Assembly (NCBI GenBank): GCA_963663225.1
Contig: OY760142.1
Location: forward strand, 416,001 to 480,000
DNA from: Nitrospirota bacterium
GTDB lineage: Bacteria > Nitrospirota > UBA9217
Length of the DNA: 64,000 nt
Reading direction: 5' to 3'
In this document: positions 1 to 64,000 of the stretch, piece by piece
Position numbering within the stretch: position 1 is the stretch's first letter
How the letters are laid out: each line of letters begins with the position of its first letter
Position numbers and translations under genes: made by a program
Notes under the pieces: generated by a model
Told to the model about the DNA's origin: nothing
The model's input: the letters and a program-made list of their open reading frames with translations, nothing else
Database searches by the model: none

Positions 1-992
1 CTCAGAAATATATTATCTTTGCGTTTTTCTTCAATCAATCGCTCCATCTCGGCGTCGCTTGACGCTCCGACGTTGAAATCGCCGTCCGTGGCCAGGATCA
101 CCCTGTTGTTGCCGCCTTTGATGAAGTTTTCCTTCGCGACCCGGTATGCCAGTTGAATTCCCTCCCCGCCAGCGGTGCTTCCTCCCGCCCCAAGACTGTC
201 AAGGGCCTCCAGTATTCTGAGCTTGTTCTCACCGCTTGTCGAAGGCAGCACGAGACCCGCCCGGCCGGCATAGACGACAATGGCGACTTTGTCCTGGGAC
301 CGCAGCTGTCCCACCAGCATTTTGAAGGACTTTACAAGGAGCGGCAGTTTGTTTTCATCCGCCATGGAACCGGAGACATCGATCAGAAAAACTAGGTTGG
401 CAGGGGGCAGCTTTTCCATCGGAATTCGTACCCCTTGAAGCCCGATCAGCAACAGTTTGTTTCCCGACTTCCAGGGGGAATCGGTCAACTCAGTGGTGAA
501 AGAGAACGGCACATCGCCCGTAGGCTGAGGATAGTGGTAAGTAAAGTAATTGATCAATTCCTCGCTCCGCACGGCGTCTGCCGGAGGAAGCTTTCCGGAA
601 TTTATGAAACGCCGGACATTGGTGTAGGAGGCGGTATCAACATCAATGGAAAATGTGGACAACGGGTTTTTGAGTGTTTCCAAGAATGTATTTTCATTGA
701 CCCTATCGTAACTTTCGGTATTAAACGCGGGTGCGGAAAAGGCTTGATACGGCGCCATGGTTGTCGGCATTGGCATCCGCCGGACCTCCACCATCATCTC
801 TCTTTTTTCGAGCGATTTGGCAACATGGGCCTTTGACGGTGGCTGCGATTCCTGGATATTCAACACCTCTTTCTTGCTGCATCCGGTCTGGAGCAGAAGT
901 ACTGCGGAGAGAGCGCATATAATATTGAGATAATTCTGGAACCGAAGAGAACGTGTCTTTTTTATAATCCATTCCAAAATACAGTTAGTCAT
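1..992 (-). CDS. vWA-domain lipoprotein of the YfbK/DUF3520 type (3' end runs off the window)
   Basis: Not in the ORF track because it is open at the left edge. Manual translation from the ATG at 992 (AAGGAG at 1001-1006) gives a lipobox-like LLLQTGC, then FSIDVDTASY, the MIDAS motif FLIDVSGSM and GGNNRVILATDGDFNVG. Confidence 0.88.
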   Translation of the reverse strand, partial: MTNCILEWIIKKTRSLRFQNYLNIICALSAVLLLQTGCSKKEVLNIQESQPPSKAHVAKSLEKREMMVEVRRMPMPTTMAPYQAFSAPAFNTESYDRVNENTFLETLKNPLSTFSIDVDTASYTNVRRFINSGKLPPADAVRSEELINYFTYHYPQPTGDVPFSFTTELTDSPWKSGNKLLLIGLQGVRIPMEKLPPANLVFLIDVSGSMADENKLPLLVKSFKMLVGQLRSQDKVAIVVYAGRAGLVLPSTSGENKLRILEALDSLGAGGSTAGGEGIQLAYRVAKENFIKGGNNRVILATDGDFNVGASSDAEMERLIEEKRKDNIFL

Positions 993-1285
993 ATTCTTTT
1001 CTCCTTATTATTTTTTTATTTCATTAGACAGGATGGGGTCAAAAAAGTTCCCGAAAATTTATGGTAAATTAGCATTGCATACGACAAACAGCAAGGTAAA
1101 ATTCACCAAAAGCCACACCACGAACGTCGGCGATTTGTCACATAAGCGTTATATATCTTATCGTTCTAATAAGGTAATAACTTTAGCGTTTTGCCGACAA
1201 AGGGGTGCGTTGAGAAAATTAAATCAGTTAGTTTTAGGATTGAAAAACCGGCTGCTTTATGCGATAGTGAAAATGGTCTGAATCA

Positions 1286-1720
1286 ATGCAAGCATTGCTG
1301 CCTGATAGAACGTACATTGCCGAACTTCGGCGCCCTTGGAAGCTTGCCACTTTCGCGCTCGGGATGATGTGGCTTCTATACGGTGCGTTAAACTACGACA
1401 TCTCCGACTGGGATGTCGGCATCAGCGTGTTAATGGGGGTGCTCACATATCTTTGCGCGCCCTGGAGCGTACAGGTCATTCTGTTTTCCCTGCGCCACCG
1501 CCAAAAGCACTGGCTGTTGTGGATTGCGGCCGCGCTAGTGGTTGCCCTGTTCGTCATTGACGGTGTTTATTGCGTGTATCACACAATGGCCGGGAACCAG
1601 ATGCTCCGTCTTGAAAATTTTTGCGCGTCATCCGCCCTTTACTTCCTGGCAGGGACAATCTGGCTCTACCGAGGCTCTCTCAGGGACTTTGTGCGTGAAA
1701 TGAAATACTGCAATAAATAA
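1286..1720 (+). CDS. hypothetical integral membrane protein (about 4 TM)
   Basis: 144 aa ORF with several hydrophobic segments; no family recognised. Confidence 0.65.
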   Translation: MQALLPDRTYIAELRRPWKLATFALGMMWLLYGALNYDISDWDVGISVLMGVLTYLCAPWSVQVILFSLRHRQKHWLLWIAAALVVALFVIDGVYCVYHTMAGNQMLRLENFCASSALYFLAGTIWLYRGSLRDFVREMKYCNK

Positions 1721-1850
1721 TTTTTTAGTAAACCTCATGAGTTAAGGGATTGGAGTCAGTATTGTTCCTTGATCATGAGCCAAATAGCCAGATTATACGA
1801 CAAACTAATTCCATAGCGTATCAGCGATTACAGGAAAAAGGAGATATGAG

Positions 1851-3107
1851 ATGCGAAAGCTTTTTTTAGGCACCTTGTTTCTGGCACTGGCAACAATGGT
1901 ATTGTGTGTAGCATCCAACGGTTATTGCAAAACGGACACAGCTACACCAAAGCTCATCAAAAAATCCGACAAGGGGAAACTATATGCCCTTAACGGCGTA
2001 AAAATGCTGGTTTTGTCCGGCACGTTTAACGAGATGGGCCGCCAGTATGGTGCATTGCTCGGCAGCGAAATCTCCGGGCTTTATGAAACGGCAATCGAGA
2101 AATCCTTTATTAAAAACGGACTGTTTTCACAAGAAGAACTTTACGGGTTTGCGGCAAGCATTTTTAAGACCCTGCCCATGAGACAGAAGGAACTTATCCG
2201 GGGGATATCATCAGCAAGCGGTCTCAAGCAGGAAAAAGTCATTTTGGCCGCAAATATAGTTACGGTTCAGATATTAGCGCGCAAAAAGTTCGGCGGCAAC
2301 ACAAACGCCTGCACCTCACTTGCGGTCTGGGGAAAATATACTGATGATGAGAAGACCTTGACGGCAAGAAACTACGATTTCCCACACATTTTTCGTGAAA
2401 TGGCAAAAGAGTATGCGGTAATTATCGTCTTTAAACCATCTGACGGATCAAATGCGGTTGCCGGGATCGGCTTTGCAGGAACCATTTCTTTTATCGACGC
2501 GCTGAATGACAAAGGAATTTATATTGAGGCCAACAACGCGGCGGATTCGGCCGGATTGGTCATGTTTAACGCGAGAACGGAAGCGACGACACAGGTTGTG
2601 AATATTCTTTTTGACGCAACCGACAGTGAGGAATTCAACAGCTTGATGAACAGCACCCGATTCAGCTACTCTGCCATTCTTATGGCGGCTGACAGCAGCA
2701 CGGCGCGGTATTACGAGATCGCCAGTTGGGATATTCACAAAAGAGATTCCGCGGGCGTCCCGATAATCGCCGCCGGGAACCAGTTTAACGACCCGGCATG
2801 GGGCATTCTGTCGCTGCCGAGTCCTGCAGCATGGTATTCCTCTTTAAGGGAAAGCAATCTTATAAATCTGGCGAAAAACCGGCATGCCGCTGTTGACGCA
2901 AAACACATGATGTCCATACTGGACGCACCGTTTTATAACGAAGATGGAACTGTCGGCAAAGGTGTATCTGTTTTAAAGAAAAACCCCAAGGATGATGAGG
3001 TCACGGTCTGGCAGGTTGTTACGCATCCGGCAAGTCTGGAGATGTGGGTACGGTTTCCTATGCTGAGCGACTGGATCTTTATTGATCTAAAAAAATGGTT
3101 TCATTAA
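1851..3107 (+). CDS. secreted C45-family Ntn-hydrolase (acyl-CoA:6-APA acyltransferase-like peptidase)
   Basis: Signal peptide; GTFNEMGRQYG; autoprocessing Cys in ACTSLAVWG; ARNYDF; LNDKGI; strong AGGAG RBS. Confidence 0.8.
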   Translation: MRKLFLGTLFLALATMVLCVASNGYCKTDTATPKLIKKSDKGKLYALNGVKMLVLSGTFNEMGRQYGALLGSEISGLYETAIEKSFIKNGLFSQEELYGFAASIFKTLPMRQKELIRGISSASGLKQEKVILAANIVTVQILARKKFGGNTNACTSLAVWGKYTDDEKTLTARNYDFPHIFREMAKEYAVIIVFKPSDGSNAVAGIGFAGTISFIDALNDKGIYIEANNAADSAGLVMFNARTEATTQVVNILFDATDSEEFNSLMNSTRFSYSAILMAADSSTARYYEIASWDIHKRDSAGVPIIAAGNQFNDPAWGILSLPSPAAWYSSLRESNLINLAKNRHAAVDAKHMMSILDAPFYNEDGTVGKGVSVLKKNPKDDEVTVWQVVTHPASLEMWVRFPMLSDWIFIDLKKWFH

Positions 3108-3140
3108 ATATCATTAATTGAATAATTGAGGTGATGCCGC

Positions 3141-3482
3141 ATGGAAATCAAGGAACTTTACAAAGCCCTTCTTTCAAAACAAACTTGGGTGCGCGTCGAT
3201 GAGCTGATGTCGTCCTGGGGAAAAAGCAGGAAAAAGAAGGATACGGGGAAAAATAAGAATAAAAAGAAGAAAGTTGTGCCGCCGAAGATCGAAGCGTCAC
3301 CCAAGGAAGACAAATTGCCCAAAACCATTGCTTTTATCTTGGCAGCATGTATTCTTCTGTCGGGCCTGCTGTTTTTTGTAAGCGTGTTTCCACTTGCGGT
3401 CAGAATTGCATTGCTTGTCCTGTTTGTTGTATTCATTTTTTTACCGAGCGGCATGGTCCATATTTTACAAAACCGCGAGTAA
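3141..3482 (+). CDS. hypothetical protein, Lys-rich N-terminus and 2 C-terminal TM helices
   Basis: GAGGTG RBS; follows the C45 gene; hydrophobic C-terminus. Confidence 0.55.
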   Translation: MEIKELYKALLSKQTWVRVDELMSSWGKSRKKKDTGKNKNKKKKVVPPKIEASPKEDKLPKTIAFILAACILLSGLLFFVSVFPLAVRIALLVLFVVFIFLPSGMVHILQNRE

Positions 3483-3549
3483 GGTAACTGTTCAGACAAT
3501 TTGTAATTTTCATTGGAATCAGCCTGTTTGCAATTCTGCATACCATGGT

Positions 3550-4308
3550 TCACAGGAATATGCCGCCGGATGCTTCAATGCGCTGCCCGTTTACCCACCG
3601 GCACTCGTCGGACAGCAGCAATGCGATCATATCACCGATATCGTCCGGGAGCCCGACCCGGCCGAGTGCGGTCTGTGAGGCGATGAAAGCATTGATTTCC
3701 GGATTATCACGCACTGCGCCACCGCCAAAATCGGTCTCAATGGCGCCGGGAGCCAGTACATTCACCGCAATGTGTCGAGGAGCAAGCTCCTTAGCAAGGT
3801 ATCTGGTCAGGACCTCAACCCCACCCTTCATAGTCGCATAAGCCGAATAACCAGGGAACGAGAAGCGTGCAAGCCCTGACGAAATATTGAGGATGCGGCC
3901 GCCATCCGATATCAAAGGCAGCAGTCTCTGGGTCAGGAAGTACACTCCTTTCAGGTGTACATTCATGAGTTCATCAAACTGCGCTTCAGTTGTTTTCGCA
4001 AATTCAGCATGAACGCCCATGCCTGCGTTGTTCAGAAGAAAATTGAATTGTTTGCGCTTCCACCTGCTTTCCAGCAATTCTTTTACCGTTTCGGCAAAAG
4101 TGGAAAAGCTGGAGACCTGGCCCGAATCCAGCTGCAGAGCAACTGCCTGGGCGCCTGATTTCCTGGCGCGGGAAACTACAGCGTCGGCGGCCCCGGCGTC
4201 TTTTTTATAGGTCAGGATCACATCCACTCCTTTGGCCGCAAGCTTCAGAGCAGCATTTGCACCGAGTCCTCTGCTTCCTCCGGTAATAACCGCAATCTTT
4301 TTTTCCAT
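3550..4308 (-). CDS. SDR-family NAD(P)-dependent oxidoreductase
   Basis: TGGSRGLG, NNAG and YATMK (YxxxK) motifs; start moved to MEKK after a GGAG RBS. Confidence 0.93.
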   Translation of the reverse strand: MEKKIAVITGGSRGLGANAALKLAAKGVDVILTYKKDAGAADAVVSRARKSGAQAVALQLDSGQVSSFSTFAETVKELLESRWKRKQFNFLLNNAGMGVHAEFAKTTEAQFDELMNVHLKGVYFLTQRLLPLISDGGRILNISSGLARFSFPGYSAYATMKGGVEVLTRYLAKELAPRHIAVNVLAPGAIETDFGGGAVRDNPEINAFIASQTALGRVGLPDDIGDMIALLLSDECRWVNGQRIEASGGIFL

Positions 4309-4379
4309 GTTCGCAACTCCCTTTTTGACAGTCACACCTGCTTTTACACCGGCTGCCGGCTTACGCTCTCGAACCAGAG

Positions 4380-4886
4380 CTACTCAGTTCCGGTTTTTTT
4401 AAACAATTCCGGATACAACTGTTTTTTACACTCATCGCAAATACCATGAGAAAAGCGTGCATCTGAATGTTCGGAAATGAAAGTCTCCATCTGTTGCCAT
4501 CGGCCGTCCAGATTGCGCACCTTTTTGCAAGCGCTGCATGTAGGCAGGATTCCTCTGAGCACCTTGACCTCGCGAGTCAATGATGCAACATGATTCACCA
4601 TGTAGGCAATGCCGATAAGAACACCTATTCTGATGACGGCATTGACGAGGATTATAGAAAAATCAATAGTAGGTTCCCATAAAAAATATCGTTCTATTAT
4701 TCGTCCGGCTGGCAGCAGAAAGGCGAGTATGATCCCCCATTTTATTCCGCTATACCACGAAGATAGGATAACAGGAACAACGAAGACTATAGGAAATTCA
4801 ATGTCGGGTCCTGTTGCATAGTCAGCAACCAGAACAATGATACTGAGAACTATCCAGTATAAGGGATAGAGCCGTTTATTTTTCAA
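4380..4886 (-). CDS. membrane protein with C-terminal Cys-rich (CxxC...HGICxxC) putative Zn-binding signalling domain
   Basis: 3-4 TM segments followed by LRGILPTCSACKKVR...FSHGICDEC, a C-terminal domain common in deltaproteobacterial signalling proteins. Confidence 0.75.
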   Translation of the reverse strand: MKNKRLYPLYWIVLSIIVLVADYATGPDIEFPIVFVVPVILSSWYSGIKWGIILAFLLPAGRIIERYFLWEPTIDFSIILVNAVIRIGVLIGIAYMVNHVASLTREVKVLRGILPTCSACKKVRNLDGRWQQMETFISEHSDARFSHGICDECKKQLYPELFKKTGTE

Positions 4887-5086
4887 GAAGAGAGGCCTCC
4901 TGAATGATAGGTATCATCAATATTACATCAAGTATAGCACCTTGATGCACGCTTTGGGCTTCAGGGCATTTATACCGGTTAATTCTGCCAAGGCCATAGA
5001 TACGGCCAGGTGAAACAGACGTTATTTTCTGAATATAGATGCTATTACAAAGTTCCGCGCGCTTCGTGGGGTTTTTTCCGAGAGGG

Positions 5087-5434
5087 TTAGATTCGGGTTT
5101 CGACATATTCTTTCAGTGCCGAGGCGTTATTAAAGCGGTCATCCTTGGCCCCGAACAGCAGCGTCACGGTGCCTTTTCGCGCATCGTTTGCAATCCTGTT
5201 CAGCAAGTCTTGCTTACCTTCCAGCTCTAAAAAAAACCGTCTCTTGAATTCACTCCATTTTTTTGGATCATGGCTGAACCACGTTCTGAGCTCATTGCTT
5301 GGCGCAATATTTTTCATCCACTCATCGATTTTTACATTCTCCTTTTTGAGTCCTCTCGGCCACAACCGGTCAATGAGTATTCGTTCGCCATCGGCTTTTG
5401 ACCACGGTTCATACACGCGTTTGATCTTCAACAT
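5087..5434 (-). CDS. DUF488 (YeaO-like) protein
   Basis: IKRVYE, RILIDRLWPRG, IAPSNELRTWFSHDP; GGAGG RBS before MLKIK. Confidence 0.92.
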   Translation of the reverse strand: MLKIKRVYEPWSKADGERILIDRLWPRGLKKENVKIDEWMKNIAPSNELRTWFSHDPKKWSEFKRRFFLELEGKQDLLNRIANDARKGTVTLLFGAKDDRFNNASALKEYVETRI

Positions 5435-5655
5435 AACCGCCTCCTCCGGCCACATATGTTTTTTAATACGAACTACCGGGATGAGATTCCGCCAGAACAA
5501 ACAAATGCTATGTACTCATTATAAGACAAAATGAATTATTAAGCGTATGTTCGCTTTTTTATGGATCGACTAAAGTATGATGAAGAAAAACATATAAAGC
5601 GCTTATCAGAAAAACTTGGTTTTACCAGTCCCCTACAATACATCCCATCACCATG

Positions 5656-6255
5656 CTACGCTTCCCGGGTCCCGTACTTGATCGACCCCTTTCCTTCGAT
5701 GGAATAGATAAAACGCTCGACTGCGTTCAGCAGTTCATCATAGGCAGAGATCATATGAAAAGACTCCTGTATCTTTTCACGGATATGAAGCATGATAACA
5801 TCGGTTTTGATGCTGCGGATGCTTTTTCTCGTCATTACTTCCTTTTCTTCTCTTGTTGAAGCAGCGTAGCGGTTTCCATTCTCTCTCCGGTAAAAATACA
5901 AATACACCAGTACCCACAACTGGGTCATATCGTAAAAGAACTCGAGAAATGGATGGTAGCTGTATTGCTCTCTGATTTTTGCCTCCACTTCTTTCGTTTT
6001 GTCCGGTATGGAAGGAAACACTTTGATCAATATCCCTTCTTCAAAATCTTCATAGAAGAAAGGTGTATCCGCCAACCCCTGATGTCCGCAGTGCGGGCAC
6101 CGGACAACGTTGAATTCCCAACGAAATATTCTTTCCCTCACTTCAGGTGATTTTGAAACATCCACCCATGTGGCAACCCGTGCCTCATATTTTTTTCTGC
6201 AATATTTGCAAATGAATGTGTTCATCTTATATTCATTAAATGCATGTGCTGACAT
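5656..6255 (-). CDS. CpXC-domain (Zn-ribbon) protein
   Basis: CKYC...PEVRERIF...FNVVRCPHCG...PFFYED pattern; GAGGGG RBS. Confidence 0.75.
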   Translation of the reverse strand: MSAHAFNEYKMNTFICKYCRKKYEARVATWVDVSKSPEVRERIFRWEFNVVRCPHCGHQGLADTPFFYEDFEEGILIKVFPSIPDKTKEVEAKIREQYSYHPFLEFFYDMTQLWVLVYLYFYRRENGNRYAASTREEKEVMTRKSIRSIKTDVIMLHIREKIQESFHMISAYDELLNAVERFIYSIEGKGSIKYGTREA

Positions 6256-6488
6256 GTGCGACCCCTCGATCCTCAGGCATTTAAAAGCCGGAATTTTAAC
6301 GTCTCAAACAGACATAATAGGTCTCTCGCGCGCAGATATACAGTAAGCGCGTCACAGTTCATATTTCTGCGACGTGGTATAAATCTCTCAGACTTATTGC
6401 GTGCGGAACCATGCAGCGCTTCGGAATCAATGCGCTGTTCGGCTAAAGTATGCGCCGTAGTGTTGGTGGAGATAGTTTGGTGAGATGG

Positions 6489-6737
6489 CTATGCCGGCGG
6501 GGCACGGGGCGCTGCAGATGCGGGGAGCGCTATCGGCAGCTTGCAGAGGCCTTCAAGCGAAGCGGACATCCTGAGCCCAAGCTGCAGGGCCTCGAAATCA
6601 TGCGTCGCATTTATAATGGCGATGAACTGGTCAAACGCATCATAGAGGTTGCCTTTTTTCAATGTCGCATCGGTCACAGGTACAAATGCGACAACGAAAC
6701 ATATGGCAATAAAAATTGTTGTAAGTCTTTTTATCAT
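6489..6737 (-). CDS. small exported peptide ending in RAPPA; candidate ribosome-arrest leader peptide
   Basis: Signal-peptide-like N-terminus MIKRLTTIFIAICFVVAFVPVTDA; C-terminus SAAPRAPPA then stop. Confidence 0.6.
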   Translation of the reverse strand: MIKRLTTIFIAICFVVAFVPVTDATLKKGNLYDAFDQFIAIINATHDFEALQLGLRMSASLEGLCKLPIALPASAAPRAPPA

Positions 6738-7065
6738 ACTATCTCTTGCCGGCAATGCTGACCGAGCGTTCATTTATAGTAATACTGCGCGCAGGGATAT
6801 TACAAGCCTTTTTTAGACACGCTGATAATCAATAGGTTTAATTTTTTGTTTCGTACGCATCGCCATCCGGGAAATTTCCAACTCATTTTTTGCATAATTT
6901 AATCTTAATTTCACATATTTGTAACATTCCAGGTTAATAATGTTATCTATTTAAATTGAAACACTCTGAAAGGTCTCTCCAAATTAGACAATTTTTTAAC
7001 TCCTCATGAGCATCCTGTTCTTTATACTAGCAATGAGAACCAACGAAAACGAAAGGACAATCGTT

Positions 7066-7650
7066 ATGAGGTCATGGCTTTATATCGTTTTTTTACTCTG
7101 CTGCCTGTTCTTGAGTCCGGCAATTGCGGAAGAAGCCTCGCCGGATTTGAACAGAATTTTAACGCTCGACGTGATAATCGAACCAGTCAAGACTACGGAC
7201 AATGTGCCCGGGGTGAAGGCAAGCTTTTGCGTAAAATCCACGCCTGAGCGCATCTGGTCGGTGCTTACGGGTTATAACGATTTTCCCCGAATCTATACAG
7301 GGTTAAAAAAAGCAAGTGTCCTCACGAGCAGCAAGATCGGAGCCGAGGTAAGGTACTTATATTCGATTAATTTTTTGGGAATATTCAATAAAGAATTGAA
7401 TGTTGTATTAAGCGACCAATATTCATCATCTCACCGACGAATATCATGGGAGCGCGTATCAGGCGATCTGGAACGACTTGAAGGAAGCTGGGAAATTGTT
7501 GATACCCAGAAAAGCGGAACATATCTTCTCGTGTACCGCTCCTACGTCAAGGCGCCATGGTACGTCCCTGAAAATTTGGTTCGCTCCAGAATAATGAATG
7601 CGATTAAAGAAATGGCTCGCTCTATTCGCACTTGGGTAGAAAGAAGCTGA
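7066..7650 (+). CDS. secreted SRPBCC/START-like (polyketide cyclase/dehydrase family) protein
   Basis: Signal peptide; PERIWSVLTGYNDFPRI and ISWERVSGDLERLEGSWEI motifs. Confidence 0.8.
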   Translation: MRSWLYIVFLLCCLFLSPAIAEEASPDLNRILTLDVIIEPVKTTDNVPGVKASFCVKSTPERIWSVLTGYNDFPRIYTGLKKASVLTSSKIGAEVRYLYSINFLGIFNKELNVVLSDQYSSSHRRISWERVSGDLERLEGSWEIVDTQKSGTYLLVYRSYVKAPWYVPENLVRSRIMNAIKEMARSIRTWVERS

Positions 7651-8039
7651 AGTATACGTCTGTATATCCACAAACTATCCTTTTTCAACGTAACGACATT
7701 TTCCGATATCGAAACCCGACCAAAAAGCAAGTTCTGAAATCAGACTTTCCGGGACAATAATTAAGGGGGCAGGCACTTTATCCCTTTCCAATACACAGCG
7801 CAAATCCACATTTCTGGTCATTTTGGAGTAAAAAATGCCAGTATATTCATCAAAATTATTACATTTCTGCTATTATACTCATTATAATGCTTTGGTATTA
7901 TCATAATATTGCCAACTTGAGCATGAATTGAAATATAACATATTGAAAATATTATATTTTTATTCCGATATTTCAAACAAATGCCATTATCATTCCTTGA
8001 AAAACGAGATTGTCAGATTTTTTGTAAGAGAATTCAGAC

Positions 8040-8906
8040 ATGAGTACATCACCAGCAAAAAAAAGATTAAGTTTTCTGAGCAAGCATATAGCCCTTAAAA
8101 CAATTGAAGATTTCATGTTTTTTGAGTTTGACGGGAAACTGCTTGCACAGTTGGATCAGAAAAAAAATTTCATCCTCAGACACGAATTTCAAGAAATTAT
8201 CTGGCTGAAACAAGGGACAGCGAAATGCTATTTAGATGGGGAACGCACGACCATTTCTTCCAAGTCTCTAATCATTATTCCAAAAGGGAGAGTTCACCGG
8301 TTTATTGCGTCGCATGACTCCAAAGGTTTTGTCATCCGGTTCAACGACGAATTTCTGCCGAAGTCATCATACATGCTTTTCAGCCAATTGGGCTGGAAAT
8401 CAAATATTCTATTGCCGACTGAAGAATCGTCCATCCTCACTACTTACTTCACTCTTATAGAACATGAGTCGCGGCAAACAAGAGCTATTAATAAAACGAC
8501 TCTCGTATATCTGCTCCAAACGCTTATTGCTAAAATTGAAGATCTGTGGCCATATCCCGTGGTTCGAATACCGAAAGTACGCTCTCAATCGCAAGAACTC
8601 TGGAATCGGTTTAATATTCTTATTGAACGTGAATTTAAGAATCAGCATTCAGTAAGCTACTTTACAAAAGAATTAGGGATTTCCCGGCAAAAGTTGAATT
8701 CCGTGCTGAAGCATATGACAGGCATGACAGCGGCGAACATAATTGACAACCGTCTCATTCTGCAGGCCAAAAGACTTATTATTTTTTCAAACTTAACAAT
8801 TAAAGAAATCGCATTTGACCTCGGTTTCGAAGAACATTCCTATTTTACTAAGGTCTTCAAAAAAATAACCGGCTATACACCCTCCGAATACAAAAAAATA
8901 ATCTAA
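8040..8906 (+). CDS. AraC-family transcriptional regulator
   Basis: N-terminal cupin (RHEFQEIIW); C-terminal IKEIAFDLGFEEHSYFTKVFKKITGYTPSEY. Confidence 0.95.
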   Translation: MSTSPAKKRLSFLSKHIALKTIEDFMFFEFDGKLLAQLDQKKNFILRHEFQEIIWLKQGTAKCYLDGERTTISSKSLIIIPKGRVHRFIASHDSKGFVIRFNDEFLPKSSYMLFSQLGWKSNILLPTEESSILTTYFTLIEHESRQTRAINKTTLVYLLQTLIAKIEDLWPYPVVRIPKVRSQSQELWNRFNILIEREFKNQHSVSYFTKELGISRQKLNSVLKHMTGMTAANIIDNRLILQAKRLIIFSNLTIKEIAFDLGFEEHSYFTKVFKKITGYTPSEYKKII

Positions 8907-9147
8907 ACCAAAACTACCAGCATTTTCTCAAAAAATATTATCATACTTATATTAAACGGGTATAAAGTAGCAATTATTGCAAGGAAGCCAAGAGCTTAGC
9001 TTCCTGTTGAGATAACTTGCACAATGCAACACCGGGTTGCACACAGCACTCTGTACTACTATGAACAAAATAAATAAAACGCTATTTCAACCAGTTTTCT
9101 AAAATATTGAAAATAATTTCGATACCAATATTAGAAAGCAGTTTAAT

Positions 9148-9182
9148 AAAAGGCTCTCCTGAGGGAGAGCCTTTTTCTTTTT
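9148..9182 (+). terminator. intrinsic terminator (possibly bidirectional)
   Basis: AAAAGGCTCTCC-TGAG-GGAGAGCCTTTT hairpin followed by a T-rich run. Confidence 0.8.
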
Positions 9183-9367
9183 GACCCATAATGCGAACAC
9201 CAATTCAAAGGAACCTGGTGTGCAGTTCGCTTTTCCGGATATCAATAAAATATGCGCATTTATTCCAGCAGTTAAACATATGCACTGTGGTTTAAAAAAC
9301 AGATAGTGGGCATTCTTTAACCAACACCTGCGAAAGTTGTTTCTTAGTAAACCGTAAAGGAGATGCC

Positions 9368-11893
9368 ATGAACTCTGGTCTGAATAAGGAGAATCGTTTA
9401 GCGATAGGGCAAACAGTAGGTTTCTATTTAGTCTTCACCGTAGCATGGATATACCTATTCGACGACATCATGGGGTTGTTCATACAGGATCCCGTCGTTT
9501 TAACCCGTTTCTCTTTTTTAAAGTGTCTTCTTTATATAATGATAACCGGCGGGTTCCTCTATCGACTCCTGTCCAGGTCTGCAGCAAACCGCCATTTCGC
9601 GGAACAGGAATTGCGCGAAAGCAACGACCGTTATTATTCTTTGTTTAATCACATGCTGAGTGGATTTGCTTCTTGTAAACTCCTCTATGATGACAAAAAT
9701 CAGCCGGTAGACTTCCTATTTATCAGTGTTAACGATGCCGCTGAAAAACTGACCGGACTTAAAAACCCAACCGGCAAAACAGCCTCCGAGATAATTCCCA
9801 GACACAACGAACTGAACCGCGACCTGTTCGAAATGTACGTCAGAGTCGCGTCGACAGGAAAACCGGAGAGTGTTGAGAAAGAAATCAAACCTCTCGGAAT
9901 TTGGCTTTCTCTTTCGGCTTACAGTACGGAACGAAATTTCTTTGTTATTATTTTCGACAATATAACCGAACGTATACTGGTGGAAGCCTCGCTCAGAAAA
10001 AGCCTGGGAATATTTCTGCAATTGACCTGCAATATCCATGACGTCTTTTGGATATCATCGATAGATTTCTCCGAGATAGTTTACGTCAGTTCCGCGTACG
10101 AAACAATATGGGGCCGCACATGTGGCAGCTTATATAACGACCCCAAATCTTTTCTTGATTCGCTGCACCCCGAAGACAAGGGCAGAACCATAGCTTCTCT
10201 CAAAGAAAACAGGGAACAGGAATATTTTGAAATTGAATACAGAATTCTGCGACCTGATAAGGCAGTCCGCTGGATACGGCAGCAGTTATTCCGAGTAAAA
10301 AATTCGGCGGGGATCCCCTACCGCTTTACCGGGCTTGCTGAAGACGTAACAGCCCGCAAACAAATGGAGATGGACCTGCTCGTGAGCGAAGGACGTCTCA
10401 AACTGGCTGCAACTGCCGGGCGCTTAGGCATCTGGGATGTGGACATCCAGACCGGTCGTTTAATCTGGGATGACAGAATGTATGAGATTTATGGAATCTC
10501 AAGGAATTCATTCGCCGGAACCATCGAAGCCTGGGAAAAAGTGCTCCATGCTGATGATCGCGAGCAAGCCATACAGCAAGGCCGGAAGGTCGGCGAAAAG
10601 AGTAATGATTATGAGACAGAATTCCGCATTTTGCACCCAAACGGTAATGTAAGGCATATCAAAGCGAACGGAACTGTGATCAGGGACGCTGAAGGCAAGC
10701 CAGTTCGGGTGATCGGAATAAACCGCGACATTACCGAAGAGAAAAACCTGGAATCAAATCTACGCCAGGCACAAAAAATGGGACTGGTCGGCAGACTGGC
10801 CGGAGGCGTAGCGCATGACTTCAACAATATACTCACCGCGATAATCAGTTATGGAAACCTTATCGATATGCGGCTTGATGAGCCAGAGCGTGTACAACAT
10901 TATGCCAAACAGATTATCGCCACATCTGAAAAAGCGGCGGATCTCACCCGGGGATTGCTTGCTTTCAGCAGACAGCAGACCATAAATCCCATACCAATCG
11001 ATATAAACAAAATTGTTGTAAATATGCAGGAGATTTTGGAGAGAGTTATCGGCGAAGACATTAAATTTAAAGTCAGGACGTTGAGTCATGATCTAATTGT
11101 AATGTCTGACAAAAGCCAGATAGAACAGGTCTTGATGAATCTTGCAACAAACGCACGCGATGCCATGCCCGAGGGAGGAACCTTGACGATCACCACCGAT
11201 GAAGGCGAAATAAATGAGCGATTCATACGGGCCCATCAATACGGCGCAGCCGGAAGATATGCGATCATTTCGGTCGCGGACAACGGAGTGGGAATGGATA
11301 AGATAACAGCTGAGCAGATATTCGAACCTTTTTACACGACAAAAGAGGTCGGCAAAGGCACCGGGCTCGGCCTGTCGATAGTCTACGGGACGGTCAAACA
11401 GCATAACGGCTTTATCAACGTCTACAGCGAACCGGGCATAGGAACCACCGTAAAAATATATCTGCCTCTGTTTGAAAGCGCCACGCCATCTGCACACACG
11501 AGGTCATACACTGAAGTATGCAAGGGCACAGAAACAGTTCTTCTTGTCGAAGATGATGAAGTGGTGCGAAATATTACGAAGTCAATGCTGGAAGAATTGG
11601 GATATAACATCATAGAAGCCGTTGACGGGGAACAGGCAATTAAACTGTTTCACAAAAACAAAGACAACATTCAGCTTGTCATATCCGATATGATTATGCC
11701 GAAGCTCAGCGGAAAAGATGTTCATCGCGAACTCAAAAAGATGAAACCGGGCATAAAAATATTATATATGAGCGGATATGCTGTTGATATGCTCGGATTG
11801 CCTGAGGAGGAAAAAGCAAGCTTCATTTCAAAACCGTTCGGACCTGATGCAATTTCAGCAAAAATTCGGGATGTCCTGGCTGAACGTGAATAA
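9368..11893 (+). CDS. membrane-anchored multi-PAS hybrid histidine kinase/response regulator
   Basis: 2 TM, three PAS/PAC domains, H-box GGVAHDFNN, N-box NLATNARDAM, G boxes GKGTGLGL, C-terminal receiver domain. Confidence 0.95.
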   Translation: MNSGLNKENRLAIGQTVGFYLVFTVAWIYLFDDIMGLFIQDPVVLTRFSFLKCLLYIMITGGFLYRLLSRSAANRHFAEQELRESNDRYYSLFNHMLSGFASCKLLYDDKNQPVDFLFISVNDAAEKLTGLKNPTGKTASEIIPRHNELNRDLFEMYVRVASTGKPESVEKEIKPLGIWLSLSAYSTERNFFVIIFDNITERILVEASLRKSLGIFLQLTCNIHDVFWISSIDFSEIVYVSSAYETIWGRTCGSLYNDPKSFLDSLHPEDKGRTIASLKENREQEYFEIEYRILRPDKAVRWIRQQLFRVKNSAGIPYRFTGLAEDVTARKQMEMDLLVSEGRLKLAATAGRLGIWDVDIQTGRLIWDDRMYEIYGISRNSFAGTIEAWEKVLHADDREQAIQQGRKVGEKSNDYETEFRILHPNGNVRHIKANGTVIRDAEGKPVRVIGINRDITEEKNLESNLRQAQKMGLVGRLAGGVAHDFNNILTAIISYGNLIDMRLDEPERVQHYAKQIIATSEKAADLTRGLLAFSRQQTINPIPIDINKIVVNMQEILERVIGEDIKFKVRTLSHDLIVMSDKSQIEQVLMNLATNARDAMPEGGTLTITTDEGEINERFIRAHQYGAAGRYAIISVADNGVGMDKITAEQIFEPFYTTKEVGKGTGLGLSIVYGTVKQHNGFINVYSEPGIGTTVKIYLPLFESATPSAHTRSYTEVCKGTETVLLVEDDEVVRNITKSMLEELGYNIIEAVDGEQAIKLFHKNKDNIQLVISDMIMPKLSGKDVHRELKKMKPGIKILYMSGYAVDMLGLPEEEKASFISKPFGPDAISAKIRDVLAERE

Positions 11894-12063
11894 TTCGTGC
11901 CGGCAGAGACATGTGCGAAGTATCCGGAAGATACTGCTGCCATCCAAAAAACCGGAAGCTCGATGTAGCGCATTCTCGTTCAGAACTGATAATATTCACA
12001 CCTGATTTCAGATACAGGTCCGGACCAATCGCGATACTTCATTAAAAGCTCAACGATGTCATC

Positions 12064-13311
12064 TCAATGGCCGTATTTTTCAGCGATGAATGCCTCTATG
12101 GTCTGGGCGCTCTTTTTTGAAAAATGAACAGCCTCAACGACGGTCTTGGCCCCGGTCACCACGTCGCCGGACGCGAAAACGCCTTCGCGCGTGGTCCTGC
12201 CGTGCTCATCCGTAAGAACCAGTCCGAACCTGTTTGTTTGTATGCCGCCGGTTGTTGAAACAATGTTGGCGCGGGGCCTCTGACTTACCGCAATGATGAC
12301 CGAATCAGCCTGAAACAACTCTTCCGTCCCTTCAATTTTTTCAATCGTGATATTTCCTGCTTCATCTTTTCTTTCTGCAGTAGATGCAAGAATAACCCCG
12401 TCCTCAACAATCTCGACCGGCACCTTGAAAAATTCGAACCTCGCCCCATCTATCTTGGCGTACTCGATTTCGAGAGGCTCAGCCGTCATGGTATCAGGAC
12501 TATGCCGGTAAATGATACTGACATCTTCGGCCGTCTTTCGAAGGGCGGTGCGCGCCACGTCAATGGCCACATTTCCCGCTCCTATAATTGCGATTTTTTT
12601 CCCGAGATCAAAGGCATCAGGGTTTTTCAGATAGTTTATAGCATAATGGACGTGACCGAGGCTCTCACCTTTGATACGCAGAGGGTTTGGGTTCCAAATC
12701 CCGGTTCCGATAAACGCAGCCTTATATCCGTCGCGAAACAGATCATCAAGCGTGAGGACAGGGCCGATAAGCGTGTTGGGACGAATCTTTATGCCGATTC
12801 TGAGAAGAATTTCCCGGTACTTGTCGAGCAGGTATTTCGGCAGCCGGTAATCAGGAATTCCGAAACGCATAATGCCGCCCACCTTGTCCTCGGATTCGAA
12901 TATCGTAATATCATATCCATGAAAAGCGAGTATGATGGCGACGGTAATGCCCGCCGGGCCGGAACCGATGATTGCCACCTTCTTGTTTTTGTTCTTTTTG
13001 CTTTTGTTCTCGACTTTATCGAGAAAATAGTATGAGATGTAGTATTCTATCGAACTTATCTGGATCGCATTGCCTGCTTTTGCAAGAACGCAGTTCTTTT
13101 CGCACAGCCTCTCGACAGGGCAGATCAGGGCGCATATGACTGAGAGAGGATTATTGACAAAAAGCATTTCGCCTGCCTCCTTGATCCGGTCTTCAAGCAG
13201 CTTTTGAATCATGGTTGGAATCTCCGTTTTTACCGGACAGCCCCGGTCGCGGCAGGGAGGCACCTTGCACTGCAGACATCTTTTCGCCTCTTCAATTATA
13301 TGCTTTGCCAT
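12064..13311 (-). CDS. GltD/SudA/NfnB-like FAD/NAD(P)-dependent Fe-S oxidoreductase (stand-alone)
   Basis: EAKRCLQC...CP and CALICP...CEKNC Fe-S motifs; GSGPAG and GAGNVAID Rossmann motifs; FASGDVVTG. Confidence 0.9.
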   Translation of the reverse strand: MAKHIIEEAKRCLQCKVPPCRDRGCPVKTEIPTMIQKLLEDRIKEAGEMLFVNNPLSVICALICPVERLCEKNCVLAKAGNAIQISSIEYYISYYFLDKVENKSKKNKNKKVAIIGSGPAGITVAIILAFHGYDITIFESEDKVGGIMRFGIPDYRLPKYLLDKYREILLRIGIKIRPNTLIGPVLTLDDLFRDGYKAAFIGTGIWNPNPLRIKGESLGHVHYAINYLKNPDAFDLGKKIAIIGAGNVAIDVARTALRKTAEDVSIIYRHSPDTMTAEPLEIEYAKIDGARFEFFKVPVEIVEDGVILASTAERKDEAGNITIEKIEGTEELFQADSVIIAVSQRPRANIVSTTGGIQTNRFGLVLTDEHGRTTREGVFASGDVVTGAKTVVEAVHFSKKSAQTIEAFIAEKYGH

Positions 13312-13754
13312 ATGCCCTTCCTTTATTAGAGGAATGATGAAAATATTTGCTTAACCAAATCCAATTTCCGATTTCACTCATTAATATAATAGCGTGTTTT
13401 TTATGAAACTGAGGGTACCTCTAACGACGAGATACCCCCAGTTTCATTACAAATATAGTGTTTAGATTTCTGATTCCTAAGGAGCAGAAATCAATGTCTT
13501 TATAGAATCCGTCGAAACCAGTATTTCACTTGTCTTATGCAAATTAACGGTATTTGCCAACAGATTGATCTTCTGGATGTTTTTTTTGAACTCCGTTAGA
13601 AAATCGTTAAGAAATTGTCCTTAAATAGTGCAGGGGTTACAGTTTTATCTGTAATTGCTTGGTGCGGTGCGCATCCGCTGATGACATTGGACAAGAAAAA
13701 GCATATAGTTAGATCATAATATATTGTAATCTTATTCTATAAGGAGTGTAACGT

Positions 13755-14615
13755 ATGTCGAAAAAAATATCGATTTCCCCGACTGGCTTTTCTCATACGA
13801 TGCTTCCAGTTGTGAATAAACCTGTATTTCGCATGGGTGTTGCCGGCTCCTATGGCATTGACTCAGCTGATATCAGATGGGCCGCTGATCAGGGGGTCAA
13901 TTACTGGGTATGGGGGAGAGGTTTCAGCAAAGTCACAGACGGAATCAGGGAGGTTATTAAACGCGATCGCGAAATCCACGTGGTTGGCTTGCTCGGGTGG
14001 GGATACTTCGGCTGGCAAGTGAGGCGCAGCGTCGAACATGCTCTGCGCATACTTGATACCGACTACTTGGATATTTTTAAGCTGGGATGGCTTGGCGTAT
14101 CGTCGATTTACAGCAAGGGAATAATAAACACCCTTCTCAAGCTCAAGCAAGAAGGTAAGATACTAAGCATTGGTACCAGCATCCATGACCGGAAGAGGGC
14201 CGGCAGTCTCGCGTCAGATTCCGAAATCGATCTCTTGATGATTCGATACAATGCAAAACACCCGGGAGCTGAACAGGATATCTTTCCCTACCTCTCAACC
14301 CGAAAACCAGCGGTAGTCAGTTATACGGCATTGGCTTGGGGGCAGTTGATCAGGCCTGTACGAGGAATCGTCATGCCAGCCTGGCCTGGCAGTGAGGGCT
14401 TCAATGGTCCGCCTCTTTCTCCTGAACTGTGTTACCGGTTTGTTTTGACTAATCCGAATGTGCATGTTGTACTGACCGGGCCTCAAAACCGGGCTCAGCT
14501 CAGTCAGAATATTTATGCATTAAGGCAAGGGCCATTGGAATTGGCTGAAATGAACTGGATCAGGCAGTATGGTCAATTGGTCAAATCAAAGAAAAGACTC
14601 GATTATGTAAAGTAG
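13755..14615 (+). CDS. aldo/keto reductase family protein
   Basis: SVEHALRILDTDYLD, LKQEGKILSIGTS, YRFVLTNPNVHVVLTG; AAGGAG RBS. Confidence 0.85.
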   Translation: MSKKISISPTGFSHTMLPVVNKPVFRMGVAGSYGIDSADIRWAADQGVNYWVWGRGFSKVTDGIREVIKRDREIHVVGLLGWGYFGWQVRRSVEHALRILDTDYLDIFKLGWLGVSSIYSKGIINTLLKLKQEGKILSIGTSIHDRKRAGSLASDSEIDLLMIRYNAKHPGAEQDIFPYLSTRKPAVVSYTALAWGQLIRPVRGIVMPAWPGSEGFNGPPLSPELCYRFVLTNPNVHVVLTGPQNRAQLSQNIYALRQGPLELAEMNWIRQYGQLVKSKKRLDYVK

Positions 14616-14727
14616 TCGCAACTATCTATGGCAAAATTGAAAGCCATGCTTTTTTCTGTTGTCTTACGAGAAATGAGCGTGAGTAATTTAAAATATAAAG
14701 ACAGAGCAGCCGCTCTTCTTTGAAGAA

Positions 14728-14766
14728 CCCGATTCTACACCTGATACAATAACTGGGAGGAGGTCA
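14728..14766 (+). mobile_element. solo IS3-family terminal inverted repeat
   Basis: Reverse complement TGACCTCCTCCCAGTTATTGTATCAGGTGTAGAATCGGG closely matches the IS end at 16909 (TGACCTTCCCCCAGTTATTGTACCAAGTGTAGAGTCGG). Confidence 0.7.
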
Positions 14767-14844
14767 GGGCTACAGCAAATGCTGTAACCCCTTGAGTGAA
14801 TTGATAGTGGGAGCTATTTGAACCGATGGCCTTCAGGTTATAAG
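14767..14844 (-). pseudogene. strongly decayed 3' half of tRNA-fMet plus its terminator hairpin (att-site remnant)
   Basis: Reverse complement CTTATAACCTGAAGGCCATCGGTTCAAATAGCTCCCACTATCA followed by GGGGTTACAGC..GCTGTAGCCC; parallels 16647-16727. Confidence 0.65.
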
Positions 14845-15037
14845 CGCGCTAAACGGTAGTTTTACAAAATCTTGATTTGCGCCTGGTTTCCCGTTTTGCA
14901 TTCATAATCAGCTAGTTGCCAGCCTTACGATGTTTTGCCCATATTGATAATTGCGTCTTTTTTGATATTTTTTATCACATTCATATTTATATTTTTTTAC
15001 ACAAACTGCCAACTCCTTCACATCGGCATTAACAGAC

Positions 15038-15201
15038 CTACCTTTTTACCGTCACGACCGACATAGGGGTCGTACCTGGGCTGAAGTTGCCGGTAAATGA
15101 CAATGTACCGCTAACAGTATTTGAGTAACCATTCGCCGCATAGAGGAACTTGCCGCTCGGATCTACGGTTACTGAATACTGTAAAGAAAGTTTCTTTTCA
15201 T
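15038..15201 (-). pseudogene. internally deleted, frameshifted paralog of the neighbouring beta-propeller lipoprotein
   Basis: Starts MKRNFLYS after AGGAG (neighbour starts MKKNFLYS), then jumps out of frame into YSVTVDPSGKFLYAAN and a last-blade-like C-terminus. Confidence 0.75.
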
Positions 15202-15263
15202 TGAGTTTGTCTCCTGTAAACACCGCATACGTTTCCTCTCCGTTCACCTTCTATTCCGCTGGC

Positions 15264-16382
15264 CTATTTTTTCCCTGTCGCAATAAAAACTGGACATACA
15301 CCAGCACTGTAGTTGGCACTAAGTGACAACGCTCCGGTAAAATTATTTATTTGATAGAGAGAAACAGTACCTGCGTAATTCGCTACATAGACGAACGTGC
15401 CGATTGGGTCTATGGTGGTTATGGAAATAGGATATGTACCAGCGCTAAAAGGGCTCCCGGTAATTTCTGTTAATGCACCGGTTGCGGAGTCTATCCTATA
15501 CGCCGAAATATTATTTGAATTAAAATTCGCTACATAGACGAACGTGCCGGTCGGGTCTACGGTTACTGATTGAGGAGACGTACCGGCGCTAAATGGGCTG
15601 CCGGTAATTGCTGTTAATGCACCGGTTGTGGAGTCTATCGCGTACGCGGAAACAGTATTTGGACCAGCATTCGCCACATAGACGAACTTGCCGCTCGGGT
15701 CTACGGTTACTGAATATGGACTATCTCCAGTGCTAAACGGACTGCCGGTAATTGCTGTCAATGCACCGGTTGTGGAATTTATCGTATACGCGGAAATATT
15801 ATTTGAGTCATAATTCGCCGCATAGACGAACTTGCCGCTCGGGTCTACGGTTATTGACCGAGGACCATTTCCAGCACTAAACGGACTGCTGGTAATTGCT
15901 GTTAATGCACCGGTTGTGGAATTTATCGTATACGCGGAAATATTACTTGTTAAAGCATTTCCTACATAGAGGAACTTGCCGGTCGGGTCTACGGTTACTG
16001 AATGAGGGTTAGTATAAGCACCAGCATCAAACGGGCTCCCAGTAATTTCTGTTAATGCGCCGGTTGTGGAATTTATCGTATACGCGGAAATATTATTTGT
16101 GCCCAAGTTCGCCACATAGACGAACTTGCCGGTCGGGTCTACGATTACTGATTGAGGAATCATACCAGCGCTAAACGGACTGCCGGTAATTGCTGTTAAT
16201 GCACCGGTTTTGGAATTTATCGTATACGCGGAAATATTATATGAGTCTTGATTCGCCACATAGGCAAAATATTTTGAACTGCTGCTGGTACTGCTGCTGG
16301 TACTACCGCCGCCGTTGCTGCAGCTTAATATGCCGATTAAAACAAAAATACCAATAAGGCTGTAGAGAAAGTTTTTTTTCAT
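15264..16382 (-). CDS. lactonase-family 7-bladed beta-propeller lipoprotein built from near-identical tandem repeats
   Basis: Lipobox ILSC, Ser/Gly linker, about 7 repeats of 46-48 aa (KFVYVAN..NISAYTINSTTGALTAITGSPFSAG..P.SVTVDP) also visible at DNA level. Confidence 0.9.
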   Translation of the reverse strand: MKKNFLYSLIGIFVLIGILSCSNGGGSTSSSTSSSSKYFAYVANQDSYNISAYTINSKTGALTAITGSPFSAGMIPQSVIVDPTGKFVYVANLGTNNISAYTINSTTGALTEITGSPFDAGAYTNPHSVTVDPTGKFLYVGNALTSNISAYTINSTTGALTAITSSPFSAGNGPRSITVDPSGKFVYAANYDSNNISAYTINSTTGALTAITGSPFSTGDSPYSVTVDPSGKFVYVANAGPNTVSAYAIDSTTGALTAITGSPFSAGTSPQSVTVDPTGTFVYVANFNSNNISAYRIDSATGALTEITGSPFSAGTYPISITTIDPIGTFVYVANYAGTVSLYQINNFTGALSLSANYSAGVCPVFIATGKK

Positions 16383-16646
16383 TGAGCTTATCCCCTTTTT
16401 TCAGCTCCCCTATTCAAAATTAGCTTCTGGCAAAGCTGTGCAGAGCTATAATACCGTTACATTTGCTATATTACCATAGTATTACAGATATGCTTAACAA
16501 AAATATTCTTTTCTTAATATTTTTATAAGTGTTGCAATTTGTTGATTTGAGGCGTTTTCGTTAGCTATTACTGGTGAATTTGGAGAAAAGGTAACTTATT
16601 TTAGAAAAAGCTATGGGGATTTACACAGAGGTAACACATCAAAAGA

Positions 16647-16727
16647 AAAGGAGCTACAGCAAAAGCTGTAACCCCTTGAATTGATTGGTAGCGGGGGCCT
16701 TTGAACCGACGACCTTCGGGTTATGAG
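16647..16727 (-). pseudogene. 3' half of initiator tRNA-Met with a 3-nt T-arm deletion, plus terminator (att-site remnant)
   Basis: Reverse complement of 16686-16727 is CTCATAACCCGAAGGTCGTCGGTTCAAA-GGCCCCCGCTACCA: CAT anticodon, T-loop and CCA present, TCC missing, 5' half absent. Followed by hairpin GGGGTTACAGC-TTTT-GCTGTAGCTCC and a T run. Confidence 0.85.
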
Positions 16728-16908
16728 TTCTGCTTAAAATGCTAATATTTTAGCGCAATATCAATACGTTATAATATTTTGGTGGAATTTACTTACACTT
16801 TTAATGCCATTTTATTATATGAATTTTTATATTTTTTTTTGTGTTTCGTTGTTGTGCTTTATTTACTAAAAGCGAAACATAAAAATGCAATTAATACCTA
16901 TCCTGAAT

Positions 16909-17969
16909 TGACCTTCCCCCAGTTATTGTACCAAGTGTAGAGTCGGACTTTTTCATATTTTTGATCTGAATTGCTTCTGGGGCCGGAGGCCAGTAACCCA
17001 GAGCACTATGTGGACGGATCTGATTATACTCTTTATACTCTCGCCGCCACATCTCACTCAAGACTTCTGCCTCTCTTATTGTCGTAAATATCTCTCGATT
17101 GAGAAGTTCATCCCGCAGTTTTCCGTTGAACGATTTGATGTAGCCGTTTTCCCAGGGGCTGCCTGGTTAAATAAAAAAGGTTTTGACCCCGACTCTGGAC
17201 AACCACTCCCGAACTGCCGTTGTCGTAAACTCCGAACCGTGATCAGAACGTATATGCTTGGGTACTCCTCGCATGATGAACAGATTGTAAAGCTGACTCA
17301 AAAAATCCTGGGCCGTAAGATGCCTGTTTACTACGATACTTAAATACTCCATTGTGAATTCGTCAATAATATTCAGTATGCGGATTGGACTGCCATTGGC
17401 AAGCCTCGCAGCCACAAAATCATAGCTCCAAATATGGTCTTTGTACTGAAGGCGAAGCCTGATGCAGGAGCCGTCATTAAGCCAGAGTCTATCGCGTTTC
17501 GGAGATGATCGTTAAATATTTTTGTGTTGATCTCGACTGACCTATAGTTCGGCAAACGCGCCGTTCTGAATACCAGAGGACTTGACGCACATGCTCTACG
17601 GCCCGGCCCCTACTGGCCGGGCTCAAAAGTTTCACTTCGTTACCTCGTTCAATATCTGATTGTCAATGAAAAGGTCGGTCACCAGCTTCCGGAGGCGGGT
17701 ATTCTCCTTCTCCAGATCCTTCATCCGTTTGGCCTCCGCTATCTGCATACTGCCATATAACTTGCGCCACCGATAAAACGTTACATCCGTCTTCTTGCAC
17801 ACCTTCCACAAAAGATGCGCCTTTGCTCAAGAGGAGCTCTGCCTCTCTGAGCATTCCCGACGATTTGCTCGTGGGTATACCTCATTCTCTCATCCATGAT
17901 TGCTCTCCCACTGGTTTATGTCACCATAGGTCCGACTCTCTGAGTGGTACTGTTTTCTGGGAGAGGTCA
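16909..17969 (-). mobile_element. degenerate IS3-family insertion sequence
   Basis: About 40-bp imperfect terminal IRs with TG...CA ends; fragmented orfA (YTHEQIVG/MLREAELLLSKG) and orfB rve fragments (ILNIIDEFT, PKHIRSDHGSEF); frameshifts and deletions; no clear target duplication. Confidence 0.9.
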
Positions 17970-18009
17970 GTTTTGATCCTGGGATTCAAGTAGTTTTTTC
18001 ACCACTTTC

Positions 18010-18513
18010 TTATCCCGACGCTTCAGCTATATTCTGCTGATTTGTTTTTATCACGATGAGTTCGTCAAGACAAAACACTTTATCGATATCGAGAAGGAGA
18101 ATAAAACCATCACCTCGTTTTCCCATGCCTTTAATAAAGTCATTATTAACTTGGGAGCCGACCTTTGGATTCGGTCTGAAATCATCTGGCCCAAGATCAA
18201 TTACCTCTTGTACGGAATCTGCAAGCATTCCGACTATGATACTATCTCCGCTCAGAATAACCTCGCTTATAATAATGCATGTGTTTACCGTTTGTTCTGT
18301 CTTACTCATCTCGAATTTGAGCCTAAGATCTATAACTGGTACGACGCTACCTCGAAGATTTATTACTCCTCGCATGTAATCAGGAGTTCTCGGCACCTTA
18401 GTAACCGTTGTAAAATCCAGAACTTCTCGCACTTTCGCGATGTCAATGGCAAATACTTCTTGATCAAGCTTAAATGTTAAGTACTGGTCTATAGTTGTGG
18501 TAGATACGTCCAT
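18010..18513 (-). CDS. cheW: chemotaxis coupling protein CheW
   Basis: QYLTFKL, GVINLRGSVVPVIDLR, GMLADSVQEV; AAGGAG RBS before MDVST. Confidence 0.95.
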   Translation of the reverse strand: MDVSTTTIDQYLTFKLDQEVFAIDIAKVREVLDFTTVTKVPRTPDYMRGVINLRGSVVPVIDLRLKFEMSKTEQTVNTCIIISEVILSGDSIIVGMLADSVQEVIDLGPDDFRPNPKVGSQVNNDFIKGMGKRGDGFILLLDIDKVFCLDELIVIKTNQQNIAEASG

Positions 18514-18589
18514 AATTCTCTCCTTTTGAGATATCGAAAGGACCAGATCCATCCATCGTATATCTTGTGTTTGCCCTTACTCGAAAAAC

Positions 18590-20299
18590 TCAGAATTTTT
18601 CGAACTCAGCATCCCTTGAATCTCCATTACTCTTAGGCATGCTGATTACGGCGCCTGCTGGTTGAATTTGAGCTCGAGCTGGCACTTTTATACCAGTATC
18701 AGCTATTTTGACAATTTCCTTGTTCGTACTGGTAATGATAGATGTATCTTCTATTTTTTTTCTAGCCCCTAATTTCAGCTTTTTGTCGGCAGCATTGTCG
18801 ATATTAAAAAAAGAAATCGTATTCAACAACTGTTCCGATTGAGAAGAAAGTTCTTCTGCCGTAGACGCCATTTCCTCAGCCGCACCGGCATTTTGTTGTA
18901 TCACTTGATTTAACTGCTGTATAGCAGAATTAATCTGATCCGAACCGCTCGATTGCTCCTTTGATGCAGCATTTATTTCTTGCACAAGTTCAGCCGTTTT
19001 CTGAATATCCGGTACTAACTTTGTCAACATCTCACCAGCTTTTTCTGCGACTTCGACGCTGTTTGTAGACAGAGTACTGATTTCAGCTGCGGCCACTTGG
19101 CTACGTTCTGCTAGTTTTCTGACCTCCGATGCAACGACTGCAAACCCCTTTCCATGTTCTCCTGCTCTGGCCGCTTCTATGGCGGCATTCAACGCCAGTA
19201 GATTCGTCTGACGAGCTATTTCTTCGATGATTGCTATCTTGCTGGCTATATTCTTCATTGCTTCCACTGTTTCTGACACAGCCTTGCCGCTTTCCTTGGC
19301 ATCTTCTGCGCTTTTTAATGCTATCTTTTCAGTCTGTTGTGCATTTTCAGAATTCTGCTTGATCGTTGCGTTCATTTCTTCTACTGAAGATGAAGCCTCT
19401 TCCGCTGCAGCTGCTTGCTCAGTTGTACCTTGGGACATTTGTTCAGAACCTGCTGAAAGTTGTTGACTGCCAGAGGCTACATTATCGGCTGCAGTCTTTA
19501 CATCAGTCGTCACCAGTTTCAGCTTATCGACCATATCATTCATCGCGGCTGATAGTTGACCTATTTCATCTTTTCGTGCTATATCTATTTTTTGCATAAG
19601 ATCGCCCTTGGCGACAGCACTCGCGAAATCAACTCCCTTCTTAAGCGGTGCACTGATCATTCGGGATATAAAAACTCCTAATACAACAGCAACAATCAGA
19701 CCGACAAGAGTAACGGCTATTATTGTTTTCGTGACGAAACTTGATAACGCGGCATCAGCCTCTTTTGCTTGGCTTCCAACTTTTCGCTTCATATCAACCA
19801 TTTTAGCTATAGCATCATTCTCGGCTTTCGCGAGAGCAACAACTTCTCCGTTCATAAGTGCGTATGCTTCTGCTTTTTTCCCGTCCAAGGCGAGCCCTTC
19901 TAGCCTTTCGAATACAGGAGCATAATTACCTCTGGCATGAACGTATTCGTCAAATATTGCTTGACCTTCTTTAGTCAAAATAGTTTTTTGAAAACTATCT
20001 GATGCCTTAGTCATTGCATCCCTGTTGGCTTGCAGCTTGTCTCTTAGTTTTTTCCTCTCCTCTGACGTGTTTGCCTGAACCAAATCCCGCACATTAACTC
20101 TCAACATCTGGAATTCCGTTGATATAGTGACCAAGTCGCTTATTGGTACGGTAACGTGTGTGTATAACCTATCTCCTGAATCTTCCAATTTTTTTATGTT
20201 AATTACTCCAATCACACCAATCAATGTTCCGATCAAGGCAACTGCAATAAAACCGCCCAAAAGCTTAACACTTACTTTCATATTTTCGAACCACTTCAC
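18590..20299 (-). CDS. methyl-accepting chemotaxis protein (TM-4HB-TM-HAMP-signalling domain)
   Basis: [40 protein letters not shown]; C-terminal pentapeptide-like EFEKF. Confidence 0.96.
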
Positions 20300-20644
20300 G
20301 ATATACCTCCTCTGAAATATTGTTTAATCAATGATATAAAGAACGACTTTTCAATTTTTAGTACCGATATGCCACCTCCCCTCGTTGACAGAGTCTTTTC
20401 GTGCTTTGTTAACGCTGCAAGATTAAATACCGAGCATCAAATTCAGCATCTTTAATACGAGCAGCCTTTCCATCACGCATTATACGTTCATAAATAATTC
20501 AAGTTTTTAAAGACATCTAGCGTTAATCATGTCAACTAAATAATCAGGTTATACTCGTCATCATTTTATAAATATCGTCGAGGTAATCTTCCTTGATATC
20601 TCAAATCATTAAGAGCGATGTTTTTATTTGTATGATTTTGAATA

Positions 20645-21010
20645 TCATCTTACAAACCTTTTTACCACATCCATAAGCTGCTCAGGTTTAAAGGGTTTAA
20701 CGACCCAACCGCTTACTCCGACATTCCTGGCTTCTAACTTTTTTTCTTCCTGAGATTCGGTAGTCAACATGACAATTGGCATAAACTTGTGGGCTACCAT
20801 GCCTCGGACTTGCTTAATGAGGGCGATCCCGTCCATCTCGGGCATATTTAAATCGGTAATTATCATATCAATTTTGGTGTTATCCAATTTTGTAATTGCA
20901 TCTTTTCCACTATCTGCCATGACAACATCATAACCTGCGTCTTTAAGCGCAAAATTTACAAGCTGCCTCATAGAAGCCGAATCATCAACGACTAAAAAAG
21001 TTTTCGACAT
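20645..21010 (-). CDS. cheY: CheY-like single-domain response regulator
   Basis: LVVDDS, ITDLNMPEMDG, MLTTES, WVVKPF. Confidence 0.92.
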   Translation of the reverse strand: MSKTFLVVDDSASMRQLVNFALKDAGYDVVMADSGKDAITKLDNTKIDMIITDLNMPEMDGIALIKQVRGMVAHKFMPIVMLTTESQEEKKLEARNVGVSGWVVKPFKPEQLMDVVKRFVR

Positions 21011-21032
21011 ATTGCCTTTCTCCGTTATCCCT

Positions 21033-22184
21033 TTACGACTCTGCAAGTGTTCTATTCATAACAGATCGTTCCGATTCCATGGTGTACAAATCTCTTAGCC
21101 AAAACGCCGAGTCATTGACACTTCGATCAGAAGACTGAAATCGAACTGCCGTCAGCTTTTTAACCATTTTCTCAGAATCTTCCCTGAATTTAGTTAGCGC
21201 CTCGATTACATGTTCAATGCGTTGTTTTGTAATATCTTGAAACTGCATTGAAACAACGATATCGCTGATATCCTTTGCAAGATTTTTTGTCTCCGTTGTA
21301 AGCTCATTTAATTTCATCTGCGTATCTTTAATGGCGTCATTAATTCTAGTTAAGGCGTCTTCAACCGCCAGATCAGCTTCTGCCACGCGCTTACTGCTGG
21401 AAGTGACTCCGAATTCGCTTTTTTGCAATGCAATTTTCAAATCACTACCAATTTTAATTATCGTATTTCTAATCCGATTTGCAGCATCGTTTGAGCGTTC
21501 AGACAATTTTCGTACTTCTTCCGCAACAACACCAAATCCTTTGCCAGAATCTCCTGCTCGTGCTGCCTCTATGGCTGCATTTAAAGCCAGAAGATTTGTT
21601 TGTTGTGCAATATATTCTATATCTGTTACAATCTCGCAAATTTCTTCTGCATCATCCGTCATGACTTTCATGTTCTGCATCGTTTCTGCAGTTATCACCT
21701 TTATTTCTTCCATATCCCTAAGAACTTTTTTGAATGCTTTTTTCGCAACTTCTATAAATGCGCCCTCTTTCGCTGTTCCAACAAAAATGCTGAATGCATC
21801 AGAAGCCTTTGATGCATGGCTCCGTGCTCGCTCCACCATATTCATAAATTTCCCACCCATATCTAGAGCGGCTTGTTCTGTCTGCGAGGAAACCTCTTTA
21901 AGTTGATTCGCTAAAACTGGTACTAATTGATTCCTATCTTTAAGATGATAGGCAATGGGATGTACGACCTGTATCAATTCATCAAACATTTCTTTTTGCT
22001 CTTTTTTAAGTCTTCCTTCTACGTCTTTCAAAATTTTTTTTATTTTCACATAAGCAATACACATAAATCCGCAGGTTACAGTTACAAGTACGATTAACCG
22101 TAACAGCCTATGCTCGATTAAGGACATTAATGCAATGGATAGTAAAATTAAAAATGCATAAATCATAGGTTGAAGTTTAGTCAT
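21033..22184 (-). CDS. methyl-accepting chemotaxis protein with no periplasmic domain
   Basis: [17 protein letters not shown] and C-terminal [15 protein letters not shown]...YTMESER, typical of MCPs heading cheY-cheA operons. Confidence 0.9.
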
Positions 22185-22249
22185 AGATAAAAAATTCCTC
22201 TTTCTATATTATTGACGCACGATGCAGCCGATTTTATCAATTGAGTCTT

Positions 22250-22276
22250 TTATCGGTATCGATTTTTTTAACTTTA
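22250..22276 (-). promoter_or_regulatory. sigma28 (FliA)-type promoter
   Basis: Minus strand TAAA-N15-ACCGATAA (consensus TAAA-N15-GCCGATAA), about 65 nt upstream of the MCP start. Confidence 0.75.
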
Positions 22277-22428
22277 GTTTTTGGATTAAATATTAGTATT
22301 TAAATACTTTTTTGAAGGAAAACTTGATTAGCCGTGTAGGGACAACTTATACATATTGTAAGGAATATTTGATAGCGGGTCAGAGTTGATGATTGTCTTG
22401 AAAGATATTAATTTAATAATCTAGGCAA

Positions 22429-23109
22429 CTAGAGTTGAAACAAACTAACTAACGTACCAATGGATACTAAGCTATGCTCTATGGCAAACTTGATTAGCCC
22501 CGGGATACCTTTGACACCTAATTTTTTCATCATGCGACTGCGATAGGTTTCGACGGTTTTTTGTGAAATTGAAAGTTTCTTCGCAATTTCAGCATTTGTG
22601 TCTTCTTTGACCACAAGTCTAAGAATTTCTTTTTCACGAAAGCTGAGCCGGCTGACCGGGCTAACGTCAGCATAGCCCTCTGGAACAGAAATATGTGTTT
22701 CGATTATTTTGTCAGCTATTTTTTTACTGAGATAGCGCTTGCCAGCAAAGACTTCTCTTAGCGCTAAAATTAGTTCAGCGCTAGATGATTCTTTCGATAA
22801 AAGTCCATTTGCTCCTGCCCGAAGTGTTTGAGAAATGTATTCACTAGAATCATATGCAGAAAATACTATAACTTTTATTAAAGGGTATTTTCTCTTCAAC
22901 AAGCGTGTGGTTTCTATTCCATTTAAACGAGGCATTACTATGTCCATAATGATAATATCTGGTATAGTCGGGCAAAGTTTATTTACCATTTCTATGACTT
23001 CACTACCATCTGATGCCTCTCCCACTATCTTTATATCTCGCTCAGCGCCTAAGAGCAGCCGCAAGCCTTCCCGAACAACAGCATGATCATCTACAATTAT
23101 TATATCCAT
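22429..23109 (-). CDS. NarL/LuxR-family response regulator
   Basis: IVDDHAVVREGL receiver; LSFREKEIL...EIAKKLSISQKTVETYRSRMMKKL HTH. Confidence 0.95.
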   Translation of the reverse strand: MDIIIVDDHAVVREGLRLLLGAERDIKIVGEASDGSEVIEMVNKLCPTIPDIIIMDIVMPRLNGIETTRLLKRKYPLIKVIVFSAYDSSEYISQTLRAGANGLLSKESSSAELILALREVFAGKRYLSKKIADKIIETHISVPEGYADVSPVSRLSFREKEILRLVVKEDTNAEIAKKLSISQKTVETYRSRMMKKLGVKGIPGLIKFAIEHSLVSIGTLVSLFQL

Positions 23110-23222
23110 AATTATCAATGTCCCGTTTATTCTAAAGAATAGTTGTTTTTCGAGAACAAATACTTTTATATTCTGCATAAAGAACGACTTACGCTAAACA
23201 AATGATAAAATATAGGAGAACT

Positions 23223-25619
23223 TTATGCATCCAAGTTTTCCCTTATTTTTTTCAGTAATTCTTGCGGTTCAAAAGGTTTTGAAATAAAAACAAAGTCTTT
23301 AATTGCTGTCCCTCTTTCATTAAGAATGTTACCGGTATAACCACTCATAAATATCGCCTTTATGGTAGGGTTTATCTTCTTGATGATTTCATAAACTTCC
23401 TTTCCGTTTTTTCTCGGCATAGTAACATCAAGAATAAGTAATTGAATTATTTTATTACTCTCTTTATATTTTTTTACCGCTTCTTCACCGTCTGCCGCTT
23501 TTATAACTTTATAACCGTATTCCTCTAGAATGTACTTTGTGTAATTCATGACAGCCGGCTCGTCTTCTGCAAGCAATATTGTCTCTGTGCCTCCTAATAA
23601 AATAGGAAGCTGAACCGGCTCATCTTTTTCTATTTCCGCCTCAATTAGGGGTAAAAATATGCTAAAAACGGTTCCTTTATTGATACTGCTGCTTACACCT
23701 ATAAAACCGTTATGCTGCTTGACTATACCGTATACTATTGAAAGTCCTAGTCCCGTTCCTTTTCCCACCTCTTTCGTAGTAAAAAACGGATCGAATATTT
23801 TTTTTAAAATATTATCCTCGATACCTGTTCCTGTGTCACTGACGGTAATGAGTCCATACTTACCTACTTTTCCGAACTCATTTTTCTGTATAAATTCATC
23901 ATCGATCATCTCTTTTCGTACTTCTATAAGCAGTTGGCCTCCATTTGGCATAGCATCACGCGCGTTAGTTGCAAGATTCAACAGGACCTGCTCTATCTGT
24001 CCACTGTCAGCCAATACTGTTATATTCTCACTTTGAAGCAATCCCGTTTTTAAATCGATATCTTCACCAATCGCCCGAGATATAAAGCTGATTATTTTTT
24101 CTATTACACTGTTGAGATCTACTGGCTTTGGATTTATTATTTGTTTTCTACTGAAAGCGAGAAGGCTCTTTGTCAGTTGAGCTGCTCGATTTGAAGCTAC
24201 AAGAATTTGCTCTATATTCCGTTTAAGAGACTCATCCTTGATTTTTATTTGCAGAATGCTGGAAAAACCGATAATCGCCGTCAAAATATTGTTGAAGTCG
24301 TGAGCAATTCCGCCTGCAAGAATACCGATTGATTCCATTTTTTGCGAGTGATAAAGTTGTTGCTCAAGTTTTATCTTTTCTGTTATATCATTCAAAATTT
24401 CTATTGTATACATGATGTTATTGGACGCATCCCTAATCGGATATGATCTTACATCCAGATATGTCGTATCAGTATCATTTTTTGAATATGCATGAACCGT
24501 TGTGGCCGGATCACCCGTATTGAATGTGTGCATTACAGCGCAAACTTTCCCACAGTCTCCACAGGGTCTTTTAGTTTTTAGATACACCTCATAGCAGTTT
24601 TTACCTATAACTTCCTCTCGTGATGATTCGACCAATTCGCAATAGGCACGGTTTGCAGTAACAATTTTGTAATCCTGATCAACGACCACCAGGCATTCGC
24701 CCATACCTTCAAATATGCTACTGAGGAAATGTATCGTTCTACGATTTTCAGTCACATCCTCAACAATACAAGCTATACGGTAATATTCGCCCTCTGCATC
24801 CTTGATTAAAGTTCGCTTGAATTTCACCCATCTCAGCATACCATTGTAATGAATGATCCGGCAGTATTTTTCAGCAACTTCTTCTCTGTTTTCATTAATA
24901 TCGTACAAAATGGGTTCGCGATCTTCTGTATGGATGCAATTCAACCATATTTTAGGATTTTCATAACAGGCTTGCGCAAAAATTCCGAAAATCTTCTCAA
25001 ATCTCGGGCTCACATACAACATTCTTTCTGAATTTAATGATATTAATAAAAATGCAGCATCGGTGCTCGCTGCTAGTTGGTGAAAACGATTTTTACTCTC
25101 TCTAAGTTCTTGTTCGATCCGTCTTCGTTCGACTATTTCTGTTGCTAGCATCTCTTTAACTTTGGCAAGGTCGTGAGATTGCAAAAAAGGTTGCGGCTCA
25201 GATTCCTCTTGGCTACTCTTGTGGACAGATTCTGTGAATGAATCGCTTTCGCTTTTCTCGATAAGGCATTCAAACCATTTCAATTTTCCTGATTCGTCGT
25301 ATTTCTGGTTCGCTATTAGCCAACACCAGATAACGTTTCCAGTCTTTGTCTTCATAGCTATTCTTTTCTTTTTTAGTGAGCCACAACGCTTCAGTTCTTC
25401 AATTGCAACTTCTCTGTCCCGCGGATTATCGTACAGGTTACATGAAGAAATATACAATAACTCTTTTGCGGAATCGTACCCCAAGAGTCGAGCTATACTT
25501 TGATTCGCACAGACGATTCTTGAATTGGCAACTTCGTTTTTATAATAACCAATTTTCATATCGTCTATAAACTTATCGATATGCGCAGGAATGTAATCGT
25601 TAGTGTTTTCTTCAGGCAT
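23223..25619 (-). CDS. cytoplasmic multi-PAS hybrid histidine kinase
   Basis: Three PAS domains, GGIAHDFNN H-box, GKGTGLGL, C-terminal receiver; no TM. Confidence 0.95.
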   Translation of the reverse strand: MPEENTNDYIPAHIDKFIDDMKIGYYKNEVANSRIVCANQSIARLLGYDSAKELLYISSCNLYDNPRDREVAIEELKRCGSLKKKRIAMKTKTGNVIWCWLIANQKYDESGKLKWFECLIEKSESDSFTESVHKSSQEESEPQPFLQSHDLAKVKEMLATEIVERRRIEQELRESKNRFHQLAASTDAAFLLISLNSERMLYVSPRFEKIFGIFAQACYENPKIWLNCIHTEDREPILYDINENREEVAEKYCRIIHYNGMLRWVKFKRTLIKDAEGEYYRIACIVEDVTENRRTIHFLSSIFEGMGECLVVVDQDYKIVTANRAYCELVESSREEVIGKNCYEVYLKTKRPCGDCGKVCAVMHTFNTGDPATTVHAYSKNDTDTTYLDVRSYPIRDASNNIMYTIEILNDITEKIKLEQQLYHSQKMESIGILAGGIAHDFNNILTAIIGFSSILQIKIKDESLKRNIEQILVASNRAAQLTKSLLAFSRKQIINPKPVDLNSVIEKIISFISRAIGEDIDLKTGLLQSENITVLADSGQIEQVLLNLATNARDAMPNGGQLLIEVRKEMIDDEFIQKNEFGKVGKYGLITVSDTGTGIEDNILKKIFDPFFTTKEVGKGTGLGLSIVYGIVKQHNGFIGVSSSINKGTVFSIFLPLIEAEIEKDEPVQLPILLGGTETILLAEDEPAVMNYTKYILEEYGYKVIKAADGEEAVKKYKESNKIIQLLILDVTMPRKNGKEVYEIIKKINPTIKAIFMSGYTGNILNERGTAIKDFVFISKPFEPQELLKKIRENLDA

Positions 25620-25728
25620 AAACCACTCTCTTGTTTTCCTATTTTGATTAAATTAGGAATAAGATAATAGCAATCTACCCAACGTTATCGTCCAATCGTT
25701 TTGCCAGCAATCTTTGCAAAATATCTAT

Positions 25729-25749
25729 ATAGTTGGTAATACCAACTAT
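25729..25749. promoter_or_regulatory. perfect 21-bp palindrome, putative MarR-type operator
   Basis: ATAGTTGGTA-A-TACCAACTAT between the marR-like gene and the kinase start. Confidence 0.6.
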
Positions 25750-25764
25750 TATGCCAAAAAAAAA

Positions 25765-26196
25765 TTACTTTATTAAATTTTCGTGAGCTTTATGTAAGAC
25801 CTTATTGCATATTTCCATTTCTTGCTCTGTAATCCCTCTCCGCAACTGCTGAAAGATCTTTTCCGCCAAAATTATTACTCCATGTATTACGCTCTCACCT
25901 CGCTTCGTAATATAAATGATTTTTTCTCGGCCATCCAAGGAGTTTTTCTTGCGGAGTATAAGTTTTTGAGATTCTAAGCCAACCGCAAGATGAGCCATTG
26001 TTGTTTTATCTTTGAACAGCTTCTGAGCGAGCTCCCACTGCGATTGACCGTTTTGCTCCCATACCTGAACTAGAACCGATATGTGCTCAGCCGTAATTTT
26101 GTAGCTATGTTGTGTCAATTCTTGGTTTAACTTCTTCTGAAAAGCCCTTGATAAAAGAGTTGCCTGAATAGTAATCGATCCTTTAGTTGTATACAT
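25765..26196 (-). CDS. MarR-family transcriptional regulator
   Basis: SQWELAQKLFKDKTTM...LESQKLI...DGREKIIYITKRG winged helix. Confidence 0.9.
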   Translation of the reverse strand: MYTTKGSITIQATLLSRAFQKKLNQELTQHSYKITAEHISVLVQVWEQNGQSQWELAQKLFKDKTTMAHLAVGLESQKLILRKKNSLDGREKIIYITKRGESVIHGVIILAEKIFQQLRRGITEQEMEICNKVLHKAHENLIK

Positions 26197-26603
26197 TAAA
26201 TATACCTTTTTGTGCAGTTTTATGCAACAAAAAATTGCAAAAAATCACCTCGCAACATACTGATTTTATGGAGATAACTCAGGTATTTCGCTAAAAGTAT
26301 CTATTTATTTAACATTCGAGACACTTAAGCTTTTTCTGAATATTACCTGCTTTTTTACTCCAAAAGCTGTTCGCTAAATTTCTGTCCATCTGGGGTTCAA
26401 TTTAATTGGGGAAAAAATGAAGATAAGGTACGATAAAAAAGTTTAAATTCGCGAAATTATACACTTAAGGTGTGCATAACAAAAGGGCTTTTTTTTGATA
26501 TGTTTTCAATTTTAATAATCGGCTTCAAATAAGATAATACGGCTTTCTAGTCATTTACTTGTCATGTACTAATATCTACGCTGAAGGAGGCCTTAACCGC
26601 AAA

Positions 26604-27251
26604 TTAATCTTTAAATATATATTGAAAATTCGTAGCCGCTAGCAAATCTCCCATATTCGATTCGATGTGATTTCTCATTTTTTTTTCGGCCATTGCCGGA
26701 TTTTCAGCCAAAATGGCGTCAATTATCTCTATATGCTCTTCCAAAGAACGATTTATCCGTCCCGGAATATAGCCGGCCGGATTTAAAAGTCGTATGCTCT
26801 GATTGTCAAGCTTATTCATAATGCCTATCAGACGTTTATTTCCAGTCGAATCAATTATAAGCCGGTGGAGATCGTGGATATCATTGGTGTACACTTGTTT
26901 TTTTTGTTCAAGTAATTTAACTGTAATCTTTCTGATTTCCTTGACTTTTTCTTTTTCAATCCGTTTCACACACACTGACGCTGCAAAAGGTTCAAAAAGA
27001 AGCCGTAACTGAAAAATTTCATAAATATCTACAGGTGAAATGGTGGTCACTATGGCGCGATTATTGATAACAGTAATTAATCCTTCGGATTCGAGCCGGA
27101 TGAGTGCTTCGCGAACTGGTGTGCGGCTCATATTAAGGTTATCCACTATCCACTTTTCCGTAACAGGGGAACCAGGCTTTAATTCAGATTTAAAAATGGC
27201 ATTCCTTATGTAATCGTAAGCGACTTGACCGTTATTTGATGTTTTCCGCAA
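26604..27251 (-). CDS. GntR/FCD-family regulator, paralog 1 (downstream of a cobalamin riboswitch)
   Basis: MSRTPVREALIRLESEGL HTH; FCD motifs HDLH..TGN, SLEEH, HIESN; TTG start with AGGAG. Confidence 0.93.
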   Translation of the reverse strand: MRKTSNNGQVAYDYIRNAIFKSELKPGSPVTEKWIVDNLNMSRTPVREALIRLESEGLITVINNRAIVTTISPVDIYEIFQLRLLFEPFAASVCVKRIEKEKVKEIRKITVKLLEQKKQVYTNDIHDLHRLIIDSTGNKRLIGIMNKLDNQSIRLLNPAGYIPGRINRSLEEHIEIIDAILAENPAMAEKKMRNHIESNMGDLLAATNFQYIFKD

Positions 27252-27277
27252 GATAATCTCCTACTATATAAATACCA

Positions 27278-27318
27278 TAAATAAAAATCCCCAATCTTCA
27301 TAATCAAGATTGGGGATT
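27278..27318 (-). terminator. riboswitch expression-platform terminator
   Basis: 13-bp stem AATCCCCAATCTT/AAGATTGGGGATT followed by TTTTATTT on the minus strand. Confidence 0.8.
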
Positions 27319-27375
27319 AATCGACAAAAACGTTAATCCACACAACATCTCAACGCCGAAGAGTGTGTGAAAACA

Positions 27376-27540
27376 TAAAGGCCGGTCTTCTGGCTTTCCC
27401 TTCTCTACTTACCTTCCCAGCCTTGTTCCAAGCCAGTGATAAGAGCATAGCAGAGAACTTTGATCCCCTACTGCGGGATCGGGATTACAGCGGCGGGTCC
27501 GCTCCCGATTCTCACGGGATTCCCATAACCTAAATGTCGT
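27376..27540 (-). ncRNA. cobalamin riboswitch upstream of GntR paralog 1
   Basis: Minus strand GGGAATCCCGTGAGAATCGGGAGCGGACCCGCCGCTGTAA...CACTGG...GGGAAGG...AGCCAGAAGACCGGCC (B12 box). Confidence 0.92.
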
Positions 27541-27639
27541 AAAACATATTTATAATTTTATAACATAAAACGGCTCAAAAGTCAAAGAATTCTCTCTCGA
27601 CTGAAAAGAATGATTTGACGCTTGCTGGTATTTTTCGCG

Positions 27640-28812
27640 TTAATTATTTTCGTTCAATTCCGGATATTTGATTAAAAAACTCAGCAAACACCCGATTATT
27701 GGAAGGACAATAATAAAGTGCAGTGCAGAAAGGACGCTATAATTATCCGCAATTACGCCTAAAAGAGTTACTCCCAGTCCTCCTGTTCCAATGGAAAAAC
27801 CTACCGTAAGTCCTGATGCCATGCCAATGTTGTTCGGCAGGAGGCGCTGAGCCATGGCGACAGTAATGGAAAATGAGGAAATAAGGACTACACCGAGAAT
27901 ACCGAATACAATAAACAAATAAACTCCATTGGCATAAAATATAAGTGGCAGTACGAGAGCTGTTAACGCTAATGAGACAATCATAAAGCGCTTATGGCCC
28001 CATCGGTCTGCGAGTCGTGCGCCGAGAAGCGTGCCGATAACCGAACTCAGCAGAAACACTGATACAAGTTTTCCCGCATACATCGGATCTCCCTTTAAGT
28101 AGTCCTTGTAATAAAAAGGAATATACGTTAAAAGACCGAACTGGGTCCATGATCTCATAATGACAACGCCGATAATATAAGAAAGAGCTATATAGGCTCT
28201 CCTGTTACAATTGCTTTTTATAGCAGTTTTTTTGCTTATACTATGCGCCCTCGTTGGGATTGTAATAGCTTTCCAATAAACGCTTATAAGTACTATAAAA
28301 ATAAAGGCGGGGATAATCATTACAGGAAGATATATCAGACCATAATGCGTAATTACATAAATAGTAAGAAATGGTCCGATCGCAAATCCTAGATTTCCAC
28401 CAACCGAAAATACCGATAAACCTGTGGCTATCTTTTCTCCGGTGAAATAGGAAGCGGTTTTAAAACCCTCAGGATGATAAGCAGAAATGCCGAGACCGCT
28501 AAGAAGAACAAGCATAAGAACAACGATATACTGAGAAGGAAAAATTACAAGGGAAAAACCCAATCCGGCAAAGAGGCATCCTAGTGGCAAAAAAACAGGC
28601 TTTTCTTTTTTGTCCGAAATCATGCCGAAGAACGGCTGAATAACCGACGAGGCAATGTGCGACGCAATAAGAATAAATCCGGCCATCGTATACGAAAGAT
28701 TAAGTTTATCTTTCAGAAACGGTAATACTGCGATCAAGGCTCCATTGTATATGTCCACCACGCAATGCCCAAAGGACAGCAGTATAAGCTCTTTTAGCCT
28801 GAATTTATTCAT
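27640..28812 (-). CDS. MFS transporter, Fsr (fosmidomycin-resistance)-like
   Basis: GHCVVDIY, SSVIQPFFG..SDK, AYHPEG, FSVGGNLG; 12 TM. Confidence 0.88.
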   Translation of the reverse strand: MNKFRLKELILLSFGHCVVDIYNGALIAVLPFLKDKLNLSYTMAGFILIASHIASSVIQPFFGMISDKKEKPVFLPLGCLFAGLGFSLVIFPSQYIVVLMLVLLSGLGISAYHPEGFKTASYFTGEKIATGLSVFSVGGNLGFAIGPFLTIYVITHYGLIYLPVMIIPAFIFIVLISVYWKAITIPTRAHSISKKTAIKSNCNRRAYIALSYIIGVVIMRSWTQFGLLTYIPFYYKDYLKGDPMYAGKLVSVFLLSSVIGTLLGARLADRWGHKRFMIVSLALTALVLPLIFYANGVYLFIVFGILGVVLISSFSITVAMAQRLLPNNIGMASGLTVGFSIGTGGLGVTLLGVIADNYSVLSALHFIIVLPIIGCLLSFLIKYPELNENN

Positions 28813-28867
28813 ATAACTTTTTTGAATCTATCTAGATATCTTTTATGAGGATTTGTGTTTTTGCTTC

Positions 28868-29524
28868 TTATCCCATAGGCCATGATCCAACCATATTATG
28901 TTCCAGCTCCTGTAATTCTGCAGTTGATGATATGCAAATTCCCAAGTCATTGAGAAGTCCATCGGAAATTCCATATATCCAACCGTGAATAGTCAGTTGC
29001 TGCCTTTTATTCCATGCTGATTGAACAATTGTGGTGTTGCAGACGTTTACAACTTGCTCTATCACATTAAGCTCGCAGAGCCGGTCTAGCCGCTGATTTG
29101 GATCAGTCGTATACATTATCTTATCGGATCTTCTACGATACGTATCGCGTACATGACTCAGCCAGTTAGATAGTAAACCATGAGGACTGTTTTCTATGGC
29201 CGCCCTAATCCCTCCACAGCCATAATGCCCGCATACAATAATGTGTTTTACCTGTAAAACTTCTACTGCATACTGAATAACTGAGAGGCAATTCATATCT
29301 GAGTGAATAACCAGATTAGCTACATTGCGATGGACAAATAGTTCTCCAGGAAGCAGGCCGACTATTTCATTGGCGGGGACGCGGCTATCCGAACATCCAA
29401 TCCAGAGATATTCAGGCGATTGCTGCTCTGCCAATTTTTTGAAAAATTCAGGATTGGACTGTGTAATTTGTGTTGCCCATTGCCTGTTGTTTTCGAATAA
29501 CTGAGTTAATTTTTTCAACTGCAA
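28868..29524 (-). CDS. can: beta-class carbonic anhydrase
   Basis: WIGCSDSRVP, FVHRNVAN and HYGCGG Zn ligands. Confidence 0.96.
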   Translation of the reverse strand: MQLKKLTQLFENNRQWATQITQSNPEFFKKLAEQQSPEYLWIGCSDSRVPANEIVGLLPGELFVHRNVANLVIHSDMNCLSVIQYAVEVLQVKHIIVCGHYGCGGIRAAIENSPHGLLSNWLSHVRDTYRRRSDKIMYTTDPNQRLDRLCELNVIEQVVNVCNTTIVQSAWNKRQQLTIHGWIYGISDGLLNDLGICISSTAELQELEHNMVGSWPMG

Positions 29525-29706
29525 TACTCTCCTGTATTATCAGATAGCAAACATACCTCATGGTTTGATTTGTTTGAATCATGTACTACAAATACAGTGG
29601 ATATTACTCAGCATCCATTATAAGTAATGGTTTACTTAGTAGATTATATATTATGCTACCATTTTCTCGAAAGCCGTATTCATATTCAGGCTTTTTGTGT
29701 CTTCGT

Positions 29707-30366
29707 TCACCTCAAAATCGTGTACGTAATCGGGACTTCGATCCAGCCATTCACATGCGGCAGCGGGCCCGCACGATAGACAGTTCTGACAGATGCAGCA
29801 TCAAGGATTTTTGACCCCGAGCTTTTTATGATCTCCACCCTCTCTACATTACCCGAGTGCAACACCCAGAACCGGACCCGCACGACCCCTTCGATCCCCC
29901 GTTCACGCGCGATGCGGGGATATGTTTTCGCCCGCTCCAGCGCAGCCTGGATCAGCTGCCACTGATCAGGCGACAGAACACCGGGCCGGGAACCCGGTTC
30001 ACCGCCTGTGTCCTGTGGTATTGTTTTCGTATCTGATACGCCCTCGTTCTCTGGCGTGCCTGATGCAGCCGCTGTTGACGCAGTTACCACATGAAGGGTT
30101 TCATTCGCGTCGGCTTTTTGCAACGGTTCGGAATCGCGTACTGCGGCAGACGGTGGCCTTGACTGAATGTTCCGGGATCGGGACGCGGTCTGCTCGATTT
30201 TTCCGGCAATCTGATCTGCCCCTATGAGCGTCACCGTAATCACATTGGATTTCCCGAGCAGATGCCCGTAGTGCGCGAATGCCAGCGCGCTGCCGAACAG
30301 CAGAATATGTATTCCGAGAGAAGCAATGAGTGAGCGCTGAAATGTCATAGAATTTACTTTTAACAT
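29707..30366 (-). CDS. tonB: TonB energy transducer
   Basis: N-terminal TM SLGIH; C-terminal YPRIARERGIEGVVRV...SSGSKILDAA. Confidence 0.9.
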   Translation of the reverse strand: MLKVNSMTFQRSLIASLGIHILLFGSALAFAHYGHLLGKSNVITVTLIGADQIAGKIEQTASRSRNIQSRPPSAAVRDSEPLQKADANETLHVVTASTAAASGTPENEGVSDTKTIPQDTGGEPGSRPGVLSPDQWQLIQAALERAKTYPRIARERGIEGVVRVRFWVLHSGNVERVEIIKSSGSKILDAASVRTVYRAGPLPHVNGWIEVPITYTILR

Positions 30367-30447
30367 TATAGCCTGCAGACTGTTTTTAGCAGTCCCGGGT
30401 GAAAATGTCTTCCCGCACGATTCGTGCGGGAAGACCTATAGCCTGTT

Positions 30448-32316
30448 CTAGAATCTGACTGTCAACCCTCCATACACCTCCGTAGGTGGCATGGGATATC
30501 CTGCGGAGACGTTGTAGGACCGATTGGTAATGTTTTTGATTCCTGCGAACAAATCGGCCTTGGCATACTTCCACAATTCAACTGGTTGAAGAATCTTCAT
30601 GTCCAGCACGCCGTAGTGGCTCGTCGGGTTTGATGTCCCGAGTGATTGGACCCAGTAGTTTCTGACGTATCTGCCTTCAAGATAAATATTTGTCTTAACC
30701 TTCGGGACCGTATAGCTGATATAGCTTTTAATCTGTTCCGCGGGCGCACCGGCAACATAGTCTCCCGTGTCCAAGTCCCGTGTGTCCATTCCCGTATAAT
30801 TGACTCCCCACACCAGTGCGTCAAAGAACGTGGCTTTTGCTTCCGCTTCGAATCCCGTGATACGCGCCCTGCTGAAGTTTGTCGGTTTGTAAACAAAATT
30901 ATTGTCCGGCATCCAGACGATCAGGTTCCTTGCATGGCGTTCAAAAACCGTGAACTTGATTGAACGGCCTTTTCCCAGCGGCTGCTCAATCCCTCCTTCA
31001 TACTCCGCTGACTTCTCAGGCTTGAGGTCGGGGTTCCCGGCTGTCCAAGGCGTGGCCGGCCAGTACAAATCGTTGAACGTAGGCGCCCGGTATGATTCTC
31101 CGGCAGAGGCCCTGATGATTGTCCCGGTGGGGCCTACAAGATAACGGGCGCTCGCCTTCGGGCTGAAATTGTCCCCGAAGACCGAATGGTTGTCATATCT
31201 GCCGCCTACAACGAGAATGAATGCATCTCCGATTGAAATCTCATCCTGAAGGTACAGCGCGCGCTGCGATGCGGAGTGTTCTCCCAAAGAACCCTGCAGG
31301 GGGTCCTGGCTGTCCACATGATCAGCATGAACTTCCCCTCCCACGGTCAGAACATTTGACAGGAACGACAGAGGGGCCGTACGCCAGTTCGTCTGCAGTT
31401 CCGAGTTTATTCCGGATAGGATGTGCTTGCTGTCATCACTGAACGGGTTCTTGAACAGCATTTTGTTCCGGTACATGTTCAGCGTTGCCCGCATATCCAT
31501 ATCTTTTGTAAAGGCGCTCCGGAAGGTAAGCCCCATGTCCGCGTTCCGGTCCCATTGCCGTGCTAAGGGAGTCAGGTACGTTAAGGAACCCGGCGCTCCG
31601 TTCTCCTTTTCTATATAATTCGCGGCAAGCTCAAGCGATGTATTCGTCGAAAAGTCATACCCGATCTTCCCGCTCGTTGCTGTTTTGTCATAATCGCTGT
31701 TTACGCGATACCCGCCTGCTTTCTCCTTGTTCGCAGAGATGTTGTAGTAAAAATTTCCGATTTTGCTTCCATTCCCTGCACCGAGGGTCCAGTAGCCGTG
31801 ACTGCCGCCAGCGCTGGTTATGGATGATTCCAATCCGGTCGGTTTTTTGGTTATAATATTGATCACACCGCCGAGCGCATCCGCGCCGTACAGGGCCGAC
31901 GACGGGCCGCGCACAATCTCTATCCGCTCGATATTCTCAACCGGCACCGGCAGAATGTTCAAATCAAATCCGCCCGACTGCGACGAATTCAGCCGCCTGC
32001 CGTCCAGAAGCACCAGAACCTGCGAAACCGTGGAGCCGCGCAAACTGACTTCAACCGCGGAACCCGGCGTGCCGTTGTCATGCACATCAGCGCTTGCGGT
32101 CCGCTCTATTACCTGTGCCGCGGTCGTTGCCCCGGATTTTCTGATTTCATCGGCAGTGATCACCGTGACCGACTGCGTAACATCCTGCAAGTTCTTTTCC
32201 GTCTTTGTTGCGGTAACGACAATTTCTTTCAGCTGCGTGCCGGCCTCTTCCGCCAAAACCATGGGCGGACAGAGCATCAGGCCGCACAGCACGGCTGCTG
32301 CGAAACGACTGTTCAT
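30448..32316 (-). CDS. btuB: TonB-dependent cobalamin receptor
   Basis: TonB box EIVVTAT, plug IERIEIVRGPSSALYG, RAPTFNDLY, C-terminal Phe; B12 riboswitch upstream. Confidence 0.9.
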   Translation of the reverse strand: MNSRFAAAVLCGLMLCPPMVLAEEAGTQLKEIVVTATKTEKNLQDVTQSVTVITADEIRKSGATTAAQVIERTASADVHDNGTPGSAVEVSLRGSTVSQVLVLLDGRRLNSSQSGGFDLNILPVPVENIERIEIVRGPSSALYGADALGGVINIITKKPTGLESSITSAGGSHGYWTLGAGNGSKIGNFYYNISANKEKAGGYRVNSDYDKTATSGKIGYDFSTNTSLELAANYIEKENGAPGSLTYLTPLARQWDRNADMGLTFRSAFTKDMDMRATLNMYRNKMLFKNPFSDDSKHILSGINSELQTNWRTAPLSFLSNVLTVGGEVHADHVDSQDPLQGSLGEHSASQRALYLQDEISIGDAFILVVGGRYDNHSVFGDNFSPKASARYLVGPTGTIIRASAGESYRAPTFNDLYWPATPWTAGNPDLKPEKSAEYEGGIEQPLGKGRSIKFTVFERHARNLIVWMPDNNFVYKPTNFSRARITGFEAEAKATFFDALVWGVNYTGMDTRDLDTGDYVAGAPAEQIKSYISYTVPKVKTNIYLEGRYVRNYWVQSLGTSNPTSHYGVLDMKILQPVELWKYAKADLFAGIKNITNRSYNVSAGYPMPPTEVYGGLTVRF

Positions 32317-32344
32317 TATTGTTATCTCCTTCCGTCGAGGTTGT

Positions 32345-32490
32345 GGGAATGCGAGGTTTCCTGGCTTCGGACTTCCTACTTGCCGGCCTTCCCATCCGGA
32401 CTTTTCCGGACAGTGGCACGCTCGGCGTTCGTTTCCTTCACAGTTGCGCGACAGCAGGGGAATTGCACCCCTTTCCGCTCCAGCATTCCC
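32345..32490 (-). ncRNA. cobalamin riboswitch upstream of btuB
   Basis: P1-like GGGAATGC/GCATTCCC; GGAAAGGGGTGCAATTCCCC..GCGCAACTGTG...CCACTG...GGGAAGG...AGCCAGGAAACC; directly abuts the SD, suggesting translational control. Confidence 0.9.
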
Positions 32491-32582
32491 AGGGTTATAA
32501 ATAGCTGCTTACCGTCATCGTGTTTTTCCTTTATTCTCTCCTTTGGCCGCTCACCTCCCTTCAAGATTGTGCGAAAACATCT

Positions 32583-33356
32583 TTAAAAATTATGTTCGTA
32601 TGTGATGTGCAGGCCGGAACCGCTTTTCTTGATATCAACGTCCACATCAAATGCCTGCTGTATCCGTTCGCGGGTCAAGACGCTCCCGGGATCTCCGGCG
32701 CTGATGATGCTTCCTTCCTTGATCAGCATGACTTTTTTGAACTGGAGTGCCATATTGATGTCATGGAGCGCCATTACGATGGAAATATGCTGCCTCTCGC
32801 AGAGGCTTTTCAGCAATTTCACCAGCTCAATCTGGTACTTGATATCCAGGTTCGCGAGCGGTTCGTCGAGCAGCAGCAGTCCGGCACCCTGCACGAGCGT
32901 CATGGCAATAAACGTCCGTCTCCGTTCGCCGCCGCTCAAGTCAATGAGCCGCGACCCGGCCTTCTCACGTAGCCCGACCATGTCAAGAGCCTCATCAATG
33001 TCCATGACCGGCGGAATATCGTACGGATAGAGCCCCATGCTTACCAGGTCACGGACCGTAAACGGCACGCTGATATCGAGCGCCTGCGGAAGATAGCTGA
33101 TCAGCTTTGCCCGGTCCCGCCCCTTCTCCCGCAGAAGATCGTTGCCCCAGAGGGCAATGCTGCCTGACGACGGCCGCAAAAGCCCGCTTGCCAGCTTCAG
33201 GATCGTGGACTTGCCCGACCCGTTCGCGCCAAGTAAACCGATGAAATCTCCCTCGCCTATGGAAAAAGACAGGTCGCGGATAAGGAGTTTGTCTTTCTCA
33301 TAGGAAAAGCAGACGTTTTTAAGATCCAGAATATGCACGTCAGAGGTTGAGGACAT
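32583..33356 (-). CDS. btuD: cobalamin/iron-siderophore ABC transporter ATPase
   Basis: GANGSGKS, LSGGE, LLLDEP, ALHD; in a riboswitch-led operon. Confidence 0.88.
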   Translation of the reverse strand: MSSTSDVHILDLKNVCFSYEKDKLLIRDLSFSIGEGDFIGLLGANGSGKSTILKLASGLLRPSSGSIALWGNDLLREKGRDRAKLISYLPQALDISVPFTVRDLVSMGLYPYDIPPVMDIDEALDMVGLREKAGSRLIDLSGGERRRTFIAMTLVQGAGLLLLDEPLANLDIKYQIELVKLLKSLCERQHISIVMALHDINMALQFKKVMLIKEGSIISAGDPGSVLTRERIQQAFDVDVDIKKSGSGLHITYEHNF

Positions 33357-34305
33357 CTTTTCTCCTGAGAAGATACAAAAAATAAGGCGCGCCGATGATC
33401 GCCGTGACCATGCCTGCCGGAAGTTCCGCAGGCGGCAAGACAGACCGGCTGGCCAGATCAGCGATGCACAGAAGGGCGCCGCCTCCCAGGGCGGACGCCG
33501 GGATCAGCGCGCGGCTGTCCGCGCCGAAGAAAAACCGCATGATATGCGGCATCAAAAGACCGATAAAACCGATCATGCCGCCGAGCGACACGGACGCCGC
33601 TGTCAGAAGCCCTACCGAAGTAAACAGAATGAACCGCTCGCGCTGGGGTGCAAAACCGAGGCTATGGGCCAGTTCATCTCCGAGCATGAGCGCATTAAGA
33701 GCCTTTGCCCTGCAAAGGGAAATGGCCACGCCGGCAAATACCAGCACGACTCCGTACGGTATTCGCTGCCAGTCCGACATGGACAGGTCCCCGAATATCC
33801 AGAGCATTGCCCGCCGCAATCCTTCATCAGTCGATAAACTCATCAAAAGCATCAACAGCGCGGAAAACAAGAAGCTCAGGCCCACGCCGGCAAGCAGCAA
33901 TCGCTCAGGCCAAAAACCGCCCCGCTTAAGCCCCATGACGCCCACAATCCCTCCCGTGATGATTGCACCAGAAAAAGCGAGCACAGGCACGGTAAAGCTG
34001 CCGAGGAACGACAATCCGCCGATAATGCCGAGGGCCGCCAAGAGCGATGCACCGCTGGATATTCCCAGAATGTACGGATCAGCCAGGGGATTCCTTAAAA
34101 TACCCTGCAGCACCGCACCGGACGCGCCTAAAGCCATACCCATGAGAAACGCAACCAGAACGCGCGGCAGCCGGATGTCCATCAGTATCTCCTGGTCCAC
34201 ATCGCTGAGCGCACCGGGCAGAATCATGTTCGGCCCCAGAAAGAGCGCACAGCAAAAAACAATCAGCACAAGAACAGCTAAAAACGTCATTTTTACTTGA
34301 GGCAT
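33340..34305 (-). CDS. btuC: FecCD-family ABC permease (cobalamin)
   Basis: IRLPR, LRNPLADPYILGISSGA, IGFIGLLMPH, GAPYF. Confidence 0.88.
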   Translation of the reverse strand: MPQVKMTFLAVLVLIVFCCALFLGPNMILPGALSDVDQEILMDIRLPRVLVAFLMGMALGASGAVLQGILRNPLADPYILGISSGASLLAALGIIGGLSFLGSFTVPVLAFSGAIITGGIVGVMGLKRGGFWPERLLLAGVGLSFLFSALLMLLMSLSTDEGLRRAMLWIFGDLSMSDWQRIPYGVVLVFAGVAISLCRAKALNALMLGDELAHSLGFAPQRERFILFTSVGLLTAASVSLGGMIGFIGLLMPHIMRFFFGADSRALIPASALGGGALLCIADLASRSVLPPAELPAGMVTAIIGAPYFLYLLRRKDVLNL

Positions 34306-35144
34306 GCCGAAAGCTCCTTAATTCCCGGAACAATCCGCGGACCAAGGCGGTACAGATTGTCCCCGACATAGCACACGGCGCCGTTTTTGACCGCGGGTGT
34401 AGATGCCATCCGGGCAAGCACTCCGCGCGACACCGCGCGCATGTCCATCCCCGATCCTTTGCCGATCACGATCTTGTCAGGGGGATGCCGGACCACTTCC
34501 TCGAGAGAGTATTTCGGATAGGCGCTCTTCGCTTTTCCCGCAATGTTCTCGTACTCTAGGAGATTAATGACATCATTCATCGCGGTACGGGGGCCCGCAA
34601 CAATAAGCGGTTCAGGCCAGACGATGAAAAGCACCCTTCCCTTCCTCTTATTATTGCCGCCTTCGAAAGCGTCTTCTCGTCCCAGCGCTCCTTCGATTTC
34701 ACGTGCAAGCGCTTCCGCCCTTTCCGGCACCCCGAGCACCGTGCCGAGCTGTCTGATCCCCTGCGGAAGCTCGGAAATCCTGCGCGCCGTGAATACCACA
34801 ATCGGAACACGCAATGATCGAAGCCTTTCCGCAAACTCCCGGGGATTGCCGTCTGTGGTCATGACTACCACATCCGGCTTGAGCGACACGACAGCCTCAA
34901 GCGACGGATTGGACATGCCCCCGATCCGGGGTTTTTTCTTGACCGCCTCCGGATAGTCGCAAAAACTCGTGACCCCCACGATGTCCTTCTCCAGACCTAA
35001 TGCAAACAAAATCTCCGTCACGTTCGGCGCAAGGGAGATGATCCGTTTCGGGGGAACGGCAGTTTCCGCGCCGGAAAGACCCGGACAGGCCGTCGAAACC
35101 GCAATAAAAAGAATGAGAGTATATTTTTTAATTGTGCTCATCAC
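34293..35144 (-). CDS. btuF: cobalamin-binding periplasmic protein
   Basis: PKRIISLAPNVTEILFALG, VGVTSFCDYP, RLGPRI; riboswitch upstream. Confidence 0.88.
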   Translation of the reverse strand: MMSTIKKYTLILFIAVSTACPGLSGAETAVPPKRIISLAPNVTEILFALGLEKDIVGVTSFCDYPEAVKKKPRIGGMSNPSLEAVVSLKPDVVVMTTDGNPREFAERLRSLRVPIVVFTARRISELPQGIRQLGTVLGVPERAEALAREIEGALGREDAFEGGNNKRKGRVLFIVWPEPLIVAGPRTAMNDVINLLEYENIAGKAKSAYPKYSLEEVVRHPPDKIVIGKGSGMDMRAVSRGVLARMASTPAVKNGAVCYVGDNLYRLGPRIVPGIKELSACLK

Positions 35145-35173
35145 GGACTAGAACAGAACGCCTGCTTCCGCTC

Positions 35174-35213
35174 AAAATAAAAATCCCCAGTCTTCTCGAA
35201 AAGACTGGGGATT
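35174..35213 (-). terminator. riboswitch expression-platform terminator
   Basis: Stem AATCCCCAGTCTT/AAGACTGGGGATT plus T run; homologous to 27278-27318. Confidence 0.8.
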
Positions 35214-35267
35214 AATACGGAATATTAACCCACACATGGTCTTAACGCCGAAGACTGTGCGAGAACA

Positions 35268-35435
35268 TACAGGCAGGTTTTCTGGCTCTCCCTCCCTGCC
35301 TGCCTTCCCAGCCCCATAGGGCCAGTGGCGTTTGTCCGGCAGAGAATTATGGCTTCGCTCTACGCAAAGCCGGGATCACAGCGGCGGGTCCGCTCCCGAT
35401 TCTCACGGGATTCCCTTCTCCTGTGTGTGGTCGCG
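35268..35435 (-). ncRNA. cobalamin riboswitch upstream of btuF
   Basis: Minus strand AAGGGAATCCCGTGAGAATCGGGAGCGGACCCGCCGCTGTGA...GCCACTGG...GGGAAGG...AGCCAGAAAACCTGCC. Confidence 0.92.
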
Positions 35436-35466
35436 TATGATTATTTTTCCTTATACCATACGGCAC

Positions 35467-37227
35467 CTAAAAAGACAGCTCTTTAAGAAAAAGGTCTTCG
35501 AAACTTTTATCTCCAGCAAGCTCAATATATTGAATATTTTCCGCCACCTCTTGGGCGATTTTTCTCTCTTTAACAGATAATAGGGCATTTTGAGCCCCTA
35601 CGCCTGCAGCATTGCCCACAGGAACTATTTTTTCACAAAGGTCATCAGGCAACAACTTGATGCTTTTTAAGCTCTCGAATTTTAAATACATTCCGAATGC
35701 TCCCGCCAAAATTACTTTTGTGACGTCGGCTGTCTGCACTCCTGCTTTACGAAGCAATATTCTGATTCCCGTAGAGATGGCACTTTTTGCAAGCTGCAGT
35801 TTGCGAATATCTTGCTGTGTTATATAAATACTGCGTCTATCTGCTGTCTGCTCTTCTGGAACAAGCAGAAAAGCCAACGATCCCTCCTGTTCGATAATTC
35901 TTTTTTGTTGCAATTCGGAGGCATCGGAGGAAACAAGTCTGCCTGAAAAATCTATATTCTTATTTTGCAATAAACCGGCGACAGCATCAACAAGACCCGA
36001 ACCACATATACCTTGAGGTCTTACATCACCAATTACATGAAAGGAAACTTCCTTATTATTTATCTGTACACTGTCAATTGCACCGGCTTGAGCGCGCATG
36101 CCGCATGATATTGAATAACCTTCAAAAGCGGGTCCCGCCGCTGTCGAACAAGCCCAAACTTTTCCATTTGCAGCAAGAACAATTTCTCCGTTAGTACCGA
36201 TATCTATCGCGAGCACTATATCTTTTTCTTCCCATAACGGATGAGCCAACAGCATTCCAAGAGTATCTGCTCCGACAAAACCGGATACGCCCGGCAACCA
36301 GAAGATATTTGCCACGTTATTGACGAGAATGCCTGTTTTATATGAGCGATAGGAGACGGCATTGCGAATAATCGGCGTATAGGGATATCGTCCGATTGAA
36401 ACGGGCTGAACGCCCAGGAACAAATGTTCCATGCAGGGATTGCCAACAAAAACCAGGTCGTAGATGTCCTCACGGCTTATATTTGCCTGATCATTCGCTT
36501 TATCAATTAATCCGTTTATACAATCCACAATGGATGACTGGAGCCGTTCAAGTCCTGAGGGAACTTCTGTGGCGTAGGTGATGCGGGAAATAACGTCTGA
36601 TCCGTATTCAACCTGCGGGTTTAAAGAAGAAACCGCGGCACACAGGCGGCCATTCACAAGATTAAACAAATACCCTGCTATTGTCGTTGTTCCGATATCG
36701 AAGGCCATTCCGTAGAGGTTCGGACGTGTATCTCCTCGTTCTATCGCCACTATTTCATTATTTTGTATGACAGCAGTAAAAGGAATTTTTTCATGCACCA
36801 TCAAGGAAAACGACAACAGAATATCGATCTCTGCAATTATTCCTCGGCCGACATGAATTCCCGATCTCAAACAGAGATCTTCCCAAGTAAGCATGACGCT
36901 ATCAAACGACGGTGGGAAATATATCTTTTTAACTACAGGTGATAATTCGACTTTCTTTCCGCAGCCTTCTTGCAGACAAACAATACCCTTCTGACCACCC
37001 TTAAACAGATCTATTGCAATGTTTGATTCAACCGCAGTCTGGCAAGCCAGGACATCATTCCATTGCCCGTTACTCTTGATCCTTACCTGACACTTGCGGC
37101 AAACTCCTTTTTTTCCACAGGGGAAATCATGCTTCATAAGTCCTGCATTTAGCAACGCATCAATAAGAAGCGTCCCTTGCGGGGCAGAAATTTTATTGCC
37201 GTCACTATCTGTTATAGTAAAAACCAC
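35467..37227 (-). CDS. RACo/RamA-type ATP-dependent reductive activator of corrinoid proteins (N-terminal 2Fe-2S, ASKHA/DUF4445)
   Basis: CGKKGVCRKC...ACQ 2Fe-2S ligands; FDIGTTT, DIGTNGE, AGPAFEG, GICGSG, AGAFG. Confidence 0.93.
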   Translation of the reverse strand: MVFTITDSDGNKISAPQGTLLIDALLNAGLMKHDFPCGKKGVCRKCQVRIKSNGQWNDVLACQTAVESNIAIDLFKGGQKGIVCLQEGCGKKVELSPVVKKIYFPPSFDSVMLTWEDLCLRSGIHVGRGIIAEIDILLSFSLMVHEKIPFTAVIQNNEIVAIERGDTRPNLYGMAFDIGTTTIAGYLFNLVNGRLCAAVSSLNPQVEYGSDVISRITYATEVPSGLERLQSSIVDCINGLIDKANDQANISREDIYDLVFVGNPCMEHLFLGVQPVSIGRYPYTPIIRNAVSYRSYKTGILVNNVANIFWLPGVSGFVGADTLGMLLAHPLWEEKDIVLAIDIGTNGEIVLAANGKVWACSTAAGPAFEGYSISCGMRAQAGAIDSVQINNKEVSFHVIGDVRPQGICGSGLVDAVAGLLQNKNIDFSGRLVSSDASELQQKRIIEQEGSLAFLLVPEEQTADRRSIYITQQDIRKLQLAKSAISTGIRILLRKAGVQTADVTKVILAGAFGMYLKFESLKSIKLLPDDLCEKIVPVGNAAGVGAQNALLSVKERKIAQEVAENIQYIELAGDKSFEDLFLKELSF

Positions 37228-37413
37228 ATCTCACCTTTTCACGTTGGTTCTCTTATTATAGAGTGAAAACAACTATACACCGAAAACTGGATATATTATA
37301 TATAGATGTGGCTTTAGTCCACTTTCTATTTTTCATTGGCGTACCAAATTTACTTGATTATAAGAATTTATCCGATTTATGTTTACAATTTTACGTATCG
37401 TCCAGAGAATATA

Positions 37414-38097
37414 TTAACTGCATAAAAACTGATCTTCCGTAACTTCACCCCATGGAGGGATAATAATAAAATCTTCTTTTTCGTACGGGCCATGCATAAT
37501 TTTTTGGAAGTATTCTTGGCTCCCGAGAAACTCTGAATATTCTTTACCAAAAATCGCGCAATTTTCTTTGGTTCTGGCTTTCAAGCGTTCCGTATCGCCG
37601 ACCCCGGTATTAATAAACGATATATGCGTATAGTGCTGAAGTTGTTTTTTAACTACTCTAGTTGCCATTTCAATACCGTGCTTCGGAGCGTAGTGATTAT
37701 TGAGAATGCCCAACGGGTCTACCTCTGTAGCTATCCACCCCGGGGTCAAGTAATACGTCCCGGGCCTCGCTCGAAAATTCTCACGATAGGCCTTCTGTGA
37801 CCCCATAAAAATCGTAATACAGTCATGACACCGGGGAATCACGAGGTCCTGGCAACCTGCTTTTATTCCTTTAATTCCGCCGGAACAGAATCCATATCCC
37901 AGTACGACCCTGTTTGCTGAATTTCCAATACAATTTATTTCCTCCTGGATTAAGGAAGTCATTTTTTTAGGATTTTCGTGCAATCCCTGACCAAGAAAAC
38001 GTACCTGCACATCAGCGTCTTTCGCTACCATTTCAAGCTCGTGCTGAAAAATCCCACAAGCGATAACTACGGTTTTATAAAGTGGCTGTTTTGTCAT
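37414..38097 (-). CDS. DUF1638 protein (commonly next to corrinoid methyltransferase genes)
   Basis: IACG, GLHENP, LGYGFCSGG, IPRCHDCI, GTYYLTPGW. Confidence 0.87.
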   Translation of the reverse strand: MTKQPLYKTVVIACGIFQHELEMVAKDADVQVRFLGQGLHENPKKMTSLIQEEINCIGNSANRVVLGYGFCSGGIKGIKAGCQDLVIPRCHDCITIFMGSQKAYRENFRARPGTYYLTPGWIATEVDPLGILNNHYAPKHGIEMATRVVKKQLQHYTHISFINTGVGDTERLKARTKENCAIFGKEYSEFLGSQEYFQKIMHGPYEKEDFIIIPPWGEVTEDQFLCS

Positions 38098-38130
38098 TTT
38101 ACATGCTAGGGATTTTATTATTAATTAAAT

Positions 38131-38240
38131 CGGGCGACTATGGAGACAATGCAGGCGATATTTTAGTTAATGTCCTAGAAGAAATTACCGTTGTTGAAAA
38201 ACATCGCTGTTTTTTCTGCTTTGCATCTCATAGTCGCCCG
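38131..38240. repeat. long imperfect inverted repeat (about 110 nt)
   Basis: CGGGCGACTATG...CATAGTCGCCCG perfect 12-bp outer arms, with further imperfect inner pairing (GCGATATTTT/AAAACATCGC). Confidence 0.7.
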
Positions 38241-38282
38241 TGATACTGAACAACTTATCGTATTTAGCTGATAATTAATTTA

Positions 38283-39677
38283 TTACTTAACCCCTAACGC
38301 CGGATTCGGGTAATTTCTGTTAAATACATGACTTACGAGCATCACAGCGAGAGGAGTACATAATGCTATATACATGTTGTCAATTCCGAAAGGATTTCCC
38401 ATGGCAAACCATAGCGTCGTAAATATTACACTCAACACCAAGCCAATGGTTGCACCTGCTTTATTTCCAATTTGCGGGCCATAGAACATAAACAGAGCAA
38501 TAACCGCAACACTGGTGCGCAGCGCTCTCGCAAAAAAAACCGTCTTGAGCAATCCAGGCACATACAGCGCAAATGGTATGGGAAGCAATCCAAGTATTAT
38601 CGCTAATACTCTCACAATTACCATTTGGCGCTTCTCATCGGGCTTTGCCAGCGGAATAATGAAATCTCGCATCACTAAAGCGGTTGCACCAAGATTACAT
38701 GCCAGAATTGTCACAAATGCCACTGCCAAAATTCCTGACGTAACAAGACCACCTAACCATGGATTCATATATCTGAGAAACTCGGGTAATGCCTGAACAC
38801 TCTTGATCGTTGGAAATAGCACCTTCGCTGCCAATCCAATGTAAGCCGCAATAAATCCTAACGGGAGAAGCCAGAAACTTGCAAAGATACTAGCTTTTTT
38901 GGCATCTTTGGCACTGCTCAAGGAACTTATACTTTGGATCACATACTGAGTGGAAAAAACTGCCCCTATGTTTCCGACTGTCCAGGCTATAATTTGTGGA
39001 ATTCCAATGCCTGACATATCAAAAAAGGAATCAGGCAATACTGAAACCGTCAGGTTTCGCTCATGGAGCAAACCCCACGCTACCAGTGCAGTGACAATAA
39101 TCGCAACATATTTTACAAAAAAATGAATTAAGTTCGCAAATCCGACGCCCCGAATACCGCCTGCAGCGACGCTGGCCGTTGCTAAAAGTGAAATTATGAA
39201 AACCGCGGGCGTCGTGGAAATGCCCAACACAGATGCAACCACAACAGCGCCGGCGGTGTAAGCAACGACATTAACGGTTATTAAGGCATAGACCATTATG
39301 GCCGAAACTACCATTCGAGCGTTATCACCATATTTTTTGCTGATAATCCCCGATATCGTATATTCGCCTGTTTCGTTGTATTTACCAGCCAAAAGGTATG
39401 CATACAAGAGGAAACCTACAGCCAGCGATATAAAGTTCCACGAAGCAGAGATGCCTTTCTCAAATGCTACCTGAGATGTTCCCAACGTTGACGCTGATGC
39501 TATAAACTCAGAGACCAGAAGAATGCCGATAATATATACACCCATTTGATTCTTTGCGCTCATAAAGCTATTCGTATTTTTTGCATATTTGACGGACCAC
39601 ATGCCAACGAGCGTAGTTATTATCAGATAAACGACTGCTATGCCAAATATTATACCTGCACCATCTACCGCATTCAT
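38283..39677 (-). CDS. sodium:solute symporter (SSS) family transporter
   Basis: About 13 TM; GEYTISG..KKYG, AGGIRGVGFAN; GGAGGAGG RBS before MNAVD. Confidence 0.9.
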   Translation of the reverse strand: MNAVDGAGIIFGIAVVYLIITTLVGMWSVKYAKNTNSFMSAKNQMGVYIIGILLVSEFIASASTLGTSQVAFEKGISASWNFISLAVGFLLYAYLLAGKYNETGEYTISGIISKKYGDNARMVVSAIMVYALITVNVVAYTAGAVVVASVLGISTTPAVFIISLLATASVAAGGIRGVGFANLIHFFVKYVAIIVTALVAWGLLHERNLTVSVLPDSFFDMSGIGIPQIIAWTVGNIGAVFSTQYVIQSISSLSSAKDAKKASIFASFWLLPLGFIAAYIGLAAKVLFPTIKSVQALPEFLRYMNPWLGGLVTSGILAVAFVTILACNLGATALVMRDFIIPLAKPDEKRQMVIVRVLAIILGLLPIPFALYVPGLLKTVFFARALRTSVAVIALFMFYGPQIGNKAGATIGLVLSVIFTTLWFAMGNPFGIDNMYIALCTPLAVMLVSHVFNRNYPNPALGVK

Positions 39678-39964
39678 GAGTAACCTCCTCCACATCCATA
39701 AGGATGGTTCTGCTAGCGTATTATGCTAACAAAGTGTCGTATTGGACTACTCTTTAGCTGTTTGCAGATCGATACTTGCATTAATTAATAAAAAAATTGC
39801 AATACAGTACAAATAACCCTTGGGAAAGACTTTTCCACAACGAACGAAACTAATATTTTAAATACTCCTGATAGCCATTGCAACAATACCGTGATTCCGG
39901 TCCCTTTTTAAAATCCTATTTACGTCCTCCTTTCCCTATAAAATTATACTCTTAATATATTTAA

Positions 39965-40003
39965 TGTGTACCTAATGTATACAAAATGTATTAGTTTGTC
40001 AAG
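39965..40003 (-). promoter_or_regulatory. sigma70 promoter (TTGACA-N17-TACATT) overlapped by a TGTATACA operator
   Basis: TGTGTACCTAATGTATACAAAATGTATTAGTTTGTCAAG; 32 of 39 positions identical to 44763-44801. Confidence 0.75.
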
Positions 40004-40289
40004 GTTAAAATCGTCACTAAAGTTTTTTGATTTCTCTCGTTTGATTGACATTTGGGGGCATAATACGGCAGGGGCCAGACTCTTGGCAGGGCAATATGAT
40101 GTCTTTAAGCTAGTAAAACTAGTTTTTTACTTTCATACAAGTATTGTTCGCTTACGATGCATGATTATTTTTTACGCATGTATGGTACGAGAAGAGAAAT
40201 TCGGCAGGCAGGATTTGAAGTGAATTTTGACAATATCTGAGACACCAGTACGAATGTCCAGAAGACTTTTGAGATGTTGCCGAAGGATT

Positions 40290-40934
40290 TTATTGCTTAA
40301 ATATGTGGTGGTAATTTGCAGTATCCATTAAATCATGCATATTAGACTCGATGTGATAACGCATCTTATTTGAAGCCATTACGGGATCACCTGACAGAAT
40401 GGCATCAATAATCTGGAGGTGCTCTTCTAAAGAGCGATTTACTCTTCCAGGAATATATTCAGACGGATTGAGCAGCCGCACGATTTGGTTATTGAGGTTG
40501 TTCATAATAGTTATCAATCTTCTGTTGCCGGTGGCCTCAATAATAAGATGGTGCAAATCGTGAATATTCTCCGTATACGGTTGTTTTTTTTGTTCAAGAA
40601 GTTTTTTGGTTATTTTTTTTATTTCAAGAAGATCTTCTTTCTTAATTCTATTAACACATACTGCAGCTGCATAAGGCTCAAGCAGAAGACGTAGTTGAAA
40701 AATTTCATGAATATCAACGGGCGAAACAGTCGTTACTATCGCGCGATTATTGATAACGGTAATTAATCCTTCAGATTCGAGTCGAATCAACGCTTCGCGC
40801 ACAGGTGTGCGACTCATGTCGAGATTATCTACAAGCCACTTTTCGGTCACCGGGGAACCAGGTTTTAAGTCAGACTTGTAAATGGCATTTCTGATATAAT
40901 CATATGCAATTTTTACATTATTTTGACGTTTCAT
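40290..40934 (-). CDS. GntR/FCD-family regulator, paralog 2
   Basis: Same HTH (MSRTPVREALIRLESEGL) and FCD motifs as paralogs 1 and 3. Confidence 0.93.
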   Translation of the reverse strand: MKRQNNVKIAYDYIRNAIYKSDLKPGSPVTEKWLVDNLDMSRTPVREALIRLESEGLITVINNRAIVTTVSPVDIHEIFQLRLLLEPYAAAVCVNRIKKEDLLEIKKITKKLLEQKKQPYTENIHDLHHLIIEATGNRRLITIMNNLNNQIVRLLNPSEYIPGRVNRSLEEHLQIIDAILSGDPVMASNKMRYHIESNMHDLMDTANYHHIFKQ

Positions 40935-41089
40935 CTTTTGTCTTCACCTATGTACTAATGTAGCAAAATCATATGTATTTTTCAATAACAATTGCTTTCA
41001 ATATTTTACCGGTAGGCAATGCGCCTACCTTATCCGGTTGTTATCGTACACAATGGTTTTAAAAAGCCCGCATGCATTTCTAATCTGTT

Positions 41090-41128
41090 AAAAAAAAAGA
41101 AGCAACGTCCGAAATTGCACGTTGCTTC
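41090..41128 (-). terminator. intrinsic terminator closing the methyltransferase operon
   Basis: Minus strand GAAGCAACGT-loop-ACGTTGCTTC followed by T9. Confidence 0.8.
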
Positions 41129-41181
41129 ACAATAGTTACAGAACATTTTGGAGGCTAGAATCGTCTATCCGCTCGATTCAC

Positions 41182-42555
41182 TTAAGAAAGTGTCTTCAAT
41201 CCCATTCCTTTAAGTTCTTTTTTGACCGTTTGATAAATATTCGCGTACTCTTCCTTCGGCTGGTGATGAATCAGGTCATAGCAGTCAGTAATATCATAGC
41301 CGACAAGCGGCTGCCTATTTTCAAATTTCTTTGCAATGCGGCCGAGAAGTTCGTTTCCGCCCTCCCGGTCAAATCCCTGCTCTATGACGGCATCTGATAC
41401 TTCTATCATCCACTCGGCCTCAACGGGTGTTTGGCCATGGTTTACCGTCGTGCGGCAGTGCCGGGGAGCATAGAGATTCATACCATTAATAGGAGCTTCC
41501 ACCGATTGCATTGCTCCTTCCCAGAGGCAAAGATCAGTTCCCGGCCCTGATGTCGGGATCACCCACCGCATGCAGATCGTGTTGCTATACCGGTTAAGCG
41601 CCTGATTGACCACGGAACGTGCCCAGTTTACATTCGGAACCAGAATCTGACGGCCATTCAGCATATGAACATGTTCTACGCCCGTATAGTTTATGTAGTC
41701 TCTATATGCAATCATTGCAGCAATGGGTTTCGCTATACCTTCTATTATTGCTCCTTCAATCCCACCGCAGAACCCGCCGATAATGGCAAAACTGCCGCTG
41801 AGCCTGAATGGTCCATATTCCTCGAACACGATTGCCGCGGAAAGCATGTTTTGCTCCATTTTCAGATCCGGCAACAATGAGAGCAGCACCCCGTCTGTTG
41901 GGCGAAGACCGTTGTCGGGATCTATCGTTCCAATCAGGTCTTCAGCCCTCGTATTTATCGGATAATACACTACGGCCAGACCGGGGCGGCCGGCCTTTCT
42001 GACCCCTTCACGCATCCAGTTGATCTGACGCCGGGACGCGTAAACTTCCATGGGAGAGCCCATAATTTCTCTTCCGTCGACATGCGTGAAATTGAATCCT
42101 TCGATAAAATCCGTTCTCTGTATCTGCGCAAAATTATGCACAACGAGCCCGGCAAGATCCTCCGTAAAGGGGGTATGATGCCCTGGGCATACATTCAGTT
42201 TTTCCCTGCCTTCAATTTTTCTTTGCTTCCACACACGCCTATCCCGTCCGCAACCCATAAGTATTTCTGTCGGTGCTTCCTTGATTGCCGTCAAAATTTC
42301 GTCTCGTGTCAAGGCGACTCTGCGGCGCGTGGTAAGACAATATATACCCATTGTTTCTAGAAATTCCAGAGCAGCCTCGAAAGCTCTTTCCGGGAGTCCA
42401 TCATCCACATTAATATAGCGATGCTTCTTAGGAACGGTGATACCGTATTTTTTTACCATCTTGGTGATGTTTTCATAAAACATCTTATCCCACTGTTTAT
42501 CTTCGATTTTTTCACCAGTCTGTGTTCTCTCAGCAATTTCCAACAGTGTTAACAT
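41182..42555 (-). CDS. MtmB-family (monomethylamine:corrinoid methyltransferase-like) protein, pyrrolysine-free
   Basis: 457 aa with no in-frame stop; KKYGI, GIYCLTTRRRV, AGRPGLAVV (archaeal AGRPGMGV-Pyl-GPE), GGFCGGIEGA, GPGT, ITDCYDL. Confidence 0.88.
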   Translation of the reverse strand: MLTLLEIAERTQTGEKIEDKQWDKMFYENITKMVKKYGITVPKKHRYINVDDGLPERAFEAALEFLETMGIYCLTTRRRVALTRDEILTAIKEAPTEILMGCGRDRRVWKQRKIEGREKLNVCPGHHTPFTEDLAGLVVHNFAQIQRTDFIEGFNFTHVDGREIMGSPMEVYASRRQINWMREGVRKAGRPGLAVVYYPINTRAEDLIGTIDPDNGLRPTDGVLLSLLPDLKMEQNMLSAAIVFEEYGPFRLSGSFAIIGGFCGGIEGAIIEGIAKPIAAMIAYRDYINYTGVEHVHMLNGRQILVPNVNWARSVVNQALNRYSNTICMRWVIPTSGPGTDLCLWEGAMQSVEAPINGMNLYAPRHCRTTVNHGQTPVEAEWMIEVSDAVIEQGFDREGGNELLGRIAKKFENRQPLVGYDITDCYDLIHHQPKEEYANIYQTVKKELKGMGLKTLS

Positions 42556-42569
42556 GTAATCCTCCGTCC

Positions 42570-43238
42570 TTATTCAACCGATAATAGTTTTTTTGCCACT
42601 TCTACTGCTTCAATGGCGTCTTTTCCGTATCCATCAGCACCAATTTTGGCGGCATATTCTTTTGTGACAGGTCCCCCTCCAATCATTACTTTAAAACGAT
42701 CCCGAAGCCCCATACTTGCCAGGTCGTCAATAACTTCTCTCTGGTAAGGCATTGTGGTCGTTAAAAGCGAGGACAGTGCTATCATATCGGCATTTAGGTC
42801 TTTAGCTTTTTCAATAAATGTGGCACTCGGAACATCGACGCCAAGGTCTACAACCTGGAATCCGCCGGCTTTCAACATCGTGGATACGAGATTTTTGCCT
42901 ACGCTGTGCACATCGGCCTGCACCGTTCCTACGATGATAATTTTTTTCCTTTGAGCGTCCGCTTTTGATATGTTTTTTTCCAGCACTTTGCTTACCGTAT
43001 CCATCAGGTCGCCGGATATGACCAATTGCGGCAAATAGTATTCGCCTGAATCGAATTTCTCTCCTACGACGATGGCGGCATCTGCAATGGCATACCGAAT
43101 TGCCACTGATGGGTCAACACCAGCCGCCAGCACTTTTTCAGCCGCCGCTACTGCGTCTTCTTCATTCAGGTCGATAATCGCCGACTTCAATGCGTCCAGC
43201 AGTGTCCGTTCTTTTTCCGATAATTTTTTCGCATCCAT
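42570..43238 (-). CDS. corrinoid (B12-binding) protein, MtmC/MttC-like
   Basis: GEKFDSGEYYLPQL cap; GTVQADVHSVGKNLV (DxHxxG); SSLLTTT; IGGGP; GADGY. Confidence 0.95.
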   Translation of the reverse strand: MDAKKLSEKERTLLDALKSAIIDLNEEDAVAAAEKVLAAGVDPSVAIRYAIADAAIVVGEKFDSGEYYLPQLVISGDLMDTVSKVLEKNISKADAQRKKIIIVGTVQADVHSVGKNLVSTMLKAGGFQVVDLGVDVPSATFIEKAKDLNADMIALSSLLTTTMPYQREVIDDLASMGLRDRFKVMIGGGPVTKEYAAKIGADGYGKDAIEAVEVAKKLLSVE

Positions 43239-43256
43239 AATTCAAACCCTCCTGTT

Positions 43257-44639
43257 TTATTTTCTAAAATTCAAGCCCATGTCGCCCAGTTCTTTTTTGA
43301 CTTCATCATATATGTTCTGATATTCAGGAATCGGCTGTAAAGTTCTTTGATCATACAATTTTTCAAACACGTCGCCGGCCGGAGCATTTTGGAGATTATT
43401 TTCGTATTTGCTGAGGAGGAATTTGACGATTTTTTCCGCCGTTTTTCTGTCAACACCGGCGCTGGCCTTGCATACCTCACCCATCCAACGAGACTCAAGC
43501 GGTGTTCCATAATTACAGGTGTTGCCGACTACATATTTTCTTGTCCCCTCAGTTGAGTGTGCACCCATGACGGTTGATACGAGAAAACCGGCGGCAGCTT
43601 CGTACAAATATTGCTTGGTTCCCGGACCGGCAGCCGGATGGTCACCCATGCAGCCGACAATCATCAATTTTGTATTGCGGCTCATTCCTTGAATGGCAGT
43701 TCCTGCTACCCACAATTCGGCGCGGGTAACCCTGCTTTTGATACGCGATTCAACAGCTCCGCAGCGGAAGCACATTGCCTTATGAACTACGAGAAGCTGG
43801 AGTGCTCCGGCTACCGAAACAATTGACGCACCTTCTGTCGTCCCAGAAAAACCGCCTATAACGGCACTATGCGTTCCATGAATTGGAATATCCTGTGCCA
43901 ATCCGTATGCAGTCCGGCAAAGGTCATCGTAGGCAACCTTTAATTCCGACATTCCGGTCGATTCAATGAAGTCTGAACGCCTCAACCCATTTTGTTCATC
44001 AAACATTGCAATCGTAGCGGGAGCAGTTGGCGCATTACTAATTGTTATCATCCCGGGTCTGCCGGCCGCTTCTACCGCCCGCCGCATAATGGAAATTGTC
44101 TTGCTGTATTGATATATTTCCGAGGGAGTGCCAGCTACTACATCATATTTTCCATCAATATCAAGAAGTATTCCACCCCAAATACCATCCACGCAGCGGT
44201 CTTCTGCACAAAGCTTATAGATGGTAAACATCTTCGATTCGTCGCTGTATGGAGTCGTCTGAATCCCCGCAATTACTATAGGATTCTCAGTTCCCTCCAC
44301 AGACCGATGCTCCATCTTGACTTTGTCCGCTCCTTGTCCAAGCACAATTGACTTGGGACATGCGGCTATTTCATCATCCAGTTCCTTTTCGGTTACTTTA
44401 ATTGCTCTTCGTGTCGTCGTCGAGTACGTACCCACTGAAAGAAACAATTCACGGCCTGCCTGGTATACTCGGTCTGCCAAATCTCCCGTTTTGTCAAGTG
44501 GGTTCTCCGGATCATACTTGATACCGTACTTCTTCTGGAGTTCCTGAGTTTTTTTAAAAATTGACATATCAAACTGTTTTTCTTCTAAAATTGGGCCTTC
44601 TTTAGATCTTTGAAGAATATCGAATAATGGCAGTCTCAT
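43257..44639 (-). CDS. second MtmB-family methyltransferase, pyrrolysine-free
   Basis: 460 aa with no in-frame stop; KKYGIKYD, LADRVYQAG, AGRPGMITI, GGFSGTTEGA, AGPGT, TPLESRW, FEKLYD. Confidence 0.88.
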   Translation of the reverse strand: MRLPLFDILQRSKEGPILEEKQFDMSIFKKTQELQKKYGIKYDPENPLDKTGDLADRVYQAGRELFLSVGTYSTTTRRAIKVTEKELDDEIAACPKSIVLGQGADKVKMEHRSVEGTENPIVIAGIQTTPYSDESKMFTIYKLCAEDRCVDGIWGGILLDIDGKYDVVAGTPSEIYQYSKTISIMRRAVEAAGRPGMITISNAPTAPATIAMFDEQNGLRRSDFIESTGMSELKVAYDDLCRTAYGLAQDIPIHGTHSAVIGGFSGTTEGASIVSVAGALQLLVVHKAMCFRCGAVESRIKSRVTRAELWVAGTAIQGMSRNTKLMIVGCMGDHPAAGPGTKQYLYEAAAGFLVSTVMGAHSTEGTRKYVVGNTCNYGTPLESRWMGEVCKASAGVDRKTAEKIVKFLLSKYENNLQNAPAGDVFEKLYDQRTLQPIPEYQNIYDEVKKELGDMGLNFRK

Positions 44640-44762
44640 TCAGATCCTCCTTTTAGATTTCAAATTTTACTAAAAGTGCATTGAACAGTTCATATATCCT
44701 ATCCTGTAGATATGTTCATTCACCCCCCCTCTATTTAAATCGGCCCAGCGCGTTACACATAT

Positions 44763-44801
44763 TGTGTACTTAATGTATACATAAAGTATGTAATTGTCAA
44801 G
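44763..44801 (-). promoter_or_regulatory. sigma70 promoter (TTGACA-N17-TACATT) overlapped by a TGTATACA operator
   Basis: TGTGTACTTAATGTATACATAAAGTATGTAATTGTCAAG upstream of the methyltransferase operon. Confidence 0.75.
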
Positions 44802-45045
44802 CAAAAAAATACTGCTCTTTTGCAGGCAAAACCTATAGTTTTCTAGTATCTTATATCTGGTTTTTTTGGTAGCAGAGAGACAGTTGTGCGACTTGGAGAA
44901 TTACAGACGGCATTTGATGGGTTATTTTAGAGCGGATGAGATAACAGGGAGCGGCGTCTGTGCAATAGTTGTTCTTTCCAAGATGTTAACAAAGAATATG
45001 AGCGACTTGCGATAATTCCACGACGGCTTTATCCTATCCAAGCGC

Positions 45046-45618
45046 TTATGTATTGCCTTTTAAATAAATGTCAGTGTCAATACATTGCACGCCAATGTTT
45101 TTCATATCAAGAATATTGGCGTCCGCGACTTCCTTTGTCTGTGCAGATGCGGCATCAGTGACTAATATAACCTCGTAATCGAGTGCCACTCCATCGAATA
45201 CTGTTGTTCTCACGCAAACCGGATATTGAGTGCCGCAGACCACGATTGTTCGTATTCCGAGTCTGCGCAATATAAAATCCAGTTCAGTATTCATAAAGCT
45301 GCTGTACCGGTTTTTCATGATTCTATATTCACCCGCCAGCGGCTTAAGCGCCTCAACGATTTCACATCCTTTGGTTCCGGGCACGCAATACTTTTTACCG
45401 TTTAAAAAAGCTTTCTGACGTGTTATTTCTATGTCGGATCCATCTTCGCGATATTCTCTCATTATGTAGATAACCGGCATTTTTTGCTCTCTAAATCGAT
45501 TGAGAAGCTTTTGAATTTCCGGGATGGTGGCCATAGCACCGGCTATGCATGCCGGCGCACCCGGCAAAACGAAATCATTCTGCATATCTACAATAATCAA
45601 AGCACTCTTATTAGGCAT
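45046..45618 (-). CDS. isochorismatase-family cysteine hydrolase (amidase-like)
   Basis: Asp-Lys-Cys triad in IVDMQNDF, KNRYSSF and GTQYPVCVRTT. Confidence 0.92.
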   Translation of the reverse strand: MPNKSALIIVDMQNDFVLPGAPACIAGAMATIPEIQKLLNRFREQKMPVIYIMREYREDGSDIEITRQKAFLNGKKYCVPGTKGCEIVEALKPLAGEYRIMKNRYSSFMNTELDFILRRLGIRTIVVCGTQYPVCVRTTVFDGVALDYEVILVTDAASAQTKEVADANILDMKNIGVQCIDTDIYLKGNT

Positions 45619-45672
45619 TAGATTCTCTCCATGTTTGTGCAATATTTTCGCGGAATATAAAGAAATCTATTT

Positions 45673-46581
45673 TCAGGTATTAACAGATACTTTGGCATTT
45701 GTCTGATTAGCAATCATGTGCGCAACTTCATCAACCAGAGACATATTCGGAGGATTAACATTTATCAACTCATATTTTTTCCCGAGCTTTTCATATTTGT
45801 CGCTCCCAAGACGATGGTACGTTAGTAAATCAACAAAGTTAATATTCTCATTGTTCACAATTTTGATTATTTTATCATAAAAATCATGATCCATGTTAAA
45901 CCCAGGTATAATGGGTATCCGTAAAATAAGATTTTTTTTAATGGCTGATAGTTTGGATAAATTGTCAATTATTTGGTCGTTGTTTACTCCTGTGCTCTCA
46001 AGGTGCTTTTTTCTATCAAGATGCTTAATATCAAATAAAACCCAATCGAGCAACTTGCATAATTCCTGGATAACATCCCAGGGACCAATTCCGGATGTTT
46101 CAATTGCAGTGTTAATCTCATTCTCTTTTAATTGCTTTAATAGATCGAACAGGAATTCCGGTTGAAAAAGCGGTTCACCGCCTGAAATAGTTACCCCGCC
46201 GCCGGAAGTTTGATAGAACAATCTGTCGGCTTCAACTATATTCAGTATTTCCTTTGCGGTCATTTCTTTTCCCAAAATCTGGAGGGCCGTCGTCGGGCAC
46301 TGCGTCGCACACACACCGCACTTGCTGCATCGATCTCGGTCTATGCTCACTCGTTTGTCACGCGTTACGGTTACTGCTGCAATTGGACAGACGGCTACAC
46401 AACCACCACAGTCAATGCATAGTTTTGCATCATAAATAATTTCCTTTTTTCCGCTTTGCGATTCCGGATTGCTGCACCATCTGCAGTGTAGCGGGCAACC
46501 TTTCATGAATATGACTGTTCTTATACCGGGCCCGTCATGCAAGCAAAATTTTTGTATATTAAAAATACAGCCCTTTATCAC
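45673..46581 (-). CDS. glycyl-radical enzyme activating enzyme (radical SAM with 2x[4Fe-4S] insert)
   Basis: HDGPGIRT, GCPLHCRWCSNPE, two ferredoxin motifs, GGGVTISGGEP. Confidence 0.96.
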   Translation of the reverse strand: MIKGCIFNIQKFCLHDGPGIRTVIFMKGCPLHCRWCSNPESQSGKKEIIYDAKLCIDCGGCVAVCPIAAVTVTRDKRVSIDRDRCSKCGVCATQCPTTALQILGKEMTAKEILNIVEADRLFYQTSGGGVTISGGEPLFQPEFLFDLLKQLKENEINTAIETSGIGPWDVIQELCKLLDWVLFDIKHLDRKKHLESTGVNNDQIIDNLSKLSAIKKNLILRIPIIPGFNMDHDFYDKIIKIVNNENINFVDLLTYHRLGSDKYEKLGKKYELINVNPPNMSLVDEVAHMIANQTNAKVSVNT

Positions 46582-46602
46582 TTCTTATACCTCCGCAGGC
46601 CG

Positions 46603-49038
46603 TCACACGTTATGCGAACCAGACTCATGCTCTGTTCGTTTGATAATATCTTCCTGTAAAACGGGATCTATTGTTGTGAATAGTACGCTAAAACCTGCAA
46701 CTCTTACGGTAAGTGTAGGGTAGCGTTCTGGATGTTTCATTGCCTCTCTCAGGGTCTGCGCATCTATTACATTAAACTGAACATGCTGCCCTTTCATTAT
46801 AAAATATGTTTTTACCAAGTCGCATATTTTTGAAAAACATTCACCCTGAAGGAGCGAAGGATTAAGTTTTACATTGAGAAGCGTACTTCCTATTGCTTTC
46901 TGAGGATCAAGTTTTACAACGGATTTAAGCAAGGCAGTCAACCCGCTTTTATCCATTCCATGTGAGCAGGATACCCCTCCATCCGCTATTACGGTGCCCT
47001 TTTTTCTTCCATCCGGCGTAGCTCCGGTCCAACGGGCAAAAAGCACATTTGTTGCTATTGTGTAAAGCGCTATATTGTATTTACCGCCTCTGGGATTTTT
47101 ATGCTTGGCCGCTTCTATACAGAGTTGATTTAATACGCGGTTTCCGAGCGAATCAACGTAATCTATGTCGTTGCCATATTTGGGGACTTGATTGATCAAC
47201 TTCAGCCGGAAGCTCTCTGATCCTTCATAATCAGCCAACAAGGTTTTTTTGAAGTCATACCACGTAAGTGCCCTATCTTCATAAATATACTTTTGAATGA
47301 CTGCCAACGAGTCTGCGACATTCGCTACCCCGACCGCCTCCAAGGTTGTAAAATTATACCTGGCTCCGCCCTCAAGTGAACTTTTTCCATTGTGCATGCA
47401 ACCATCTATTAAAACAGATTCAAAGGGCGTGGGACAGAGGGCTCCATGCAATCGGTCCAAAATATTGTCGCAGGCTATTTGTAAACCCAGATAATGTCCG
47501 AGTTGTTTAAAATATGCATTCAGGAAATCATCGAAAGTTGATGCATTACTCACATCGCCCGTATTAAAATCATATTGTTTCTTCAGTACGGGATCGTATC
47601 CATTGAAAATCGTAAGCTCCAGAATTTTAAGCAGATTTAAAAACCCACCGGTTAACCATGGCTCTGTAACACCTGGGACCGTACTTTCGGTACAGCCGAC
47701 TACAGCGTAATTGCGCGCGTCTTCGATGGTATAGCCGAGTTGAAGCATATTCGGTATAAGCACTTCATCATTAAACATTGCTGGCATTCCACCGCCATAC
47801 GAAATCACCCGAAGAGCATGATTCAAAAAATCTTCTGGACACCCTGAGAACCAACGCATTGAGAGCGATGGTTGTGGAAGACCAACCCGTGCGGTAGTTT
47901 CCAAACAAAGGTGGGAAAGCTCATTTACTGCACTCGTTCCCTCCTTAGTTTGTCCGCCTAAGATCAGGTTCTGAAACATAGGATATCCGCCAAAAGCAAC
48001 CGTTGATATTTTATCTCTAACCTTATTGATTTCGAAAAATTTCAGCCAAAGGCATTGCACGAGTTCTTCTGCGTTTTTTTCAGATGCAATCCCGTTGTCC
48101 AGACTGTGCCTGTAGGACGGATACATGTATTGATCGAATCGACCCGGTGATACGCTATGCCCGTTTGATTCAAGGTGCAGTATTAAGTGCACGAACCAAA
48201 AACTCTGCAGTGCCTCCCAAAATGATCGCGCAGGATATGCGGGGACTATTTTGCAATTTTGCGCTATATCATACAGCTCTTTTTTCCTGCGTTCATCTTT
48301 TTCAGCTTCTGCCTTTTTTTCAGCCAATATTGAAAATCGCTTGGCAAAATTTATTGCCGCAGAGCATACGATGGCTACAGCATCGTAATAATTTGCCTTG
48401 TCTACGTAATCTTTATCATCTATGCTCAGCGTCTTTTTCTGTCGTTCCGCTTGTTCAATAAAATATTGAAGACCTTTTTTTATACACTGCTCATAATCTA
48501 CAACAACATGCCCTACGCCAGATCTAAAAGCTGTCAGTATAAATATTAAATCTTCTGCTGCTTCCTTTGCTTGTTCTGGAATTACTCTCAAAGCATTGCT
48601 TGTTATGGTGTTTACATCCCACTTCTTATATATTTCCCGGAGCTTTTCTTTAGTTTCTTCACTTATATAAAATTTATCAGCAACTCTGCCATTAAATGAG
48701 TCCAGCTCATCAATGACAAATTTCATATCATACTCAGGAAATATTTGACAACCCCGTGGTTTTCCAGCGTAACTGCCGACAATAAGTTCATCATCATTAA
48801 TACAGATGTTCATATTGTTTAATATTTTTTCAAGGGCTTTAGCTCTCCGTATGATATACGGTTGGCCGGCAGTTTCGAAATAACTCGCTGTTATTAGCAA
48901 TGCCCGATCTGCAAAAATTTCGGGCACCGTATTGAGCATAAACTCTCTGAGCTTTCTGATCCTATCAGAGACACTATCTGTTATCTTATTCCTACTAGAT
49001 TTGTTTTCTAAAGAATCATGAGATGTAAGGGTTGTCAT
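46603..49038 (-). CDS. glycyl radical enzyme, eliminase (diol dehydratase-like) class, substrate unknown
   Basis: Gly loop VRVAGFS; single-Cys loop VVGCTES; GVGHVVVDY; ESNGHSVSPGRFDQY; FGGYPMFQNL. Confidence 0.93.
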   Translation of the reverse strand: MTTLTSHDSLENKSSRNKITDSVSDRIRKLREFMLNTVPEIFADRALLITASYFETAGQPYIIRRAKALEKILNNMNICINDDELIVGSYAGKPRGCQIFPEYDMKFVIDELDSFNGRVADKFYISEETKEKLREIYKKWDVNTITSNALRVIPEQAKEAAEDLIFILTAFRSGVGHVVVDYEQCIKKGLQYFIEQAERQKKTLSIDDKDYVDKANYYDAVAIVCSAAINFAKRFSILAEKKAEAEKDERRKKELYDIAQNCKIVPAYPARSFWEALQSFWFVHLILHLESNGHSVSPGRFDQYMYPSYRHSLDNGIASEKNAEELVQCLWLKFFEINKVRDKISTVAFGGYPMFQNLILGGQTKEGTSAVNELSHLCLETTARVGLPQPSLSMRWFSGCPEDFLNHALRVISYGGGMPAMFNDEVLIPNMLQLGYTIEDARNYAVVGCTESTVPGVTEPWLTGGFLNLLKILELTIFNGYDPVLKKQYDFNTGDVSNASTFDDFLNAYFKQLGHYLGLQIACDNILDRLHGALCPTPFESVLIDGCMHNGKSSLEGGARYNFTTLEAVGVANVADSLAVIQKYIYEDRALTWYDFKKTLLADYEGSESFRLKLINQVPKYGNDIDYVDSLGNRVLNQLCIEAAKHKNPRGGKYNIALYTIATNVLFARWTGATPDGRKKGTVIADGGVSCSHGMDKSGLTALLKSVVKLDPQKAIGSTLLNVKLNPSLLQGECFSKICDLVKTYFIMKGQHVQFNVIDAQTLREAMKHPERYPTLTVRVAGFSVLFTTIDPVLQEDIIKRTEHESGSHNV

Positions 49039-49247
49039 TTATCCCTCCACTATACAAGCATGCGACGTTCAGGCTCGTATTTGATTACAGATTCATAGAC
49101 ATAATCGTTTGCAAATATTCGTTTAAAAAAATCGCCGAATAGTTTACATTTATTCCACCCTGAGTAGCAATCGTCCTCATGCCGACCAGCCTCGCTTTTC
49201 TTACTGTTACTCAGCTATAGACCAAGACGAATTTGCCTTATGACTTA

Positions 49248-50267
49248 TTAGATGGCTGCCGCCTCTTTCGCTTTCGCAAGATCATAAGCAACCTCGATAC
49301 AAATATGCTCTTGACCTTCCGTGCATTGCCGCTTGCCTATCTCCTTGATAATATCTCGTGGATCTACACTATACTTAGCTCCTGCTCGTTGTGCAAACAA
49401 AAGAAAGCTAGAATAACATCCAGCGTAGCCGAGCATGATACGATCATTATCCAACTCCATTGGTCTAACCATCAAAGGCTTTAAATATTTGTCTCCTACA
49501 TCCATTGCCTTGTACAAATCAATTCCCGTTTCTATCCCTTTTCGATCACAGACTGCCACAAGCACCTCTGTCGGACAGTTCCCCGCGCCTGCACCGAATC
49601 CCTTCAAACAAGCATCGATATATTCTGCACCTGCCTCGATCGCAGCCATTGAATTGGCCACTGCAAGTTGAAGATTGTTATGTCCATGGAAGCCTATTCC
49701 AACGTCCAGTGCTTTACGCATTGCAGATATTCGTTCGAAAACCTGTTCTGGCAGCATATAGCCGCCGCCGTCAAGCAAATACACGACTTCTGCACCGTAG
49801 GACTCGGAAAGCCTGGCATAATGGACCGTATCTTCAACACTAATCACTGAAGCACAGGGCAAGACGGCTCTCGGTTGCATTCCTAATTGTTTTGCCATCT
49901 TTATGTGCTGTTCTGCAATATCACTCTCTGTAATTTGGGTGCATAATCGAGCAACTTTGACGCCATAATCTACCGCCATTTGCAGTTCTTCCCGTGTGCC
50001 AATACCAGGCAGAATAATAATTCCTAACTTTGTCTTCTTAACCGCCTGGGATACTGCTTTGATATAGTCTATATCGCGGGCTGGGGCAAAGCCATATTGA
50101 AATGACGATCCAGCCAAACCGTTTCCATGTCCAAATTCAATTACGTCTACACCTATTTCATCAACTTTTCCTGCTAGCTGTGCCATTTGTTCCGGCGATA
50201 GTTGATGGCTTACGGCATGCATTCCATCCCGCATTGTGACATCCAGGATCCGAATTTTTTTTGACAT
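49248..50267 (-). CDS. dmpG: 4-hydroxy-2-oxovalerate aldolase (DmpG/MhpE family)
   Basis: DVTMRDGMH, HGNGLAGSSFQYGF, HGHNN, GAGAGN, GYAGCYSSFL; GGAGG RBS before MSKK. Confidence 0.92.
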   Translation of the reverse strand: MSKKIRILDVTMRDGMHAVSHQLSPEQMAQLAGKVDEIGVDVIEFGHGNGLAGSSFQYGFAPARDIDYIKAVSQAVKKTKLGIIILPGIGTREELQMAVDYGVKVARLCTQITESDIAEQHIKMAKQLGMQPRAVLPCASVISVEDTVHYARLSESYGAEVVYLLDGGGYMLPEQVFERISAMRKALDVGIGFHGHNNLQLAVANSMAAIEAGAEYIDACLKGFGAGAGNCPTEVLVAVCDRKGIETGIDLYKAMDVGDKYLKPLMVRPMELDNDRIMLGYAGCYSSFLLFAQRAGAKYSVDPRDIIKEIGKRQCTEGQEHICIEVAYDLAKAKEAAAI

Positions 50268-50281
50268 CGTATGCCTCCAGG

Positions 50282-51166
50282 TTAGTTTAAGGTTTGTTTT
50301 AAAAGATTTCGCGCTAGACCATCGCCGACAGCCATTGCAGCGCATGTCATGATATCAAGATTTCCACTATATTTTTGCAAATAATCACCTGCTCCCTCTA
50401 CTTCGATCATGACTGTCACCTTGTCGCCGTCAAACGTGGGAGGAATTTTAAGTCGATACCCTGGCACATACTGTTGAACAGCTTTTATCATATCTGCTAC
50501 AGATCGAGTTATGCCCGCTTCGTCTTTATTTTCTACCTTCGCGTAAATTATGCAGTTCATGGTCATTGGTGGAGTTGCCGGATTAAGCAGGATAATTGCT
50601 TTCCCTTTTTCTGCGCCTCCTATCTGAACTATCCCTTTTGCCGTTGTTTGTGTAAACTCATCAATATTCTGGCGAGTGCCCGGGCCGGCACTTTTGCTTG
50701 CGATTGTAGATACTATCTCTGCGTATGGAACGGCGCATACGCGGCTGATTGCTTTTACGATTGGTATAGTAGCCTGTCCGCCACAGGTAATTAAATTAAC
50801 ATTCTGTGCAGAAAGGTGTTCATCAAGATTAACAACCGGGATTACATAAGGTCCGACAGCTGCCGGGGTCAAATCCACCGCGATCTTTCCCGCTTCCTTG
50901 AGAAGAGGTGCATGTTTTGTATGCGGTGCGGCACCTGTCGCGTCAAAAACAATTTTAATATTCTTTTGCTGAATAACTGAATCTATCCCAGCGGCCGATG
51001 TAGCTATACCCTCCTGCTTCGCAATTTTTAAGCCCTCCGACTCTGGAATTATTCCTGCCATTAACTTCAAGTCAAGGTACCGGCTTCGTCGTAATATTTT
51101 AAACATAAGATCGATACCGATGTTGCCCGGACCAATAATAGCTGCTTCAACTTTTAGGTTATCCAT
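50282..51166 (-). CDS. dmpF: acetaldehyde dehydrogenase (acylating), DmpF/MhpF family
   Basis: IGPGNIG, DLTPAA, catalytic Cys in [30 protein letters not shown]. Confidence 0.95.
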
Positions 51167-51322
51167 TGCTTATTTCTCCAGTATTGTTTGACTTCTTTAT
51201 AACAAGTTTGCCAGATGGATAAAAAATGATTGCTGCCTCAACATTAACGACGTGGCGACTCAAATTTCAGTACCGCATGTTAACATTGAGACAGCAATGA
51301 CACATTTGAATGCAGTTCCGTA

Positions 51323-52681
51323 CTAAGGAGAAAGTTCCTCTAAAACTCTTCCTTTTGTTTCTTCTCCCAATATTCCTATAGCAACAGCTGTTATTATGAA
51401 ACAGCCGGCGCCAAAAATAAATACTCCCGTATTTCCTACGTGCGGCAAAATTGCTCCAATCAGAGCAATGCCTAGTAACGACCCTATGCGACCTACTCCT
51501 GAAGCAAAGCCTGATCCAGTTGTTCTTGCTCTCGTCGGATAAAGTTCTGGAGTATACGCATAAACCGTTGACCATGTACCCATCATGAAAAATTGCATAC
51601 AAGATCCAAATATGATCAGGGTTGACATACTCCCGGCATTACCGTAGAGATAAGAAAAGAATGCACATCCAAGAAGTGCGACTATTACAGAGGGTTTACG
51701 ACCAATTTTTTCAACTGTGTAGGCTGCCGTTATAAATCCCGGTATGCCGGCTAACGAAATTGCAATTGTGTAGTAAACGGATTTCGTGACCGAGAAACCA
51801 GCTGCCTGCAATAACGTACTCAACCATGTCGTTAATGCATAATAACCTAAACAAAATCCAAACCACATTATCCATACCATTACCGTTCTTTTTGCATATC
51901 CAGGCGCCCAAAGCATGAGAAATGAAAATTTTTGCTCTTTTTTACGATGCGAGTATTCTACTTCTGGAATCGGAGGAAGTTCTTTTCCATAGGCCTTCTT
52001 TACTTTATTCTCAACCAGGCTCATAACTTTTTCCGCCTCGTCATGTCGGCCTACATCATCCAGCCATCTGGCAGATTCCGGTACTATTCTTCGAAAGAAA
52101 AAAATAAATATAGCCGGAATTGCTTGAGCAATAAATACCCAACGCCAACCGCCTATTGGCAAAATGAAATATGCCTCTAAACCTGCAAAAATAAAGCTGA
52201 TGGGCCACAGTCCTTCAAGTAGGGCAATATAACGGCCTCGGTTCTTGGCTGGAATATACTCAGATACTAAAGCTTGTCCTATTGGAAATTCCATTCCTAT
52301 ACCAAAACCTAGTATTACTCTGTATATTCCTAGTTCAAATGGCGTGCTTGCAATTGAACAGAGAAAACTAGCCGTTCCCCATATGAGCATACTTACTTGG
52401 AATATTGTGCGACGCCCGTAACGGTCTGCTGCCATGCCCGCGAGCGCTGCACCTACAGCCATGCCCCAAAAACTCGCACTTGCTAAAACACCTGCTTCCG
52501 CTGTGCTTAAGCCAAATTCAGTCTTGATAGATCCCAAAAGAAATGTAAGGGAAGCTAAGTCAATCGCATCAAACAGCCAACAGGTAACGATTGCACTAAA
52601 TATTAACTTCTGATAAAAAGTTAATGGCAACCTTTCCATCCGCTGTGCAATTCGAAGATTTATTGTCTGCGTTTGCGGCAT
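51323..52681 (-). CDS. MFS metabolite:H+ symporter (aromatic acid/NiaP-like)
   Basis: ADRYGRR, SEYIPAKNRG, VPESARWL, YAYTPELYPTRAR; 12 TM. Confidence 0.92.
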   Translation of the reverse strand: MPQTQTINLRIAQRMERLPLTFYQKLIFSAIVTCWLFDAIDLASLTFLLGSIKTEFGLSTAEAGVLASASFWGMAVGAALAGMAADRYGRRTIFQVSMLIWGTASFLCSIASTPFELGIYRVILGFGIGMEFPIGQALVSEYIPAKNRGRYIALLEGLWPISFIFAGLEAYFILPIGGWRWVFIAQAIPAIFIFFFRRIVPESARWLDDVGRHDEAEKVMSLVENKVKKAYGKELPPIPEVEYSHRKKEQKFSFLMLWAPGYAKRTVMVWIMWFGFCLGYYALTTWLSTLLQAAGFSVTKSVYYTIAISLAGIPGFITAAYTVEKIGRKPSVIVALLGCAFFSYLYGNAGSMSTLIIFGSCMQFFMMGTWSTVYAYTPELYPTRARTTGSGFASGVGRIGSLLGIALIGAILPHVGNTGVFIFGAGCFIITAVAIGILGEETKGRVLEELSP

Positions 52682-52937
52682 TATCTTTTCTCCTTAATTT
52701 TTTCAATTAGTTGTATAAAAAATGGTAATATACAACACATCAAGGGATGCTTCTACACTCTTATCAAAACATCTGTTACTTTGAATGCTATTTCTTAAAA
52801 AATAAATATCTTAAATTTCAGACTTTACCTCCTTTCTGATAGACCGAAACACTTTTTTCTGTTTTATCTGTTCTGGCGGTTTATCATGAAGCATTTATGG
52901 TCTAACAGTTTTATTGCATTTACTTCTAACAATCATT

Positions 52938-53005
52938 TACTGTATACTGTATACAATATTGTATACAGTATACGCATACAATACACTTTTATTCTTATTT
53001 GTCAA
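52938..53005 (-). promoter_or_regulatory. tandem TGTATACA operator array with TTGACA -35
   Basis: TACTGTATACTGTATACAATATTGTATACAGTATACGCATACAATAC: palindrome centred on AATATT with repeated GTATAC units; TTGACA at 53000-53005 on the minus strand. Confidence 0.75.
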
Positions 53006-53521
53006 GTCTCTTAGTCTAGAGAAAGTTGTCAATATGTGCACGTTAAATTATTTAATTAAATCAATCGATTATTAAAAAAACGGGGCTTGCCAGGAAGGAT
53101 TAAAATTAACTAACTACGCCGAACATATTTCATCAGGTTGAGGATTGGAAGAAATTTTTAGGTTTTTTTGTTGCGTCTGGGTGCTTCTGTATCTCTATAT
53201 TCCTTAATAGCTCCTTTCAGTAAATCGTATTAATAAACAAGGTGGTCTTTAAAGCGAAAGCTCTGCTATGAGTTCCAGCATAAAGCTACCGTTAACATTT
53301 CACCAAGTCTGTACCAATATACAAATTAGTAAATTACAAGCAGTATGAGTTGTTCCACTATGGATTCAGTGCACTCTTTCACTTAACAAGTAACCGAAAA
53401 TACTATCTATGAAGTACTCTGATAATATTTTCGATGCCATAATTTATTGAGAAAATTGATTATCATTGTAATGTAAAATCTATTCTGCTAAAATAAAAGA
53501 ACTTATAACGGAGGACAAAGC

Positions 53522-54169
53522 TTGGGGAAAATATTAAATAATGGGCAATTTGCTTATAAATATATTAGGGATGCAATTTGCCGGTGGGATTTAAAACCAG
53601 GTTCTCCTATCACAGAAAAATGGATCCGAGAAAATCTTGATATGAGCCGTACCCCAGTGCGTGAAGCATTGATCCGCCTTGAATCCGATGGCTTGATCAC
53701 GGTTACTAACAATCGTGCAACAGTAACTACCGTTTCTTTCGAAGACATTAATGATATTTTCCGTCTGCGTCTTCTTCTTGAGCCTTATGCAGCCAGTGCC
53801 TGTATCAAACGGATTGCTAAAGAAAAACTCATCGAAATTCGTAAGGCAACCGTTGAATTGCTTCCTCAGAAAAGCCAAACATTTGATGAAAATATCCATG
53901 ACCTTCATCGCTTTATTATTGATTCAACGGGAAACAAAAGATTAATCGCCTTCATGAAGACGCTTGATTACCAGATCATGCGGCTCTTACACGTTTCGGC
54001 ATATATACCAAATAGAGTAACGCATTCTTTAGAAGAGCATCTTCCAATTATTGACGCTATTTTAGCAGATGATCCAGCAATGGCAGAAAAGCAAATGAAA
54101 ATCCATATTGAGTCTAATATGAAAGATGCATTAGAGTCCGCAAATTTTCTTTTTTTATTTAAAACATAA
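53522..54169 (+). CDS. GntR/FCD-family regulator, paralog 3 (divergent from the GRE operon)
   Basis: MSRTPVREALIRLESDGL; HDLH..TGN, SLEEH, HIESN; GGAGG RBS with TTG start. Confidence 0.93.
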   Translation: MGKILNNGQFAYKYIRDAICRWDLKPGSPITEKWIRENLDMSRTPVREALIRLESDGLITVTNNRATVTTVSFEDINDIFRLRLLLEPYAASACIKRIAKEKLIEIRKATVELLPQKSQTFDENIHDLHRFIIDSTGNKRLIAFMKTLDYQIMRLLHVSAYIPNRVTHSLEEHLPIIDAILADDPAMAEKQMKIHIESNMKDALESANFLFLFKT

Positions 54170-54222
54170 CCGTAGTGTGTAACTCTAAAACCGAAAATTT
54201 GTATTTTTGACCGGATCAGTTT

Positions 54223-54435
54223 TCAAGGGTTCTTCAACTGCCTGTTGTTCAAAACAGAATGTGGTCTCAATTGTGGTGCCTCATCTGAACGTTTTTCCAT
54301 TACCAACTGGTTTTTTGCACATACGACCATTTTTTTGCTTTGCAATTTTACTTCATCCTCAATCAGCTTAATCCTTTTTTCAATTGACTCTAGTTCACTC
54401 TCAAGCTGTTTAATTCTCTTATTGACAATACTCAT
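54223..54435 (-). CDS. small coiled-coil hypothetical protein
   Basis: GAGAGGA RBS; heptad-like IKQLESELESIEKRIKLIEDEV. Confidence 0.45.
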   Translation of the reverse strand: MSIVNKRIKQLESELESIEKRIKLIEDEVKLQSKKMVVCAKNQLVMEKRSDEAPQLRPHSVLNNRQLKNP

Positions 54436-54566
54436 TAGACTTATCCTCTCACAAAAATCGCAATTTATTGCTCAAATTATCCCAACCAAATTACTTCCCG
54501 TCTGACCGATAAAAGACAGTTTCTGTTTCTGTCATCGCTGTTTTGAGTTCATATGCAACGGTGGTG

Positions 54567-55448
54567 TCATCGGACAACGGCAAATCCGAACCTAACATTA
54601 ATGTCCTGTTTCTGATTATATGTTAAGAGAGTTTCACCGTAGCCATAAAAAGACTGGATGTATAAATATCCTCCCGTTCGGGCGAAAATCTTCTTTCTGA
54701 TCGGATATGAAAAATCTAATTGAATAGTATTTTTATTGTCTATCCCATACCTCCACATGGCAGCGATAAACCAACTGTCCTCGCGTCCATACCGTACAAT
54801 TAGGTCGGCATAACCTCGATACTTTTCTATGTCTGCGTTTTCACTATCCCGGCTGATGTAGACGTACAGCTTGGTGCCGACAGCCAAATCTCTGCCTCCA
54901 GCCTGAATGATCCATGCAGGAAAGATGAAAAGAGTGTTGATACCTCGGGATTTATCCCCGCCCTGTCCATTCGATTCGTGTTCATAGCCTATACGAAGAA
55001 AATTAGGCATATTTTTCACTTTTATATTTATATTCTGAAATTCCCAGAAGAAGCTGGGGCGGTAACTCGTGTCTTCAAAGGCAGTGGAATTTGAGCTCAA
55101 ATTCCACATTGATGTCTGTGTGTACGCAAAATGTAAGTTTTCTAACCAAGGAAGTTTATCTACAACGATTCCGTCCTTTTCAAAAAGCCTGTATTTAAAG
55201 CTGACCTGGAATCGCGCTTTCGTATCTCCACCATGTCTTCCAACGACAAAGTACATCGGTTCATTTATATAAAGTGCCGGTTCATCTCCGTTATTTCGAG
55301 AACTCCATTCTCCAATCGCACTGCTATGGCTAATATATTCTTTCCCAACACTCTCAGTGTCAGCTGCCGTTACGACGATAGGAATGCTCCATAAAATTAA
55401 AACTAGCGTGATAAAAATAAATCGTGCCTTTAATAGTATTAAAAACAT
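54567..55448 (-). CDS. pldA: outer-membrane phospholipase A (OMPLA)
   Basis: RFQVSFKY, AYTQTSMW, catalytic HESNG motif, GYGETLLTYN. Confidence 0.9.
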   Translation of the reverse strand: MFLILLKARFIFITLVLILWSIPIVVTAADTESVGKEYISHSSAIGEWSSRNNGDEPALYINEPMYFVVGRHGGDTKARFQVSFKYRLFEKDGIVVDKLPWLENLHFAYTQTSMWNLSSNSTAFEDTSYRPSFFWEFQNINIKVKNMPNFLRIGYEHESNGQGGDKSRGINTLFIFPAWIIQAGGRDLAVGTKLYVYISRDSENADIEKYRGYADLIVRYGREDSWFIAAMWRYGIDNKNTIQLDFSYPIRKKIFARTGGYLYIQSFYGYGETLLTYNQKQDINVRFGFAVVR

Positions 55449-55518
55449 AAGGAAATTCGCCGTTTATCATTTTTGTTATAAAAAATGAAAGCAATGCAGA
55501 AAAGCGCTCGTTGTTTAT

Positions 55519-57984
55519 TCATAGGTCCGTGCTAGGTTTAACTTTCCATATTTTTTCTGCATACTCCCGGATTGATCTGTCCGAGGAAAAGAAGCCAGAA
55601 CGTGCGGTATTAAGAATCGATCTGCGCGTCCATTCATCCTGATTCAGAAAAAGTTTGCTTATTTTTTCCTGACAGGCAATGTAATCGTCAAAATCGGCCA
55701 GGACAAAGAAAGAATCTCTTTCAAGCAAATCGTCTAATAAAGGACGGAAAAGGTTTTTATCATCAGGTGAAAAATCCCCTCTTGCTAGAGACTCCAGGAC
55801 CAAATTCAATTCTGGACAGGAATTTATACTATCCCGCGGTTGATATCCCTGTTTTTTGATCTTTTCAACCTCCGTAACTTTTAATCCGAAACAGAAAAAA
55901 TTTTCAACTCCAACCTCACTCTGGATTTCGATATTAGCTCCGTCCATCGTTCCGATGGTAAGTGCACCATTGAGCATAAACTTCATATTGCCGGTCCCAG
56001 AAGCCTCCTTGCCGGCCGTGGATATTTGTTCAGAAAGATCAGCAGCCGGATAGATCCGCTGTCCTACCGTGATGTTAAAATCAGGTATAAATGCTACCTT
56101 GAGTTTTTCATTTACATCTGGATCATTGTTGATCTTAAATGCCACTTCGTTGATGAGTTTGATGATCAATTTTGCCATACTGTAGCCAGGAGCGGCCTTG
56201 CCTGCAAAAATAAAGGTGCGCGGGGCAATATCGTAGGCCGGATTCTGCTTGATTCTTAAATAAAGCGCGATTATATGAAGCACATTCAGATGCTGACGCT
56301 TATACTCGTGAATCCGTTTGGCCTGTACGTCAAAGAGAGTTGCGGAATCCGCTATCAAGCCGCAGTGCTTCCGAACATAGCCTGCAAATTCAACTTTTGC
56401 CTTATTCTTGACTTCACGCCACTTTTTTTTAAATTCACTGTCGCCAACTAACGGTTCAAGTTTCCGCAGTTCTTCACTATTGCGAATCCACCCTTTCCCT
56501 ATAACTTCAGTAATAAGTGCGCTTAATCTCGGGTTGCTGAGAAGTAGCCAGCGCCGTTGCGCAATGCCATTGGTAATGTTCACAATCTTTTCAGGCCATA
56601 AGGCATGAAAATCTTTGAGGACATTTTTTTTAAGCAGCGCCGTGTGCACTCTGGACACCCCATTCACAGCATAGCTTCCTACTGTTGCAAGGTGCGCCAT
56701 CCGGACAGAACGCTCGCCATTTTCTTCGATCAGAGACAAGCGCCGTACCCGCTCTTCATCATGCGGGAATCGTTGACGAACTTCACTTAAAAATCGCGCA
56801 TTAATCTCGTAAATAATCTCCAGATGGCGCGGAAGAAGGTCGGCAAAAAGAGCCACAGGCCAAATCTCTAATGCCTCAGGGAGGAGAGTGTGATTCGTGT
56901 ATGAAAATGTCTGCCGCGTAATGTCCCAGGCCTTTTCCCATTCCATGCCATTTTCATCAACTAAAAGACGCATTAGTTCTGCAATAGCAATAGACGGATG
57001 TGTGTCGTTAAGTTGCACAGCAAAATTAGTGTGAAATGTTTCCAACCCCCTGCCACGAAGCAATTGAATACGGATAAGGTCTTGGAGAGAGCATGATACA
57101 AAGAAAAACTGCTGCGCAAGGCGCAGTTTTTTCCCCAGATGACCGCCTTCATTAGGATAGAGTATTTTTGAAATCGTTTCGGACACGATTTTCTCGTGCA
57201 CGGCTCCCAGATAATCGCCTGTGTTAAAAGCCTGCACATCGAATGATTCGCACGCCTCTGCTTTCCAAAGCCTCATTGTGGACATTGCCAATGTTTTATA
57301 CCCAGGTATGAGCGTATTGTAAGGAACACCGCATATGATCCGTTCAGGAACCCATTGAACACGGTAGTGTCCTGACGCATCCGTGTAATTCCTCGTATAT
57401 CCGCCCAATTTAACTTCAACTGAACTACCAGGATGACAGATTTCCCACGGGTTGCCATTAGACAGCCATTTGTCGGTCTTTTCCACCTGCCAGCCATCTT
57501 TAATCTCCTGGTCGAAAATGCCGAATTCATAACGGATGCCGTAGCCGATGCAAGGAATGTTCAGATTTGCCATCGAGTCAAGAAAGCAGGCGGCCAATCG
57601 CCCTAATCCCCCGTTGCCCAACCCGGGTTCCTGTTCCTGGCCAAGCAGCACGTCCAGATCCTGCCCGCATTCTTTCATGGCTGATCTGGCTTGATCCATG
57701 ATCCCCAGGTTTACCAGGGCATTGCCTAGATGCGATCCCGGAAGATATTCGGCTGAAAGGTAACAGACTGCCCGGTTGTTTCTGCTCAGCTGGTCATCGG
57801 TGTTCTCCAGCCAGTTCTGCAGCATCCGGGCTCGCACGGCGAAGGCCAGCGCGAGGTAATGATCGTTGGAAGTGGCTGCCTGCGGCAGCGCTCCCTGAAG
57901 AAAATGAAGACATGCAAGATAGTCTTTTTTTAATGAGTTTGCCGTGTTGCCAGTAAAATGAAATTTCGATGTATTCTGTTTCAA
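55519..57984 (-). CDS. glgP: glycogen/starch phosphorylase
   Basis: LGNGGLGRLAACF, QLNDTHP, KRIHEYKRQ, PLP motif EASGTGNMKF; probable TTG start at 57984 after AAAGGAG. Confidence 0.96.
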   Translation of the reverse strand: MKQNTSKFHFTGNTANSLKKDYLACLHFLQGALPQAATSNDHYLALAFAVRARMLQNWLENTDDQLSRNNRAVCYLSAEYLPGSHLGNALVNLGIMDQARSAMKECGQDLDVLLGQEQEPGLGNGGLGRLAACFLDSMANLNIPCIGYGIRYEFGIFDQEIKDGWQVEKTDKWLSNGNPWEICHPGSSVEVKLGGYTRNYTDASGHYRVQWVPERIICGVPYNTLIPGYKTLAMSTMRLWKAEACESFDVQAFNTGDYLGAVHEKIVSETISKILYPNEGGHLGKKLRLAQQFFFVSCSLQDLIRIQLLRGRGLETFHTNFAVQLNDTHPSIAIAELMRLLVDENGMEWEKAWDITRQTFSYTNHTLLPEALEIWPVALFADLLPRHLEIIYEINARFLSEVRQRFPHDEERVRRLSLIEENGERSVRMAHLATVGSYAVNGVSRVHTALLKKNVLKDFHALWPEKIVNITNGIAQRRWLLLSNPRLSALITEVIGKGWIRNSEELRKLEPLVGDSEFKKKWREVKNKAKVEFAGYVRKHCGLIADSATLFDVQAKRIHEYKRQHLNVLHIIALYLRIKQNPAYDIAPRTFIFAGKAAPGYSMAKLIIKLINEVAFKINNDPDVNEKLKVAFIPDFNITVGQRIYPAADLSEQISTAGKEASGTGNMKFMLNGALTIGTMDGANIEIQSEVGVENFFCFGLKVTEVEKIKKQGYQPRDSINSCPELNLVLESLARGDFSPDDKNLFRPLLDDLLERDSFFVLADFDDYIACQEKISKLFLNQDEWTRRSILNTARSGFFSSDRSIREYAEKIWKVKPSTDL

Positions 57985-58127
57985 TGAGAGCTCCTTTCGC
58001 ATCAAGCAGGGTTCCGCGAGACAATCTCCGGTCATGCGCTCTGCATTCTTACGGACTCATAACGGGAATCAACTCCCGTCTGAAAAATAGTGATAGGACA
58101 ATTCTTATTTCCTGCTGTGGTCAAATA

Positions 58128-58934
58128 TCATTTGTTGGCCACAATGTTTCTCCGGTACTGGACATACGCATTTTTCAACGCAGCGTATGGTTCGATCGAA
58201 GACTTGACCAATTCTTCGTATTCATGCGCGTCGAGCGAGGCCCGATTAAAGTAATCGTATAGGCCGATAGCTGCCGCGACCGCATCAGGTTGAACGAACC
58301 TCCAGGGCGTAAGGAATAATTCGATAATCGAGCCGACTGTCTCCCTTGCCGTAGAAGGCCCGGCAAAGGGCCAGACCAGATACAATCCTTCCCCGATACC
58401 ATACCTGCCCAAAGCCTGGGCAATGTCTTTTTCCTGTGGTTCGAGAGAAAACGAACTTTTTGCCACATCAAACAAACCGGCAACGCCGATCGTAGAATTT
58501 ATCGTGAAGCGCGCAAGCTCTATTCCCATGGATTTTACCTGCGCCTGCATCAGAGAGCTGACGAATCGTACAGGCATCTCAATGTTGTAAAAAAAGTTTT
58601 TCACCGATTTTCTGGCGACTTCCGGAACAGCCCAGTTATAACCCGTTGTCGCCGGCTTAATAAACCAGAAATAAAACTTGTCATTAACCGCAAACATCGT
58701 TTTATTCACGGGTTCAAGGGGATCGTAGATATCTTCTTCCGTGTCATCAAATCCGGGGATTGCTTCTTCTGAAGCCTGTTCGGATGCTGAAACCAGCGTT
58801 TCATCCGCGGGAGGCAATCCGGACGGCTGCTGCAAATCCGTTTCCAGGTGTTTCCCTGCAGAACAAGCTGAAAGCAGTATGATAAAAACGATGACCAGAT
58901 ATTGACTATAATTTGCACGTGGTGATATTTTCAA
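58128..58934 (-). CDS. mlaA: VacJ/MlaA lipoprotein
   Basis: Lipobox LSAC; DPLEPVNK, RFTINSTIGVAGLFD, YLVWPFAGPST. Confidence 0.92.
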   Translation of the reverse strand: MKISPRANYSQYLVIVFIILLSACSAGKHLETDLQQPSGLPPADETLVSASEQASEEAIPGFDDTEEDIYDPLEPVNKTMFAVNDKFYFWFIKPATTGYNWAVPEVARKSVKNFFYNIEMPVRFVSSLMQAQVKSMGIELARFTINSTIGVAGLFDVAKSSFSLEPQEKDIAQALGRYGIGEGLYLVWPFAGPSTARETVGSIIELFLTPWRFVQPDAVAAAIGLYDYFNRASLDAHEYEELVKSSIEPYAALKNAYVQYRRNIVANK

Positions 58935-58999
58935 TCTTGTCTGCCTGTTTGGTATAAAGTATTATTAAAAGGTGCATGGCTTCCCGGCTTCAAGGCTCT

Positions 59000-60148
59000 T
59001 TAGCCAAATGAACGGTCCTCTTTGATGCGTCCGTCCCTCAATATCCTGTACGGTATTCCCTTCCAGGTGATTTTATTGCCGACGAAGCTCCAAACCCAGA
59101 TTACAAAGCTCAGAACATCCTTTACCGGCAGTAAAACAAGCCATCTTCTCCATTTTCTAGAAGGGATGACCAGCCGGTGCAGCAACGCTGCAAGACAATA
59201 CCGTAAAAACTGTGCGGCAATGAGCAAAGACACCGCAAGCGGACTGAAACCGCTCACGGCCAGACAAAACAGAGAAAGAACGAAAAGATGCGTGATCCCA
59301 TAGCCGGCATAGCCATAGGGTCTGGACACGCGGCAGGTTCTGGACCACCGCAGCTGATGACTAAAATACTCGGCAAAGCTCATTGGACCGACAACATTTT
59401 CTATGACAACATTTGAAAGAACAATTTTGTATCCGCGCTGCCACAAACGGTTTCCAATCTGGTAATCATCAGCAAGGTAATCGGCAATCGATGCCATTCC
59501 GCCAATCTCTTCTATCGTTTTTTGGGAAACAAGCAAGGTGGCGCCCAATCCAAACGTAACGCCTTCGAGCTTACGGGCGATAAGCACCGAGGGAATGAAA
59601 TCGAGAGCTATGCTGAGCGACTCTAGTGCAGCTCCCACAGACGGGGGGTCTGATATCTTATAAAGACAAGTTACCAGTCCGGTGTTTTTCTCTGCTGCAT
59701 ATTCTGTGGTAATTTTTCTCAGATATTCACTGTCTGCACGCATGTCGCTGTCGCTGATAGCAAGCAGGTCATATTTGGCTGATTGAAGAAGTCCAATGAG
59801 ATTTGATACTTTCCTGTTGGCGCCGCGCTGCTCAGTACTCTTAACTTTTCGGATTTTGTTCCCGGCCGGAATTGATGAAATTTCCTTGGCGGCGTTTCTA
59901 TCATCGGCGTCATTTGTCACTCCGAGCAGTACCTCATATTCCGGGTAATCCTGATCGCAAAAAGTTCCAACGTTTTCTTTGAAGTCTTTTCCTATTCCTT
60001 TGATCGGTTTTATGACGGAAACCGGTTCATATATCAGGAGGTGTGCATGGTCTTTTTTTTTGCCGAAAAAATCCCACACGCAATACAACGCGATAACGCT
60101 GTAAGCAATCGACGCGGCTGTCAAAACGTAGATAAATATGCTTGTCAT
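59000..60148 (-). CDS. hpnI: hopanoid glycosyltransferase HpnI (GT21-like)
   Basis: VSVIKPIKG, GANRKVSNL, SDSD, LADDY, HQLRWSR; hpn context. Confidence 0.88.
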   Translation of the reverse strand: MTSIFIYVLTAASIAYSVIALYCVWDFFGKKKDHAHLLIYEPVSVIKPIKGIGKDFKENVGTFCDQDYPEYEVLLGVTNDADDRNAAKEISSIPAGNKIRKVKSTEQRGANRKVSNLIGLLQSAKYDLLAISDSDMRADSEYLRKITTEYAAEKNTGLVTCLYKISDPPSVGAALESLSIALDFIPSVLIARKLEGVTFGLGATLLVSQKTIEEIGGMASIADYLADDYQIGNRLWQRGYKIVLSNVVIENVVGPMSFAEYFSHQLRWSRTCRVSRPYGYAGYGITHLFVLSLFCLAVSGFSPLAVSLLIAAQFLRYCLAALLHRLVIPSRKWRRWLVLLPVKDVLSFVIWVWSFVGNKITWKGIPYRILRDGRIKEDRSFG

Positions 60149-60223
60149 GGCTCCAATTCTTAAAAGAGAAAATAATTATTTGTCCGGGATTCTTTGCAGC
60201 AAGGCCAGCTTCACGTGCAGCGA

Positions 60224-61249
60224 TTAGGCACTGTAAACGTCGCATTTCGGATGCGAGACAACATAGCCGTTGTTCTCGTACCACCGTATTGCTTTCTCTA
60301 TCGTTATTTCTAATGGCGTTTGCGGCATCTGCAGTTCTCTTACTGCTTTTCTGCTGTCAAAATACATGTACTTTTTAGCCATTTTTACGCTTGGAAGCGA
60401 TATTCTGGGCTGCTTGTGCGTAACCCACTTGGATATGGCTTCATTCACGTACGCTGCAATTACCACAGGCGCATAGGGGAGACGGATGTTTGGCGCTTTT
60501 TGTTTCGCACATCCGGCCAGACATTCAAAAAACTTCTTAAGCGTAATGTTTGCATTCCCCAAAATATACCGCTCACCAATTCTTCCATAATCGGCCGCCA
60601 TCAGATGTCCGACTGCAACGTCTTCTACATCAACAATGTTAATTCCTGTCTCTATGTACGCGGGTATCCTGCCATTCAGAAAATCCACAATAATTTGTCC
60701 GCTCGGCGTAGGTTTTCTATCGACAGCACCTAGCGTAGTGGTAGGATTTACAATGACAATGGGTAAACCTTTCTTGATGAACGCAAATACGGCTTCCTCT
60801 GCAAGGAACTTGGTTTTTTTATAAAGATTCACCATGTCATGAAGGTTCACCGTGTCATTTTCGTCGGCGGGTTTTGTCTTTGAGCCGCTGGAAAGGACGC
60901 CGGCGCTGCTCGTATAAATAACTTTTAGCAACCCTGCAGCATGAAGAGCGGACTTCATGACATTTATCGTTCCGGTTACATTAGTCGCATACATGGTTGA
61001 TGCGTCTGGAACCCAGTATCTGTAATCTGCGGCAATGTGGTATACATATCTGCAATTTTTCATCGCCCTGGCAACTGTTTCTGATTCCCTTACGTCTCCC
61101 GTAATTAGCTCACAAAAACTTTTTAACAACGTAATATCACTTTCAGGTCGCACCAACGCTCGGACCGAGTACCCTTTTTCGTGTAGCAGTTTTGCCACGT
61201 GATAACCTATAAAACCGGTTGCTCCAGTCACTAAAGCTCGCATAATCAC
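60224..61249 (-). CDS. hpnA: hopanoid-associated NAD-dependent epimerase/dehydratase HpnA
   Basis: TGATGFIG, HIAADYR, YKKTK, DRKPTPSG, GRIGERYILG. Confidence 0.88.
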   Translation of the reverse strand: MIMRALVTGATGFIGYHVAKLLHEKGYSVRALVRPESDITLLKSFCELITGDVRESETVARAMKNCRYVYHIAADYRYWVPDASTMYATNVTGTINVMKSALHAAGLLKVIYTSSAGVLSSGSKTKPADENDTVNLHDMVNLYKKTKFLAEEAVFAFIKKGLPIVIVNPTTTLGAVDRKPTPSGQIIVDFLNGRIPAYIETGINIVDVEDVAVGHLMAADYGRIGERYILGNANITLKKFFECLAGCAKQKAPNIRLPYAPVVIAAYVNEAISKWVTHKQPRISLPSVKMAKKYMYFDSRKAVRELQMPQTPLEITIEKAIRWYENNGYVVSHPKCDVYSA

Positions 61250-61280
61250 ACCTCAGTAATTTAGATGTAGAACGACAAGT

Positions 61281-61733
61281 CTATTTATCAATTAATGCCC
61301 CGGAATCAGACGAACTTTGCGCCAAAAAATGCTTTTTTGCCGCGTGATCCGTTGTCCGTTTATTATCATCGAGAGAAACGAGGACAATTCCGATCACTAT
61401 GACAATGGTGCCGAGCCAGCGATACCAGGATATGTCTTCTTTCAGAAAATATTTGGCCAGGAAAACTGCAAACAGATACGATACGGCGGTAAGCGGCAGC
61501 ACGAAGCTCAAGTCAGCCCAGGAAAGCGCTGCGAGATACAGAAAGAAAAAGACCGCGAGAAAGACTACTCCCGCAAAAATATATGGATTTTTCACGACGG
61601 ATGAAACGAGCGTCAGCCAGTGCTCCGAGCTGGACAAGTTAATCGCGCCGTATGAGCGCATGCCGTAGCTTAACAATGTTTCGCCCACCGCAGCACATGC
61701 TGCAGCTATCATGACAACAAGGAAGGTTTTCAT
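61281..61733 (-). CDS. EamA/DMT-family small transporter
   Basis: ALSWADLSFVLPLTAVSY...LKE..SWYRWLG; 4 TM. Confidence 0.85.
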   Translation of the reverse strand: MKTFLVVMIAAACAAVGETLLSYGMRSYGAINLSSSEHWLTLVSSVVKNPYIFAGVVFLAVFFFLYLAALSWADLSFVLPLTAVSYLFAVFLAKYFLKEDISWYRWLGTIVIVIGIVLVSLDDNKRTTDHAAKKHFLAQSSSDSGALIDK

Positions 61734-61799
61734 ATTTCCTCTTTCTAAACTGTAACTCGGTATGTTTAATCCGGCAGATTTGCCTCTAATTTTCTATAA

Positions 61800-62651
61800 T
61801 CAGTCCTTTTTCATATTTAACATTTCTTTTCTGTTTAATACGCATATGTCGAGAGATTCCAGCGCGGCCCTTACTGCGTTTGAGGTGAGAGCGCCCAGCT
61901 CTTTTTGCCCACGGTCTGTCGATATGTCAGGATGAAGAAAAATCTCTGCTCTCCGGGGAAGATATCTGATCATATTGAGCATATATTTTTCGTCAATATG
62001 TCCTGTCCTTGCAAGACCGTATGCGGAAGGCAGCATATCTAGTCCATATAGCTCGGCCGTTTCAATATTGAACTTCCGTACCGCTCTGAAAACGGCCCAT
62101 TCTAGAAACGGCATGACGCCGCGAGAAAGCCTGAGAGACCGGAGAAGAACCTGAATCGGTTCATGAGGGATCCTGATAGATCGTATGCCTCTTCTTGCTG
62201 CCTGACGGCAAATTATCGCGCATACTGCGGGATGCATGTGAAGGTGATGGTGGCTGTCCACATGGTCCGGTTGTATATTTGCATTTATCAGGCAATCGAA
62301 TTGCGCCTCAATTTCCGCTTCCAGCTGTTTGTGCAAACCCGTGTTTGTGTACCGTATCCACGCGCAAGAAGGGCTCTTGCAAAATAAGCCGGCTTCATCT
62401 ACCAAATCCGGGATCTCTGCGCGGGAAAGAATGCTTTTGCCGTCACAGAGCGTCACATGCAGTCCTACGGACAGATTCCTGTGCTGTTGCGCGATGCGGA
62501 CTGATTCTTTAAAAGCATTGCCCGACACCATCATGCTCGCGGCGCTCAGAATGCCCCATTCATGCGCAAGCGCAATTGCTTCGTTTACTGACGAAGATTT
62601 ACCAAAATCATCTGCCGTAATGACTGCGTATTTTTTGGCAACGTGCTGCAT
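61800..62651 (-). CDS. hpnK: hopanoid biosynthesis deacetylase HpnK (YdjC family)
   Basis: ITADDFG, VGLHVTL, HVDSHHHLHMHP, EIFLHP. Confidence 0.88.
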   Translation of the reverse strand: MQHVAKKYAVITADDFGKSSSVNEAIALAHEWGILSAASMMVSGNAFKESVRIAQQHRNLSVGLHVTLCDGKSILSRAEIPDLVDEAGLFCKSPSCAWIRYTNTGLHKQLEAEIEAQFDCLINANIQPDHVDSHHHLHMHPAVCAIICRQAARRGIRSIRIPHEPIQVLLRSLRLSRGVMPFLEWAVFRAVRKFNIETAELYGLDMLPSAYGLARTGHIDEKYMLNMIRYLPRRAEIFLHPDISTDRGQKELGALTSNAVRAALESLDICVLNRKEMLNMKKD

Positions 62652-64000
62652 TAGATACGATCATCCCCTTTTCGTGTTGCCATGAAGGAAAAAAATTCCT
62701 TTCCCTCCCTGACTCGACGAAAGAATTCATGCCTGTCCTGAAGCATTTCTTTCAAAATTCTGAGAACAGGGCGCGGCCTCAAATAAAATCTCCGGTAAAA
62801 CCGCTCCATCGATTCAAAAATATATTCAGCCGGCAGATCTTCATATGAAATCACCGCATTCTGCACTCCATTATTCAGCAGCTGTTCTCCTTCCTGTTTG
62901 ATCCATCCTTCCTGCATTCCTTGTTTGTAAATCTCGGTGCCTGGATAGGGAGCTACCAAAGACACCTGGATACTATAGGGATCAAGCTCCAGTGCAAATT
63001 GCATCGTTTCTTCTATTGTCTCGGCCGTTTCTCCCGGCAAGCCAAGAATGAAGGCTCCATGCACAAGGATCCCCAGCTCTTTTGTCGCTTTCATAAATTC
63101 GCGCGCTTGAGTGAGATGAATACCTTTTTTTATATTATTTAAAATTTTTTGATTACCGGACTCAAATCCAACAGTAAGCAATCTTAGCCCGCTATCTTTG
63201 AGTGATTTAAGTGCATCTTTACGCACGTTCGCCCTCGCGTTACAAGACCACGTGATACCCAGCGGTTTCAGCATCTTCGACAGTGCCACAACCCGTTCTG
63301 GTTCTTCTGTCAGCGTATCATCATCGAAAAAAAATTCTTTCACCGCCGGAAATAATTGTTTGGCAAGCAGCATTTCCTCATATACATTCTGAATGCTTCT
63401 CACCCGGTATGCATGGCCTGATATTGTTTGGGGCCACAAGCAATAGGTGCAGCGGGCGCGACAACCGCGGCCGGTATAAATGGAGACGTAGGGATGCTGC
63501 AAATAGCCGTTGTAGTAATTTTCGATATTAAGATCCCTGGCATAAATGGCGCTTGCAAAAGGAAGGGCATCCAGATTTTCTATAAGCGGCCTGTCAGGAG
63601 TTCGTATCAGCCCTTTTTTATCGCGAAAAACAACCCCTTTTACTTTTCGAAATGACGTTCCCGACGCTATTTCAGCAATGGAATAGTCGAATTCTCCCGT
63701 CGTTACGAAATCCAGATCCCATGACAGGTCCATTGTTTCAAGGGGACGTACCATCGTGTGCGGACCAACAAGGCCAATTTTTACCTGGGGATATTTTTTT
63801 TTCAGGGTTTCCGCCAATTTGACATCATGTGAAACTGTCGGCGTGCTCGTGCTTATTACGATCAAATCAAAACCTTCTGCAAGACGCACAACATCCACAG
63901 CGTTTAGCCCATCAGCCGGAGCGTCGACCAACCTGCTTTCTTTAATCATGCCTGCGGGATATGCCAGCCACGTCGGATACCAGAAAGATCGAATTTCACG
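62651..64000 (-). CDS. hpnJ: hopanoid radical SAM protein HpnJ (5' end beyond the window)
   Basis: Frame stays open to the edge (REIRSFWYPTWLAYPAG); GRGCRARCTYCLWPQT CxxxCxxC; FFFDDDT. Confidence 0.92.
   Translation of the reverse strand, partial: REIRSFWYPTWLAYPAGMIKESRLVDAPADGLNAVDVVRLAEGFDLIVISTSTPTVSHDVKLAETLKKKYPQVKIGLVGPHTMVRPLETMDLSWDLDFVTTGEFDYSIAEIASGTSFRKVKGVVFRDKKGLIRTPDRPLIENLDALPFASAIYARDLNIENYYNGYLQHPYVSIYTGRGCRARCTYCLWPQTISGHAYRVRSIQNVYEEMLLAKQLFPAVKEFFFDDDTLTEEPERVVALSKMLKPLGITWSCNARANVRKDALKSLKDSGLRLLTVGFESGNQKILNNIKKGIHLTQAREFMKATKELGILVHGAFILGLPGETAETIEETMQFALELDPYSIQVSLVAPYPGTEIYKQGMQEGWIKQEGEQLLNNGVQNAVISYEDLPAEYIFESMERFYRRFYLRPRPVLRILKEMLQDRHEFFRRVREGKEFFSFMATRKGDDRI

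Follow-up and report, generated by a model that had tools for sequence, protein, structure and literature searches.

Riboswitches are, to our knowledge, nearly always taken to exert direct feedback on transport or biosynthesis genes, and the leaders of cobalamin importer genes are classic OFF switches. We know of few natural cases in which an OFF switch ends up as an ON signal for a pathway that depends on a cofactor, and all of them run via RNA intermediaries. The Rli55/EutX small RNA reportedly sequesters the regulator EutV (DebRoy 2014). As outlined in the excerpted text of a secondary source, Rli55 turns an OFF riboswitch into B12-dependent activation via a riboswitch-controlled inhibitor (Mellin 2014, via PMC8079631), and in Listeria monocytogenes a B12 OFF riboswitch terminates AspocR, which is antisense to the activator PocR, so that a B12-dependent catabolic pathway is on only with substrate and cofactor together (Mellin et al. 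2013, via PMC8079631). In Desulfovibrio vulgaris, a SAM-I riboswitch/sRNA controls the regulator SahR, according to part of a preprint (bioRxiv 10.1101/803072).

The locus analyzed here lies in a window of 64,000 nucleotides, the whole stretch of Nitrospirota bacterium DNA under study, from the first letter of which all coordinates are counted. Its central gene, gntR1 (26604-27251, minus strand; open reading frame with a TTG start, 215 aa), encodes a GntR/FCD regulator, P1, and is preceded by a cobalamin riboswitch. Within the excerpts available for the known systems, the circuit proposed here would resemble AspocR/PocR in having an OFF riboswitch on a negative regulator and a pathway that needs substrate plus cofactor, and would resemble Rli55 in having an OFF riboswitch made into B12-dependent activation via a controlled inhibitor. 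However, Listeria AspocR is an antisense RNA acting on the activator PocR, whereas P1 is a protein repressor paralog proposed to act directly at promoters; in the Rli55/EutX system, an RNA inhibits as a decoy of an antiterminator protein and no duplicated transcription factor is involved, whereas the P1 circuit has one. The working of gntR1 would be AspocR/Rli55-like, but it is no member of that kind, its product being a 215-aa protein under purifying selection and not a non-coding RNA. The SahR system, in the part of the preprint cited, is like gntR1 in that a riboswitch element influences how much of a pathway transcription factor is present, but there an sRNA acts in trans on the regulator mRNA, the ligand is another one, and no paralog duplication is involved. 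The logic of a B12 OFF riboswitch on a negative regulator is not new, being already known from Listeria (excerpt of PMC8079631), and our literature search found no paper on a cobalamin riboswitch preceding a GntR-type repressor gene. Our main reading, to which we give a probability of roughly one half, is that low B12 leads to read-through into gntR1, and that the extra repressor made in this way keeps a corrinoid methyltransferase module off.

Infernal placed the cobalamin riboswitch aptamer (RF00174) at 27363-27548 on the minus strand, with 72.0 bits (gathering score, 31.5 bits), an E value of 8.3e-16, and coverage of model positions 1-189 of 189. This aptamer is one of three RF00174 matches in the window and six in the genome, and its B12-box region is conserved (AGCCAGAAGACCGGCC versus the model consensus AGCCAGGAGACCuGCC, with high posterior probability). 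Directly 3' of aptamer stem P1, a P13-like regulatory hairpin with the loop UUCGGCGUU is predicted at 27341-27369 (minus strand). It overlaps a predicted antiterminator (27303-27354, minus strand), in which the 3' half of the hairpin and GGAUUAA pair with the entire 5' arm of the terminator. The intrinsic terminator itself (27276-27318, minus strand) consists of a 13-bp stem (27318-27286), a 7-nt loop, and the T-rich tail TTTATTTATG; 26000-28000 holds no other terminator-like site. From the T-tail to the gntR1 TTG the distance is just 24 nt, and a Shine-Dalgarno sequence, AGGAG (27258-27262, minus strand), is located 6 nt 5' of this start codon. These matches bear out the sequence-only reading, which had put a full B12 riboswitch with an intrinsic terminator directly upstream of GntR paralog 1; its position was also as stated, except that the riboswitch runs 8 nt past the end given there (27540), to 27548.

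A candidate sigma-70 promoter of the leader (27557-27585, minus strand; TTGACT at 27585-27580, 17-nt spacer, TATAAA at 27562-27557) aligned with the btuF leader's promoter region. It was missing from our consensus scan, which admits only -10 boxes with T at position 6. Between the aptamer and the gntR1 start, the same consensus scan found no promoter-like site on the minus strand. The cassette of promoter, aptamer, hairpin, antiterminator, and terminator would be the sole route by which RNA polymerase reaches gntR1.

The gntR1 leader shares its aptamer family (RF00174) with the btuB/btuFCD cobalamin leaders, and its platform is homologous to that of the btuFCD leader in the same genome; those leaders precede transport or biosynthesis genes, whereas here a transcription factor gene follows. 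The paralogous btuFCD leader (35163-35485, minus strand; RF00174, 74.3 bits), which has a matching expression platform, is 74.2% identical to the gntR1 leader over 252 nt, from the promoter through the T-run. Among the 76 predicted leader pairs, none is broken and 11 are compensatory between the two, a comparison of two distinct leader sequences only, from which the structure was itself predicted. The btuF leader retains all 13 terminator pairs, one with a compensatory change (A-U to G-C), and 16 of the 20 antiterminator pairs, including 14 of 14 inner pairs (columns 201/246 to 219/232) with one compensatory change (U-A to C-G). The regulatory hairpin is kept as well; its one compensatory pair, at alignment columns 189/206, is C-G in gntR1 and G-C in btuF. 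One position covaries in antiterminator and terminator alike (U/A/U in gntR1 versus C/G/C in btuF). In a kissing-loop comparison, the hairpin loop and the aptamer loop were identical in the two leaders. Hairpin, antiterminator, and terminator are predicted to be mutually exclusive structures in gntR1, conserved in the btuF leader. These comparisons suggest that the gntR1 leader probably comes from a leader of the btuFCD type.

Importer-leader paralogy and the mutually exclusive structures are compatible with an OFF switch. The two competing nascent-RNA folds, hairpin and antiterminator, are predicted to be near-isoenergetic, at -13.3 versus -13.0 kcal/mol in the gntR1 leader and -15.5 versus -14.9 kcal/mol in the btuF leader. 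In some predicted folds, the regulatory hairpin is lengthened by the 3' strand of aptamer stem P1. The outcome of the structural competition is therefore not clear-cut from sequence alone, and this could favor an ON switch, in which the ligand would promote the antiterminator and P1 would be made at high B12. However, the same platform precedes the btuFCD importer, where ON logic would be maladaptive, and the antiterminator draws its pairing partner from the 3' half of the very hairpin that ligand binding stabilizes in known cobalamin switches. We consider an ON switch extremely unlikely.

P1 possesses a winged helix-turn-helix (wHTH) domain at its N terminus (PF00392 GntR, 7.4e-16) and a C-terminal FCD domain (PF07729, 1.1e-19), which is all-helical in the AF2 model (pLDDT 90.4). 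This combination is the one found in GntR regulators of the FadR subfamily whose FCD domain binds metal (TM0439, DgoR, LldR), from which the P1 family differs as a small environmental subfamily (53 proteins at at least 40% identity in 5.8 billion) with one copy behind a riboswitch. The sister paralog of P1, by domain matches and tree (support 95/91), is P2, the corrinoid-module regulator encoded by gntR2 (40290-40934, minus strand). P1 and P2 are 75% identical over their full length, and the 30-aa DNA-reading stretch of the wHTH, MSRTPVREALIRLESEGLITVINNRAIVTT, is common to both letter for letter, just as had been stated for their recognition region; P3 (53522-54169) deviates from it at three residues. 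The dN/dS between P1 and P2 is 0.068 overall and 0.042 in the wHTH domain, with dS saturated at ~2.5, and deviations from the family consensus (at least 80%) number two sites in P1, three in P2, and nine in P3. Judged from the sequences, P1 is a long-maintained duplicate of the gntR2 product under purifying selection.

The FCD metal triad is intact in P1: H129, H173, and H195 align with H134, H174, and H196 of TM0439, which are its metal ligands according to an excerpt of PMC7674646, and with positions 129, 169, and 191 of the 3fms chain. Among 45 sequences, H129 and H173 are invariant and H195 is near-invariant. Because this triad and the family-conserved polar residues are retained, P1 is probably still inducible. 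Substitutions since the P1/P2 split are about equal, with 21 P1-derived and 18 P2-derived; the former include H77Y, Y89F, N147K, N149D, and the unique I152S, which lie on the two helices carrying the invariant E87 and the near-invariant Q151, so that effector specificity may have shifted. These features bear on an account in which P1 answers the inducer of P2, possibly as P1-P2 heterodimers, and low B12 merely raises the repressor dosage; the inducer threshold would be shifted and the basal leak lowered, with B12 not obligatory. The retained triad with nearly all family-conserved residues, the balanced substitution counts, and the full-length identity fit this account, whereas the changes on the E87/Q151 helices, and the long retention of two copies (saturated dS), which suggests differing functions, argue against it. 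We regard it as rather unlikely.

The main reading places P1 at operators of the corrinoid module. On the minus strand, the promoter of the SSF transporter/DUF1638/RACo-type activase genes (39965-40002, TTGACA-17-TACATT) carries the candidate 19-mer operator TGTATACATTAGGTACACA at 39965-39983, that of the mtmB-like/corrinoid protein/mtmB-like genes (44763-44800, likewise TTGACA-17-TACATT) carries the candidate operator TGTATACATTAAGTACACA at 44763-44781, and that of gntR2 (40951-40985, TTGAAA-17-TACATT) carries the operator-like TACATTAGTACA at 40951-40962. The motif TACATTA-N0-2-GTACA occurs three times in the window (0.01 expected), and all three sites overlap the TACATT -10 box of these two corrinoid-module promoters and of gntR2, as expected for repressors. 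FadR-subfamily regulators likewise have a GTM-N0-1-KAC-type operator overlapping the promoter, and the GTATAC cores at the island promoters match in sequence the palindromic consensus GTM-N0-1-KAC, as given for this subfamily in an excerpt of PMC4494728. The 8-mer TGTATACA occurs six times in the window versus 0.69 expected and is unspecific genome-wide, with 33 occurrences where base composition predicts about 52. Exact copies of the extended 19-mer TGTATACATTARGTACACA are limited to 39965-39983 and 44763-44781.

The sequence-only reading had named three island sites as targets of P1, and the 8-mer is indeed among the sequences of all three. The site at 52938-53005, however, differs from the others: a motif scan found four GTATAC boxes in a near-perfect palindrome (52942-52973, no strand assigned) 5' of a glycyl-radical/aldolase operon. 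This palindrome is probably a P3 site, with an operator architecture differing from the P2 type. In this glycyl-radical module beside P3, control by P1 is less likely, given the four-box architecture and the differing reading head of P3.

The shared reading head might also be merely inherited, with P1 acting on other targets, such as marR/two-component, MFS/carbonic anhydrase, or B12-related genes. Allowing up to four mismatches, the 19-mer has six matches genome-wide, namely the two island promoters, the second of these again on the opposite strand, a marR site, and two weak matches. The marR copy (26188-26206), with three mismatches, overlaps the start codon of marR and is mostly preserved in the sister species G004, which favors other targets; but it is mostly coding sequence plus ribosome-binding site, and gntR1 does not adjoin marR in a related strain. 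A family member at the metagenome locus L021 is located between cob-type genes and a riboswitch-controlled TonB receptor and points the same way as the marR copy. The cob-type genes of L021 are ThiC-like, CbiB, and aminotransferase genes. Against B12-related and neighboring targets, TGTATACA within one mismatch is absent from the promoter regions of gntR1, the MFS gene, the carbonic anhydrase gene, btuB, and btuF, and the gntR1 promoter has no GntR operator-like motif. The small number of 19-mer matches beyond the island also argues against other targets, which we hold to be unlikely.

The corrinoid module encodes an MtbC-like corrinoid protein, a RACo-type activase, and two MtmB-family proteins. 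PF02310 was found in two proteins of the window (42570-43238 and 62651-63949) and PF02607 in that at 42570-43238 only. The genes for the corrinoid protein, the RACo-type activase, and the MtmB-family methyltransferases sit behind the operator-bearing promoters, and the pathway behind these promoters is predicted to need B12. The genome is closed (98.99% complete) and contains CobS, no match to CbiD or CbiC, and two copies of the btuB/btuFCD block. With CobS and two Btu sets but without CbiD/CbiC, the organism seems to rely on corrinoid import.

In the proposed circuit, low corrinoid would let the 3' half of the hairpin pair with the terminator 5' arm, leading to read-through and synthesis of P1. 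With the reading head of P2, P1 would occupy the operators of the two corrinoid-module promoters and gntR2 and would add repression that B12 alone can lift. If corrinoid is ample, the aptamer with its bound ligand would hold the hairpin, the terminator would form, and P1 synthesis would stop; once P1 is gone, the module would be governed only by P2, which would be substrate-responsive and autoregulated. The net effect would be that an OFF riboswitch provides B12-dependent licensing of a B12-dependent pathway in a corrinoid importer. The sequence itself shows the anatomy, the paralogy, the conserved structure, the purifying selection, and where the operators lie; from these we infer the ligand response and its polarity, the binding of P1 to the operators, and the effect on the island. 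The idea of a B12 signal inverter thus gains from the leader anatomy, the importer-leader paralogy, the P1 duplication, the operators overlapping -10 boxes, and the apparent dependence on imported corrinoid; P1 control at 52938-53005 is its less likely part.

A stricter form of the main reading, which we offer only tentatively, is a two-input AND gate made by fusing an importer-copied B12-OFF cassette to a repressor duplicate, with P1 as a B12-only veto. The P1 pocket would have diverged (H77Y, Y89F, N147K, N149D, I152S) and become deaf to the substrate signal, and the veto would act on the corrinoid module alone or as P1-P2 heterodimers. A strict AND gate needs P1 to be blind to the inducer of P2; if the two inducers are the same, the gate would be leaky or a mere threshold shift.

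We saw riboswitch and gntR1 paired in this lineage only, its strain-level relatives being represented by contigs from three other studies at 94-99% identity. These contigs either hold gntR1 together with the terminator and the aptamer's 3' part or run from the gntR1 5' end through the whole riboswitch into the MFS gene. The strain at 94% identity shows 69 differences, and one strain contig has an altered downstream context, in which gntR1 is not beside marR. Thus, gntR1 plus its leader is real and moves as a unit.

Beyond these strains, a P1-type protein was found in genome G000 alone (1 of 61, then 1 of 401 genomes). Scanning genome contigs for the pairing returned only G004 and two distant GntRs, and the pairing was not found; a metagenome scan gave four family loci, none of which had a riboswitch 5' of gntR. 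Six related loci (L016, L017, L020, L021, L022, and L023) had no riboswitch 5' of the gntR homolog, L021 being covered as far as its cob-type genes. G004 carries the island at 96.6% identity, with flanks at 80-88% and at a different insertion site. P1 was not found there by protein search, which gave two matches, both of P2/P3 type, and its absence rests on this search because the G004 sequence breaks off at the 37-nt aptamer core, which is repeated. Since G004 carries the island without P1, the island works without it.

The fusion could also have arisen incidentally, as a by-product when a mobile and duplicated region was rearranged, and have no adaptive regulatory role. The area is mosaic, with a segmental duplicate of the btu block at 98.2% identity, and the near-identical island in G004 at a different site, together with the missing P1 there, fits such an origin. 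However, the dN/dS of 0.068, the unbroken leader pairs despite 26% sequence divergence, and the upkeep of the unit in strains at 94% identity with altered downstream context all speak against it. The fusion appears old, because leader and gene are both at about 73-74% identity to their paralogs. We judge a by-product to be very unlikely.

If the main reading is true, the combination of riboswitch and duplicated repressor would be a protein version of the AspocR/Rli55 logic, and the circuit would have originated when a leader cassette and a regulator, both ready-made, were copied. If the AND-gate form is true, it would be the first natural protein-based riboswitch inverter for cofactor licensing. 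A riboswitch-repressor inverter is a design that synthetic biologists build by hand. For this corrinoid-dependent anaerobe, gntR1 is a concrete handle on an uncharacterized corrinoid methyltransferase island, and P1 and P2 are matched probes for the inducer of its pathway.

An Infernal search against Rfam detected three cobalamin riboswitches (RF00174) in the window, all on the minus strand: one ahead of a btuFCD-type ABC importer (35255-35485), one ahead of a TonB-dependent receptor (32334-32526), and one ahead of gntR1 (27363-27548), which matched the full model with 72.0 bits against a cut-off of 31.5. The gntR1 ORF (26604-27251, minus strand) has a TTG start and encodes a 215-aa protein, P1, with a GntR wHTH and an FCD domain. 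A candidate promoter, TTGACT-17-TATAAA (27585-27557), lies just upstream of the aptamer; 3' of the aptamer, an intrinsic terminator with a 13-bp hairpin and T-rich tail (27318-27276) is the only terminator-like site in 26000-28000. The T-tail ends only 24 nt before the start codon, which is preceded by an AGGAG ribosome-binding site (27262-27258). Because the promoter scan found no minus-strand promoter-like site between aptamer and gene, transcription into gntR1 must cross the switch. The sequence-only reading had placed a full riboswitch and terminator directly upstream of this gene, and both were recovered; it is highly probable that the riboswitch is real and gates gntR1.

The gntR1 and btuFCD leaders align from the promoter up to and including the terminator T-run, beyond which homology ends (74.2% identity over 252 nt). 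RNAalifold analysis of the two leaders gave 76 predicted pairs, of which none was broken and 11 were kept by changes on both sides. Both leaders contain a hairpin directly 3' of riboswitch helix P1 with the loop UUCGGCGUU, a small GGRUUAA/UUAAUCC hairpin, and the terminator. When folded as before synthesis of the terminator's 3' arm, the nascent RNA had two near-isoenergetic predicted states: the hairpin plus the small hairpin, or else a long antiterminator that pairs the hairpin's 3' half with the entire 5' arm of the terminator (-13.3 vs -13.0 kcal/mol for gntR1; -15.5 vs -14.9 for btuF). Sixteen of the 20 antiterminator pairs, including all 14 inner pairs, are kept in the btuF leader; one is compensatory (U-A to C-G), and the partner nucleotide of this change is also compensatory in the terminator (A-U to G-C). 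This comparison, which rests on two distinct sequences, the second genomic btuF copy having the same leader, indicates that the gntR1 leader is a copied cassette still under structural selection.

In known cobalamin switches, the ligand stabilises regulatory hairpins. The leader layout is that expected for a mechanism in which a ligand-bound aptamer would hold the hairpin and release the terminator. Given this layout, hairpin stabilisation by ligand, and the importer that the sister leader precedes, an OFF switch is the likely polarity, although this is not proof because just two distinct leader sequences exist.

P1 and the products of gntR2 (P2; 40290-40934) and gntR3 (P3; 53522-54169) are the only close GntR/FCD copies in the genome, P1 being 75% identical to P2 and 67% to P3. 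As claimed from the sequence, the recognition region is shared: P1 matches P2 at every residue of the stretch MSRTPVREALIRLESEGLITVINNRAIVTT, and three residues differ in P3. A tree of 58 family members placed P1 and P2 as sisters (support 95/91) within an eight-member clade, with terminal branches of 0.24 and 0.17. Their dN/dS was 0.068 (0.042 in the wHTH domain), with dS saturated at ~2.5. P1 departs from the family consensus (at least 80%) at two positions, I152S (unique to P1) and L174I, P2 at three, and P3 at nine. H129, H173, and H195 of P1 align with H134, H174, and H196 of TM0439, reported as metal-binding residues (PMC7674646), and the AF2 model of P1 was confident (pLDDT 90.4). The sequence evidence marks gntR1 as a maintained gene, not debris; given purifying selection, few consensus departures, the aligned histidine triad, and the confident model, P1 very probably works as a regulator that binds an effector and shares the DNA specificity of P2. 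Polarisation with six outgroup sequences assigned 21 substitutions to P1 and 18 to P2. Those derived in P1 include H77Y, L86F, Y89F, and A92S on the helix bearing invariant E87, and N147K, N149D, and I152S on the helix bearing Q151; they may or may not have altered effector choice.

Gene families were assigned by Pfam and NCBIfam. The minus-strand series runs from a histidine kinase and marR to gntR1 with its riboswitch, an MFS transporter, carbonic anhydrase, tonB, btuB, a riboswitch, btuCDF, and a further riboswitch. It continues with a RACo-type corrinoid activase, DUF1638, an SSF transporter, gntR2, an mtmB-like gene, an MtbC-like corrinoid protein, and a second mtmB-like gene, and then an isochorismatase-like gene, glycyl-radical activase, glycyl-radical enzyme, aldolase, acetaldehyde dehydrogenase, and MFS transporter; gntR3 comes next, on the plus strand. 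The two MtmB-family (PF05369) proteins (41182-42555 and 43257-44639) are full length and are encoded with no in-frame stop, therefore no pyrrolysine codon, and neither matched an NCBIfam model at E<=1e-10.

The window holds six copies of the short motif TGTATACA where 0.69 would be expected, but the genome, with 33 copies against ~52 expected, shows no enrichment; the specific operator signal is a longer motif. Exact copies of the 19-mer TGTATACATTARGTACACA were found only at 39965-39983 and 44763-44781 in the window and genome. For its core, TACATTA-N0-2-GTACA, the motif search gave three copies in the window (0.01 expected), the third being at 40951-40962, ahead of gntR2. At all three cores the scan places a TTGACA/TTGAAA-17-TACATT promoter with its -10 box within the motif, the predicted geometry of a repressor. 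Of the operator places named in the sequence-only reading, the two exact copies stood, but the site ahead of the glycyl-radical operon (52942-52973) has another architecture than the corrinoid-module sites: it consists of four GTATAC boxes in a palindrome and adjoins the P3 gene. GTATAC agrees with the FadR-subfamily operator consensus given in PMC4494728, GTM-N0-1-KAC. It also occurs at 15784, 15928, 16078, and 16222 (15784-16227) inside an ORF (15264-16382), where the spacings of 144, 150, and 144 nt point to an internal tandem repeat of ~48-50 codons.

With one mismatch allowed, the operator-like motif was absent from the promoters of gntR1 and its neighbours. A three-mismatch copy of the 19-mer, TGTATACATTAAATATACC (26188-26206), lies across the start codon and ribosome-binding site of marR and is largely kept in the congener G004; it may be a genuine site of cross-regulation or a chance product of coding sequence. 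The 407-nt spacer past gntR1 (26197-26603) has no predicted terminator, and its near-palindrome ACACTTAAGGTGT, beside a minus-strand TATAAT-like box, may be the marR promoter and operator. Overall, we favour, with some reserve, the view that P1 shares the operators of P2.

Among 5.8 billion proteins, the subfamily comprised 53 at at least 40% identity, the closest being at most 77% identical to P1. In 61 relatives and then 401 genomes of the phylum, carriers were only this genome and one congener (G004), in which P2 and P3 were present and P1 was not found. The catabolic island (35379-54186) is 96.6% identical in G004 vs 80-88% for the flanks. In G004 it borders the counterpart of window 18017 rather than that of 26355; its identity and different chromosomal position suggest recent lateral transfer or relocation. 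Window 29712-35433, which takes in tonB, btuB, a riboswitch, btuCDF, and the greater part of the btuF riboswitch, recurs as a 98.2% segmental duplicate at genome 120858-126591, and the btuF riboswitch copies differ at the 5' end (match of 231 nt in the window, 185 nt in the other copy).

Contigs from other studies carry the riboswitch-gntR1 unit: one of 45,641 nt spans 26392-27516 (69 differences; marR on another contig), one of 1,069 nt bridges 27121-28189 (30 differences), and one of 834 nt spans 26683-27516 (seven differences). This recurrence shows the unit to be real and conserved among strains, though so far limited to one lineage. None of six related loci scanned had a riboswitch upstream of the gntR homolog. 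On a metagenome contig (L021, 1-6804), a subfamily member 68% identical to P1 follows ThiC-like, CbiB, and aminotransferase genes, from which no detected terminator separates it, and lies directly ahead of a cobalamin riboswitch and TonB-dependent receptor, which links the subfamily to B12 loci a second time.

The closed genome (98.99% complete) has no match to CbiD (PF01888) or CbiC (PF02570), encodes CobS (2707517-2708233), and carries six cobalamin riboswitches and two importer sets. This is probably the genome of a corrinoid salvager; for such an organism the supply of cofactor would be an external variable, and corrinoid proteins, their activase, and two methyltransferases made without cofactor would be waste. 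The sequence-only reading proposed that an extra repressor, made in low B12, makes the pathway depend on substrate and cofactor; the observation holds and the interpretation is supported in part, and we give B12 licensing of the corrinoid module a probability of about 0.5. The same logic is already established in Listeria, where, as described in PMC8079631, the riboswitch-controlled RNAs AspocR and Rli55 restrain the propanediol and ethanolamine pathways, both B12-dependent, until the vitamin is available. Unlike those RNAs, the inhibitor here would be a protein repressor from a duplicated pathway regulator, and the switch a copy of an importer leader; we found no description of a cobalamin riboswitch ahead of a GntR-type repressor in the open-access literature searched. 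A true AND gate would require P1 to ignore the inducer of P2; if P1 still answers to it, the effect would be threshold tuning.

What the first reader, a model, noticed from the sequence alone, without database searches (positions are those of the whole stretch)
46603..49038. Glycyl radical enzyme with a diol-dehydratase-like scaffold but an altered active-site signature
Seen: GVGHVVVDY, ESNGHSVS and FGGYPMFQNL resemble the His/His-Ser/Tyr substrate-binding segments of B12-independent glycerol dehydratase. However, the Cys loop is GCTES rather than GCVEP, the following segment is EPWLTGGF where I recall EGWHD with an active-site Asp in glycerol dehydratase, and the LYP segment reads ALYTIAT. 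It has one Cys, so it is not PFL. No microcompartment genes are present. Inference: an eliminase for a new substrate. The comparison is from remembered motifs, not a computed alignment.
Basis: partly seen in the sequence, partly recalled or inferred. Interest (0 to 1): 0.82.

Follow-up and report, generated by a model that had tools for sequence, protein, structure and literature searches.

The report
Uncharacterised glycyl radical enzyme, aldolase-linked
This gene encodes a radical enzyme built like the known glycerol and propanediol dehydratases but with a changed substrate pocket, and it always sits beside an aldolase and an aldehyde dehydrogenase, so it probably opens an undescribed anaerobic route from a small hydroxy-acid to pyruvate and an acyl-CoA.

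Summary
An 811-aa glycyl radical enzyme (GRE) lies at 46603-49038 on the minus strand, and every quoted motif is present. It is 44% identical to B12-independent glycerol dehydratase (GD) and 43% to two propanediol dehydratases (PD), with model TM 0.94-0.97. No NCBIfam equivalog cut-off is reached. It keeps the catalytic Cys, Glu, His, His-Ser and two Tyr of GD. GD N156, H446, D447, S448 and A449 are replaced by T, L, T, G and G.

This signature defines a monophyletic clade of 83 sequence clusters, which collapses to a single full-length representative at 50% identity. In all 16 other clade loci with upstream DNA, the GRE and its activase directly follow dmpF-dmpG. None of 76 other GRE loci shows this. 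The cassettes carry TRAP or MFS organic-anion transporters and acid-type regulators. The genome has no microcompartment shell genes. The Desulfitobacterium hafniense DCB-2 orthologues are detected as proteins.

Best reading (about 0.4): a radical 1,2-eliminase of a small hydroxy-carboxylate gives a 4-hydroxy-2-oxoacid, which is cleaved to pyruvate plus an aldehyde that becomes acyl-CoA. The substrate is unknown. One caveat: dmpFG also follows HpsG in this same genome.

The parts
46603..49038 (-). Glycyl radical enzyme, 811 aa, clade A ('EPWLTGGF' clade) of GD/PD-like 1,2-eliminases
   Evidence: ORF and translation. Pfam PF02901 + PF01228. TIGR01774 passes only as a subfamily. 44% identity and TM 0.94/0.97 to 1r8w. 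AlphaFold model has mean pLDDT 92.3.
47641..47697 (-). Cys loop and following segment, residues 448-466 (GCTESTVPGVTEPWLTGGF): catalytic C449 and E451, and the clade-specific T450, P460, L462, T463, G464, G465
   Evidence: Alignment to 1r8w. Clade-versus-GD/PD specificity positions. L462, G464 and G465 are invariant in 74 aligned clade sequences.
46687..46704 (-). Glycine loop RVAGFS, residues 779-784 (G782 is the radical site). The residue after the Gly is Phe here, where GD/PD have Tyr.
45673..46581 (-). GRE-activating radical SAM enzyme, 302 aa, 21 nt downstream of the GRE
   Evidence: TIGR02494 at 365.8 bits (cut-off 174.35); Radical_SAM plus ferredoxin-type cluster domains.
49248..50345 (-). 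DmpG-type 4-hydroxy-2-oxovalerate aldolase. The homology starts at residue 27, so the likely start is near 50267.
   Evidence: TIGR03217 at 436 bits (cut-off 286); HMGL-like + DmpG_comm. R17, D18, H21, H200, H202 and Y291 of 1nvm are kept; positions 88 and 90 are Ile and Leu.
50282..51166 (-). DmpF-type acylating acetaldehyde dehydrogenase
   Evidence: TIGR03215 at 438.5 bits (cut-off 282.25). 362.7 bits to 7z3s, with the TCGGQAT segment kept.
51323..52681 (-). MFS transporter, first gene of the cassette
   Evidence: MFS_1/Sugar_tr. Best NCBIfam hit is the aromatic acid/H+ symporter subfamily, 267.5 bits, below its cut-off of 418.55. 72% identical to the MFS that follows the activase in L100/L101.
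45046..45642 (-). Isochorismatase-family hydrolase, 30 nt downstream of the activase. Probably a lineage-specific addition.
   Evidence: PF00857 at 147.9 bits; no equivalog reached. Found only in the same-genus loci L001/L090, and in none of the other clade loci.
53522..54169 (+). GntR/FCD-family regulator, divergent from the cassette; candidate regulator
   Evidence: GntR + FCD domains. The assignment to this operon rests on position only.

Best explanation
The gene encodes a member of an uncharacterised but well-defined clade of GD/PD-like glycyl radical 1,2-eliminases. The clade works inside a mobile five-part cassette: organic-anion transporter, DmpF, DmpG, GRE, activase.

Proposed mechanism:
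1. The activase installs the radical on G782, which is passed to C449.
2. The thiyl radical abstracts a hydrogen from a hydroxyl-bearing carbon of a small imported hydroxy-carboxylate.
3. E451 deprotonates that hydroxyl and H177 protonates the vicinal leaving group, as proposed for GD. The leaving group is most likely the 3-OH of a 2,3,4-trihydroxy or similar acid: tetronate, 5-deoxypentonate or 6-deoxyhexonate type.
4. Loss of that group gives a 4-hydroxy-2-oxoacid.
5. DmpG cleaves this to pyruvate plus a short aldehyde.
6. DmpF oxidises the aldehyde to an acyl-CoA.

Shown: the fold, the retained catalytic residues, the clade-specific pocket, the fixed gene order, the transporter types, and expression of the orthologues. 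Inferred: that the substrate is a hydroxy-carboxylate (about 0.65), that the product is a 4-hydroxy-2-oxoacid (about 0.4), and the identity of the substrate (open).
For: (1) GD/PD scaffold with the catalytic set kept: 44%/43% identity, TM 0.94-0.97, rmsd 1.3 A to 1r8w, 9rco/9rcp and 5i2g. C433, E435, H164, H281, S282, Y339 and Y640 are all conserved. The roles of E435 and H164 are as stated in the review section read.

(2) Clade-specific pocket. N156->T169 is found in 83 of 83 clade sequences, H446->L462 in 83 of 83, and D447->T463 in 81 of 83 (the other 2 have Pro). G464 and G465 are invariant. All 27 GD/PD-like sequences in the same hit list keep N...WHDAA. The change removes an acidic side chain and adds hydroxyl side chains and a Gly-Gly stretch, which fits an anionic group.

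(3) The clade is monophyletic (75 of 75 full-length sequences) and sister to another uncharacterised clade. The GD/PD clade is separate (support 0.996). Among 1.84 billion 50%-identity representatives the clade is one full-length cluster scoring 1295 bits, and the next protein scores 915.

(4) dmpG lies directly upstream of the GRE in 16 of 16 other clade loci that have upstream DNA. dmpF is seen in 14 of those; the other 2 contigs end before it. These loci come from Nitrospirota, Desulfitobacteriia, Oscillospiraceae and metagenomes. In contrast, 0 of 76 loci holding a GRE of 49% identity or less have dmpFG (domains).

(5) The 11 clade-linked DmpG sequences examined keep R17, D18, H21, H200 and H202. 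Y291 is kept in 10 of 11 (L015 has Phe). Positions 88 and 90 are hydrophobic in all. Both DmpG and DmpF exceed their equivalog cut-offs.

(6) Uptake and sensing point to an organic acid. TRAP DctPQM occurs in L003, L099, L010, L013 and L014. The MFS occurs in the window, L100 and L101. A CitA/DcuS-like kinase is in L003 and L099, a CdaR-type 'sugar diacid' regulator in L100, and GntR/FCD here.

(7) The model of the TRAP binding protein from the D. hafniense-type cassette (pLDDT 88.2) is closest to lactate- and alpha-keto-acid-binding proteins: 2zzx/2zzv, 2hzl and 7ug8, Z 36.5-36.9, 309-333 residues aligned. Uronate, sugar-acid and sialic-acid binders score Z 32.4 or less.

(8) Loci of the sister clade carry TRAP genes, and in 2 of 5 examined a 2-oxoacid-dehydrogenase-like E1a/E1b/E2 set. 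So both sister clades are followed by enzymes that consume 2-oxoacids.

(9) Minimal cassettes (L099, L100) hold no other catabolic enzyme, so one GRE step must link the imported compound to DmpG/DmpF.

(10) All of ACL19298 and ACL19300-ACL19304 (SBP, DctM, DmpF, DmpG, GRE, activase) are detected in the D. hafniense DCB-2 proteome.
Against: No activity data exist for any clade member.

In this same genome a second dmpF-dmpG pair follows HpsG-HpsH (NF048011 at 1549.6 bits, cut-off 1000). The same order recurs in 1 of 3 other HpsG-like loci of the phylum. The HpsG products named in the review are hydroxyacetone and sulfite, not a 4-hydroxy-2-oxoacid. So DmpFG may be a general aldehyde-handling module behind GREs.

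Dehydration of 2,3-dihydroxy acids is done elsewhere without radicals (my knowledge of enolase-superfamily and IlvD/Edd dehydratases), so a GRE is not chemically required.

No conserved new Arg or Lys appears in the pocket positions. R/K172 is frequent but is Gly in some members.

I661 aligns with the Val of PD rather than the Ser of GD, as expected for a non-polar neighbour.

The accessory genes differ between loci: PfkB kinase, Fe-ADH, FSA-like aldolase, PTE-family hydrolase, esterase, isochorismatase-like hydrolase. They name no single substrate.

The binding-protein similarity is at the fold level only (18-21% identity). A second DctP type is used in L010.

The D. hafniense proteins vary by no more than about 0.54 log2 units across six conditions, so no inducer is revealed.
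Confidence: 0.42

Rival explanations
1. The GRE is a diol-dehydratase-type or X-CH2-CHOH-type lyase whose product is a free short aldehyde, for example acetaldehyde, propanal or a carboxy-aldehyde from glycerate or 3,4-dihydroxybutyrate. DmpF oxidises that aldehyde directly. DmpG is only its obligate partner or acts on a side product.
For: The whole GD/PD diol-handling residue set is kept. I661 resembles the Val of PD. dmpFG also follows HpsG in this genome and in G363, where no 4-hydroxy-2-oxoacid is expected. An Fe-ADH whose best match is lactaldehyde reductase (328.7 bits, below the cut-off of 523) sits next to dmpF in L010/L011.
Against: DmpG is retained in 16 of 16 loci. Its catalytic residues are intact in the 11 sequences examined, apart from Y291, which is Phe in one (L015). 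That is hard to explain for a passive partner. Other aldehyde-forming GREs use BMCs or PduP/EutE-type dehydrogenases (review, passages; my knowledge), and none is present here. The transporters are of organic-anion types.
Confidence: 0.28
2. The GRE is a ring-opening or ether/amine-cleaving isomerase or lyase, like YbiW, PflD or HplG. It acts on a cyclic or substituted carboxylate, and the opened product feeds DmpG.
For: GRE isomerases keep the same CXE motif, and their products go to aldolases (review section 5.7). The loss of D447 (to Thr) is shared with the sister clade, which also lacks Asp there. FSA-like aldolase genes lie near the cassette in L010 and L015. Lactonase or esterase-type hydrolases occur in L012, L015 and the window.
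Against: Identity to YbiW, PflD and HplG is only 32-37%, against 43-44% to GD/PD. The PflD/YbiW-type model scores 641.8 against a cut-off of 1109. I could not write a natural cyclic acid that yields a 4-hydroxy-2-oxoacid in one such step (inference).
Confidence: 0.12
3. It is simply a divergent glycerol or 1,2-propanediol dehydratase.
For: The nearest solved structures are GD and PD.
Against: The N...WHDAA positions that are invariant in all 27 GD/PD-like sequences are all replaced. There are no BMC shell genes in the genome. No 1,3-propanediol dehydrogenase or pdu/GRM genes lie beside it. The clade is separate in the tree.
Confidence: 0.05

Closest known systems
B12-independent glycerol dehydratase of Clostridium butyricum (PDB 1r8w/1r9d)
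   Same: Best sequence and fold match: 731.8 bits, 44% identity, TM 0.94/0.97, rmsd 1.3 A over 785 columns. The same CXE Cys loop, H164, H281/S282, Y339 and Y640 are kept. A cognate activase lies next to it.
   Different: N156T, V434T, P436S, G444P, H446L, D447T, S448G, A449G, P641T, S642I and S643A, plus one extra Gly at 687 and Phe for Tyr in the glycine loop. The context is dmpFG plus an anion transporter, not a glycerol/1,3-propanediol operon.
GRE 1,2-propanediol dehydratases (Roseburia inulinivorans 5i2a/5i2g; Raoultella planticola GRM3 9rco-9rcr)
   Same: 687 and 678 bits, 43% identity, TM 0.94-0.97. A hydrophobic residue sits at the GD-S642 position (Val in PD, Ile here).
   Different: The PDs keep WHDAA and are microcompartment enzymes (passages). 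This genome has no BMC shell gene, and the WHDAA positions are replaced.
Sister clade C (uncharacterised; Cys loop GCVEPQ..EG[FY]Y.GGF, GLQSIS in place of GLYP)
   Same: It groups with clade A with support 1.0. It shares the loss of D447, the GG stretch and the RVAGFS glycine loop. It also sits with TRAP transporters.
   Different: It keeps V434 and P436 but has Gln for Y640. None of its 17 loci has dmpFG. In 2 of 5 loci examined, an E1a/E1b/E2 2-oxoacid-dehydrogenase-like set and sugar-acid or inositol-type genes are present instead.
DHPS enzymes HpsG (sulfolyase) and HpfG (dehydratase)
   Same: They are GRE eliminases acting on an anionic C3 diol. HpsG in this very genome is likewise followed by an activase and a dmpF-dmpG pair.
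   Different: Identity to the genome's own HpsG is only 33%. The scores are 559.9 and 554.8 bits against cut-offs of 1000. At the GD 641-644 segment, where I place the second Arg of the sulfonate anchor by numbering offset (no computed alignment), the query has T-I-A-T with no Arg.
YbiW/PflD anhydro-sugar-phosphate isomerases
   Same: A GRE whose product is handed to an aldolase. 35-37% identity, TM 0.91-0.95.
   Different: Different clade. 641.8 bits against a cut-off of 1109. Their aldolase is of the FSA type, not DmpG.

Membership tests
Glycyl radical enzyme superfamily (PFL-like) | PFL-like barrel domain plus a C-terminal glycine-radical domain with the RVxG motif | tested here: met
   PF02901 at 743.1 bits and PF01228 at 99.9 bits. 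RVAGFS at 779-784. Model pLDDT 92.3, TM >= 0.9 to more than 40 GRE entries.
Glycyl radical enzyme superfamily (PFL-like) | Adjacent radical SAM activating enzyme | tested here: met
   TIGR02494 at 365.8 bits (cut-off 174.35), 21 nt downstream.
GRE 1,2-eliminases / isomerases | [quoted passage not shown] | tested here: met
   C449-T450-E451 aligned to GD C433-V434-E435. The motif is stated as class-defining in the review.
B12-independent glycerol dehydratase | The conserved N156 and W445-H446-D447 segment, shared by all GD/PD-like sequences | tested here: not met
   T169 and W461-L462-T463. All 27 of 27 GD/PD-like hits keep N and WHD. The pocket role of D447 is recalled, not read here.
B12-independent glycerol dehydratase | Activity on glycerol | not testable with these tools
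   No assay is possible. No GD equivalog model was among the NCBIfam hits.
GRE 1,2-propanediol dehydratase | Microcompartment (GRM) context | tested here: not met
   0 PF00936 matches in the genome (99% complete); the controls ring in 2 of 14 genomes. No BMC or pdu genes among the 22 neighbours scanned.
HpsG / IslA-type C-S lyases | NCBIfam equivalog score | tested here: not met
   559.9 bits against a cut-off of 1000. The Arg-Gln-Arg anchor (named) was not mapped by a computed alignment; by numbering offset no Arg lies at the GD 641-644 segment.
HypD, CutC, PflD/YbiW, indoleacetate and HPA decarboxylases | NCBIfam equivalog cut-off | tested here: not met
   615.4 against 1100, 493.9 against 1050, 641.8 against 1109, 437.8 against 1100 and 345.2 against 1150.
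DmpG/DmpF aldolase-dehydrogenase pair (the neighbours) | Equivalog scores and catalytic residues | tested here: met
   TIGR03217 at 436 bits (cut-off 286) and TIGR03215 at 438.5 bits (cut-off 282.25). R17, D18, H21, H200, H202 and Y291 are kept. The Cys-containing TCGGQAT segment is kept.

The most novel reading that the evidence does not exclude
Clade A, together with its sister clade C, would be a new functional class of GREs: radical alpha-hydroxy-acid (sugar-acid) dehydratases. These would abstract hydrogen at C2 of a 2-hydroxy-carboxylate and form 2-oxo-3-deoxy acids. In strict anaerobes they would replace enolase-superfamily and IlvD/Edd-type dehydratases. They would feed either an aldolase/acylating-dehydrogenase pair (clade A) or a 2-oxoacid dehydrogenase (clade C). 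The result would be a radical, non-phosphorylative route from acid sugars to pyruvate plus acyl-CoA, carried on a cassette that moves between phyla.
Probability: 0.3. Interest if true: 0.8.

Novelty: new variant of a known kind. Interest (0 to 1): 0.62.

Why it matters
GRE eliminases have repeatedly revealed unexpected anaerobic metabolism, including choline, hydroxyproline, sulfonates and anhydro-sugars (review). This clade has a clean sequence signature and a fixed operon logic that predicts its products (pyruvate plus acyl-CoA). It spreads across Nitrospirota, Desulfitobacterium, Peptococcaceae, Desulfovibrio and gut Oscillospiraceae. It also has expressed orthologues in a cultured, non-pathogenic strain, D. 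hafniense DCB-2. That makes the question 'which acid is the substrate?' directly testable. The cognate DmpFG pair gives a built-in NADH read-out.

The finding should still be kept in proportion. 143 of the 150 best 50%-identity GRE representatives carry yet other Cys-loop signatures. Uncharacterised GRE clades are therefore common, and this is one well-contextualised case among many.

Tried and rejected
Literature. Judged from the search listings alone, none links a GRE functionally to DmpG. Subscription papers are not covered. Six look-ups by id were not held. So the GD and PD structure papers, the TRAP binding-protein screening paper and the DHPS paper were not read. The pocket roles of N156, H281, S282, Y339, D447 and Y640 are therefore recalled.

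Fused form. P0079 (909 aa, HMGL-like + PFL-like) looked like a DmpG-GRE fusion. Its sequence shows an out-of-frame junk linker, so I read it as an assembly or gene-calling artefact.

Expression. No RNA holder is listed for the cassette.

Promoter and terminator scans of 44400-53700 gave counts at the shuffle expectation: 25 against 24.2, and 7 against 6.8. They do not define the operon ends.

Earlier findings of the scan: three look-ups, nothing returned.

Pocket geometry.

Accessory genes. NCBIfam gave no equivalog for any of the 19 accessory or binding proteins scanned.

A first attempt to centre a genome search on a locus id failed because of a wrong parameter. It was redone through handles.
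Full report
**Observation.** The stated coordinates hold an 811-aa ORF on the minus strand. Pfam finds a PFL-like domain (743.1 bits) and a glycine-radical domain (99.9 bits).

- Kept: H177 = H164, H294/S295 = H281/S282, Y352 = Y339, C449 = C433, E451 = E435, Y659 = Y640. G782 lies in RVAGFS.
- Changed: V434T, P436S, G444P, H446L, D447T, S448G, A449G, and P641-S642-S643-I644 to T-I-A-T.

The review of the family read here states that E435 deprotonates the C1-OH and H164 protonates the leaving C2-OH of glycerol. The pocket roles of the other residues are my recollection, because the structure papers were not held.

**Placement in the family.** An AlphaFold model built on 74 clade sequences has mean pLDDT 92.3 and pTM 0.93.
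- It matches 1r8w at TM 0.94/0.97, rmsd 1.3 A and 44% identity.
- It matches the two propanediol dehydratases (5i2g; 9rco/9rcp, identified as the Raoultella planticola GRM3 enzyme) at 43%.
- All other characterised GREs fall at 27-37%.
- In NCBIfam only the broad subfamily model TIGR01774 is passed (763.5 bits, cut-off 678.2). Every equivalog is missed by a wide margin.

A search of 5.8 billion proteins returned 120 listed hits. I aligned the query and these 120 hits, 121 sequences in all, and they fall into three groups by the Cys-loop segment.
- 83 sequences (50-99% identity to the query; the count includes the query) carry GC[TS]E..EPWLTGGF and ALY[ST]. I call this clade A.
- 27 carry the GD/PD signature GCVEPQ..EGWHDAAFF and GLYPVSANVP.
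- 11 carry GCVEPQ..EG[FY]Y.GGF and GLQSIS. I call this clade C.

Positions that are at least 90% conserved in clade A and differently conserved in GD/PD include T169 (N), P460 (G), L462 (H), T463 (D), G464 (A), G465 (A), A657 (G), an inserted G687, and F783 (Y) in the glycine loop.

I built a FastTree from 113 full-length sequences plus the genome's own HpsG as outgroup, after dropping 8 fragments. It recovers clade A as monophyletic (75 of 75) on a long stem. The node's own support value reads 0.56 after rerooting. Clade A is sister to clade C (support 1.0), and GD/PD is separate (0.996).

Against 1.84 billion 50%-identity representatives, the clade profile finds one full-length representative at 1295 bits and the next protein at 915 bits. 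Among the best 150 representatives, 2 carry the clade-A signature (one is a fragment), 3 the GD/PD signature, 2 the clade-C signature and 143 others.

**Gene context in the window.** All genes below lie on the minus strand.
- MFS transporter, 51323-52681.
- DmpF acylating acetaldehyde dehydrogenase, 50282-51166 (TIGR03215, 438.5 bits against 282.25).
- DmpG 4-hydroxy-2-oxovalerate aldolase, 49248-50345 (TIGR03217, 436 bits against 286).
- The GRE.
- Its activase, 45673-46581.
- An isochorismatase-family hydrolase, 45046-45642.

A divergent GntR/FCD regulator lies at 53522-54169. The DmpG keeps R17, D18, H21, H200, H202 and Y291 of 1nvm, with Ile and Leu at positions 88 and 90. The DmpF keeps the Cys-containing TCGGQAT segment. 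No BMC shell domain is found in the whole genome.

**Conservation of the context.** I collected 109 loci from three sources: a genome collection, a metagenome collection searched with the clade alignment, and whole-genome searches. I scanned them all by tblastn with the window's proteins.
- dmpG lies directly upstream of the GRE, in the same orientation, in 16 of 16 clade-A loci that have upstream DNA: L001, L003, L004, L010-L016, L018, L019, L026, L099, L100 and L101. L001 is of the window's own genus. L010 and L011 are near-identical. L100 and L101 are close.
- dmpF is seen in 14 of these. L019 and L026 end too early.
- L002 and L047 are too short to judge.
- None of the 76 loci whose GRE is 49% identical or less has dmpG or dmpF in the DNA held. 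Many of those contigs are short.

Pfam confirms the domains. The cassette carries the following.
- TRAP DctPQM: L003, L099, L010, L013, L014.
- The same MFS as here, 72% identical across phyla: L100, L101.
- An Opp-type ABC system: L015.
- Regulators: a CitA/DcuS-like kinase plus response regulator (L003, L099), a CdaR-type protein with a 'sugar diacid recognition' domain (L100), and sigma-54 activators (L014, L047).
- Variable extras: PfkB kinase (L011, L012), Fe-ADH (L010/L011, L015), FSA-like aldolase (L010, L015), PTE-family hydrolase (L012), esterase (L015), 2-hydroxyacid dehydrogenase (L011), and FGGY kinase plus a GlcD/CCG oxidoreductase (L013). None of these reaches an NCBIfam equivalog.

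L099 and L100 hold no catabolic gene beyond dmpF, dmpG, the GRE and the activase.

Distribution is patchy.
- 2 of 401 sampled genomes of the window's phylum have the clade. Both are of one genus.
- 6 of 112 genomes in the class of the Desulfitobacterium MAG have a profile match at this threshold; one of the six (G438) is only 47% identical to the query and lies outside the clade.
- Source names on clade proteins include Desulfovibrio sp. 3_1_syn3, Peptococcaceae, Desulfosporosinus, Syntrophobacter-like, Feifaniaceae, Oscillospiraceae and Ruminococcaceae MAGs.

DmpG (72-76%), DmpF (70-73%) and the MFS (72%) are more alike between the Nitrospirota window and the Desulfitobacterium-type loci than the GRE itself (57-63%). 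This fits transfer of the cassette as a unit.

**Expression.** The proteins of L099 are letter for letter those listed for D. hafniense DCB-2.
- ACL19298: DctP binding protein.
- ACL19301: DmpF.
- ACL19302: DmpG.
- ACL19303: the GRE, at its annotated 796-aa length.
- ACL19304: the activase.

In Supplementary Table 2 of PMC9888536 (rows read through a term search), these five and ACL19300 are all detected. Examples are 234, 168, 198, 115 and 22 PSMs for ACL19298 and ACL19301-ACL19304. Log2 changes in the columns shown, across six growth conditions, are no more than about 0.54. The cassette is therefore made as protein, but those conditions reveal no inducer. For the window's organism, no RNA run is listed.

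**What it most likely does.** The retained Cys/Glu/His machinery argues for a GD-like direct elimination. The thiyl radical abstracts a hydrogen from a hydroxyl-bearing carbon. Glu deprotonates that hydroxyl. His protonates a vicinal leaving group.

Several lines argue that the substrate carries a carboxylate.
- Clade A has lost the one acidic pocket residue.
- It has lost H446.
- It has gained Thr/Ser side chains at 169, 450, 463 and 660, and a Gly-Gly stretch.
- The transporters are organic-anion systems and the regulators are acid sensors.

The minimal cassettes contain only the GRE between uptake and DmpG/DmpF. The simplest scheme is therefore that the GRE product is itself a 4-hydroxy-2-oxoacid. 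That requires H-abstraction at C2 of a 2-hydroxy acid and loss of a C3 substituent, most simply OH. Candidates are tetronates, 5-deoxypentonates or 6-deoxyhexonates.

Three further observations fit this.
- The hydrophobic 88/90 positions of the clade-linked DmpGs (11 of 11) suggest a small, non-charged aldehyde. The role of these positions is recalled from work on BphI.
- The modelled TRAP binding protein of the Desulfitobacterium-type cassette (pLDDT 88.2) is structurally nearest to lactate- and alpha-keto-acid-binding proteins (Z 36.5-36.9). Sugar-acid, uronate and sialate binders score Z 32.4 or less. Identity is only 18-21%.
- The sister clade C sits with TRAP genes. In 2 of 5 loci examined it sits with an E1a/E1b/E2 set that would consume a 2-oxoacid, together with xylose-isomerase-like, 3-hydroxyisobutyrate-dehydrogenase-like, KduI/IolB and GFO/IDH/MocA genes typical of acid-sugar or inositol pathways.

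**The main caveat.** The genome holds exactly two DmpG genes above the equivalog cut-off, and both follow a GRE-activase pair. The second pair follows a bona fide HpsG (1549.6 bits, cut-off 1000) and its activase, next to a sulfonate-type ABC transporter. The order HpsG-activase-DmpF-DmpG recurs in one other genome of the phylum (G363). It is absent from two others (G309, G238).

HpsG is described as giving hydroxyacetone and sulfite, which is not an obvious DmpG substrate. So DmpFG may serve more generally as an aldehyde-handling module behind GREs in these organisms. This keeps alive the rival in which clade A releases a free aldehyde.

Two further points weigh against the main reading. Dehydration of 2,3-dihydroxy acids does not chemically need a radical enzyme. 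No conserved basic residue marks a carboxylate site.

I therefore give about 0.85 to 'uncharacterised eliminase clade with a substrate other than glycerol or propanediol', about 0.65 to 'hydroxy-carboxylate substrate', and about 0.4 to the full scheme.

**Novelty.** The June-2026 review lists these eliminases and isomerases: GD, PD, HpfG, HypD, HpyG, HpzG, CutC, IslA/IseG, HpsG, HplG, YbiW and PflD. It notes that entire clades lack validation (sections 5.6, 5.7 and 7 read). None of my ten text searches found a GRE tied to DmpG or to 4-hydroxy-2-oxoacids, judged from listings and some passages only, and subscription journals are not covered. I file this as a new variant of a known kind: a new functional clade of GRE eliminases in a new operon logic. 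Its interest is tempered by the large number of other uncharacterised GRE clades.

Noticed in passing
Own genome outside the window: G000:C1:1634981-1640557 (locus L102 8970-14582, minus strand): A second GRE operon: sigma-54 regulator, HpsG (NF048011 at 1549.6 bits, cut-off 1000), its activase, then a second dmpF-dmpG pair (413 and 391 bits). A sulfonate-type ABC transporter lies divergent from it. The same HpsG-activase-DmpF-DmpG order occurs in G363 (L108) but not in G309 or G238. What DmpFG does after a DHPS sulfolyase is unexplained.
   Followed up: partly
window 35467-44639, minus strand: Directly downstream of the cassette lie two MtmB-family proteins (283.5 and 211.5 bits) flanking a corrinoid protein, then a GntR regulator, a sodium:solute symporter, DUF1638 and a RACo-type corrinoid activase. 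The first MtmB homologue is full length without an in-frame stop and has Ile where MtmB1 (1l2q) has pyrrolysine. This looks like a non-Pyl methyltransferase system of unknown substrate. An MtaA/CmuA-like gene also sits inside the clade cassette of L010/L011.
   Followed up: partly
Loci L017, L020-L025, L027-L034, L059 (metagenome contigs): Sister GRE clade C (GCVEPQ..EG[FY]Y.GGF, with Gln in place of GD Y640) is also uncharacterised. It sits with TRAP genes. In L020 and L022 it sits with an E1a/E1b/E2 2-oxoacid-dehydrogenase-like set, plus xylose-isomerase-like, KduI/IolB, SDR, GFO/IDH/MocA and 3-hydroxyisobutyrate-dehydrogenase-like genes.
   Followed up: partly
window 59000-63949, minus strand: Hopanoid side-chain genes: hpnI (313.4 bits, cut-off 310), an hpnA-like epimerase (403.8, cut-off 367.65), an hpnK-like gene (215.3, below 232.6) and hpnJ (587.7, cut-off 577.6). 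They sit next to mlaA, a glycogen/maltodextrin phosphorylase and an outer-membrane phospholipase A1.
   Followed up: no
window 20001-36000: Strong swing in base composition: GC 0.35-0.39 at 20-28 kb, then 0.52-0.56 at 30-36 kb, against about 0.42-0.47 elsewhere in the window.
   Followed up: no
Database protein P0079: A 909-aa 'HMGL-like + PFL-like' protein is a DmpG N-terminal part joined to a clade-A GRE through an out-of-frame linker. This is an assembly or gene-calling artefact, not a natural fusion. It still shows the same dmpG-GRE adjacency.
   Followed up: yes
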